DNA from: Bispira polyomma
Taxonomy: Eukaryota
Assembly: GCA_965649765.1 (NCBI GenBank)
Contig: OZ287749.1
Location: 49,042,001 to 49,106,000, forward strand
DNA length: 64,000 nucleotides
Reading direction: 5' to 3'
Each line of letters begins with the position of its first letter. The stretch's first letter is position 1. Of this stretch, positions 1 to 64,000 are shown piece after piece. The notes beneath the pieces are model-generated. The model saw nothing but the letters and a program-made list of their open reading frames with translations. It had not been told where the DNA came from and searched no databases. The translations under genes and the position numbers were made by a program.

Positions 1-605
1 AAAAAAAAGACTTAAAGAAAATTGGTGGTAAAGTATTTAGTGGAGTCTGTACACCTACATATATAGAATATAGCTGAAAGAAATCGACGAGCTTGTATTA
101 TTAAATGCTGAAGTTCACTGGTTCTGTACCATCGAAAATGACTAAAAAAGAAATAGCTCAGACAAAAGACTTAATCGGTATTGTGCAATTAAAACAGACT
201 CTCATCTTTATACATATGTTTATACATATACACATCAATTTATGAAAAAATAACTTGTAATCAAACATGCTACGAGAATAGAGCCAAATATTGTTGAAAC
301 TAGTAGTGTTTAATGATAAAGATTTCAGTATTGGTTTAGCCATTTATTATTAAACAATAATACTTACAAACTCATGTAAACAACAAAAAATAAAATTAGT
401 ATTATTCAATTTGCAGCTATATATTATAGTATTATATATAAAATATGCTAAATACAAATATACAAAAAAAAAAGAGAAGATATATTTGTTACAAAGATAT
501 GATTTTGTTTAGATATACAAGAATATAAAAGAAGAGTCGTCAAAAAATTATAAAAAACAATTCACAAAGTGTCTAATTTTTTTCACTTGCCCCGACTTTT
601 AGATC

Positions 606-821
606 TCTAGTTCTAAATGCCATTGAAATATCTCTTTGCTTTCTAGTTCTAGATTCCATTGAAATATCTCTTTGCTTTCTAGTTCTAGATTCCATTGAAA
701 TATCTCTTTGCTTTCTAGTTCTAGATTCCATTGAAATATCTCTTTGCTTTCTAGTTCTAGATTCCATTGAAATATCTCTTTGCTTTCTAGTTCTAGATTC
801 CATTGAAATATCTCTTTGCTT
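606..821. repeat. Tandem array, 6 x 36 bp (tctagttctagattccattgaaatatctctttgctt), overlapping the stop codon of the IgGFc-domain gene
   Basis: Units start at 606, 642, 678, 714, 750 and 786. Five are identical; the unit at 606 has 2 substitutions. Confidence 0.95.
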
Positions 822-3800
822 TTTGCCTTCTCTTTTTCCTTCTTGTCAGTGCTTCCTTTTCATCTTCAATATTTATATTTACTGGATGAATAGTAGAGGA
901 GGACTTCAAGAGAAGCCTCCTGGCTGATGAAGCTCTGCTACTGGATGAACTTTTGCTACCTGTTTCACTGGATGTAAGTGTTTGCATGGTGCAGTCCAGA
1001 CTATTGCTGTTATCTAAAGAGGTCTCATGCTGTTGAGGCTGTGGTGATGGCAGCTTACTGATATACTGTGCACAAAGACTTGGACCATCTGGATCAGAAT
1101 TTGGAAGCAGGCAACTAGTGGTGCCTTCGCTGAGATGGATAGATACTTTAGAAGGACACTTAGTGGATGTTGAATATATGGATGATGCCACTGGATTGCT
1201 AAAGTTGCTGCTTCCAGCTTTAAATCTAGTGCTTTTGTAGGTTACTGCCCTTAACAAATCATTTCTGGAGGTTATACTGACGGATTTAGTTGAAATCTTG
1301 GAAGGTGTTTTAGCTTTCGGTGATGCTAAATGGCTTTGCTTTGAGCTGAAATTGTTGTCAGAATTATATTCAATATGTGGTTTAGTCAGTTCACCTAGTC
1401 TGTCATCACCATATAGATCCCTATAATTAAGATTTTTAGTGTGACTCGATTTATAATAGTGTTCAACTACCAAAGGGTCAATGTAGACTAAATCCTTGGG
1501 TAATCTAGCAATACCATCAATATCATGCAATGTTGGTTTAATCCTAATGTCTCGTTTTCTTGAATCTCTAACCACAGTCTTCCGTAAAGATGTATTGCAC
1601 TTTTTACAACTGCCGCAGTAAGCTTTGCAACATATATATAAAAGACAAAGAAATATTAGACTGGTGGGCAGGCAAGACACCACAATGATTGTGGTTTTTA
1701 ACCCAGGTTTGTCCTCTTCCGCCATTTGAAGTTGGATGACATTTGTTTGGTTAGAGTCCTTCGTATTGTTAATGGCAACAGTTGTGTTGTCATCGGGTGT
1801 GAATAAATCACTTTCTGTGCTAAATCTTTCAGTTGTTTGAATATTTATACTTGTCAAATGTTTATTATTACCTGTGGTGTAATTTACAGATACATGCCAA
1901 CTAGTCAAGGTCCTGGGAGTAGCAGTATTACTATCATCCACTGTAATGGGAACACCAATTTTACTCTTTGTCGATAGCAACTGTGTACTCGCCTGCACTG
2001 GATGTGTTACTAGGGATGAAGTGGCTGACTCAGAGTACTTTGTTGACATCCTTGATGTGGCTGCAGTCGATGTTTCAATATGAGCCTCAGAATCTAGTGT
2101 TGTATTTAGAAGTTCCCATATATCAGTTGTTCTCTCAGTAGTACTATTGATATCATGGCCAGTCTGATCATAACTTTCAGAAACTAAAATACTACTACTA
2201 GTCAATTCAGAAATGATGGATTTATCATCGCTTGTCAAATCCACAACATCTTCCGTCACAGAAATAGAATAATTGGCAAATGACATCATTGTTGCCGTAG
2301 TTAGAGTCACGTCCTCTGTGTGGTGATTGGCTGTTACTACTTCATGTGAAACTCTTTCAGTGCTTAATCCCTTTGTAGATGTAGTGTATGCACTTGCAAC
2401 ATCATATTTCTGTCCTGTTGTTGTCTCAGCCTCAGTAGCATTCAGATTCCCTGTTGTGTACTCCACAGTTGACTTCTGTTTGGGCGAACCAGTAGAAATT
2501 GTTAGTAAATCCTCATCATTGTCATCTAATACCGAGGTTGCGTGTTTGCTTGTATGCTCACCACTACCTTCAAAGTTACTGTATGATACCAGAAGTTCTG
2601 TGATGTCAACTGGTGACTGTGTTTCGGCAAAGACAGTGGACTGGAAATGTGCATCTCCTGTTGGTACAATGCAAGTAATATTCATTTATTCTTATTGTGT
2701 AGTATTTAAATATACTTATAAACAGATACTTTACTTTCAATGAAGTATACTGTTACAGTATGCTAATACTAATCGTTTTTTATTATATATATTAAAACTA
2801 TATGTCCTTGAAAGCCATACATATGAAGACAAAATGTGCACATTTATTCATTTTGACAAAAGTACTTACTGTAAAAGTACCTTACTCAACTTTAAATCTC
2901 TAATAGCTGTGCAATATTAACATTTCAATGTTTTAACTTTCCTTACCTCTACAAATATGTTTGGATTGGAATGGAATGACTTACTACTAACTATACCAAA
3001 CAAACACTAGATAAATATTACTAATAGGGACCTCGGTGGTGTAGTGGTGGGTTTGAACTTTTAATTCTCTCTACCAGTATACTTTCTACCATGGTATGAT
3101 ACAACTGTGTTGAACGCAGTGTTTATTGTTAAACTCAAACGAGAATAAACTACTTTGGTAAGATCTTTTTACCAGAATAATAAATATACAAAGCGGTATC
3201 CAGATAAAATGACTACCTGAGGTATACTCATCTGTGTCTGTAGTGTGATAAGTTGACACCTCTTCAGTATAACCAGAACCGATATCATCATCAACTTCAG
3301 ATAATGTGATGGCAGAAGACAAAGCTTTATCGGTTAAAACTGTTTGTGTTATCACATGGGAGGTGTAATCCCCAGAGCCATCGGGTGCTTCCGTCATTAG
3401 ATCTTGAAAGTAAGACACTAGTGTTGATAGTTCTTCTATGGCCACGTTCCCAGCGGCTGATGATGGCTTTGGAAATACATCAGCAGTGGAATCCAACATA
3501 AGTGGAAAGGTCCCATGAAAGACTGTTGTTATATCTCCCGTGTGATTGATTTCTGCTGTATAGTTTTCAAAGTCATATAAAGTAGCAGCTTCTTCAGTAG
3601 ATTGAACAGCATCAGTGGTAATCCCTTCAATGTCTTCTTTGGTAATTAATGTGTCTATAGTGGTAGTAAATGTATCAGGATCAGTTGTATTCCCCACAAT
3701 ATTTTTAGAATAAATAGTAACTAGATCATCTGTGTTGTTAAATGCATGAGTTTCAGTAAGATCAGGTGCACTGCTGGTTATAGCTACTGATATTTGGTCC

Positions 3801-6800
3801 AAAGAAATAACTTTAGCATCATTGGTTACTGTTTGTAGAATAGCAATTGTGGTAGAATCACTGATATAGGCATCAGTAGTGTCACCTTGTCCACCAGTTT
3901 CAGTTTTATTCGATGAATATGCAGTTGTCACCGGTTCCATCCAATCAGAAATAACTGCGACATCTTCAGAGGATACTCTTTCACTTTCATTCTCCCATGT
4001 TACTATAGACTTCTCTTGGCTGAATAGTTCTGTTGTTATGTCATCCACTCTTGGTGATGTTGATGGGTTTGTAGTTGTTGTAGATACTGTAGTGATCGTG
4101 GGAGTAGTTGGCCTAAAGTACTTCTGTGGAGATTTTAATACATCCATTGAGAAGCCATACGATTCCTCAGTAGTGTGTCCATATTGCATGGCAAGAAATC
4201 CAGCACCATACTCATTGTAAATCTCACATAACTCTAAAGCAGGAGATAATGTTATGTAGGAATATGATGTTCTTGGTATATCAGTCCACTGGGTAAAGTA
4301 TTCCTCTGGTAATATTGATCTGTTATTGATCTTCATGTGAATTAAATCTGAAGAATGAACAGCAATACCAATGAGATTCAAATAATTGCTATTCAACTGG
4401 TATGATTGAAAGCGTCTGTAATAATAGTGATCAGACCATGTTGACATTGGGGTGACAATAGCCATAAAGGGGTCTGCATACAGATTACCATCTGTACCAT
4501 AAGACTTAGAAAACTGAGAAACAAGGATGGGTTTGTTGGATCTGATGAAGGCATGTGACTCTGATGGGATGTCAATGGTACGATATTGTCCTGCATTGAG
4601 GGTAATACTGCCTATCCATGATATTGCTGCCAGTGTGGTAATCTGTATATCAGTACCATCTACTGAAGCTGGAAGTAGACAAGTCGTACAAACATTAGAA
4701 AGATGTTGCAACAAATAGTTGATTATAAATTTTCTATTGAGGTTTACAATGAAAATTAAATGGTTACTTTGAAAATACTAATGTATTTATTGCCATGAAG
4801 TTAATTTGTCAATGTTAAAGATTTGATTTTACAATTTATGCTATTGCCCTTTTTTATTTTTGTTTTTATGTATGGTCATACATTACTCAGCTATAAGCTA
4901 TTTTTGCTGGAAGTTTTTTATCAGTATCTCCAGTTGGGATGGTTAGTAACTGACTATGAGACATAATTGTATCACACATTTCCTTTAATGAGTGCATTAT
5001 TAACTTAATATATCAGAATAATCTGAAATGTGAATGTTCCTTATTTATTATTATTTGGAGTAGATAGATTGGTCTATACCATGGTCAATATTGCATATTT
5101 GAATATGTACATTGCAATCTTATCACAATACATACACAAAATTTTGAACATATCTCCAGATGTCCTGGTGGCTGTAGAAATAGTAACAAAATCTGTCCCC
5201 CATGCTGTTACAGGAGGCATTATGTCTAACAAATAGTCCCCAGAGGTTACTAAAATAAAAATAAAATAATTAACAATAATATAATATTAAAAAGAATAAT
5301 ATTAAAATAAACAATGATATAGAAGTTAATTTCAATATCGCTTGAACGAATCCATTACAACCTGCAAGGGATTGTTCGGATTTAAGTCATTTGATTGTGT
5401 TGCCTCACTTATATAATTACATTAACAACATATTACTTAAGCTATCCTTGAAAATACACCTTGTATGTAAAAGAAATGATACAAAGTAAGGGATTTTTAA
5501 ACATAATACACCTCTATTATCTGAACTTCAGTTATCCGTATGTTTTATTTTGTCAACACATGTTCACTATCGTTAATTTTCATTTTTAAATTATTTTATA
5601 TAAAAATGCCTATTCTACTTTTTGAACCTTCTATTATCCAAACAAAACATTGCCCCTGCAGCATGTTCGGAAAATAGAGGCTCTACTGTGGTGTGTTATT
5701 ACCTGTGGATACTGGGGACCAGGATGACCCAGACAAGACCACCACTGGATCACTGGATATAATCTTTGTTCCTGTAAGGTCACTTTTACTCTGCAGCTAC
5801 AACAAGGCATTAACCCAACATTAACCCACAGGCAATAATGTATGTGTGATGTAATATTTTAAAATAAAGCATTAGTTTAATCTATATTCATAGTTCACTC
5901 CCCATAAACCCCCCCCCCCCCCCCCATATTCTTCCGTAAGATCTGTCTGTGGTTTCTGGACTTCTTGATTGGTTAATTGATTTTGTTGTTACGCTTCAGA
6001 AGATACCTTGGATCAATTAGGCGCGCTAAAAAAAGCAAAATATAGTACAATACAATATATAATCCTGACCACAATCCTGTTAAGGTGTACCGATGACAGA
6101 AATATATTTACTAAGAGATCCTAAACACAAAATTGATATCTCTCAAATAAAAAGATACCATGTAAAGGTATGTAAGGTTTATTTTACATTATCCTGAATA
6201 TGATGATTGTTGTCCCCTGCCAGACAAAGCCTGTAAGGGGACTATGGAAAACAATACATGTGGTGAAAGTCCAGACGCATCATTTTAAAGGTGGATTAGC
6301 CAATCACGGTAAATCCTACAAAGTCCCTGAAGTCATGTAACAAATACAAATCTTCGTCACATTATGCCATTTTTCTATCCCCATTCACACAAAGCAATTG
6401 TCTAAATATGCAAATGTTGATATGTATATCAAAATTTTTAAATAGTATGTTAAGGCATAAATATTGTGCAATGATGCTCAAGGAAGATGACAAACTAAGG
6501 ATTCAAAAATTAAAATGAGTACATAATCACTAAAACTCTTTTATCAAAACCCTGACGAACGGGAAATGGCCCTTCAATGAAATTACAATGGTTTGAATGT
6601 CTTGTCTTAAAAATGTTTTGTATACCTGATACGTCTGATATTTTTCTAGTATCAGTGTGATCCTCCTTCCATCCTCAGTGGCACCATAGCCCACATGCTC
6701 TATGATGACATCTTCACTGGGTAAGATCACCTCCACCACTGTGGATATTGTCGTGGCAATGACTCCAAACTGAGAGTATCCCTGGTCAAAGAGCTCCGGA

Positions 6801-9482
6801 TCAGGGACCGCACGACTGAGTGTGTAGATGTGGGACATGGCATAGTATCGAGTTCCCAGTGACGTCACAGGTAATGCTACATAGGCGTCTGATGACTTGG
6901 TACCCACACTTTGCACACGGACTGTTATATCTGTGTGTGATGTGACTGAGATTCCTGAAGGTAAGAAGAGAGTAGATGCCATACCATGAAAATGTCATAA
7001 ATGACTTTTAGTATTCCAATACAGACATACCAAATAACAAATAACCGTGGACTGTACCCGTAAACCGTGTTGGTAAGCCGCAGTCGTGCGGATGTGTACA
7101 GTACTTAGTTAAGTTATATTTGGGTTAATTAAAATTATATGTAAGAATGTTTCTGTCCAAATGTACATATTTTTTTCGGTTGCCCAAAAAAGGAAATTTA
7201 TTATCCAAGGGTATAGTTAAATTTTGATTATGTGAATTTTTGTTCTGGTTGTCAATTTTTATAGAATATTTGGTATAGTGGGCCTATTTACCTTTGTCTT
7301 CTATTCCAGTCCCAAACATGTGAATATCATAGGCTAGTTCACATACACAGGGTGCAGCTGCACTGACATTAACATAAATGTCCTCAAACTCCTCAGGCGT
7401 CCACCACGTGTTGGCACTGCGCAAGCGCGGGGTTGTTATAGTTACAGGTATGACGTCACTGCTTGCTGTGCTAATATAGAGTCTTGCTTTGGGAAAATGG
7501 TCGATTATCTTGTGTTCTAACAGTCCGAGAATGAATGATTTGCCTTCTAATGCACCGGTGAGTGTGATCAGCCAAGGGTACACTGAAATAATCAAGATAT
7601 TAAGTAATTATGTAATTGCTAAAACCAAATAAACAGTGCATATTATTTTAAGTAAACTCCATGGCAAAGTATAACGTGCCCTATATATTATATACAGTAT
7701 ATTTGTATTGTATTGTTTTGGAATTTTAACATGACTTATTAATGCGAGACATCTTCTAAAGTGCAACAACAGAATCAATTAACCAATAGAGAAGTCCAAA
7801 ACATAGCCAAGGTTGTAAGAAAGGATGTGGGGGTGTACAAGGAGGGGACCAAGGGGTTGCCACATTTGAAAAGATAGGGTTTAAGCTTTTTCCCAAAACC
7901 AGAAAGTGTTTTAGTGATCTAAGCTCAACAGCGAGACTGTTTCACAACATAGGGTCAGCAATAGAGAAAGCTCTCTTGGTAGATTAAACTGAGAAAACAG
8001 AAAGTCTATTTCCCCTTTTTAGGTTGCTGGAGGAAAGGACTCTACTAATTACTTAAATTTGGACATGATGTAAAAACCTTGCCAATGTTTTGTAGAGCCC
8101 AAGTAAATACTTTGTAGGATAGTAACAACTAGTATCTACTTAGTAGGGGAATTAGTGTCACCATGGAAAATAATATGCCACCATAATAAAGTGACTCTAC
8201 TGTCTATGGCATTTAGTAGGGCCTTCTTTGTTAGTAGATGCTTTGTGGAACAATGTAGCAGGCATTTCTAAGGCTAATACCCCATTCACACTGTCCGTGT
8301 TCTTAGAGCCGTTCTTCACCTGTTCTGAGAACTTGTGAGAACTTCAACAAACGTCTGAAAACTGGCCAAAAACGGGTGTAGAACTGGGTGCGAACTGGGG
8401 CGAACGGCAAGAACGGGGGCTACAGCCGGAAATTTTGGACATGTTCAAAACTTTCGTGGGAGGACGGCTCTGAAAACACATCTTGAGAGAACTTGGGAGA
8501 ACTTAAGAAAACGGCAATGACAGGGCGATGCCGGGGCGTAAACGGGAATTGAACTGCTTAGAACTTGTGTAAAACTGCTTAAAACTTGTGTGATTTGGCC
8601 AGAACTGGAGAGAACTTAAGAAAATGTAACATAACCTTGGCATAAACTGGGGTAAATGGGTCAAAAACGGGTCTAAAACGGGTCAAAAATGGGGGATGCA
8701 AATATGTGCAAATGCAAATATACATTTTCCCACCTTTTCTTGCCCGATCGGCCAAGTTCAGCCAAGTTCTTTAGGTCTTGAGTCAACGGCAATGTCGGGG
8801 CGTGAACTTGGACAGTGTGAATGCACCATTATAGGCTACTAGATTTGATAAGTGAGGACAAATAGGGGGGTTGTTTCAGTTTCATAGCTTTGAACATAAG
8901 AAGGTTGTATTTTTAAAAAAGGTAGCCAGTGGAGTTTGTTTAGACATGGCTGAATTGTCAACTGCTGGTATATTTTTTTCTTTTATATAAATAAGATTTA
9001 TTATCACATTATCACATTACAATTATTAGACATTACAATATATTTACATTACTACAGACATATACAAAATACAACATAGCTAACTGCTAGTATCCTACTA
9101 AGAAGTATACTTGACTTTACCAAAAAAGTATGCCACCAAAATCTAGTGATTCTATTATTTATGAAATTTAGGTCTTTACTCCTTTTAGTAAGTAGGTCAA
9201 TTGTGAATTGGTGTCTGAAACTGGGACGTGATTATCTTTGAACATCAGTTCACACAGAAAATAAAACCCTGTGGTCATCTATTCAGTTAAATATGTTGCA
9301 CATTGTAACATTTTATTTAACACAAACATTTAAACATCGGAAAAGAGATAATTACAGTAATTACAGTTATAATGCTAATATAATATATGAATAAATAGCA
9401 AATTGCCTGTGTACTTACTAAGTATGAGTGTTAGTATCCACACATTTCGCCAGCTCCTTTTTATCATAATAACTGGCAGCAT
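793..9482 (-). CDS. Type I membrane protein with FCGBP-type IgGFc-binding N-terminal domain, mucin-like stalk, TM and cytoplasmic tail (~1402 aa, 7 coding exons)
   Basis: Exons 9482-9419, 7582-7292, 6954-6626, 5796-5703, 5249-5136, 4668-3217 and 2657-793 all have GT-AG boundaries and matching phases (4209 nt = 1403 codons). N-terminus MLPVIMIKRSWRNVWILTLILMYPWLITLTGA is signal-like. IgGFc-binding domain motifs: GKSFILG, SSDAYVALPVTSLGTRYY, LEKYQTYQ, DLTGTKIISSDPVVVLSG, MPPVTAWGTDF, IRSNKPILVSQFS, DPFMAIV, YG...ESYGF. These are followed by a Thr/Ser/acidic stalk and TM TTIIVVSCLPTSLIFLCLLYICC. Confidence 0.85.
5508..5689. mobile_element. Degenerate MITE with Tc1/mariner-pogo-like terminal inverted repeats
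   Basis: cctctattatctgaac near 5511 is inverted relative to gttcggaaaatagagg near 5665; the right end reads cagtagagcctc on the minus strand. Confidence 0.45.
6210..6250 (+). mobile_element. HINE/DINE-1-like (Helentron-associated) 5' end
   Basis: Short inverted repeat gtcccct...aggggac followed by tat, the typical 5' hairpin of such elements. Confidence 0.4.
7730..8960 (-). mobile_element. Decayed L2-group LINE 3' fragments interrupted by other insertions
   Basis: 7735-8040 aligns with the 3' end of the LINE at 16140-16480 (gcaacaacagaatcaatt..., aaaagataggg.tttaagctttttcc). 8920-8950 encodes PCLNKLHWLP on the minus strand. Confidence 0.65.
8278..8828. mobile_element. PIF/Harbinger-like MITE
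   Basis: 14-bp TIR core cattcacactgtcc (8283-8296) / ggacagtgtgaatg (8810-8823), TAA/TTA flanks and a GC-richer body with repeated gagaactt motifs. Confidence 0.65.
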
Positions 9483-10240
9483 CTACAAGCTATATGGGAT
9501 GAACATGTAGCAGATATGTATTAATTAAAAGCAAAGCAGCAAGTATTGCCTGGCTAATTATTTTCATTTTAGTTTTTAGGTTTTATGTGGCTTGAAACAT
9601 GTTTTCTGTGTCATATCATGACAGATATTTCACTGGCGGAGGAAGTCAGAGCTGGGTAGTTTGTCAAGGTTTTCTGATCTGCAATCAACTGGTCTTCAGC
9701 AAGTCTACTGCCAACTTTAACATATACATGCCAAGGCTGACATTTGCCCGCGGACACAGTGGGAGGGGAATGTGTTACCACTACAGCACTGTAGCCCCCA
9801 ATTGATAAATAATAGAATGTCAGAATATTACAGAATAATAAGCAATTGAAGGTTTTCTTCTATCACTGATTATAACATAGCTGTAATATTATTAAATATA
9901 AATTAACCATTCGAAAATACATGTGCTCGTTATCATATTGTTTTTTTTTTTTTAATAAAATATAGGCCTAAAATATAATCACCTTATGCTATTGTTCAAA
10001 TTTTGGCTGAATAGAAGCATACAACTGAAATACAAATTTTCCAAAAAAGTCTTATTCTAACATGACACGGTTGTGTCAGCGATTTTGATTGGCCGACAGC
10101 CTCGGTAAAATTCTGCATATACCCATGCAAACGTAATTAAGATGGAACAGCTCATGTTTTTTACGTTTATCACCAAAATATATGGTTATTTTGTAAAATT
10201 AAGGCAAGGTTTATTTTGTTTATTATTTTTTCATGTTAAA

Positions 10241-10389
10241 ATAGGAATAACACACTCCAAAGCATGGTATACACCGAATTTTACCATTCTTCAAGGATTA
10301 GACCAACTCAGACTTCCCATTTGTAGGCCTACACCTTGAATCATGGTAAAATTCTGCGTATACCATGCTTTGTCGGGTGTTATTCCTAT
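10241..10389. repeat. Imperfect ~56-bp inverted repeat (hairpin) with ~37-nt spacer, probably part of a non-autonomous DNA element
   Basis: ataggaataacac...caaagcatggtatac...gaattttaccat..ttcaagg pairs with ccttgaa..atggtaaaattc...gtataccatgctttg....gtgttattcctat. Confidence 0.85.
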
Positions 10390-11357
10390 ATCATTTTAAA
10401 GTGGCCTATATATCCTACCTTGTTATGGTGTCAACCTTGTCACTTTCCCATAATATCCAAAGTACATACATATCCACAGTCACTTGTAGTTGTATTGATA
10501 TTTCAATAATCCCAGTCTTAATATTACAAAAACAACAGTAGAAATTAAATATAGAACCCAAAACAGTTGCTAACTAGTTGCACCATCTGCGAGTGTATTT
10601 AAAAGCTCCTATTTAGTTTTCACTCTCCATAGTTTAAAGTTTATCATTAAATATATATTTACAACAACGTCATCTAAACTAAACCATGTATACATATATA
10701 TATATACAGGGGATATCCTATACCTGCTTTAATTATTGTTAAAATTTAACATTTTTGGTTAGTATGTAACTATTTTTTTATAGCATTTTTTATGCTATTT
10801 GCTATATATGATTTTTTACTAGACACACTGCACAAACTTTACTCTGTGTAAAGGTATCGGGACTGTTGTTACTGACGAGCATCTGGTTTATAATTAACAG
10901 CCACTTCCCCACCTATTACCCAAGGGACTCGGTTCTACTGAATTTGCACGAAGGGTGGGTTGAATAACCTATTCTTTACTTGCCAATTATCTGAGCTTCA
11001 TGAGAGGGAGGTGATAAATAAGACAAACGTCAAAAGAAATGTATTAAATATCTTTTTTTTCTGGCCTTTACCTGGCTAATGTTTAATGGCTGACATTGAG
11101 TTATATAATTCTAAGGTTATACAAAAGATAATAATAATAAAAATAATAATAATGAGAAATATAGATATAGCTTCGTTTATAAAATAGGTTTTTAAAATTG
11201 GTTTTCATAATTTTAAACAAAATTCTTCTTAGTTATTATGGAAAGGCCAGCTTGTATTCTGAACAATAGTTCCTTATACAGCAGCCAAATCGGTTTTTAT
11301 TTCAGATTATATACTTTACTGTGTTTTTTCCTGTAAAATAATGATAATATATCTATC

Positions 11358-11389
<32 letters not shown>

Positions 11390-13734
11390 TGTTTTCTTTG
11401 ATTAACTGGTCATGTTAATGTCTGGATTCTTAATATAACCATTAGAAGAATTAAGAACAAAATTAAGAAAACAATTACCTGATGATTTAGACATATTTGG
11501 TTCAAAGGAAATTTATTGTACTACATTGAACTCATTTCCTGAAAAAAAAAATATATTAAGTACATCAAACTTATGTTTTAAGTCTTATTTTTAGGATGAT
11601 ATAATCACACGAAGAGTAATAACTGTAATCCATTTTTTGGGGGATTATACTTCTTTTTGAATACTTCTATGGGTGTGCCTTGGGTACTGTTTACCCGAAT
11701 AGTAGGTTCAATAGAAAGGAATACATTACATTCCAAGACATTATTTTGCGTGTCTGTAGTGATTACAATTGATGAAAACTTTCTTCCAATAAATCTTGCC
11801 TCATTCAACAGATGTTGATTCTGAAACGTCGACTTTTCGCCTTTGAATTATTAATTTGCCCACCATATGGCATTGGTGGTACCTCTATAATAAGCAAAAT
11901 GAATTATTTTTACTAATGGGTCATTTTTACTGTGTGAAGGCTTGAAATTATCTTGCAACTGGGTACACATAGCATTGGCATTTAGATTTTTCAACAATTA
12001 TAGGCTTATGCAATGTGTATATGTTTTACCAGAAATAGCTAAATATCTTCTAATATGTTGGTACTCAAATTAGGCTAAATGGAAATGAAAAGACCTTGAA
12101 TACACAACTACAGGTCTTGTAACCTGTGCAACGTGTGGTTCATTTGGATTGATCCACTATCCTGCTCTAATTTCCTCTGCCAGTGAAATGGCTGTTGTGA
12201 TATAGACACAAGACCTGTTGAAAGCACTGTCAAATCCACAGTCTAAAATATCAAGGTCAGTAATGAACCAGAAGGCAGTAAAGAACAAGAGAAATGCGAA
12301 GCATCTAAATTTATTATTATCATGAATAATTTAAAAAACCATATCATTTTTATGCTTGTATAACTTTACAAAAAAATAGTAGCCACTGCTGTAACTTGTA
12401 TTAGATATTTAGTTACCGTCGTTACAGTTGCACAGTTCATGAAACAGAGTGAAACAACGTATCTCCCCTACTGCTCCCTTCCAGTTTGGAGACTTATTCT
12501 TCAGTCAGATCAATCCAGATCTGTCCACTCACTAAAGAAGGCTGAAGATGCAAAGCATCTAATTTTGTTATTATCATAATAGTTGTATTTATAATATCAT
12601 ACAATAATGTTTTATAATGATAATAATATCTAACTATACTATCACCTAAAAAAACAGACACCTAATTTAACATTGAGAATCTAAAAGGACATAAAAGAAA
12701 ATTAGACGCATAAAGCAAGTACAAATAAGTACCTGACACAGTCACTAGATTTAAGATACTAAAATCATTATAAAAGCTAACATATATTAAACAAATAAAT
12801 TTACTAAACATGCATACAACGTACTATTACAGCACGTTAGGCAGTACTATGACTTTGTTAAAGGTCCATAACATTAACAGGCATATTGTTACAACATTAA
12901 AGCAATAGTTGTAGTACTACGTACATGTTTTACTACCATAGAACATTTCAAATTGTAATATGACCTTGGCTATCTATGTAGGTCAAACCGTGACACCAAA
13001 GGACGGAATAGATTTAGTACATACTATAATCTATATTCCATAATAGACTGGAGTCAATTAGCACAAGCGTGCCTGTGTGTTAATAACTAGACTATATGAC
13101 ATTAATACTATTACTAAGTGACTCTTACCATTTAACACTATCGAACATATAATGCAGAGCCGACCCTTCCAGTAAAACAAATTGCATTCAGTGCTGGTGG
13201 TAGAACCCCAGACCTATGGCACCAATCCCAATTTCTATGACACCAAGTAACCTAGCAGAGGGAGGTCCAGCCACTCAGAGTTCTAGACCACCTTGGCATC
13301 CCTAAAGGGAGATGATAATAGGGGGAGGATAAGGAGACAGGACCAGCCCTCCACACGGTCCAGGGTTCGAACACTCAGCACATGAATACAATTGGTAGCA
13401 TTATTTTCCTACTTTATTTAAGACAACCTTATTATTACTGTTTTACCTTAATTTAAGTGCTTTAGTTACCAATATATATATGTATATATATATATATTAC
13501 ATATGAAGTTATTCAAGGCATTATTTGCATGTTCGGCTGATTGTGTAAACTTATGTTGTGAGACATCAATCATATATAAATCTTTTATTGCACATGTATT
13601 GGGCAAAAGACTTTAATAGTAATCTTCAACAAGCATTACAACACACTCACTTTTTTATTGAGGCATGAGGAATTATAGACGTCATACTTAAAACTCTAAT
13701 TCAACAATATCTGACTCTCCCAAACAACTCCAAT

Positions 13735-13950
13735 GATTGATTGATTGATTGATTATGGTAAGACGTCACTTTTAACATATTGTATAGGTCATATCCTGAC
13801 AGGCAGGTTTACTGGTGGGGGAAACCAGTTCATACTAGTTAGTCAAAATTCTGCACAGTAAATCACCCATCATCGGCAAGTAGCTGCCACATAAAGCCCG
13901 GGCCGAGATTAAAACCCATGACCTCAGAGGTGGGAGGAGATTTTGTTAAC
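13735..13950 (-). mobile_element. tRNA-derived SINE with (ATCA)n tail; truncated duplicate at ~22758-22885
   Basis: ttga repeats followed by tttactggtgggggaaaccag...acccatgacctcagaggtgggagg, the reverse of a B-box-containing head. Confidence 0.6.
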
Positions 13951-14865
13951 CGACAACTCTAACGATACAATTGATTAGTAGAGGTGTTTTAAGTTTGTCT
14001 TAAATATGTGTCATATCTCCAGTTCATAACAATAAATTAATGATATTCCTCGAATATAGTGTTATATCAAGATTTCTAGTGTAATAAGCTAATAATATTT
14101 CCTTTATATCATATGATTATCATGCTTTCACATTTATATTCTATCTTATAATGGGTTTTGGGCAGCCGAAACAATTCGCTGGTGTTCCCTCAAGATAGTA
14201 ACATAATTAAGCATATGCCTAAAGTGACTTTCAGGATTCAATTTCATAGGCTGGTTTCCTTTGCTATTTTGTATGTTTTCATAGTCATATCATATTATGT
14301 TTATTAAAGCTGCGGCGATTAGTTGATGCATTAATCTCCTGTGGCATAAAAAGTAGTGTATCAAGTCCAGGCTTGCGATTTGAACATGTATATATTACTC
14401 CCTAATGGACGAATTTTAGTGTGCAAAAAACCACATCGTCGCCTAGGAAAAATATTAATAATAGATACGTAAAAATGTAACTTTATGTTCATTTTACACG
14501 TAAATTTTAGGTTATATTGTAGGAAAACAAAAAAAAAACAAACAGTAAAATTTAGGTAAGTATCAGCCCTTTCTTGGTTGGAATCGGTTTTTTGATGCAT
14601 CAAGTAATGCATCTAGTCTGAATGGGTGATGATCGGTCATTGTTTTGATACAATCTATAATCACAACGTTTACAAAATTATCAAAAGAGTTGGATTTTAT
14701 CCATGCATTATTCCGAGGTATCACTGTATACTTTTCAGGTGCCCAAAAAATGCCTGCAATGAAAATGTTTGAGTTGTTTTTCAGTTATTATATGTACTAC
14801 TGTTTTAGTTGCACACCGATAATGAAGATTCTAATTTATTTCAAAAATAAACCATTTATTAAAGA

Positions 14866-17800
14866 CTATATATGATTCTTAACAAAGTCTAAATTGCTAT
14901 AAAATGTCATATTCAGCCTGTCCACACCTTTAATGTCAAGTATGGTATTATTGAAGACATATTCTTCCAAGCAGTCATAGGCCAGGGGATGATAGTCTTT
15001 GTGAAACTTATTCACAAACAATCTGTTAGAATTCACAACCGCCTTCAAGTCTCCCAGAGCAATGATACAAATGAACTTTTCAAAATATCCATGACATCTG
15101 TACTGCTCATACTTTTTACTGGTATCTATCCAGATCTTGTATCGTATGACAGATATGCCTCTCACAGGATCATGTCTGATGTTTGGTATACCTGCAGCAA
15201 TAAATAATAATAAGAACAATGAAACGTCTTATGATATGGTTGCAAACATAAGGTATAGCTACATCATTTAATGCACTATTAACCATGTGTTGATTGCAGT
15301 TTATACATCTACCTTCATCTGGTATTCAGAGCACTAATTAACCCTTTCCTAAATGTAACAGTCAACTTAATCAGTTACTGTCATTCCACTAATGGAAGAG
15401 AGAGGCTTGAGGATGACCATTTTTAATGTCCCCAATGATCTTAACCCTTCCACTGGAGGTAGGACCTAATCATAGAAGACTGCCATTTTAAGTGGTCATC
15501 CAAACCACTAGGTAATTGCGTGCACACATCTTGCCTAACGATGTAATCCTACCAATGAAAGTGGTGGTCGATACCTTCTGATCATTAGACCAACTCCCTA
15601 ACCACTAGGCCATGGGAGGCGCTTCATCATTGTGATCCTACGCCTTCAGTGGTGGTACATTCCCCCTATATCCTAGCTTTATCCTGTGTTATTCCTCCTT
15701 TCACTAACCTGTGTAAGCCCCTGGAGCACCAAGCTGAGGGGTAAAGTGAAGAGGCTGAAACATTTGTTCATCAGCAAAAGGTATGTCTTTGATATACTCA
15801 ATTAAATCTTGGGCCACTTGACTGTGTAATAAGAACTCCACAAACTTCCTTGTTACTGCCACATGGACAGAACCTATGACAATAGTAATAATATTTAGAC
15901 AATCTACTGTAAGTGCCTCAAACAAATTATGAATTAGGAAACTGTGTTAATAGCTGTGTATTGACAGCAATGAATCAATGATTTCATTTCAAAACAAATT
16001 GTTTTACAATATATTAAACACAAAGATTTAGGTTTAATGCTAAAATGAATACTCAATAAAGTGTTGTAGCTCTAATGTGTGACCTTCAATTAGACCCTAT
16101 GCCTTGTAAGAATACTAACTAACATTATTATTATTATTATAGATTTTTAACGTGCTTTATTGATGCTAGGCATCTTCTAAAGCGCAACAGCAGAATCATT
16201 AGTCCAATCATTAAGTCCATGGAAATTGCAAAGTCGTAAGGAAGGAAGTGGGAGCGTGCACGAGGAAAGCTAAAGTGGGTAGGCAAGATTAAAAAGATAG
16301 GTTTTAAGCTTTTTCCTAAAACCGATAAGTGTGTCAACTGATCTGAGGTCAACTGGGAGACTGTTCCATAACCGTGGAGCTGCAGTGGAGAACGCTCTGA
16401 AACCCACCTTTCTGATTGGTCTAACCGAAGTGACGAAGAGTCTGTTGCCTCTCTTGCGGTTACTGAAGGAAAGAAGGGAGGCAAGGTAGGGTGGCTGTTG
16501 AGTGACTACAGCTTTAAAAGTGGTAACGTGAATCTTAAACAAAATTTGAGATTTAATGGGCAGCCCGTGTAATTTTTTGAGGTAAGGAGTGACGTCTGTG
16601 CGACCACCCAGGCGAAAAATGATCCTACACAGGTAGTTTTGGATGGACTGGAGCTTTTTAATGTGTGACTTGTTTGCTCCATACAAGAGAGAATTGCAGT
16701 AGTCGAGGCGGCTACTCACAAGGTCATTTGCCACAGTTATCGCTGTGTCCATGGACAAGTGGTTTCTGATTCTTTTGATGTTGCGTATGTGGTAATAGCA
16801 GGAGCGACAGATGTTGGCAATATGAGTATCGAACGAAAAAGCTGAATCAAAAGTGACACCCAGGTTTTTAGCATTTTTGGAAGGTAGTATTTCTTTTCCC
16901 AGCAGGGAGATGGGAAACAAAGATTTTAGGAGGTCACTGTTTTTCTTGTTTCCTATGAGGATGAATTCAGTTTTGTCAGGGTTAAGGTTTAGTTTGGAGT
17001 AGTTCATCCACGCCTGGACATCAGACAGACAGTTTGCAAGTAGGTCTATGTTAGTATTTGCATTTTGTGGATTGAGGGAGAGATAGACTTGAGTGTCATC
17101 TGCATACATGTGGTTTTATATTGTGTTTATTGATGACAGTGCTGAGAGGATGTGTATAAAGGGTGAAAAGTAGAGGGCCAAGGACGGATCCCTGGGGTAC
17201 TCTATATGGTAGCTTTATGGAAGATGATAGTTGATCATCTAGTTTAATTCTTTGTGCCCTAAGAGTAAGGTAGGATCTGATCCACAGAGCGACAGATGTT
17301 GGCTATATGAGTATCGAACGAAAAAGCTGAATCAAAAGTGACACCCAGGTTTTTAGCATTTTTGGAAGGTAGTATTTCTTTTCCCAGCAGGGAGATGGGA
17401 AACAAAGATTTTAGGAGGTCACTGTTTTTCTTGTTTCCTATGAGGATGAATTCAGTTTTGTCAGGGTTAAGGTTTAGTTTGGAGTAGTTCATCCACGCCT
17501 GGACATCAGACAGACAGTTTGCAAGTAGGTCTATGTTAGTATTTGCATTTTGTGGATTGAGGGAGAGATAGACTTGAGTGTCATCTGCATACATGTGGTT
17601 TTATATTGTGTTTATTGATGACAGTGCTGAGAGGATGTGTATAAAGGGTGAAAAGTAGAGGGCCAAGGACGGATCCCTGGGGTACTCTATATGGTAGCTT
17701 TATGGAAGATGATAGGTGATCATCTAGTTTAATTCTTTGTGCCCTAAGAGTAAGGTAGGATCTGATCCATTTAAGGACACTGCCATTTACACCGAACCAC

Positions 17801-20359
17801 TGCTTGAGAGTGTCGCAGAGCAGGACATGATCAATAGTGTCGAATGCAGCTGAGAGATCCAGAAGGGTGAGGGCCACTGTGTCATTGCGGTCTAGTGCAA
17901 GATTGATATCATTGCTGATGGAAAAAAGGGCACTTTTTGTAGAGTGAAATTTTCTATAAGCAGACTGGTGGCGATTTTCAATGTTTTGTCTATTAAGGTG
18001 GTCAGAAATTTGTTTAGCTACAGCTTTCTCAATAACTTTTGAGACATAGCTGAGGTTTGACACCGGTCTGTAGTTTTTGAGCTGGTTTTTATCAAGCCCT
18101 TGTTTTTTAATCAAGGGAGTTACATTTGCCGTCTTGAAACAGGTGGGAAAAACACCATCTTGAAGAGAAAAATTTAATACATTATTCTTGCATACCTTTT
18201 GCCCAGTTAATATTGTAAGCAAATGGGTGTTTTAGATACTTTTTCCTACTGCTTACGTTAAAGCCATACTTGACTCTGGACAGTACCTTAGGAACACTGA
18301 AAATACACAAGTACTAGCTGAAATTGCTAAACACAAATTCTTAAAGCATCAGATCATGGTTCTGTAAGATTACTAGAATTATGGTGCCACAGGTGCCAGA
18401 GGAATTCAGGGTGTTTCATGAATACATTCCAATGATGCTATGCCTGTTACCTAAAGTATTTACTTTTAATTCACGCAAAATATACATAAACTATGTTATC
18501 GTTGGGACAACTTCAAATCGATAATTATCAGAAAAGTTCATTTGGTTAAAGGCTATTCTATTTTTGCTGTATTAGTGGTAAGAAAAGCAATTCATCAAAA
18601 TTAATTTTAGTGATTGTATTAAAAAAGTTTACAAACAATAACATTGAATAATATCTAACCAATTAAACTTACTATTCATAGCTTCTTCCTTGAATGTCAT
18701 TTGATCCATTGAAAGCCTTCAAAATCCTAACTACTTCCAGGTTTGTTTTGATAGGGAATTCCTGACCACATGTATTTATAAAGTAATGCCAAGGTTCTGG
18801 TCGCTTTAACAGATCGTTCATGCAAATTAGTTCTGTTTCTACCACAGAAAATTTACCCCATGTAACTTTGATTGATCTGGAGGCCAGAAAGACGTTTTCA
18901 AGACACTGGCCAATGTTGTTGAATATCTGTTTAATTAAGACAGTTCCCTTTAAATCAACATGTATGCAGTATAAATTCTGTGGCCGATAAATAGATCTCA
19001 AGAGTCTTTCTGTTTGGGAAGCATCTTTAAACATGACAATGCTGTATGCAATAGGATAGATTTCTTCTTCTTCATTGACTGGGTGTAATAAATACTTCCT
19101 CTCTTTGAGAAAGGCATCACAGTCCCCAGTAAGTTTGAGTAACTTCTTATCTGCTTGGGGATCAGTTGATATATTAGTCTGAACCTGAATAGCTCTGGTT
19201 ATTTCTAGGTCATTGCCCTCAAGAATAGCTGAACAATTTGTTAAAGTTATAATTGGATGGGGTACATCTACAATGGTTGCATACTGTTTTCTTTTGTTAT
19301 CACCTGCTTGATGGTCTGGAAATAAATAATAACCTCTATATTAAAAAAACCTTGTGGTATTAATTTGAAGCCTTATAACATAATTGTAAAATTGGCAGGC
19401 GCTGCTTTGCTGTCGTGGCTCCCGTTTAAATGGGAGAAGTTTCCATAGACTGTTAGAGCATAGGGTGCAATCACTGGTTTGAGAGGTCAACTAAAACTAT
19501 ACCTCTTTTAGACTGGCTTACCCCCTACCTTAGTTTATTCCCTGGTTGAATGATTTTGTGGTAAGCCTTGGCTTCTTTTCCGCATATTTTTTCAGATGAC
19601 GTTGGCCGATTTTATCAGTCATTATTTAATATTAGGAAGTGCTTTCTCTCAGATCAGATCAGATGTAGGCCGACGTCTGTATACCCATCATAATTTATCA
19701 GTCAACAGAGCGAAAAAACGGAAGGACGGTCCCATTTTAGAACAAAAAATATTCTCACACCATTTTACATAGTACATATCGGATAAAAAGTAAGCCCTAC
19801 ATTGGCTGATGTCGGATCAGCTCAGATGTTAATAAATCGGCCGACGACGGGATCGGCTGAAAGGATGTCTAGGCTAACAATACCTTTCATACCTTTTGTC
19901 CGGCCTTGGAACTTCCGTTTTTGGATATGAGCGCCATAGAGTATGTTCTCATCAATTTAGCGCCCTACAAATGCTTCGATTATTAATCATATTAACTAGG
20001 TATTATTTACAAAGATTTATGTGAAGTATGGTATGATGATACATACAAGATAACACAGTTATCCAATGATACTTGATGAACAACCATAAAAATTTGTTAA
20101 CGATTTTAGAATCAATATAAAATATTAACTTTGTGACCTTACCCATATTAAGTGATAACTCCATCACATTGTTATTCACCTCATTAGTATTATATGTTTG
20201 CCGAATTGTAGCCATATCTGTAGATCTGACGAAAATTTTGGTTTTATTGAATGATTGATCTAACATTTTATACATAATGGTCCAGCTTATTAGAAGAAAT
20301 AGGCCAAAAGTGATCCCACAAAACTTTTTCTTAAAACTTATAATAAATAAAGATATCAT
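14866..20359 (-). CDS. GCNT: GT14 core-2/I-branching beta-1,6-N-acetylglucosaminyltransferase (GCNT-like), paralog 1, 483 aa, 5 coding exons
   Basis: Exons 20359-20143, 19315-18673, 18296-18196, 15873-15709 and 15191-14866 (217+643+101+165+326 = 1452 nt), GT-AG and phase-consistent. N-terminal type II TM. Motifs: NCSAILEG, YPIAYSIVMFKD, ERLLRSIYRPQNLYCIHVDLK, ELICM, WHYFINTCGQEFPIKTNLE, KGSVH, catalytic ADE, CHG...ICI...GDL, LFVNKF, AYDCLE. Confidence 0.9.
16130..18178 (-). mobile_element. 5'-truncated L2-group (CR1 superfamily) LINE in intron 3 of GCNT paralog 1, with an internal 485-bp tandem duplication
   Basis: RT motifs NYRPVSNL, LLDLSAAFDTIDH, VPQGSVLGPLLF, YADDTQ, LNPDKTE, SRLDYCNSLL. 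(TAA)n 3' tail; candidate TSD acattatt at 16122-16129 and 18179-18186; absent from paralog 2. Confidence 0.9.
19565..19874. mobile_element. Harbinger-type MITE private to GCNT paralog 1 intron 1
   Basis: TAA on both sides (19562-19564 and 19875-19877), ends GCCTTGG / TCTAGGC, and subterminal IR cgttggccgatttt / aaatcggccgacg. The empty site is at ~27640 in paralog 2. Confidence 0.75.
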
Positions 20360-23300
20360 GATTTATTATTTTACAGTTTTGACAAATTTTTTGGTTTATC
20401 TCCCTTTGTCTTTTATAAACTATGGTAATTCGTCTTTAAAAATCCTTTTATTTGTATTTGGCCAACCATAACATCATTTAATGTTTTGGCTTTCAAACAA
20501 GGTAACATATACCAATTAAGTTATCTTCAGTAATCCACTGCTGCGTCTGTGGGCTTCATATAAGTATGCCTCCTTGTGAAATATCCATGATCCTGAACAA
20601 TAAAGAGTAATTTTCCTTTTTTTTCTTCTTCATATATGGTCCAACATAATTTACTTTGTCATATTTTTTGTTATTATTTGATCAAACCTTAAACAATAAA
20701 TATGATGAAATTGATAATATCATATTTATGTTGAATCTTTTTAAAAAAAATTTTATTTATTTTTTACATTGCAGAGTTTCCAACCAAAAACTGAAGACAA
20801 AAACCATGTATGAATTTATAAGAGTCAAAAGAATCTAAGAGAGTGTATCGGTGAAAAAAGCATCAATCTTATACTTTAAGAAAAGATGGGCTTCAGCAAA
20901 ATGAATGCGCCATATGGCTTTCCCGTCTATCATCAATGATATTAATACTCAACTCGAAGACAGCTGGTTGTTTGTGGTGGAAGACTGTATAAATGGGTAC
21001 ATATTGAAGTGATAGAGATCAAATAACTTCGCTTTGTGAAAGTGCAATGCGAAACTTAAATAGTGTATGGATAACTAGTGTTATTAGTATATTTAAAGTG
21101 CAAGTGTGATATAGTATTTTTAAAAGCAATGTGACTTGTACGACAAAGTACAATTTGATACAGTACATATAGTGAATAGGTGTATCTATATTGCTGTAGA
21201 GTTTTTAAAAAATCAAGAGTTTAACTCAATCCTCCTTCCAAACACTGGACGTTTCGGTCTAAAACTCCTTGGTGTATATAATGTCTTGTATATATTCTAA
21301 TGAATCCTATATAATACATTTTTATATTATTTGTATACTTATATATATATGTTATACGCCTTAGACACAAATGGATCCATCTATAATATTTATATTGTAG
21401 TAAGAATGTTCCAAAGTAAAAATTTGTTCTATAAAACACTACCGTTTACCAAACAACTACTAAAATGTAGAAATGATTTACTAGAAAGAGAAATTTATTG
21501 TAACAAGTGTATTCCTTATTTGACTGGAAAGAGTAATCAACCAATATGTCTAACATAATAGGGAAAAAATTGAGAGTATTGTGGGCAAACTGTCAGGGGC
21601 TTAGGAATAAAGCAAAGCGGCTGATGTACTCAATTATCTCAGTAATATGGAGGCTAACATTTTGTGTCTTTAAGAAACTCTTTGGACTGATAATGCCATA
21701 AGCCATGTTAAGAAAAAACTGGCAAGGTGAAAGCCTACTCTACTGAAAGCTTGCCAATCTATGTAGGTGACACCAACGAATCAGATGAATTTAGTACATA
21801 CTATAATCTATATTCCCTAATAGACTGGAGTCAATTAGCACAGCAAAGTGTGCCTATTAGTTAATAACTATACTATATAACATTAATACTGGTGCTGTTG
21901 TGCCTTAGAGTCCACTTCGTAAATGGGAGATTAAGCACTATAAAAGTCTAATTACAATTACAATACTATTACTAAGTAAATCAAACCATTTAACAAAATT
22001 GAACATATAACAAAGGGCCAATCATTCTAGTAAAACAAAAATATTGCATCTTGTGCCGATGGTAGAACCCCGGACTTATGGCACCAATCCAAATTCCTAT
22101 TACACCAAGTCGCCTAGCAGAGGGAGGTCCAGCCACTCAGAACTCTAGTCCACCTTGGCATCCCAAAGGAAATGCGCATAGGAAAGGAAGAGACAGGACC
22201 AGCCATCCACACGGTTCAGGGTTCGAAAACTCGCCATATGAATACAAGAGGTAACTTTAAGCATTTTCTACTTCATTTTCATTGCATTTTTATTTAAGGC
22301 AACCTTATTTTTACTGTTTAACCTTAATATAAGTGATTTAGTTGCCATGGTTTACTTAAATACATGTTACATTTGTAAATATTGTACTAAAAATAATTAC
22401 GATATATAACAAATGGAGTTATTTGAGGCATCATTTTTTAAAACTTTGTATTAAGGTCAGCTGGTCACTTGGGACTGTAGTTAATTTGGCACAGCTCTTA
22501 GAGCACGCCAAAATATTTAAAATAAAAAATACTCTTAAATCATTAGTTTGCCTGTTTGGCGGATTGTGTTAACTCATGTTGTAGGATACTAATCATATAT
22601 AAATCTTTAATTGCACATGTATTGGGCCAAAAACATTAATAGTAATCTTCAACAAGCAATACAACACAGTCACTTTTGTATTGAGACATAAGGCATTATA
22701 GACGTTATAGTTAAAACTTTGAACCAAGACAATGTCTGGCTCTCCCAAACAACTCCAATGATTGATTGATTGCAGTTTAAAGTCACTTTCAACACATTGT
22801 ACAGGTCATATCATGACAGGCAGGTTTACTGGTGGGGGAAACCAGTTCATACTAGTTAGTCAAGATTGTGCACTGTAAACCACAATGAGCTAGGTTTTTA
22901 GGCGGCCGAGACAATTTGCTGGTGCTCCCTCTAGAAAGTAACATAATTAGGCATATCCCTAAAGTGACTTTCAGGATTCAATTTTGTAGGCTGGTTTTCC
23001 TTGCCATTTTGTATGTTTAATAGTGTCAGCATTAATGAGATGATTTGGTGTAGTGTTTAATGTAAATGTATTTACCAAGTAGTAGGTTTACGTTAGATTT
23101 ATGGTATACAAGGGTTAAAAAGTCATGTCATATAAATGTGTTCGAATTTAGCTTTCTAAAAAAATATGTCAACGAGGTCAATTTATGGAAGTAATATTTA
23201 TGGTTTGTTTATATATTATGTTTATTTTAAAGCTGCAGTGATTAGTTGTTTAGTCCATGCATATTTCACCTGTGGCATATATAGCGGTGTATCGATTCCA

Positions 23301-24406
23301 CTTGATCATATATCTATTACTCCCCATTGGCTGAATATTTGTCGCATAGGAAAAATATAAATAATAAGTTATAAAATATAAAGTTCCTATAAACGTTTGG
23401 CAAAAAAATAAATATATTAAAATGATAATTCTCAGTTATTATTCCAAATAATAGCCTCAGATTTGGATATATGATGCATAAGTATTGGTTCTTTGTAAAT
23501 ATATTTACTTTATTGTTAAAGGATAACATTCCCATTTAACTTTTGTACAATCACCATATTTTGCAAAATAAAAATGCCGAAGATTTATTAATAACCCAGA
23601 AAATACTGAAGGTAAAAATTTACAAAATATGATGAGAAAGCTTATTGTATTGCGATTACTATGCTATTTTTTGCATCAAAATCTCTAGGGAGATATTTAA
23701 TTTTAAATACAGGTACCAATATTTACTTGGTTGTTGACTTCACGTTTGGCATATACAGGTACTTGTCCTTATGTGCCGTATGTAAGACCAGAAGATTGGA
23801 ACTATGACTGCACAATCAGATCTACAAACTGGCTCAAAGATACGCAAGACATGTAAGTTTATCTTCATTTTACACCTAAATTTGTAGTTATATTGTAGGA
23901 AAACAGAAAAAAAACAGTAGAATTTAGGAATGTATCAGCACTTTATTTGGTTGGAATTGTTTTTTCTGTGCATCAAGTGATGCATCGAGTTCAACTGGGC
24001 GATAATCGATGCAGTTCACACACACCGACTCTCAGCTTTAATGTTTATATATGATGACAGTATATCCTTATATTTGGTGCATTCTACTAAATCTTACAGT
24101 ATTTCTGATTTATAATTGCCAAATAATATTAGTGATTAACATTGTATACCAATGAAATTATGGATTACAGCATCTAACCGTTCTGTTTGATAGAATATAT
24201 AATCACAACTTTTACGAAATTGTCAAAAAGGTGGGATTTTATCCATACATTATTCAGATGTATCACTCTATACTTTTTTAGGTGACCAAAAGATGCCTGC
24301 AATGAAAATGTTGGAGTTATTTATCAGTTGTTATATATACTAGTGTTAGTTGCACACAGATAAAGAAGATTCTAATTTATTTCAAAAATAAAACATTTAT
24401 TAAAGA

Positions 24407-27400
24407 CTATATATGATTCTTAACAAAGTCTAAATTGCTATAAAATGTCATATTCAGCCTGTCCACACCTTTAATGTCAAGTAAGGTATTATTGAAGACA
24501 TATTCCTCCAAGCAGTCATAGGCCAGGGGATGATAGTCTTTGTGAAACTTATTCACAAACAATCTGTTAGAATTCACAACCGCCTTCAAATCTCCCAAAG
24601 CAATGATACAAATTAACTTTTCAAAATATCCATGACACCTGTACTGGTCATACTTTTTACTGGTATCTATCCAGATCTTGTATCGTATGACAGATATGCC
24701 TCTCACAGGATCATGTCTAATGTTGGGTATACCTGCAGCAGTAAAATAATAATTATAACGATGAAACATCTTATGATATAGCTGCAAACATCTTAAGGTA
24801 CAGCTGCAACTTTAAATGCACTATTAACCATGTGTTAATTGTAGTTTTATTTGTATTCATTTGTATTTGTATACTCAGTGCATACATCTATCTTTATCTG
24901 GTATTCAGAGCACTAATGAACCCTTTCCTAAATGTAATATATGATTTAATTCAAAAACACAAAATCATTTGATTTGGTTTCAGTATAGAATGTTGCATTG
25001 TATACTTGGCACAGGGAGTTTCCTGTTAAAATGTCCATTACTGATTCAGATATTTGTAGATTGTGCAATACTGACTGTGAAACATTATTACACTTATTTG
25101 TGTTCTGTCAACCAGTGCAACAACTATGGAGTGATTTGAAGCATTGGTTGAAAAACTATTCCACTACTGAAGTTAATTTTGATCTAAAGCTTATTATATT
25201 GGGTAACATTAGCAATGATAGAAATAAAGTCCTTCCAATCAACCTTATTATAATAGCAACTGTATAAACTAAACTTAAACATATCTACCAAAACGAATAT
25301 TATGTATATAAAGAAAAAGGAAGGGAAGGCACATTTAAAGAAATTTGGTCAAACACAAAATTGCTCTTTTATGTAAATATATAGAAAATGTATAATTGTG
25401 TTAGTATTGTTATGTAATTAAGTGTATTTCCTTATTTAGTCTTGTTTTAATTGTAAAGTAGTTTAACTATCTATCTATTTATTTGTTTTTCTCTATTTTC
25501 TTTATCTACTGAGCCATGCATGTACGAACATTTATATGTATATTTCTATTTCTGTACTTGTTATTATATAATAAAAAATAAAAAATGTAACAGTCAACTG
25601 CATCAGTTACTGTCATTCCCCCAACTGAAGAGAGGCTTGAGGATTACCATTTATCAACGTCCCAAGAATCTTTAGCCTGCCACTTGGAATGAGACCCAAT
25701 GACAGAGGACCACCATATTAAGTGGTCATCCGAGCCAGGTAAATGCGTGCACAGATCTTTCTAAAAGATGTTATTCCACCAATGAAACTAGCAACAGGTA
25801 CCGAGAGTAGAACCTGGGACGTTCTGATCATTAGACCAACTCCCTAACCACTAGATCATGGGAGGCGCTTCACCTTGGTGTTCCTACGCCTCCAGTGGTG
25901 GTACATTTCCCCTACATCCTAGGTTTGTCATAGGATATTTCTCCTTTCACTAACCTGTGTAAGCCCCTGGAGCACCAAACTGAGGGGTAAAGTGAAGAGG
26001 CTGAAACAATTGCTCATCAGCATATGGCGTGTCTTTGACATACTCAATTAAATCTTGGGCCACTTGACTGTGTAACAAGAACTCCACAAACTTCCTTGTT
26101 ACTGCCACATGGACAGAACCTATGACAATAATCATCATATTTAGACAATCTACAGTGAGTGCCTCAAACATAGTTTGAATCACAAAACTGTGTTAATGGC
26201 TGTGTATTGACAGCAATGAATCAAATATGTCTAATATCTAACATATTACGTTATTATTTTTGCATACCTTTTGCCCAGTTAATATTGTAAGCAAATGGGT
26301 GTTTTAGGTACTTTTTCCTACTGCTTACATTAAAGCCATACTTGACTCTGGACAGTACCTGCGGAACACTGAAAATACACAAGTACTGGCTAACACAAAT
26401 TCTTAAAGCATCAGTGCAGGATCATGGTTCTGTAAGATTACTGGAATTATGGTGCCACAGGTGCAAGAGGATTTCAGAGTAGTTTAACAAAATTAAAGTT
26501 TCATGAATACATTCCAATGATGCTATGCCTGTTACCTAAAGTATCTACTTTTAATTCTCACAAAATTTACATAAATTATGTTCTTGTTGGGACAACTTTA
26601 AATCAATAAAAAGTTTATTTAGTTAAAGGCTATTCTATTTTTGTTGTATTAGTTGTAAGAAAAGCATTTCATAAAAAGTAATTTTTGTGATTGTATTAAA
26701 AAAGGTTAGTATAAACAATAAAATCGAATAATATCTAACCAATTAAACTTACTATTCATAGCTTCTTCCTTGAATGTCATTTGATCCATTGAAAGCTTTC
26801 AAAATCCTAACTACTTCTAAATTTGTTTTTATGGGGAATTCCTGACCACATGCATTAATAAAGTAATGCCAAGGTTCTGGTCGCTTCAACAGATCATTCA
26901 TGCAAATGAGTTCTGTTTCTACCACAGAAAATGTACCCCATGTAACTTTGATCAATCTGGAGGCCAGAAAGACGTTTTCAAGACACTGGGCAATGTTGTC
27001 GAATATCTGTTTAATTAAGCCAGTTCTCTTCAAATCGACATGTATGCAGTATGAATTCTGTGGCCGATAAATAGATCGCAAGAGTCTTTCTGTTTGAGAA
27101 GCATCTTTAAACATGACAATGCTGTATGCAATGGGATAGCTTTCTTCTTCTTCATTGACTGGGCGTAATAAATACTTCCTCTCTTTGAGAAAGGCATCAC
27201 AGTCCCCAGTAAGTTTGAGTAATTTATTATCTGCTTGGGAATCAGTTGATATATTAGTCTGAACCTGAATAGCTCTGGTTATTTCTAAATCATTGCCCTC
27301 AAGAATAGCTGAACAATTTGTGAGAGTTACAATTGGATGGGGGACATCTACAATGCTTGCATACTGTTTTCTTTTGTTATCACCTACTTGGTGGTCTGAA

Positions 27401-28119
27401 AATAAATAATAACCTCTGTATTAAAAAAACACCTTATAGTATTATTTTAAAGCCGTATAAGATATTGTAAAATTGGCCGACGCTGCTTTGCTGTCACGGC
27501 TACTGGTCAATGGTAGAAGCATCTTCCACAGATTGTTAGATCACAGGATACAATCACTGGATTCAGAAGCCAACTCAAAACATACCTATTCAGACTGACC
27601 TACCCCCTACCTTAGTTTCTTCCCTGGTTGGATGTTTTTCATAACAGTACCTTTGGTACCTTTTTGCCTGGCCTTGGATCTTCCTTTTTTAATATCAATG
27701 TATGCTCTCATCAATTTGGCGCTCCATATATGCTTTAATTATTAATCATATTAACAAGGCAATTCTTACAAGGATTTATGTGAAGTATGGTATGATCATA
27801 CATAAAAGATAAAACAGATATCCAATGATACCTGATGAACAACCATAAATATTTAATAACGGTTTTAGAATCAACATAAATTATTACTTTGTGTGACCTT
27901 ACCCATATTAAGTGATAAATCCATAACATTGTTATTCACCTCATTAGTATTATATGTTTGCCGAATTGTAACCATATCTGTAGAGCTGACAAAATTTTTT
28001 GTTTTATTGAATGATTGATTTAACATTTTATCCATAATGGTCCAGCTTATTAGAAGAAATAGGCCAAAAGTGATCACACGAAAGTTTTTCTTATAACTTA
28101 TATTAAAGAAAGATATCAT
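24407..28119 (-). CDS. GCNT: GT14 core-2/I-branching beta-1,6-N-acetylglucosaminyltransferase (GCNT-like), paralog 2, 483 aa, 5 coding exons
   Basis: Exons 28119-27903, 27395-26753, 26368-26268, 26119-25955 and 24732-24407; identical exon lengths and the same GT14 motifs as paralog 1, with no stops seen. Confidence 0.9.
24938..25582 (+). mobile_element. 5'-truncated L1/Tx1-type LINE 3' end, private to paralog 2 intron 4
   Basis: C-terminal zinc motif CRLCNTDCETLLHLFVFC, A-rich tail and TSD aaatgtaa (24930-24937 / 25583-25590). The empty site cctaaatgtaacagtc is in paralog 1 (~15350). Confidence 0.8.
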
Positions 28120-31100
28120 GATTTTTTATATTACAGTATTGGCAAATTTGTTAGTTTATCTCCTTTTGCCTTTTAAAAAGTATGGTAATTCGTTTTTACA
28201 AATCCTGTTATTTGTATTTGGCCAACCATGACATCATTTTATTGTTTTGGCTTTCAAACACGGTCAAATATACTGATTAAGCTGTCTTCAGTAATCTACT
28301 GCTGTGTCTGTGGATTTCATATTAATATTCCTCTTTGTGAAATATCAATAATCCTAAACAATGAAGAGTAATTTTCCTTTTTTTCTTCTTCATATATGGT
28401 CCAACATAATTTACTTTGTCATATTTGTTGCTATTATTATCATTTTATCAAACCTTAAACAATAGCTTAAGTAATTTATTGCTGTTATGCTGTTATTGCC
28501 GTTATAAATAATTCAGTTGTGTTAAAATATGATGAAATTGATAATGTGAATTTTTTTTTAAATAAATTTTATTTATGTTTCACACTATAGTTTTTAACAA
28601 AAAACCATATATGCATTTATAGGCGTTAAAAAAATCCAAGCCAGTATATCGGTGAAAAAAGCATCAATCTTATATTTTAAGAAAAGATGGGCTTCAGCAA
28701 AGTAAATGTGCCATATGGCTCCCCATCCATCATCAACCACATTAATACTAAACTCTAAGCTATTTTATGCAGATGGTTCTCAAACTCATTTCTGTCATTT
28801 ACGACACTTTCTCATCTTTCAGGTTGACAAATAGCTTTATACCAACTCTATTAGTCACACTTGCTTTTTCCTTCAGGTAATTAAATCATTAATATTAGCT
28901 CGATGCTAGCTGAGGGGAAAGGTATTAATGGTAATTATTGATAACATTAAATATTTAATTATTTGAATTATAAAACCTCTGTAGGCATTAACTCAACTAA
29001 ATCACAAAAACCTATTGCACAATAAATTTTTCACATACTCAGTTTAAGCAGAAATCTTTGCCCCAGTAACCATTTGGAACCCATATTACACTATATTGTA
29101 TTCCATGTACTACTCAGTATCTCCATACCTTCTGTGATTCTAATAGCTAAACTATCTGATCTGACCTAGTATAGTCAGCCAGTACCAGGAACTGGCATTC
29201 TCTGGACTAAAAGCAGAGCATGGCCATTTTATCAACGTTCTCAAGGTTTATTAACACTAGGGATAGTACCCAATGACATATCTGCCTGTTTCTGTCAATG
29301 CCAGTCTGGAATAGAAACCACGTGACATGACATGCATTCTCCACTCTGGTGACAATGTGATCTGCACTTTTAATCAAAGGGGTATTTGATGTGACACCTG
29401 TGCATATCAATACTCAAAACCAGCGTACTTGTTTTACATGATTAAATAAGTTTTTAGAGGTGTTTTTAGAGGTGTTTTCTTAGGTGAAGAATCAGAGCTT
29501 GAAATTTTTAAACAGGTTTGATAAGATAATCAAGTGCCTTCAATTCGGCTTAAAATTGTCAGAATAACTAAATTGTATCACCAAGACGTTCCTTTTAAAA
29601 AGTAAACTATCAATATCTAGATGTCTGGCTCATCATGACAGAGATTTATGTACCAATATAAGAGGACATCGTATAAGAGGACATTATTAAACCTAAGCCT
29701 TTCGTCTTAAATACTTAAAACTGCTATAACTTAATATTAAAAACACATTTAACTTAAAGCTAATCTTTTTCAATTTAGCTAGCATTGAGACCAAATCCTA
29801 ACTAAAACTATTAGCTACAAGCTTGAGCTAACAACATTTGTAAATAGAATATCCCAGAAGCTTAATTATTTTTTCCAATGCAGTTTAAGAGGAGAGTAAA
29901 ATTAGGTGTTCACTTCATCTGAACCCTTTAATGTAGTAAATGTACATTATAAAGATTCTAATAAGAGAAATAATTTGACATGTATGCCATTTCCTGATTA
30001 TTATTTGCTCTTGCAGTATTTCTTTTTCTTCTAACCAAATAATGTAATCTGTAAAGAGGTTTTCTTCCCAAGTTCATATTTATAAAATAAAGAAATACTA
30101 TAAAAACGTTGTTAACAGTGTTTTGCAATTCTAGTTGTTACATTGTCAACTTGTAGTACTAGTCAGCTGAATTATTTTATTAGATTGTTGGATTAAACAG
30201 TACTTTTACTGTATGCAAAGTCTGTGTTTACCATTTATCAGAGACATATGCTGTTCTGAAAGCTGTTTTTCTAACGCATTCTTGTTTCTTCTGACAGAAG
30301 TGGTTCCCTTCTCTATTTAATTTGTATATGTATTCATGGAGTGGAGACATTTGTCTTGGTAATCCTGTATAATTCTCCAATGACATTAAGTATACTGCTG
30401 CTCGCTGTAATTTACATTGACTAATTCATGAACAGGTGACAACTGTTTTGGTGACATTTTACTGACTTTCCTCTGTTATTCCTCACAAAATCATTCTGAT
30501 CTAAAACAAGAACATTTTGTATAGGAGGTTGGAATGTAGGCATAAGTGATGTTTAAGTAAAATGGTATGGTTGAGGGGGTTATGTTAAATGTTATAGTAA
30601 ATCTATGGTGTCCACAATAAGCAAGCCTTTCCTGTTTTACATCCCTTGAACAAAAATACTCTGACCTTCACATCACATACACTTAATTGTTATCACTGCC
30701 CTTTATTTATGGTGATTAACCACCTTTTTTTCCTTTTTTTCATGAACACACTTATTATGCCAAATGGATGAATGTCCACCCAGCAGGACGGTGTTTTCAA
30801 CTCAGCTGTATCAGGTCACCACCAAAGTTAAGTGCACCATTGGGAGACCATCCAATACTGACAATTGAGTCAGATGCTTGTGCACAGCCAAACTCCTGGC
30901 CCCAAGGTTATCAATACACATGTTCCCTGGATAAAGAAATCTTCATAGGATTAATGGCATGTAATGGAGATAGCTAAATAGCGTACAAGTGCAAGAGTGC
31001 AAGCTTTGACTTACCCCTACTGAATACCGTGCCAAACCAATAGTGGTCATTTAGCAAAGAATAATGCAGTCCACCAATGCATAAGTTAGGAGAAGACAGA

Positions 31101-31454
31101 AAAAATGAATTTTTAGAACCCCATATAGCAACGAAATATACTACATTACTCAAAAAACTTTATGCAACTATAATTGAGCCCTTAAACTCATAACTAAGCC
31201 GAAGGGTTGTCTCCAAATAAGAGTAGCTAGCAGTACTCTAACAAGCTATCCACTAAAATGTATATAATATGGTGAAAAAATGTGCCCTCACATATTTCAT
31301 ATTGATCTGATGCCCAATTTAAAAATAAATGGAATTGTAAAGCGCATAGCTAAAATTATTCAGTCCACCACCAATCATATTAATTGCTTACCTTTCAACG
31401 TGCGCCACCTACCTCCTGTACCGTGACTTGTGAACATAAGAAACTAGTTAAGTA

Positions 31455-31807
31455 ATCCTAATCTCAACTAATTACACTCTTAGCTAGCAGTTAGTTCATT
31501 TACATGTTTACTTTTATGGCTGCAATTTCATTCTAGCTAAACCATACCTCAACTTATTACACTTTTAGCTAGCAGTTAGTTAATTGACATGCTAACTTTC
31601 ATGGCTGCGATGCCATTTTAACTCAATTTATTAAACTCTTAGCCAGCAGTTAGTGTATTTACATGCTTACCTTTATGGCTAAGATGCCATTCTAGCTAAA
31701 CCATACCTCAACTTATTACACTCTTAGCTGGCAGTTAGTTAATTTACTTGCTTAATTTTGGGGTGGCGAAGCCATTCTAGCTAAACCTTACCTTAATTAA
31801 TTACACT
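31455..31807. repeat. Degenerate ~80-bp minisatellite, about 4 copies
   Basis: Recurring ctcaact.attacactcttagctagcagttagtt.atttacatg...ccattctagctaaaccatac. Confidence 0.8.
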
Positions 31808-31986
31808 ATGTTAATTCTACGTTTATTCCAATATATTTGGGGGGATTTGGGCTCACTACTTAAAATGTCATCCTAGCTTTAGTGACAGACCATAGAGACT
31901 TAGCAGCATTTGATCATTCACATATAGCTTCCTGTTTACAGTTGATGTTTGTGGTGTATACTGTTCTATTAATATGACTACTTCAC

Positions 31987-32133
31987 GGCAACTGAAACCA
32001 CTGCAATATTCCTTCCACAGTCTAGTTCGAATTAGTGCTGCCCCTTTTACCGTCTATACAGGGCAACAGAAACCACTGCAATATTCCTTCCACAGTCTAG
32101 TTCGAATTAGTGCTGGCCCTTTTACCGTCTATA
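31987..32133. repeat. Direct tandem duplication, 75-bp period, 2 copies
   Basis: ggcaac.gaaaccactgcaatattccttccacagtctagttcgaattagtgctg...ttttaccgtctata at 31987 and 32062. Confidence 0.9.
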
Positions 32134-34667
32134 TGTCTTGTGTCAAATACATCGTGTTGAGGAGACATTCTACAAATATAAAGATATTTTTGCAAGAACC
32201 AAATTTGTAAAATTACTATTTAAACAATGGAAGATTCTTTAACCAGAAACGTTTTGTTTAAAAATACCTTTCTATGAACATTTATTTTCAGTCGGAAAGT
32301 TTTTTATGTATATGAAATTCCCCCCCCCCCACCCCCCACTGTTTTGTAGAAAATAAAACCTTAGTAAGACTGCAGGGCCAGGTTTCTGTATTGCTAAAAG
32401 CTACAATTCTCAGAACTGTGAATATTGCTTATATTTTTCTTAGTGACAGTTTTAAAATACCTTTGATTGATTGATTGATATTTATGTTGATGATAATAGT
32501 CCTCTGCTCTACTTGTACACCACCATGTGTTATGGTTGATCTCATTAACATACTGTGTATATAAAATGATTGTGTTTATTTATAAGCCTTGTGTAAGGCT
32601 ATGGAGTCCTCTGCCACTGTGTTCAGCCATATTCTTCTGATCTCTTCTGTTTTTTGTACATTATTTAAGCTTAATTGATGCCAGCTTTGCTCTAAGCATG
32701 TCCCTAGTGACACCAGCCAACTGACAGCAGAGCTCAACACAGTGTACATTATATTCTACCAAGTTTTTGCGGAAGCACATCTTTGCATTTAAGGCCATTC
32801 TTAAAACTTTAAAAACATGTACGTTTAATATGCAATTGATAAACTCATAAGACTGACATTTAATGATTGAATTTTATTGAATTTTTAATTTTGTTGATTA
32901 AATAATATTTATTAAAGATAGTGGTGGTACACTATGGAGGAGTGTATGAAGAAAGTCTTAATAAGAATATGAAGAATTTTCATCAAGGGGTTTATTTAGG
33001 GACCAAGGAAGAAACACTAAATAGACCACATGGCAACAGTGGCACTAGAAACAGGCCACTAAAATGTCAAGGATACTTAACAGGAATTCTACATCACCCT
33101 GTTCAACTCAAACTGACTGGAACAATAACTATACATACACATGTGTAATTTTAATGGGTATTACTAAATATAGTAGTGGTGATACATTAACTTAGTTCTT
33201 GTGGTAATGAATGGGTATCTGACAGTAGTCTTTTTAAAAGAAATTAACATATAAATATTTTGTAAAAATCAACTATTTTTAAAAACAAATAAAGAAAATC
33301 AGTGCTTTTGTAAAATACCCTTTATTTGACGAGATCATTTTTTTAAAAAAGCACAGTAAAATATTTTAAACATTGTTATATTAGTTTACTTTACTCTCTG
33401 TCTCATAGTTCTTTGGTTTCAAGTGAAACACATCACTATATATAACATTTTCACCATGGCTTTGTTTTCCACCGGGGCTTTGCTAAATAAGCTCTCCAGA
33501 CAATGCATGGATATATTAGTTCATTTTTTGTTCTTCTTTCTTTGGTAACAGAAGCTTTGCAGTGTAGACAAAACCCAGACAGTTTAAGAGAGATACATTG
33601 AGGGGTGCTTGATGAATATGTCACCGACTAATCTCCTAAATTGACATATAGGTAAAAGTGTCTTCTGTGTGAAAGGGTTGTGGTGATGGTGTATGGTAAA
33701 ACTATTGTATAAGACATGCTCCTGTCACAGGCAGATTAAAATAGTGTTAAAATACATTTGGCATGGTGTACATTTATCTTTGTGGAAATCTTTGTGTTTT
33801 GATGCAATAAAACATCTTTTTAGGAGGAACCCCAAAATAATACATAGAATAGCATTATTGCAATAACAAAAACGTCCAACTGCTGGTTGCAAAATTGCAA
33901 GGTTCTGGATTGTAATATTAAATACAACAGTACTCACGGTGTAACTGTCCTTTGGAATTTACATGATGTTGGATAATTAGTGTATGGTTACTGACAGAAA
34001 TAAGCAGTGATTTATAAAGCGTTGGGTTTTGTGATCAATCTATATATGGAGAATGGTATTCTATCGGGAGTACACTTACAATAAAAGTATCAACTTACAT
34101 CACCCATTTGTTACGTTAAATTAGAGGACAAGAAAGACATCAATGTCGTCAGTTAGTGATGTCTATAGCCTATTTGACCAATAAAACTTGTTGACAGGGA
34201 ATCCTTTGGATAGTCTTCTGTGGATAAAAGCTACAAACACGGAGATCCAATTTTACCTATTTTATGCCTCTTGGATTTCCACAACTACTTATATTACAGG
34301 AAAATGTACTGAATGACCTGCAATTTCTAGATAGCTCATAAAGTGAATTGTTAAGTCATTCATTTTTCAAATTCAATGACATGATAGATTTTGATTTTCT
34401 AACATTGATGGATGCGGTTGTTAAATGTGTTCCATTGTACTAGTATGACATTTGGTGCTAAATATAAACCTACCTAACTAACATCAGCTTTACCTGGTTT
34501 TAAATACAAATAGCGGTGTTATTTTTTTTAAGTAAACATGATATTCAGACAGGATATTTAGCTCTTAAGACTGTACAGCAAACATAATTTAATGTTAACC
34601 AACACAGTTAATAATAACATAAAATTATAAAAACTACTTTCCTTTACCAACACAATTTCATCAAATC

Positions 34668-35111
34668 ATGGGTTCAGTCTGTGAAAAATGTCTTAAGAAA
34701 ACTGATGATCCGGATTATCCTGAAGGAGACCGACTAACTATACGGAAACTGATCTCATCCAGTCAACAGCCACTGGTAGATCCAGGTCACCCAGAGAGGC
34801 CTACCCATGAGTATGGATCACAGGGTACAGGGGATAGTTCTTATGGATCTCACTGTGGCTCACCTATAAAACCCCAATGTCCTTCCCGGACGAATGGCTT
34901 ACTGGTTTCCCGGGAAGAGGGTGGGCCCAATGAGTATGGTAGTTGGCTAAACACAAATAAGGATATGAATAGAAGCAGGCAAGAGATTCTAGAGGGTAAA
35001 GGTGAAAGGTCAAAGTTGAGGTTGTTTAAGAAGGGCAAGTCTACAAAGTATCATCAGCCAATGGAAAATCGTGCTCCCATTAGGAAGAGTAGAAAGAAGG
35101 ACAGAAATTAA
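34668..35111 (+). CDS. Orphan 147-aa hydrophilic protein with N-terminal myristoylation/palmitoylation-type motif (MGSVCEKC)
   Basis: Uninterrupted ATG-TAA ORF, good start context (caaatcATGG), GC clearly above the AT-rich flanks and no TE motifs. No family recognised. Confidence 0.6.
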   Translation: MGSVCEKCLKKTDDPDYPEGDRLTIRKLISSSQQPLVDPGHPERPTHEYGSQGTGDSSYGSHCGSPIKPQCPSRTNGLLVSREEGGPNEYGSWLNTNKDMNRSRQEILEGKGERSKLRLFKKGKSTKYHQPMENRAPIRKSRKKDRN

Positions 35112-36231
35112 CAGAGGTCGATGCTATAAAGTTGATGCAAAGATATCAGCTGTCCGGATGATCCAGTAGTAGTTTGTATTAAATCAATGTGGTGGTCATT
35201 TTTTTCTAATATTTATGCAGAAATGTGTGAAAAAGTTATTATTGTTTATATGCATATAAGGTATATATATTTTAGGTTTATAACAGTTGGGTTATTACCA
35301 TTTTTAATGTAAACATGTATGAGTCTTTTCTAATATAAACAATAATAGTGTAGAAATATGATATATTATCAGACAAAAGAAAATATTCTAATGAAAACTT
35401 ATAAAACAAGGATTTAGTGGACATTTTTTACAGATGGTAATTTAGTGAAATCATAATTTTTGTTTAATTTCAACAGTATATATACACACCATTCATAACT
35501 GTACCAGTATTTTCTTCATCACCTTTTACTGATATAATGACTTGCTATTAAGGACCAAGAAATTATATAATTAACAGTACAATAAAAGTCTTATAAAGAT
35601 ACAGTCATATTCATATTTCTATCTCTTTGAAATGTGTGAATCATTTTCTTGAACAAAGCACACGGAATATATAGTAAAGTCACCACCAAAGAAACTAGTA
35701 AGGCAAAAGTCACAATTGCATAAACAAACAATTTAAGTAATATTACAGTCAACATTTTAAGGTTGATCTTTATTTACTGTTATTTACTGCTACCTTCCCC
35801 TTTCATATTTCAGGCTACAAAATCTAATCTAATCTAACTTTATAGCACCTATCTCTATGGTAGCGGATATTTTATAGCGTATGAGACAGGAAAATTCTTT
35901 TTCATAATTTCAAAGTTGTGCTAAATAGGTCAATTTTGAGGTGAAGTTTGAGTGGCTTAAACTTCCCTTCCATATAAAAATCTGATGTACAGGTGGGTTT
36001 TACTATTTTATTAATCTAACAATAATGAATTTGTTAATATTAAATTGTCTTGTACAACTCCTGATATCTTGTACAACTCCTGATATGGATATTTACCATA
36101 GTAGGAAGTCAATAAGCATCAAATAAATATATACTTCCCCACAATCTAAACTTCCTTTTATTTTTGTTCCAGGGCATACAGCTATATATGTTACAGGCAA
36201 ACTGTGTAATCAGGGATTTCACGCAATCGCT

Positions 36232-36482
36232 GGGGCCGCGGTGGCCTAGTGGTTAGCAAGCATTGCGCTTCACAATCACTGGTCTTTCACCTCTGTGCGG
36301 CGTGAGTTCGAATCTCGTCAATGCCTATGTGGGAAAGGTGGTAGTTCCTTACTGTGGGCCGCTGGTTTCTCTGCAGAACCTTGATCGACTATATGCAGTG
36401 TTTCCTCCAGCGTTTCCAACTACCCGTCCCAATATAACCTACTAAAAGGTACTAGAGTGGACATTAAATATCCAAATTCAAA
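36232..36482 (+). mobile_element. Full-length tRNA-derived SINE with perfect TSD
   Basis: A box ggtggcctagtgg, B box gagttcgaatc, (caaatt)n tail and TSD ttcacgcaatcgct (36218-36231 / 36483-36496). Confidence 0.9.
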
Positions 36483-36835
36483 TTCACGCAATCGCTGGAA
36501 ATTTCAGTCATTTCGGGAAATTCCTGACTCACTTAGGAAATTAGCAAAATAAGTGAAATTTACAGAGATTTCCCGAAATGGTTTCTTGGCTTAGGCATTT
36601 CTCGAATTGCCTAAATTAGTGGAATTATTAAAAAATAAAACTTTTGGATTACAAACATGAGAGGATTCTATGCGGATGAACATTTTTTAACCAGCTTTTC
36701 AATGTCTGCACACTAAAGAACCTTATATTTGTTGAGTATGTAAGCTATGTCTGGATTTTGATGAAGTACCATTGGCAGCAAGTTTTACGTCTTCAATGGT
36801 TGAAATGTACATATATCTTAGAAGCTCATACTTTT

Positions 36836-37211
36836 TAACTCCAGTCAACAAAGGCTGGGGTTATAGTCGTCCCCTGGGCCGTCCAGGCGGCGGGCATAAA
36901 ATTTGTGGTGTTCCACAGGCTAAACCCATGCATGGATTTTCATCAAATTTTCAGGATATCCTTACCCCAAGGGAATCTACAGCTGATTAGGTTTTGGGGG
37001 CATCTGGCTTTTAATATTTTCGGGTCTTAAACTTTGTGGGTGTTACACAGCCTAAAACAATGGATGGATTTTCACCAACTTTTCATGATAGGTTTGGATT
37101 CTGTATAATTCTAACTTTTAAACTTATTCCTTACATTTTACCTATTTTCAATGTTGTTGCCCATTTAGTTGTACATGTGGGCTGGGGTTCCTGCCTGCCG
37201 AGGCTGGCTAT
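36836..37211 (+). mobile_element. HINE/DINE-1-like (Helentron-associated) non-autonomous element
   Basis: 5' hairpin aactccagtc-aacaaa-ggctggggtt, short GC microsatellite, internally repeated core (cacagg/cctaaa...atggattttca), 3' repeat of ggctggggtt plus palindrome, and T-rich flanks. Confidence 0.7.
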
Positions 37212-40200
37212 TTTCACACTTTGCAAACATTTATATAAATAAGAATTAAAACTCATTATCATCATAAGCCATTTCCACAGATAAATACAGCAAATAAATT
37301 TGCATAAATTTAGAAAGTGAAGAATCACCAATGAGATTACTTTTATTTTATAAACCCACATACCAGAGAATGAATCTGATTGCAGTTATCAATGTAATAC
37401 ACTTCCCAGATCTCAAATTATGTCTTACTTAGACTTTAATCAGTTTTTATGTGCTGCTGATTTAAAATTAGTATAGTGGTAAACATTAAAAGGTACCAAG
37501 ATATTTGATAATAAAGACAAAAACTTACTCAGGGATGACCCTACAGGAGGCCGCTGCTTAAAAAGATTAGTGTTTGATTGCATCTGTGGTCAGTATACCA
37601 AGAGTCACTTCAAAGTGTTTTTTGGTTATATTTTATAAGGTCTATGATGTACAATCAACTTAGAAGTGTACAACTTCTGTATGTTTAACAAAATAAGTAA
37701 GAAAGAAGTAATATACAAGTATAAATCAAATAGGTCCATATTTCCATTAAATAACTTAAATAACTTTTATTAAAGTAGAAAAGGACAAAAAGAAAGTAAA
37801 AGGTTTACATTTTATAGTTTAATTAAATTTTTTCTTCAAGAAATATTGAAAGTTTGAATTTCTTTTCTATAAAATATCTATTACACAAATTGCCTGAAAT
37901 CATATGTTACCAGTCAGGCAAAATCCTTGAAAACGGTGTCAATCATATATGTCCATATTTTTATTTAATTACTTAATTAAATTATATTAAATTAGAAAAG
38001 GACAAAAATAAAGTAAAGTTTGACGTTTATAACTTAATTTACTTATTTCAAACTTTAGAACTAAAAATGTGCTATATATATACCAGTAACAAAGGTAAAG
38101 TCTGTGTGTTTTACACAAAAATATAATTTCAAATATTATCCCGTTGAACGGATCTTTAATGAAATGAATTGACCTTTACCCTAGGGATGAATTACCTTTA
38201 TTTCACTAAACAGGAGTAATACATCACAAACATTCAGGTAGAACCAATATACATGTGGGGGACTCGTTAGCTTTACTCTAGGGCTGCTGTCGGATCCAAT
38301 TTCCTTGAGAACAACATAGAACAGAGGTGTGGCCAAGAGAAGCAGTGTTTTCGTGAATATTTGTAAAAGTTGTGTAAGAGTGTATAATAATAATAACATA
38401 TGATGAAATAGCCAATGTTGTAAGCAGTATATTGCTTGTATTTTTTCAATATCTAGACATAGTCGTAAGCTTTTAGATAACACATTCACAAAAAACAATA
38501 CAGGGAATAAATAAACACAATGTGTAACATTTATGTCTGTGTCTGTGTCAGCTATAGATATTTCCATTTCTAATACTTGTACTAAGAAGAAGCAACATTT
38601 AGTTTGTTTTTTGATATACCTTTTGCTTTTCATTGTACAGAGACACTGACTTTTTACTATACATGCTTAGCAACTTTCAATAGAGGCAAAGTATGCCTGC
38701 TCAACTAAAAAACTGTTTAAAACAGTTATTACCCGGCTTATAAATATTTCACTGTCTTATTCACACTTTGTCATGGATATTTGCAGTTGCTGCAAATGGC
38801 ATGAATAAATATTTGCCATTCAAGCACATAGTAAGGGATACAAAATGCCCTCATTCTGTTTCTGTCCCACTTATAGCCCTGGCTGGAGAATTGCTAAGGT
38901 GAGAGTGGCTTTTAGCTTACCAGCCTTGTGATACCATACATAAAGCACATGGTATCATTTTGTTCACACGATTAGTATATTCGTTTATTTCCCCAGATGA
39001 ACCATATATTGGACCTAGAGATATTTGGTAAATATAACCATTACATATTAACACAGGTTACACTGGGTATGAAATGTTGATGATAATGGTCATAATTGTG
39101 GTGAGTGTGTGTGCTTTCTGGTGACAATTTAGCTTGTAAATACTACAATTACTTCATTTAACCTTTGTTCCATGTACACTTTATTTATTATGCACCAAGA
39201 GGCATTAATAGTCAAGGTCGTATTTTGGCGGTGGAGATTTATGCTTACCCTATGCTTTAGAAGGAATCTATGTGGCTTTAAAATATCATCCTGGTTACTT
39301 TGGAGCATCGCTATTTGACTGGCTAATAGCCATAAACGCATGGCCATTGTTTTTTTTAACTTGCACAAGTGAGAGGCGACCATCAAAGAATATTCATAAA
39401 TAATGCACAGCTAATACAATGTTAAGACAAATGTCTGAACTTCATATCGTTTTATTTACAATAAGCAGAATATTATTTACATTTCTACACATGCATATAT
39501 GCTATTTATAATTATTTAGGTCTTTGTAAATTAAAAAATAAATTCTATTTTTTTTTCTATTATCTGACTGTTCTGCTTATATCAGACTTGCTATCTCACA
39601 GAATTTATGATTTAAAATATGTCAGGCATTATATACCTTTTGTTTAACTTATATCAACTTACAGTAAGGAATGTTTGATAGTTTACATCATAATATCATA
39701 ATAAATAGTAAATGCTCAAAATTGGCAATTGACAGCAAGGTAACAATGCTCATTTGTTAAAGTTATGCAAAGGAGTCTGGCTTAACGTTAAGCCCTTGGC
39801 TAAGGAGCTAACAGACAGAGCTACTTTGTGAATAGCAATAAAATTAAGACAAATGTTTTTATTATCATCAACTCGGGAGACCATATTTGGAAATAAAAGT
39901 ATTTTTTTAATCTTGACAATTCTTGGCATTATTGAGTGTGTGCTCACTACAATCGAAAGAATAGCTTGCTTACATTGAAACATGTGCAGTTTTAGGAAAT
40001 TCCACATGGATGTAGCTTTTCTTGCTGTTAAAGGGTTTTTGTTTTGTTCACCCCGACAGCCATTTGGCTCGACCTTTGACTAATTTATTGTGTTATTTCT
40101 GATATCAATACACCCATTAACCACTATACACCCACCCTTGAAGTTGTAGGCTGTAGTAAAAACACGATAAGATATTATAGCCTTCTAAGAACAACACTCC

Positions 40201-40683
40201 CCCACAATCTAAATTTCCTTTTATTTTTGTTCCAGGGCATATAAATTGTGTTTTATACACTCTTACAATGATATAATTTCAAATATTATCCTATTGAATG
40301 TATTTCAGATGAAATTCATAGACCTTTTAACCAAGGGATGAATGAGCTTTACTCCATTAAACAGAAGTAATACGTCACAAAGATTAAGGTAGAACCAATA
40401 TACATGTGGGTGACTCGTTAGCTTTACTCTAGGGCTGCTGTCGGGTCCAATTTCCTTGAGAACAACAGAGAACAGAGATGTGGCCAAGGGAAGCAGTGTT
40501 TTCCATGAGTAAAAAAAGCTTAATTGAATTATGACTGCATTTTATGGACTCATATCCATTTCTAGCCTGCAAATTTATGGATCACCCGCTTAGTTGAGTA
40601 GTAATATAGGTGTTGTATTCATTGTTTCTTGCTTTTGTTTTGAGTTGGCCTGATGGATTCATCATTTCTTGCCTTTGTTTTGG

Positions 40684-40900
40684 AGTGGCCTAATGGTTAT
40701 ATACAGGTCTGTATTCATATTACCAGCCTCTCACCTCTGACGATAGTAGGATCGAATCCCACTCCTTTTTTTGTTTGAGGAAGTTTGCCAGATATTTGAC
40801 ATAGATCGGTGATAAAACTCACCAAACTTACGTATGCATCTAAACGTTTCACAACTCACCTGATTGATATAAAATGGGTAAAAACTTACTTAAAACGTTT
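40684..40900 (+). mobile_element. Old tRNA-derived SINE relic
   Basis: gtggcctaatggtt ... cctctcacctctga ... ggatcgaatccc (A/B boxes), related to the other SINE heads in the window. Confidence 0.5.
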
Positions 40901-42425
40901 AATGCTTACAAATATAAGAACTGTACATAAACCTTTCCTTCGCAATGTAGTGCGCATGATTTATACGCAATGCAATTTACACAATGCACACAGTGAGTTT
41001 ATGTCCAAAACTTTTATTTAAAACATTCTACTTTATTAAAAGTAATTCGCAACAGCTTCTAGGAAATGGCCCATTGGGAAACACTTTCATTAATTCAGGT
41101 CTGAATGTTAAAAACATTCACAATGGTTTATTTCACTGTAATAAGTTTTAGAGAAAAAAAATGTGATAAATAATTTTAAAGTATCAATATTTGTTTAGCA
41201 CCTAAGTGCTTTAAATCCTACAACGCAGGTGAATAATGCCTTAATCAATGCAACACATTTAAAAAAAATAATAATATATCAGTAGATAGCCACTTCTGCC
41301 ATTGTTAGGTATATTTTCAACCATTTTGCAACAGCTTCTAGGAAACAATTTGTTTCTATTTTTCAAATAGGTCCTAATTCTAAGTGCTTTAATGTAGCCG
41401 TAGATGGCAACTTCTGCCATTGTTTGGTATATTTTAAAACAATTTCATTGAGTACATTTAAACTCAGTTTTTGTTGGGGATTCAAAAGGATATATTTTAC
41501 GGAATGCACAAGTAGAGACAACTAGTGTCAATAACTTTCATTCCATTAACAGAAGACAGAAGCTCAAAGATGATCATAAATCAACGTCCTCTAGCTTCCA
41601 TAGCCCATGAACTGGTCTCCTGTGTCCCAGTGGTGAGGAACTTACAGGCCCCACCAACCCCAGGAGAAGAACGCTCAAAAACACATGAATTGAGCTTACT
41701 ATTTTTATTATACATAAAATTGAGGTTATTGCTACTACTACAATATGTTTACATATCCATTGACTATATATGTTAAGTTCGTTATACACATTGAATTAGT
41801 ACATTATGTATTCTAATAAATCTTTAATTAGTACATTACTGATTCTGGCAACCTTAACTCAACACTCAGTCTTTCAAATTTAGGTTGGCTGACAGTAAAC
41901 TATGAGCACCATAACATCACTTTAAGGAGACCCTTATGTTCCCTTGATTTAACACATGCTACAATTCACTTTAAGGTAACAGACCCAATTGTACATTGAG
42001 TCTGGACAAAGCTTTTCTAATACAGGTATCTGTAAGAACTTGCCAACCTGCAGCAGTTCTGCACTGGAATAAGGGCTCATGTTGCTGAGGGTTATACAAC
42101 TGAAACACGTCACACAAGGCTCTGTATGGACAGAGGTGTGAGTCACCTAGCTTGGGGAGACTAATGACATTGACCTTGTTTCTGTCTTGCATTGTCTAAC
42201 ATCACTTTAAGGGGACCTTTATGTTCCCTTTATTTAACACATAATGATACAATTCACTTTTAGGTAACATTAACACGTGTATAAAAATTTGGAAAATATT
42301 GAGTAATAAGTAAATTTCATGAACAGTAATAGCATAACATAACAGTAAAATTTCCCTCAAGCCCAAGAGTAATGCAGTGCTGCATTTATGTAGCTATTTA
42401 TCTAATATGGATTGAAACGAACGAG

Positions 42426-43370
42426 CTACTTGCTTCCCAAGTTGTGGTCTGCCTGGATGTACCTCCACACACAATCCGACATCCAGGTGGCATGATGTTT
42501 GATCTGTTGTATTGGTATATTTGCATTATAAGCAAATGTAGCACCTAAACATCGGAAGGTGTGGAACGTAAAGTAATGCGGGTCCAGACCCAATTGTACA
42601 TTGTGTCTAGACAAAGTTTTTCTAATACAGGTATCTGTAAGAACTTGCCAACCTGCAGCAGTTCTGCACTGGAATAAGGGCTCATGTTGCTGAGGGTTAT
42701 ACAACTGAAACACGTCACACAAGGCTCTGTATGGACAGAGTTGTGATTCACTTAGCTTGGGGAGACTAATGACATTGACCTTATTTCTGTCTTGCATTGT
42801 CTTAGTCCATTTTATTAAGACCTTGACCAGAGACTTTGTGAAGAAGACATCGCCCCCTGCCAAGTGTCTGGTGCTGTCAAAGGTATGCAAAGAATGTGGG
42901 GCAATATTTGACGCTCTAAACAAAACAAAAAATGCTGTTAGAAACACAGCCTTGAAAACCTTGCCATGATGCATTTTTTTCACATAATAATATCAAGCTT
43001 TTCAGTGTTACTTCATCCATGATGTTTGTACGCATTATTGATATGGGTCTATTAATTCTAACAGTTTTTACAAAATACTTGATTTTGGGTTGCTCAAAGC
43101 ACTGATAGGGGAGATCATAGATGATGCAATTTGCCTTTATGGCTGATATATAATTGCTAATCATGTTGACTGAGACTCCACTTACCACCAAACATTCCAT
43201 AAAGGCCAACACTACCTCAGTATTGATATCTGCTTATTTAACTTTTACATGTAAACAAAATGACACAAAGTTCTTGAATAGCATGCTGTAACATTTCTGG
43301 GTCTTTGGTCGAAATGCCTGTTGCAATCTAGCACCTGCCTGACCCGACAGCGTTGCCACCACACTGTGAC
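42426..43370 (-). pseudogene. Tyrosine recombinase/integrase of the Ngaro element (one in-frame stop, one frameshift near 42980)
   Basis: AFRPKTQKCY N-terminal core-binding region; FRASN, KWTKTMQ, CPY.AL, FHTFR, HATW.SD.VWRYI. Confidence 0.85.
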
Positions 43371-43417
43371 CTACAACAAAGTATAGTATCATTAGTTATC
43401 AGTATGTGCTGTACATT

Positions 43418-45100
43418 ATAAGTCATTATCTAATTCTAACATTTCAATACACACAGGAAGCCATACTGGCTGTTGCACATACATTAATAATTCACTGTTA
43501 TTTGCCACTCTATTCTACCATCTAGACAGGAGATCGGCAGTTCTACTCAGTTTGCCCAAGACATGGATGTACTGCAGATCTACATCTGCTAGTGCAGCCA
43601 GATACCATACATTCCTGGCACAGGCCCCCAAGAAAGGGGCCCTGGCCCTACCTGACTGCAGCACTTTCACTACAGCATCATTGTCACATTTAATTAGCAC
43701 TCGTCTACCACTCCAATGTTTGTAAAACAACCTCAAGGCAAGTAATATATTGATCATTTCTAAATGAACAATATCTAGCTGTTGTAACCCCTACATATTC
43801 CAAGGTGGTATACCATGTCTTTCCATCTGCCCCCCAAACCTGTTAGGCAGGCATCTAGTGCTAATATAAAATCAGTGTTTTTATGGTCATACATCAATAT
43901 GCCATCGTATGTTGGCAGAAATTTAGCAAACCACCTGAAGTCCCTGAAGAAGTCTGCAGTCAATTGTATTTTGCCCCCATGTTGGCTTTTTCTCAAAAGC
44001 TCCAGCATCCTGTTTAAGAAGAACCTGGCCGGCTTTACACATTTGTGTACATACAGTAGCAGTCCCATAAGGGACTGCAACTGCCTAATAGTACAAGTTT
44101 TCCAGCTATGCCATTCCTTGACAACTTCATTAATTTTGTGCAACTTATCTTGGGGAATCGAGATGGTTCCAGTTTCTGTACTAATGAGGACTCCCAAACA
44201 CACAGCCTGCGTGCTAGGGGGTATCAATTTCTTTGCACTAATCGTGAGACCCAAATTTTCCAACAATTGGTATAGGCATTCATAGGACTTCTTTGCTACA
44301 GCGGCCATGCCGTACCCAATATAATTATCAATGTAGTCCACGACACTGTAACCACGGCAACGCATGACATTTCGGACACCGTCACTTAACCGCTGAAAAA
44401 TTTGTCTTCCGTGTCTACTCCCAAAGGGAAGACACGTGTGGACGTATGTGCCTTTACATGACAAGCCCAGCAAGTCGTAGTCACACAAGTCAATCTTTAC
44501 GTGGCAAAATGCCGTGCTGACATCTATTTTATACACATCCGAGCCACGGCCTAATTTCCTAAGCTCATATGTGATGTGATCAAGCAGAAGTCAAACAGAA
44601 GTCAGTGCCTAGATAAGTATTCTTATCTACCGCCGCGTTTACCGAGTGTCCCTCCAGCCAACTCAAGTCTATTATCACACATCTGTTAACCGACCCTGGC
44701 TTGTGTCTAGTCATGAAGGGGGAGCAATGCCACCCTTTATTGGATGTTTGTCAAAAGGGCCTATAATTGCCCCATGTTTTATTTCTTTATTCAAATAGGC
44801 TTCTATGTCTTCAGGGAAATTAACAGCTGACTTGTGGTTTTCCCCCTCCCACACCAAATCAGTGTCCCTGTTAAAGTCCAATGGTAACCCATATTCAATG
44901 AACTCTAGTATTACCTGGTCCCAGTAGTCTTTTAATACCAGTTTCCAATGGTCTACCTTTAATTGGGAGTTGACACACAGTGTGCCTTAATAGGGTCAGT
45001 CATTACTGGGGCCTGAGTTTGAACAATGTCATGGTGAAGTGGGTCTGATAATGGAACAAAGCCATAATTGAAATCAGTTTGTTCTTGCCACCGTCTGTGT
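43418..45100 (-). pseudogene. RT-RNase H (pol) of the Ngaro element, frameshifted
   Basis: ORF pieces 44536-43775 and 43757-43515, plus upstream motifs in 45000-44540; natural end ...LELDNDL* at ~43418. Confidence 0.85.
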
Positions 45101-47784
45101 GCTAACACCATGTCCACTTAACCTGTCACATCTCTATGTTTGTATAATATTGAATGGACAAATTTATCACCCTCACCATTTCTATTTATGTCAAACAACT
45201 GGGTTTGTTTCCCCTTAGCGTTTTGTTTCAATTCACTGGCCGTGGTACTACAACTAACTTCATCTGCAGATGTATTGTTACTGGCTAATTGAATCCCATC
45301 CCCACTATGTTTAATCAAGTTTTGACACCTCTTTTGTTCCCCACCCGTGACTCCTCCCACAACAAGGAAGGTGTTATTCCCCTACTTGTTATGGTTGGGT
45401 CACACTGCACGGTTTGTGTAACACTTTCATTGTCTCCTCTACATTGTTGACAATTTGAGGACACTTGCTTTGTTTAAACACTCTCTCAGTGACACGTCTG
45501 GTTTTGTTGTTTACCCTGGCACCCTGAGCATTGACCCTAATTTTTTTTTGCTAACAATTCTAGTGGGGCAGTGCACGTACCTAGTTCCATTTTCCTTTCC
45601 ACCTGCCAAAAAAAGCCTCAATGTTTTTCCTGGCAGTTTTTAAATGATAAAAATGTCTGGTTCTATAACACTGGTGTACATGAGCCTGATGTTTAACATT
45701 GGACCTGTCACTGAGAATCGTGTTTTTAAAACTCTTTGCTATTCTACCTAACGTAAAACACATATCACCAACACAGTGATTAAACCTCTGAACCCATTTT
45801 TATCAACAACATTACACAACACTAGGTTATTGTTGTCTGGAGTTATTACCTTTTGTCCCTTATACAAAATACTGCCCACTTTTCTTGCTACAGGGGAGCA
45901 GCTGGCTGCTCGTTTTGTGAATGAAAATTTTCCTTCCCAAACATACAGTCCTTTTCTGGGTGACCACTCACCCTGCCCCTCTCCAGACAAGAAGAACATA
46001 TGTTTGTGGATTTTGCCATCGTTCACGTGGTCCTTACTCTGGCTACAAGCCCCAGTTTGATACGCTTTGCAATACAAATGTTTACCACCCCGATTAACAT
46101 CTGAATTTTTTCCCAGTTATTTTTACTTGGTACTACATGCTTTTGTGCATGAGCACGTCAAATTCTATCTATTCTATGACTATCTTATCATTTCAGGGCC
46201 TCCTTTCCATCTCACAAAGCAGCACAGCGTGTGCTGCTTTAGCTGTGTGCCAGGAGAAATCAGTGGCATCCTCCATCAAATCTGACATGCATAGTAACAT
46301 TTTCTCTCTAATATCGGAGCTCCTCAACAATATTCTTGGTGAAACCCTGCACCCACTTAGTGAGTGACAACTGATGAGGAAATGCGTTGCCTAGTAGTGC
46401 CACCTATTATTGTTTCTTGGGGCCAGGAGACTTTGCTTTTAACTATTACCTATATATTCCCCCCCCCCTATTTTATTTAATTTTGTTTGCCCCATCATTA
46501 CCTTTCTGGCTTGTGGACTCAGCCTCTAAAGCACGAACACGAGTATCCACCTGCTTTTGCAGCTCATTTGAACTTCTCAACACAGATATATTTGGGGACA
46601 ATTACCTCCTTAGAGGATGACTACTTATTTAAGTAGGCACTCCTTACCTTAAGATTGTTCTGTGATGACGATTCTGCTGCTCCTGTTAAGTGACCAACTG
46701 CCACCTTGTCCTCCACCAAGTCCAGCCGTTCGTTCACCTTCCACAGCTGTTTCAAGATCAGTCGTTGCACATCTTCTTCATCAGATGAAAATTCAGAGTC
46801 CATTGCCGTCGACATCCGGGTGTCTTTGCTCTTCTTGCTCTCCACCCTTGTGTTCCTCATAGGGATCTTTTCCTTCTCTGGTTTAAAGGCTCCAGTAGTG
46901 CAGTTCTTTCCCGTGGGGGGTAGTGTCTCAACAGACACTTATTACATTTCACTTTATTTTTACTAGGCATTGTTTATGCTCTAGAGTTGTTCATATATAG
47001 TCCAGTATCTAGAAAGTTCATACACAAACACCACCAGTACGCTGTTTGAGGCAAATCCAAGCTTAATAGCCAAATTTCAAATAAATTACCCTGTTAATTA
47101 TATATGATATACAAACATCCCTTTTTAAGAGACCCTTTCGAGTCAAATCAAGCATGAGATTGTCAAAGAGCGTATGGTAGTGGTATAGAGGTTAATATTC
47201 CTTGTAGAGTAGACACAAACACAAAAAGTCAGGTTAAAATAAACTAAAAGATGTAAATGATAAAAGTTCAGCAGATAAAAAGTCCTAAAAAAACACAATT
47301 CAATATTTCACATCTGACTTGTTCATTCAGTCAGTTCAAACTGAGAAAGTATGGGGGGTTTCTTGTAAACAAGCTAGGCTTAGCCAATCACATACGTTGT
47401 GTATCTTATTGCCTAGGTAATAGGGGATTCCAGCTGACATCACAAATAAGCAATTAGCCTGGTATCCTACTAATTTTGAATGGGCTTAAGGCCTGACCCC
47501 TGTGATGCCTTGACACCCTGGTTCGACTCACAGTAACACAATAATATCGGTTTTACTCCTGGTTAAAATGAGCATGCTATTGCTTACTGATGATGAACAC
47601 TTGGCTTATTGTATTATAATCATGATTAATTGATTCTAGTTTTACTAGCAGCTGTCTGGCATCAATAAGGCACGTTAAAATTGACGTTAATAGGAAGATC
47701 ATATTCATTCTGTGAAGAGTGTGTGACCCACTAGGTAGACCGAGTTTTCTGACCTTGCTGACGCTTTGATTAATTGACAAGGAA

Positions 47785-47845
47785 CAGAGCGTGTACCATA
47801 AGCAAAAGTCTACAAATCTGACTTTTGCTTATGGTAGCCGCTGTG
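47785..47845. repeat. Hairpin with a perfect 17-bp stem and 9-nt loop, extendable to ~26 bp with mismatches
   Basis: taccataagcaaaagtc (47794-47810) / gacttttgcttatggta (47820-47836). Confidence 0.9.
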
Positions 47846-49074
47846 TCGTTAACAGCAGCACATCTGTTTCAGCGACAGGGAACTCTGTCTACACACTAGG
47901 CTACAGTGAAAGACAGCAAATAGCACCATTACTCAATTTGTGTCTTATAGACGCAGGTCACTAATAATTTTTCTTGGTTTAAGAAGAGTTTTGACCACAG
48001 TGAGTATTAGTCCATTATTGCAATATTAGTTCAATTGTTACAGCTTTTAGGTTAAAAAAGTTTTTTTGTGATAACTGTTTAAAGTTTTAATATTTGGTTC
48101 CAGTTTTGGAATAGGGTATTCATGAAACCTGACTATATTGTAGTAAAGTGGTGTATTTAAGAGAAGAATTGAGACAATTTACCTGAGTGTGTACAATACG
48201 CACAACTAAAAAGTAAGGCACTTCACCAACTAATAGAAGTGACAACATCATTCCCCTTTACTGTGTCCACGACAATGAAGCAGAAAAGCATGCTTAATGA
48301 CAAATTAGGCATGAGAGAGCTTGGGTGACGTTATCGATATCAAAGTGAGGTCGTTTTGAAGCTACTCATTTACCAATTACTAATTGAGAGAACGTAATAC
48401 ACCATATAAGTTGTGTTTTATGAATCACTGACTACATAAATAGCACAGGACTAAGCTAAGTGGGACAGAAGGGAGAGCTGAAAGGTGGAGTTTATTGGCT
48501 GCTGCAGGATGCTAATTGTAGTAGATATTTGCTCAGCGTGTGCAATAGTTGACAGTTATGTTTCTACTTTGTCTACTCCTGCAGAAACATGGAATGTTTT
48601 GATATTGACAAATGAAAGACCCTTCTTACTTTAATTGGCAGTTTCACCGGCTAAAAGTGGTATGGACGGTTCTGAAGACATTGACCAGAACCATATAAAC
48701 ATTATAATTTGTGCTTTTTAGACTCTTTGTTGTTGTGTTTTCATATGCAGGATATATTACAGGCTCATAATAATTGTTTGATAATAAGAGTAATGGACTT
48801 CAAAAAGGGACACAGTCACTCTTATTTAGAAGGGAAAACGTTCTGTCATATTTATTACTGAGACAAACAAAATTGAAACGTTTATGGATATTATGAGCAA
48901 AGATGTTATGTTTAAGTGTCTTTTCACCTTTGCTTCCTTGGTGTGCTTGATAAACTAAGAATCTTTGTGTTTAAAGACTTGAACAGATTTAAAAGTATTT
49001 AATAAAAGAAAGCTGGCATGCAGGATTCATCAAATCAGTTGCATCAATAAGGAAAGTAACAAATACACAGCAAA

Positions 49075-50070
49075 ATGAAAAACAAACTCATTTTTACGTC
49101 AGGACTGCCTAAGCTGAGGTTTGATAAAGCTTTCCGAGAATTGGGTGTTTGGCTGGACTTTCACATATACTTAGCAGGAACACTGTTTTGGATTATTGCT
49201 GTACTTTCTGCAATTTTGTGCTTTCAAATCTGGAGGACAAAACTGGTAAAAAGGAAGGCTTATTACACTGCACTGACAACCATCACATGTATGCATGGTA
49301 CACTAAGGGGGCTATATTTTTGCGTGGATGGATACAACACATCTGGGACTTTTCCAAAGCCTGTTAACTCCGTCATGGGGTCTATTTTTCTGCCGTGTTT
49401 AGCTTCGTCGTTCTATCTCTTGTTTTCAGTTGTAATGGCTATAACAAAGATGAGAATCATTAGGAAAGAATTTATGAAGCCAGTTTCTCTTGTACTGGTA
49501 ATTACAATTAACTTTAGTTTTGCTATTGCGTCTGACATCCTTTCCTCCTACTTTGTACAGGCTGGTTTGATACAACTGATTTGTATGGCATATTTTTCAC
49601 TGTTTGGCATGGTATTCTTCATCATGTATATCATTGCATTTGTTAGATTTTACAAAACGACCAGGCCTTCTGAATCACCTCATAATTTCATCAAAGCAAT
49701 TTACAAATCTAACGAGGGAGCAAGTTATGATGGTACCATAGATACAGAACAGAATACTGCCAGCTCATCGGCTGGGAACAGCTACAGAATTCAAAATCAA
49801 CCCGTTATGCTGGAGGTAACAACCAGGCGTACAGTCAAGAAGACACATTGGCTGGTGCCCTTGACTTTAGTGGCTGCCAGTTTGTTTCTAGTTGTTTCAT
49901 TGGTTGGAGTGTATTTCCTGGTAGTTACTGTCCACGTGATGTTTTCTCCAGATGGTTACATCAATCACTGGGTATGGTTCGGTGTGCAGTGTACCTTTCG
50001 GACAATGGAAGTCTCCCAGTTACTTGTAATACTACTTGTGGTGTATCTAGCCATACATAAAAAGAATTAA
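49075..50070 (+). CDS. PRRT3/PRRT4-like multipass (about 7 TM) membrane protein, single coding exon, 331 aa
   Basis: Intact ORF with aaaATG context and about seven hydrophobic segments. Family-like motifs W..FHIY..G.LF, G.LRGLYF.VDGYN, PCL.S.F.LL and W.W...Q..FR..E. Confidence 0.75.
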   Translation: MKNKLIFTSGLPKLRFDKAFRELGVWLDFHIYLAGTLFWIIAVLSAILCFQIWRTKLVKRKAYYTALTTITCMHGTLRGLYFCVDGYNTSGTFPKPVNSVMGSIFLPCLASSFYLLFSVVMAITKMRIIRKEFMKPVSLVLVITINFSFAIASDILSSYFVQAGLIQLICMAYFSLFGMVFFIMYIIAFVRFYKTTRPSESPHNFIKAIYKSNEGASYDGTIDTEQNTASSSAGNSYRIQNQPVMLEVTTRRTVKKTHWLVPLTLVAASLFLVVSLVGVYFLVVTVHVMFSPDGYINHWVWFGVQCTFRTMEVSQLLVILLVVYLAIHKKN

Positions 50071-50292
50071 ATAACAATTTACATGACTTGAACAGTGGTA
50101 CTGTAGCTGACTTGTATTTCATGTTGACTTCCTGAGTTGATATTTACTTGTAAAATGGCTGTTACTACAAATTCAGGCCCCTGTTACACAAAGGCCTACT
50201 AACGACTAGTATTCTACTAACTAGTATTGTTGGTGTTACTATAGTTAATATAGTGTGCCACCATAATGTAGTGACTACCTTCTAGGGATCTA

Positions 50293-50400
50293 GGGGGCCT
50301 CGGCGGTGTAGTGGTAACACACTCCCCCTCCCACCGCTGGAATTGTGGGTTCGAATTACAGTCTGTGCATATATGTAGAAAAATTGGCAGTAGATTTGTA
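50293..50400 (+). mobile_element. tRNA-derived SINE head fragment (shorter relic at ~3027-3060)
   Basis: gggcctcggcggtgtagtggtaacac ... gggttcgaat A/B boxes; does not fold into a full cloverleaf. Confidence 0.55.
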
Positions 50401-50714
50401 GGTGCTTTGTGAAAGAGTACAACAGCCATTGCTCTTACTAAAATGAGGGCCTAGTAGGATGACATTTTCTGATTTTACGTGTAATTTGTGAAACTGTTGC
50501 CAATTATATTTACCTATGACTGTTTTCATTTTGAGACAAAGTATATAAAAAGGACACAGGATGTATTAAATGTTAATATAGCAATACATTACACTGAATT
50601 TGTAACTTATAACTAAATGTAAGCCTGTTTATTTTTGTTGTGTGTTAATACAGGTATATAATGGAAAGTCTTTCCGCTGAAGCTCGTTTTATAATGTACT
50701 GTATTTTGCATTTT

Positions 50715-50870
50715 ATTTGCACCTTATTGATGCGCAACAACAGAATCAATTAACCAATCAAGTAGTCCAAAGAACATAGTCAGGTTGTAAAGAAGGATGT
50801 GAGGGTGTGCAGAAGGGGGTGGGGGTGGGGGGGGGCTGGTAAGCAAGTTGGAAGAGATAGTTTTGAAGTT
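50715..50870 (-). mobile_element. L2-group LINE 3' tail fragment
   Basis: gcgcaacaacagaatcaattaaccaatc is shared with 7760 and 16180. Confidence 0.6.
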
Positions 50871-53214
50871 TACCCTTGTTTGTATTTTCTTTTAATTTTT
50901 AGATACTGTATTTGGTGTATTTGGCACCTAGCATTCCTGTTTACTCACCTAGTTCGGGGACCATTTTGGTGATTTCTATGGTAAGTGTTACTTGTAGAGT
51001 CGTCAAAATTTTGTTTCCTAAAAAAAAAACAACACCATATGTGTCTTCTTTGAGATTCCTCAAGCTAACCATTTAGGAATTCCATCTGGAATTCTATGCA
51101 CCTAGGTATTAGTAAGAAACATCGAATTCATCACTGAGATGATACTCGGTGATTGCATTAAATTGTGCATAATTGTGTATATACTTGGTATCTAAAGAGG
51201 TTACAAAAGCTAATAGTAGTGTTAGCTGGTGAAGCCATTTAAATTTTTATTGTCATACACTTTATTACTAACTCCATAAAACAACATTATGCAGAGCGTC
51301 TACATTGAACAAGGCACCATGTAAATCGGTTCTGTAGTTCCACTAGGTGACAAAAAAATCAACCATTGGAGGCAGAGGTAATAAATGGTGTGGAAAACGA
51401 ACTTCCTCCGTTATGTCCCAGGTGAATAGCTGTTGGTTTGACTACTGTTAACAGTAAGTTAACACTTACACAAGAGAGTGACTTTACCATTAATTGTGTA
51501 ACAGGTTGGGATAATTTTTTAATTCCCCAGAAAGTTTTATGGCTGTTCAGCAATAAAAAACAACATGTTGGCAGTTACTCGTTGGTCAAAGCAATGTAAA
51601 AATATTGTTGCTAATTTCCCATAAGGTTTCCTGGGAATCCGTATTTTGTCACTAATTTTACTGACAAAACAAAATTGATAGGACCACCTATAATTTTTTT
51701 TAATTTCTATAGAATTGTATAATTTTATCACCAAAGCTTGCAGAGACACAAGGTCCATTGCAATTTTTAATTTAAATCTACTTTTGAATCCACAAAATTA
51801 ACTTAAAGAAGAGAAGTAGTTGTTTTGCTCCACTAACTCCCACATGTTTTAGAACTTTAGTTAGGCTTCAACAGGAGCTCAAGCATCCATCTTGTTTATT
51901 CCATAACCACAACATACTGCTTATCAAGTTTTAATTTAGTCACATGGCACATTCAAATATGGCAAAGTCATTTTTCCCCCTCTATTTAACCCTTAATATT
52001 TCAGTGAATAACCCACAACTCCCATATCTTTTAAAAATTTGGGTAGGCTTCCACAATAGTTTAAGCCGCTATCTTGGCATCAAATCTAAACAAAATAAAA
52101 TCTAGGGATTTTGTGAAATTATACAGATTTCCTGTGACATATACAGCCATAGACTTGTTGAAACAAAATTAGTGGAGTAACTGCAACCAGACAAAGCTTT
52201 ATCAAAGCTTGCACCTCGGGACACAGAAATGGTTACAATTGTTAAGATATATGAGGGACGGACAAAAACAGTACTAGCTTTACTTTACTACATATGAATT
52301 ACCGATTATTGATTGACAGTGCAAATTACCTGTGCTCAGTTATACATGCTAAATAATATTGATTTTCCAGAAATAAAGTAAAACTTCCTGCCCATTCCTT
52401 TAACAAAGTCGCCATTCTAAATCTGTCACAGGTGTATCTTGTTTATCAATAGCCATTAATTTTACTAACAAGGTATCAATCAGTGTAACACTTCAATAAA
52501 CACTTCTAAATTCTGTTGTTTCTGCTTTTATCTTCCTCTTTGGATGCTAACAAGATTATTAAGCTACACCTTTTCTTATTAAGTAGCATTAGTTCTGATA
52601 GCAGTTCTGAAATATACAAAGCTCTCAATAAACCTAAAGGTATGTTATGAAAATTATTGCCACTGTACTTCAGAACTAACTATGCCAGATTGGTATACCA
52701 GTCACTGGTAACCAGTCCCTATTACAATTCCCCTATTCAGTAACTCTGACTAGCAAATATGCTAAAATGAGTCAACATTCAGCATAAGAAGTGCATGAAT
52801 ATGTATTACCCGCCCACGGGGAAAAAGTGTTTGTGTTCTCCCAGCAAGAAGAGGGCACCACGTTACACGTGGCAGCAGTAGTTCAGGTAGAACAGAATCA
52901 ATGTGCAAGATAGGATGTTCACTAATCTGGATCTTCAGATGAAGAACGGGGGAGTGTACAGGTGCACATATTGAAAGAACTGAAAACAGTAGATACCAGG
53001 CGGAACGTTGTAGTGGAACAGATAGCAGATGTACAAGTAAGGGATACAAGCAGTCAACAGCAAGGACAAGACATTTCTAAGTGAAGTTGTGGTTAACATA
53101 AAAAGTATGTCAAAAGTAAAGTTAGTTTTAACCCTTTGATAGTAATACATCATCTGACGATTCTATGATACTTACTATGTCCGTGCTAAGAGACACAATT
53201 GTTCAAGGGTAAAG

Positions 53215-53471
53215 AATTTGAATTTTGAATTTGGATATTTAACGTCCGCTCTAGTACCTTTTAGGTTATATTGGGACGGGTAGTTGGAAACGCTAGAGGA
53301 AACACTGCATACAGTCAGTCAAGGTTCTGCACTGAAACCAGCGGCCCACAGTAAGGAACTACCACCTTTCCCACATAGGCAATGATGGGATTCAAACTCA
53401 CGCCGCCCAGAGGTGAGAGACCAGAGATTGTGAAGTGCAATGTTTGCTAACCACTAGCCCACCGCGGCCTC
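53215..53471 (-). mobile_element. Second full-length copy of the SINE family at 36232-36482
   Basis: Reverse-complement match along its whole length; degenerate TSD ttca.g.gtaaag. Confidence 0.9.
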
Positions 53472-53699
53472 TTCATGTGTAAAGAAGTGATGCATGTGTC
53501 AGTCACCATGTAAATAATGTACGTGAAGTTTGCAACAGTTGCGTTAATGTCAAACAACGAGTGTGCCCTGTTATATATATGTAATAACATTAGCCTTGCT
53601 CTTGACAGGGGTAAAATTATTGCTTTGACACTGCAGACTGAATAGCAATTTTTGATACTATTGGCCTCAAAATACACTTTAAAGAAATTGTCTTGGCAT

Positions 53700-54320
53700 T
53701 AAAGGGCTTGCACTGGATCGGATTAGGGATCTGTCTTGGGGCCGCTGTTGTTTATCCTTTACACTTCCCTATATTGAAATCAAACTCAATATGAAACATA
53801 TGTATGCTGACGACATCCAAGTCTGGGTATAAACTTAAATTATGTTTCCATAAACCTCCTAGACAATCCCATACTGCCACTTGATAATATTTTTAAGGTA
53901 CGTCGCTCTTGCTATCTTTATATTTATGACCGCAAGAGAATTAGAAAACACCTATCCCATCAAACTGCCATAGTCACTTGGACTATTGCAATTCTCTATT
54001 TCTTGAACTTAATAAGTACCAATTGGAAATGTTACAGTCAAGCCAGAATAACTTTTTGGAGAGTTGTGCTTTGTCGGATCACAGGCGAGTGTGACTTCTT
54101 CTCTCAAAAGACTTCACTGGCTTCCTTTGAAGTGCCGAAACATCTTTCAGACTATCGTTTTAGTCAGGCCCTATATTTTGAGTCATTGCCGTCTTTCAGC
54201 AGGCTTACTAGAGGAAACAAAATCCCAGTCTTTAATACTAGAACCAGTAAATGGAATGGATGTTATGCATTTTCTATTGCAGCACCTATGCTATGAAACA
54301 ATTTAACAGCCAATACCAGA
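53700..54320 (+). mobile_element. Highly decayed L2-group LINE RT fragment
   Basis: GSVLGPLLFILYT, YADDIQV, LDYCNSL and LKRLHWLP motifs in shifting frames. Confidence 0.7.
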
Positions 54321-54344
54321 TCACAGAGAATCGTGTTTCAGAAG

Positions 54345-54470
54345 TTCAAGGTAGAACTAGATCAAGGTATAAACAAAATGAAGGAATAAATTAGATAAAT
54401 GTATTAACCAGATGAAGGTATAAACCAGATGAAGTTGTAAATCAGATAAAGGTATAAACCAGATGAAGGT
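54345..54470. repeat. Degenerate 17-bp tandem repeat (gaaggtataaaccagat)
   Basis: About 6-7 imperfect copies are visible. Confidence 0.75.
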
Positions 54471-54559
54471 CACTTACTTATGAGAGACACCAACTGTTCC
54501 TATTTTAGCAAGGAAGAAATTATTGAAATTATAATTATTTTATGTACTATTTGATGCAA

Positions 54560-55220
54560 GTCATTTCATAACTTGGGTGCAGCAAATGAGAAATGGACTT
54601 TTGATTTGTATATGCTGTGATCAAAGGTAGGAACTTCGAGAAAGACTTAGTTAGGAGATATATGGGCTGAAGTATAATGAGAGGCCTGTATTGAGAGACT
54701 TGTAGACCAATGTGGCAGTTTTGAATCTTTTAGAACAGGAGATATGTGGGTTCACTTTGAGGTATTAGTGACGATATGAGAATTTTGTATTGCCTGAAGG
54801 CGAGACATGTCCTTGGCAGACAAACTGTTTAGCAATGAGTTACAATAGTCAATGCGACTGCTCACAAGTGCATTAGCCAACAATACTGCTGTATCCCTCA
54901 ACAAATAGCGTTTCACGTGTCCTAAATCTCTCAGACTGACAAAACAGGATTTACAGACAAAAAGGATATTTTTGCTGAACGAAAAATTAGCGTGGAACAT
55001 TACTCCAAGATAACGTACAACATCTGAGGATGATATCATATTCCCAAGGATGTTTATTTGAAAGAATCTTGATAATTTAGTATGTTGTTTACTAGTGCCA
55101 AAAACACTTGCTTGAGCTTATTTGAGAACATCAATTCCCGCGTGTCCTTAAGGCAGGTTTGGGTCAAAAGGAATGGCAGCATTTAATGAGGAGAGGTGAA
55201 TGTATACTTTATCTTATATA
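54560..55220 (-). mobile_element. Decayed L2-group LINE fragment
   Basis: VRYLGV.F...FSF, ALVSSRIDYCNSLL and FSFAAPKL motifs. Confidence 0.75.
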
Positions 55221-57436
55221 GGTGGACTGAGAGAAGTTTATTTTAAAAGAAAATGAAAGAATTAGTAAAAAATACAATGTTGTATGTTGAAAAAGCTAAC
55301 ACACCTTTTGTTACTTCATGGATTCTCCTGTCTGGTAAGGCGTCATAGCTATGCAAAATAGTTACTAACAAAAAACCCAGAATGTCACATGTTTATGTAT
55401 AATGCACTTGCATAAAGGGGCCTGCACCTCCCTCCAACCTGCTTTTATTAACGACTATTCTTGTTTGTTCTAGGGGAACGTATTGTATTGCTATGTGCAT
55501 AAATTGGGTGAACCTATTGTCAAGAACTTTGTTTTGTTTTAAAGGTACAACTATCTAAAGTCATGTTGTCTAATGTAATATATGAGGTCATTATAGCTTA
55601 TTAAATAGCTAACTAGTATGACTTAAGTTTTGTATCTTAGTAAAGACCTCAATACCTGATGACCAATTATATTGATGTTACTCTGAGTCTTCTTAAGATG
55701 GACAGAGAGATTATGTCCCAGTCAGATTTTAGTTTTGTCTTTATATCATCGTTATAATAGTTGTGCTACTAGGCACGTAGGCCACTTCATGTGTAAATTT
55801 TTTAAGTAAGGTTGAAATATAATTATTTGTAGCCACTTTATGTGAAAGTTTTTTATTAAGGTTCATATGTAGTACGTAATAGCCACTTTATGTATACGAT
55901 TTCTTCAGTAAAGTTGTAATATATAAACTTCTAGTCGATATGGAAAATACAATGTTACATCTGCAATCAAACTGATGTAAGCTGTTGTAACAGACATACA
56001 CCAAATCTACATTATTGCACACCAACAATATTGCTTATTTTACACTTTTACAAAAAATCTTATTATGTTGATTAGTGCATAAGCAAACAAATATTTTCAA
56101 AGAATCTGCCGTTAAATGCAACAGAAGAAAATATTGATCCAGTGACTCAGGGTCTTGTTGAAAACTTTAGAACAATTATGTTTAAAGTTAAAGCCAGATT
56201 GCGGTTAAAATATTTTAGTTTCTAATATATATACTACTAAATTTATAAACAGTTGACTTTCAGTTAGGGCATAAACTTACCTTAATTAGAGGCGTAATGT
56301 CACCTTAGCACGAAGTTCACCTTATCTTGAGTTTAAATTTTGATTTAAACTTTGGTAAAATGCCACCTTTAAGATAATTTGATCTTGTGTGTATTTTCAG
56401 ATTTGAACTTGCAGGAGCACATTATGCACTCTGTCCATCTCAGATTTGCAGATTAAGTTCACTTTGAATGAGCATATTATGTACTCTGTAAATATCAGAT
56501 GACTTTTGCCTACAAGGCAGTAATTTTTGTTTACTGTCCATTCGATAATATTTAGTAATAATTAAATTTCTAATGAAATATATATTTAACTGACAATTTT
56601 TTTTACACCGGACACCATGCCATTAGTGAAGATATTGTAGTACATTCTTAAAACAGTCTGCTACCCAAGAGAAGAAAATATTGATAAACTTTTGGTCCGT
56701 TCTCTATTAATAATTCAATGTTGCTTTAGAAACAGGTTTTTTGTGTCAAATTGATAGCTCCACATCGTCATTAGTGAGTGATAAATCAAGATAAAGACCT
56801 TAAGTCATCAGAATTGGCTCCAAAAACAAAAGTACTTCTTGATATCTTTTAAAGTGGCTCTACTGACTTAAATTAGAACATATTGAAGTTGCACTTAACA
56901 GTCTAGTTGTCTATGTTTCACAGATATGCTGTCGATATTGTAAAGTTGGTAGTAAAGGGGTTATTGACTATGACATTAACTTTATATTATATGTAATTGT
57001 AAAAGTTAAGATTCTGACTTATTTTGGCGAGTTATGTGGCTTTTAATGTTTCAAACCAATAAAAAATTTACCACTGCACCCCAACAACTAGTTATTTAAT
57101 TGAATAATGAAAGTGAACAATAAAAACAGAGCCTCAGAAGGTAAGTTGTGCTGTAGATTGAAAAAAAAAATAAGATCTGGTTCATGAACTTACCATAAAA
57201 ACTCAGTATATTAATTTAGGACACTGAATGAAAATTAATATAAAACCTGCACAATGCACACATATTAATTTAGGACACTGAATGAAAATTAATATGAAGT
57301 CTACACAATGCATACAAGTGCTAATTGTGGGAGGCTTATAGGGAGCCCATCAATCCTAATAGGGAGCTTAAACACATATTCATATTAACTGGAAAATGTA
57401 TGTACTAAGATTAGTTATAATTTTATCTATTGTCGT

Positions 57437-57800
57437 TTAGTCCAGTGATTTTGACCCATCCTTGATGCTCTTGATTAACTGATAGGACAGTGTACTACTA
57501 CAAAACGATTTTAATGAGCCACTGACTCTTTCTGTATGGATAGGCACAGATGATATTGTACATGAGGTTTGTACATCTTTAGCACAGTTGGGTTTTTTGC
57601 CTTTGGTAAAGGCCGGAATTACTAATTCTGAACAACACAACCGCAAAATCTTCTACTATTGTAAAACCCCTATTTGCAAGTATTTGATCAAAGGGTATGT
57701 ATAAATTTTAAGACATAAAGCCTGGTTTCCTAACAATTTCTACACCATATGCTTCTGACAAAAATGTTACTGCTCCATGAGGGTTACGGCAAATACAATT
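57437..57800 (-). pseudogene. Harbinger/ISL2EU-type DDE (DDE_Tnp_4) transposase relic
   Basis: ILA(N)RGF.I and ELVIPAFTKGKK...KDVQTS..ISSV.IHTERV.G.LK.F motifs. Confidence 0.7.
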
Positions 57801-60800
57801 TATTGTTTTTGTAGTTTCAATAGGTTTGTGCCCTTGCTTAGAGGTTCTTGGGAGGATCTATAACAATTTTAATACTGTCAATAATTAAGGTTAACCTAGA
57901 AATTTTTTATTTAAATATAAGGGGATTAGCTTGAAATGTTTTACCTAGAAGGCCATTTTGCCAAAAGCTTAATTTTTACATACAATAAGTCAGTCCATCT
58001 ATAAAATATATGCTATGCACTTGACTTTGGGTTAGGATACCAAACATGTCCCCCCAAGAATCTTAACAGTAGTAATTTGACCTTGTTATTATTATTGTGA
58101 TTAATGCTCACACTTTTTTATGTGAAATTTGATCTGTGCGCAGTAAATTATTACTTCTTGTTATTTTAATGTCATTAGAATATTGTTTATTATAGTTCTC
58201 TAAAATAAAAATGAATAAAATTAAATGTGATAATTAACTTGCATTCTGCCGTTCTTTTTGTCCTTTCACATAAAAGTTGTCTGTCTCTGCAAAAGAAACA
58301 AAGGGCTTTTTGCATTTAACACCTAGTCTAAAAATGAAATAATATCTTGCTTTAACTAGTGAATCAAACTATTTTGGGCCATATTTGGTGATGTGAAAAA
58401 AGTTATATTAATTTTTGATTGTTGTTAATTAAACCTATTTTACATTACAAAAAGGTTAAATTTGCCTGAAGTTTAGGTATTCATGAGGCAATATCTGAGC
58501 AAAATTTGTATACCTCAGTTGCATATTTTTCAACGAGTTATTGTGAAACATTTATATTTTCTAAAAGATTTTGAAAAAAAAAAAAAAAGATTTCAGGCTT
58601 TTGGGTATCTTTACAATCATAGACTAGTTTTCCACAACGTGTTGTCACTTAAATGTGTAGGCAACTTTTTAAAACTAATGCCACTCTCCATTATCTATCA
58701 CATGCCCACAAAATACATTTCTCTGCTTAGACAATCCACTGATGCTGAGGTTTAGTATAGAGGTCCAAGGTGAATTAGTGAAGACAGTGAAAGATGTTGT
58801 TTGAGGTTTTATTTTACAAATTAATATTTATCTATAGCTTTACAATATAAAATTAAGTTAAAATTTAAATGCAATATAGTTTTAAGCCCATTCTTGACAA
58901 TTTTTGATTCCATCTTAGTTTTTTTCCCACTGCCAGATGCATGCTGTTCTCAGTACAGGGTCAGTGATTTTGTGGCATCATACTTACCCCTAGCATTTGA
59001 ACTTGGTTATGCTCTAGGGGAATAAACTTTAAATGAAAAAGGGCATTTTATTTTAACAATTTTTCTTGACAACTGCTACAGAATCGGGACAGGATTCTAT
59101 GAAAATAATTTCTTTCATTAAAACCAAACCAGTGTGATTAATATGAACATTGCCATGATATGTACTGAAAACTTTGTCTATAGATTCCAAACCGTGTTTT
59201 TAATTGCTGGTCCCAACCTAAGTGCCTGTTTGAAACAATTTTTTTACAACATATATTTTAAAGGTAGGATCTTCTGTAGAATGATAAACGACACACTTTA
59301 TCACTGAGGCAGTAATTGTGTCAACTCGTTTGAATGCCACTGTATTAACTTTGCTTATTCAATTGTTGAATCAAGTGGAATGTTCTGCATCAGCTATATT
59401 CATTATTGTTATCCTTAGTATCTTGTTTTCGTGATTTTTTTATTATTTTATACATACATGGCCCCCTTTCAAAGTTTCACACATATAATGTTCTGTTGAC
59501 ACTTTGGAAGATACATAGCTTGATAAATTCATCAATGTGCTCTTTGACTTCTAGTTCATATTACTACCTGAAATGCAGCACAATACAGTAGAATAAATTT
59601 GAAAAGTTGAAAATAGGAATGCACATAATTGAGGTTCTGCTCTAAATAGTCAGCTAGAAACCTAAGAAACGTTACTAATGACTTAAATATATTTATGTAC
59701 ATTGCCACGCCTCCCCCTTTCTCTTCTTACTTGTCATTTGATTTGTATATTGCCCCCAACCACCGAACCCCCGTCGATCAATTACCAGTTCTCACAATTG
59801 GGATATTTAAATACACTCAATCATAAGGCCCACAAATATAAACTGTTTCAGCCTTCACCAACAATTTTAAAGTTGAAAATATTGGTACATAGTACAATAT
59901 AAATTTGACCAATAGAATTAATTTTAGTTTAAATTGATGACATGCCATATGATATTTTATGTTTTAATAATGTCAAACATAGGCATCCATTTTACCAGTA
60001 GGGTAATAATACCAATCGATGTGAATTTATTTGAAATTGATCACCCTTTTTATTAATGGCCTGGTCTCATATAGACGAATATTTGGCAGTATTCGTTGTA
60101 TCTAGCAAATCCTAGTTTGTGAACTTTCGTCCACAAACCTGTGCCATGAAACTGATGCATACCTCCACTAACACCCACTAACTTGCAGTAATCCCCACCA
60201 GTTAAAAAACGAATACCCATTAATACCTCACTGATACCATCGAAAGGTCAGTATCTGCTACTAATTGACACTAATGCAAAATCAGCCATAAAAACCTGCT
60301 ACTGATGAAAAACGTTCCAAAACTAATCAAGATACATGCCCATCTACCTAATAATCAAGTCACATGTAACAGTATTGTTAAGTTAATTTATGTACGAAGT
60401 TTCTTTAAGTTTTATCTTTATAGCATAATTATATCAAATATGCATAAGTTTTGCACATAAATCTTATGTGTTGATTTACACACGTGTATAATCAATGTGT
60501 AAAGTGAGTTTATAGTTTTTGTAGTTACTGGGTACTGTGACAGCTGCCAGTGGTAGGGACACAACAAAGAGTGACCCTGACAATACTGAGGAGGAAGTAC
60601 AGCTGAACATGTGTACTAAGGCATCCAGTAGTACAGCTGTAATTAATTTACAGATAAATCCAGAGATTTCTATAATTTTAATTTGAATAACTTGAATTGT
60701 AGGCTGGATTTTGTCCTAATAGACGTTATTATGTGTATCTTTTTCACTTATTTATACTGTCACAGAATTTTTGGAGAATATTGTATGATATTGTATTTCT

Positions 60801-60814
60801 TATTATATTTAAGA

Positions 60815-61400
60815 AAAGGAACCAACCACACATTAGTGGACTGGTATAACTTTGCTAGAAAAGTCAGTCTACAAATATCTAGATTGGATAACCAAAAAAT
60901 AGGTGGCTCAGGTATTACTGTTAAAATTGATGAAAGCAAGTTCGGAAAAAGGAAATATCACAAGGGCAGAAGGATTGATGGCTGTTGGGTGGCATTGAAA
61001 GTGTTTGAAAAAGATGGGGGTTTTCAAATAGAAGATAGATCAGCGGCCACTTTGATACCTATAATTAAGAAATACGTTCATGAGGGTTCTATATTCCCTT
61101 GTGACTGCTGGAAAGCTTACTCTTCCCTTGAAAAAGAAAGATATACAACTAACTATACACCAAACCATTAAAAAAAATTGTAGACAGTGAAACAGGTGCT
61201 TACACACAAACTACTGAATCAACCTGGAATGCTCTTAAGAAGCATCCCAAAACAGGATCACAAAAACACATGTATGATGGTTATTTTTGGAAGTAAGTTG
61301 TTAGGAAACGCTGTTTCACTGACTGTAGTGACAATTTTCTCCAATTTTTGGAATTCATAAAACGTGTCTACAATTCAAAGAAAGAGGAGAAACAAGAGAA
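60815..61400 (+). pseudogene. Merlin (ISXO2/IS1595-like) DDE transposase relic
   Basis: VDWYNF.R, KIGGSG..V.IDESKFGKRKYHKGR, DRSAATLIPII, DCWKAY, NH...VDSETGAYTQ..ESTW; frameshifts present. Confidence 0.85.
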
Positions 61401-61842
61401 CTTTAACACCAGTGAAGACTTTTTCGATTATATTATGTACATTTTGCAGGTATTTGGTTACAAATTGCTTTAAAATATTAAACATTTCATATTTCAGCTT
61501 TTTATGTTTTTTTTATTTACCGTATCATTTTGTAAAATAATTGCGGTAAGATTTGTGTTTTATTAATAATCCAAGTAATTTATACAATTCCGTGAACCAC
61601 GGCCATATTTCCCTCTCTTTTCTTGTGAACAAATCCTTAAAATTTAGTACTGAGTGTAAAAGTCCACACTAAAACCCAAATTAAATTCAAATTTTGATGT
61701 ATACTATTATGTGAATATTACTTTAATGTATTACCTAAAGGTATTCCAAAAAAGAATCAGAGTAAAATTATAAATTATGATAAACTTCAAACCAGTGAAA
61801 CCACATACATCAGGTCCGAAATATGTATTTAATTTATTGTAG

Positions 61843-63440
61843 GTAAACCCTTGCAAGTCAAAACCAGGATATAAGAACTACACAGCTGAAAACCTGGAGG
61901 AAGGCACGAGACTCATTGACACAGGTGTATTTGTGTACAAGGCTTCATAGCTAACACGGGTTCCCCAGTCTACACTCAAGGACAGGAAGCTTGGCAATGT
62001 TGCTCGTGATGATTTTATCACTGGTCATCCGGCTGTTTTTAGTTTAGATGAAGAAAACAAGCTTAAAGCTCATGTGATAGAAATGGCCTCCATGGGATAT
62101 GGCTACACTGGACGAGAGTTGCTTGCCTAGGCTACCGATATGGCCCATTTTTTAAGCAAAATTCCTCAATATCAAAGGCTTTCCGAAGGATGACTGTACC
62201 TTGGTTTTATTAAACGACACAGAGACATTTCATTTTTTAAACCCAGATTGTTAGACATGTCAAGAGCAAAGTCTGTAACAAAAGAAATCGTAGATCAAGT
62301 ATGACTTACTTTCCTACCCAGAACTGATATTTAATATAGATGAATCAGGTTTTTCATCCGAACACTCTACTCCAAAAATAGCTTCGGCAAAGAGCCATAC
62401 TCTACAATATGTGTCATTCCCTAGATCTACTATTGTGACCTGCATTGGTAGATGCAGCTCAATTGGAAATTCTATCCAGCCCTACCTCATTTTCAAAGGC
62501 CAGAAAATGTTTGATGAACTTAAAGAAGGTTCTTCCATAGGATGTGGTTTGGGGGTCTAGGATTCAGGGTGGTCAAATTCCTTTTTGTTTCAGGTCTATT
62601 TGAAAGACCACTTTTTGAGATATGCTCCCAGGCACGAGATATGCTCCCAGGCACGAAGGTTCACGTTTGCTGCTGTTATATGATAGATCTTCCACCCATA
62701 TCAACACAGAACTAATATAATAGGCCTCAAAAGAGCACATAATACTGTTTCTTATTCCTCCCCATTCACATTCACTTGCTACAATCTCTAGATGTAGGTT
62801 GCTTCAGTCCTCTAAAGAAATGTTACAATAGTCTTGCCCACAAATATATGAAGGAAAACTTTGGTAGAATCATAAACCGATATGCAATGACTTCTTTGAT
62901 ATGCAAATCGTACTCCACAGCCATAACACAATTGAACATCAAACATTCCTTTAAAAAAACAGACATATTCCCATTTGATCCTGATAGGCCCATTGACATA
63001 GCCACAACATTCAAACCATCTGAGGCTACAACAGCTATATTTGATAAAAGACCCTGAATATCTGGTTGAAATGTTGGAATTTAGAATTCCACACCCTCAA
63101 AATGAAGTCCCCAAAAGAAGGAGCAACATTGCACAGATAGGGGGGATGGCTATCACAGAAGGCAAAGGTTAACATTTTCTACGTTAGTTCAAATGTTAAA
63201 ATTGAATTCTCACAGTTCGGATTTAGATGACAATGACAATGAACCATGTTGTGTTTGTCATCAACATATTCCCCCCACATTGCAAAATTATGCAAATCAT
63301 AAGATTGTCAATTAGGCAGTGTTCCACCCACCATAACCTGTGAACATTGGGTTCACCTGCAATTCTGCCATCCTAAAGTCAGTGTAGGACGAAATCAAAG
63401 TTTTCTGTCCTTGCTGTTTAAATTCGCAGAGTGAACAATA
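61843..63440 (+). pseudogene. pogo/Tigger-like (psq-HTH, CENP-B, DDE_1) transposase relic with C-terminal PHD-like finger
   Basis: YKNYTAENLEE...VPQSTLKDRK, IFNIDESG, PYLIFKG, SGWSNS..F, PPH....LQSLDVGCFSPLKK.Y and C-terminal CCVC...C.HWVHL.FC...F.CPCC; many stops. Confidence 0.8.
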
Positions 63441-64000
63441 ATGTATTTAATATAAGATTTTGTAAATAAAATTTTGTAAATAAAATTTTATAATGTTAGG
63501 TGATTTTTTAAGCATTACATGTGTAATATTGTAACATATGGCTAATTGTTAGTATTTACTTTTGTTTCAAAACGCCTTACAACTACCTGAAATGCTAATT
63601 AAAGAATATCTAATCAAACAAAAAGTTTCATACAAAATTTAGAACTACCCTATTTTTTCTCTCTAGTAAATTGTCCAATTTTTTGCACAACTCCCTAATT
63701 TCTGAGACAATGCTTCTGACAAGTCTAAGTTATAAAGTTCATGAATATATGGGTGATGGGCATGTGTTAGGAAAAGTGACAGACTGACTGTAATTGTGCA
63801 TTTTTAAAATAGATATTGTCAATTTATGGTGGATTACACTATAAAAGGTATGTACAACAGAACTATTTCTTAGAACAATGTGCTACGGGCATCATATTTA
63901 CTGCAATATTGTTAATGCATTAAAGTAACATCGAAACACCCAACACCGGCAAACTGCATCATTCTTTTGCAGGTGTAACTTTGAAAATATATTTAGATGT

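Follow-up and report, generated by a model that had tools for sequence, protein, structure and literature searches.

Retroviral env and foamy-virus pol are expressed from spliced mRNAs, and Gag-Pol of the retroviral type is made by −1 frameshifting on the heptamer A AAA AAC. For the 3′ recombinase of DIRS-order retrotransposons, one printed proposal is available by quotation (PMC13003380): according to Poulter and Butler (2015), the tyrosine recombinase (YR) of Ngaro elements is probably produced by frameshifting from pol where YR overlaps pol in the −1 frame. This overlap is described as a variable feature among Ngaro elements in the available text of PMC3783388 and PMC3266345.

We analyzed a window of 64,000 nucleotides from Bispira polyomma (GCA_965649765.1, OZ287749.1, positions 49,042,001 to 49,106,000), which belongs to contig 2 of a genome of 1.04 Gb and contains a YR retrotransposon with the following parts.

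41644..47517, minus strand: Ngaro-type YR retrotransposon copy, decayed, with the layout A1-gag-pol-YR-B1 and without A2-B2 (sister alignments span 47517 to ~41644)
47301..47517, minus strand: A1 terminal repeat, of which a second copy (99%) follows B1 in sister L039
45888..46970, minus strand: gag, ATG at 46970, broken in the window copy and 380 aa long in intact sisters (sister alignment and structure model)
43416..45918, minus strand: pol (RT and RNase H, without methyltransferase), broken in the window copy (profile matches in intact sisters)
42394..43370, minus strand: YR exon (SAM-like N-domain and phage-integrase domain), with two indels in the window copy (profile matches in sisters)
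41980..42219, minus strand: local duplication of a YR segment, copied from 42585-42824 and present only in the window copy

The copy in the window shares 93.8% identity with sister L035, carries 24 coding indels, and is itself dead. In addition to Gag, intact sisters encode a pol frame of 890 aa and a YR frame of 333 aa. Profile searches with these frames matched PF00078 above the cut-off and PF13456 weakly in pol, and PF13102, PF13495, PF02899, and PF00589 in YR, all four below their curated cut-offs. Two intact pol frames, both ending after RNase H, gave no match to the Dam methyltransferase profile (PF05869) at E values up to 0.5. The order gag, RT/RNase H, YR, all on the same strand, and the absence of a methyltransferase are shared with Ngaro-like elements as presented in the available portions of PMC3783388, PMC9210276, PMC4157794, and PMC3266345; the fourth, hydrolase ORF that is a Ngaro-like feature in such accounts was not seen here. 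Direct repeats of the form A1-B1-A2-B2 were found in 10 of 99 sequences (L039, L048, L067, L068, L072, L073, L089, L092, L101, and L113), so far as described the same A1-ORFs-B1-A2-B2 arrangement as in Ngaro-like elements. L039 belongs to the window family and is complete, whereas the window copy has A1 and B1 only. B1 is the end point of most copies.

PAT-like elements are also YR retrotransposons with split direct repeats but carry a methyltransferase domain, which was not found here. DIRS1-like elements, likewise YR retrotransposons, have a methyltransferase, inverted repeats, and an ICR; the present elements gave no methyltransferase match, no inverted terminal repeats with an internal complementary region were detected in the window element, and its sisters have direct repeats. 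Judged on structure, the element is Ngaro-like. Overlap of pol and YR was not treated as defining this class because it is described as variable (PMC3783388 and PMC3266345, as available).

A DNA search gave 42 matches, and 38 other copies were retrieved; a further 60 more distant copies, with YR 44-72% identical, were picked from 124 YR matches. At an 85% cut, 59 copies anchored on the AFRP motif of YR formed 31 families, which share ancestry, so that family counts do not represent independent events; 3 of the original 62 copies lacked this anchor and were dropped. Counts for gag omit 8 of the 31 families (no gag anchor), counts for the end of pol omit 3 of 31 (pol end not found), and the two control alignments leave out 6 of 31 families and 10 of 23, respectively, in which stops occurred or a motif was missing.

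Two overlapping features mark the start of YR.

43371..43395, minus strand: predicted 3′ splice site, composed of CTAAT (43395-43391), the GATACTATAC block (43390-43381), and a T-rich tract with AG (43380-43371); 30 of 31 families
43390..43392, minus strand: in-frame ATG of the YR frame, located from the YR reading frame and missed in the preliminary description

The preliminary description had proposed that YR begins in phase 1 behind an acceptor, tttgttgtAG (43380-43371), with a CTAAT branch point at 43395-43391, shortly after pol ends at ~43418. These observations hold: the pol stop TAA occupies 43418-43416, and the acceptor is present as described and kept in 30 of 31 families. With few exceptions, the families have the AG 53 nt upstream of the AFRP motif, and the form xxA/G (the slash marking the splice boundary) persists in 30 of 31 despite seven different residues encoded there. 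When further YR exon starts were collected with exon-side patterns, AG preceded 53 of 53 and 59 of 59 of them. YR proteins from other genomes give weak support, with 42 of 52 matching a loose pattern, the pair [VSLAP][GDEV], at the place of the acceptor. The distance from a CTATRCTTTG block to the exon is 16, 18, or 19 nt depending on the family; families with different spacings thus read the block in two frames, which identifies it as a nucleotide motif and not a peptide motif. A long-range pairing partner sought for the acceptor block had no consistent position.

The claim that YR has no ATG was wrong. The frame reads TAA CTA ATG ATA CTA TAC TTT GTT GTA GGT CAC, with an ATG at 43392-43390 that overlaps the proposed branch point and stands seven codons before GHSVV; the 333-aa YR frame of intact sisters has Met at position 2, and an upstream in-frame ATG occurs in 20 of 31 families. 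YR might then be translated alone from this nearby ATG, through reinitiation downstream of pol or through transcription from an internal promoter, and the "acceptor" would be coding sequence for an MLYFVVG-like N terminus. As this explanation would have it, MLYFV or MLCFV is the annotated start of many YR proteins in databases. An in-frame ATG in intact family members had been named in advance as one of several results that would together tell against splicing; it was found in them, yet 11 of 31 families lack one. Some of these 11 are single decayed copies, but in one ATG-less family no nearby in-frame ATG is present in 9 of 9 copies. Moreover, the ATG shifts position between families while the AG stays fixed, the acceptor block is read in two frames, and separate translation gives no account of a matched donor in gag. 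We consider translation of YR from its own ATG unlikely.

For the donor, our results depart from the preliminary description. The sites and the resulting intron are as follows.

46646..46647, minus strand: GT first proposed as the donor, a private substitution in phase 0 and not a family feature (TT in 15 of 15 sisters)
46496..46504, minus strand: predicted 5′ splice site AAG/GTAATG, phase 1, with GT at 46501-46500 in the Gly174 codon of Gag (conserved in families)
43371..46501, minus strand: predicted 3131-nt intron holding the C-terminal half of Gag and all of pol, deduced from the two splice sites

The letters AAG/gtaagg (46647-46646) are present, but all 15 close sisters that cover the site read AAG TTA AGT, and all 9 of the Gag sequences compared have Leu at this position. 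Because that donor exists only in the window copy, the 3277-nt intron inferred from it, with a junction of 46648 to 43370, is not real; the donor is also in phase 0. The phase-1 donor at 46501, which had been overlooked, is kept in 22 of 23 families and, at the level of copies, is in phase 1 at 123 of 136 anchored sites. When all GT sites on the Gag alignment were scored with donor weights, a single column in phase 1 stood out, that of Gly174, which lies in a variable linker. Gly codons in this column are almost uniformly GGT (20 of 21, the other being GGC), compared to GGT in 121 of 396 Gly codons elsewhere; counted by family, 21 have GGT and 1 has GGC, giving a phase-1 AG/GY donor. In all 22 families this codon is flanked by A on both sides, as the last base of the codon before it (encoding S, T, A, K, or R) and as the first base of the codon after it (encoding T, K, N, I, or S). 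In Gag proteins encoded by other genomes, the residue after the linker Gly is N, K, T, I, or M in 38 of 45 cases, compared to 25% after other Gly residues. From +4 to +6 the donors are weak, with no G at +5. A late-gag candidate, CAG A/GT AAG, recovered no conserved column in the Gag alignment.

The layout of Gag comprises a zinc knuckle, a coiled coil, a linker, a helical core, and C-terminal zinc fingers. In a structure model (mean pLDDT 65), the zinc knuckle and a long helix precede the donor and the helical core follows it; the donor falls directly after helix 152-171, where a low-pLDDT linker (residues 173-190) begins. A fold search with this model gave no match at E values up to 0.001.

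Donor 46501 and acceptor 43371 are both in phase 1 and hence matched. At the two sites, synonymous positions hardly vary across families, compared to a maximum of 0.76 in a relatedness control of 39 four-fold columns that these families supplied from gag and YR. Both sites are also in phase 1 in a second, distant element in L047, whose YR is about 31% identical. The earlier idea that a spliced mRNA joins the Gag N terminus to YR and skips pol is thus retained in its outline, with phase-matched signals conserved in about 30 families, and corrected in its junction, which would be 46502 to 43370 and remove 3131 nt. On this comparative evidence, the family quite probably makes YR from a spliced mRNA encoding Gag(1-173)-YR, a protein of about 498 aa.

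The leader offers other potential partners for the acceptor. Three conserved features were recognized there.

47339..47389, minus strand: candidate promoter, with what we take to be a CCAAT-like box (47389-47381) and an initiator-like TCAGTT (47344-47339), conserved in a 21-element leader alignment
47118..47165, minus strand: conserved leader block, putative RNA structure (leader alignment)
47009..47018, minus strand: acceptor-like site upstream of the gag ATG, a T-rich YAG in 21 of 21 aligned leaders

The leader block likely forms an RNA structure. We considered and set aside a possible donor in the leader past the initiator-like site; the conserved GTG there resembles part of a hairpin. The acceptor-like aactttctAG (47010-47009) pointed out before the gag ATG is indeed conserved, in all 21 leaders, but its prospective partner, a leader CAG/GTA present in 19 of 22 families, is absent from the window family. 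These leader signals raise the possibility that the YR acceptor is real but is joined to a different 5′ partner, either a leader exon or a trans-spliced leader, and that the gag donor serves a different splice. The second acceptor before gag and the widespread leader CAG/GTA are in keeping with this. A noncoding leader, however, would not need the fixed phase 1, the first Met past the acceptor in intact sisters falls within the SAM-like domain, and the window family has no leader donor to use. As for a different splice from the gag donor, the single pol acceptor candidate tested, a look-alike TCAG at GFVPLSD, is found in the window family only and is not conserved. We regard a different partner for the YR acceptor as very unlikely, and the gag donor remains our preferred one.

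Expression of pol appears to follow another route, for which a candidate site was found at the end of gag.

45871..45918, minus strand: candidate Gag-pol −1 frameshift site, an A AAA AAC heptamer (degenerate in the window copy) with a downstream hairpin, identified from sister families

At the gag end, 12 of 17 families have an in-frame A AAA AAY heptamer, followed in every case by a stem predicted at −13 to −22 kcal/mol; pol is likely made by a −1 frameshift at this point. A programmed frameshift or readthrough from pol into YR is the route proposed in print for Ngaro (Poulter and Butler 2015, as quoted in PMC13003380). YR overlaps pol in 8 of 28 families, and in 6 the YR frame opens directly after an in-frame pol stop. 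In contrast, the remaining 20 of 28 families have no overlap, and the YR-to-pol offset is 0, 1, and 2 in 10, 6, and 12 of the 28. The YR frame of the window family begins 20 nt past the pol stop, behind a stop codon of its own, and on the reading frames these intervening stops exclude a pol-to-YR frameshift for that family. Given the variable offset and an overlap confined to 8 of 28 families, we consider this route extremely improbable. Most families of the clade cannot use it, and the clade offers two exactly placed candidate splice sites.

Copies or proteins already bearing the predicted junction were also sought. In pattern-matched and top-ranked copies, no intron-less copy was found among 53 YR exon starts (30 of 42 matches in one search and 23 of 23 in another), 59 YR exon starts, 60 gag exon ends, or 15 exon starts of the close family. 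There was no gag-YR joint among 15 joints inspected in each of two alignments to three contig sets, which had 16 and 15 more joints beyond these and whose cover is genome-like, even, and multi-copy and has no bearing on expression. A fused Gag-YR protein was absent from 138 and 167 database proteins and from the results of a search, a weak one, for longer proteins. A 539-aa candidate fusion frame is a gag-pol run-through, and gag-YR neighbors in L047, L061, and L126 are imprecise deletions.

The conserved signals suggest how one transcript could supply all products. Unspliced RNA would act as the genome or copying template and as the mRNA for Gag, and would yield Gag-Pol through the −1 frameshift at A AAA AAC and its hairpin. 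A fraction of the RNA would be spliced from 46501 to 43371, taking out the Gag core and pol; the absence of a +5 G in the donors would suit such partial splicing. The retained zinc knuckle and coiled coil may, speculatively, tether YR to Gag or to RNA in the particle. We lean slightly toward extending this scheme to a widespread invertebrate Ngaro clade in which one RNA gives Gag, Gag-Pol by −1 frameshifting, and a spliced Gag(N)-YR that is loaded into the particle via the zinc knuckle and coiled coil, with the GATRCTATRC block setting the spliced fraction. If confirmed, (i) the true recombinase would be a 500-aa Gag fusion; (ii) the N termini of database YR proteins would be wrong, consisting of translated acceptor sequence; and (iii) biochemistry should use the fusion.

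With retroviral env and foamy-virus pol, the proposed arrangement shares partial splicing of the genomic RNA for a 3′ gene, together with a slippery heptamer and downstream stem for pol. It differs in that the donor lies in the middle of gag and would add about 173 codons, and in that the 3′ gene is a tyrosine recombinase. No published description of a gag-to-YR splice was found in the open-access article texts searched. In their available text, "splic" is absent from PMC9210276, PMC3783388, and PMC3266345 and "intron" from PMC3783388. Compared with Ngaro-like elements as described there and in PMC4157794, the present elements have conserved gag-to-YR splice signals, which those portions do not mention; pol and YR mostly do not overlap, and most copies stop at B1. 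The sequence comparison strongly supports the predicted Gag-YR splice, which would give a known class of elements a new mode of expression. In plant Ty1/Copia elements (PMC5580714), a conserved splice likewise balances a subgenomic mRNA against full-length RNA; that splice gives Gag only, whereas here half of Gag would be joined to the integration enzyme.

A second, distant YR element was found at L047, another genomic locus (7000-8310, forward strand); its YR is about 31% identical, and its donor and acceptor are both phase 1, as in the window family. Two further features of the window element were compared across related copies:

45918-45871, minus strand: heptamer A AAA AAC followed by a downstream stem, at the end of gag.
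43390-43381, minus strand: GATRCTATRC block, between the branch point and the T tract of the YR acceptor.

The heptamer and stem are present in 12 of the 17 families and likely direct a −1 frameshift into pol. Also within gag, a run of G after the KIKSKRG motif (window ~46480-46462, and in L129-L188) often breaks the frame in many copies, which may reflect assembly error or a mutation hot spot. The GATRCTATRC block is kept across families in two reading frames; a search for a pairing partner found none at a consistent position.

At the 5′ end, a short hairpin follows an initiator-like site (window ~47335-47310, minus strand), its arms varying among families with pairing, judged by eye, retained, and a leader block at ~47165-47118 (minus strand) is strongly conserved. 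We consider both candidate RNA signals. A donor-like CAG|GTA motif lies near the 5′ end, in the A repeat of L070-L128, in 19 of 22 families; it is absent near window 47455, and the window family lacks it.

The downstream repeats A2-B2 were detected in just 10 of 99 sequences (L039, L048, L067, L068, L072, L073, L089, L092, L101 and L113); most copies, including that in the window, stop at B1. In one copy, L065, an A-repeat copy is inserted directly upstream of YR (oriented positions 5857-6099).

Elsewhere in the window we noted the following:

49060-50070, plus strand: open frame of 336 aa that contains several hydrophobic segments and, on visual inspection, looks like a receptor.
47784-47846: short inverted repeat at which contig depth is very high.
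18672-19340 and 26752-27420, minus strand: two near-identical 222-aa frames.
16270-18231: LINE RT fragments accompanying the 222-aa frames.
793-6994, minus strand: mucin-like Thr/Ser-rich frames.
60647-61171, plus strand: transposase-like fragment.

A Pfam search of the 336-aa frame returned no match. The inverted repeat is likely a small high-copy element. The 222-aa frames resemble a core-2/I-branching glycosyltransferase exon, the mucin-like frames contain IgGFc-binding-like segments, and the transposase-like fragment resembles an IS1595-like (Merlin-type) transposase.
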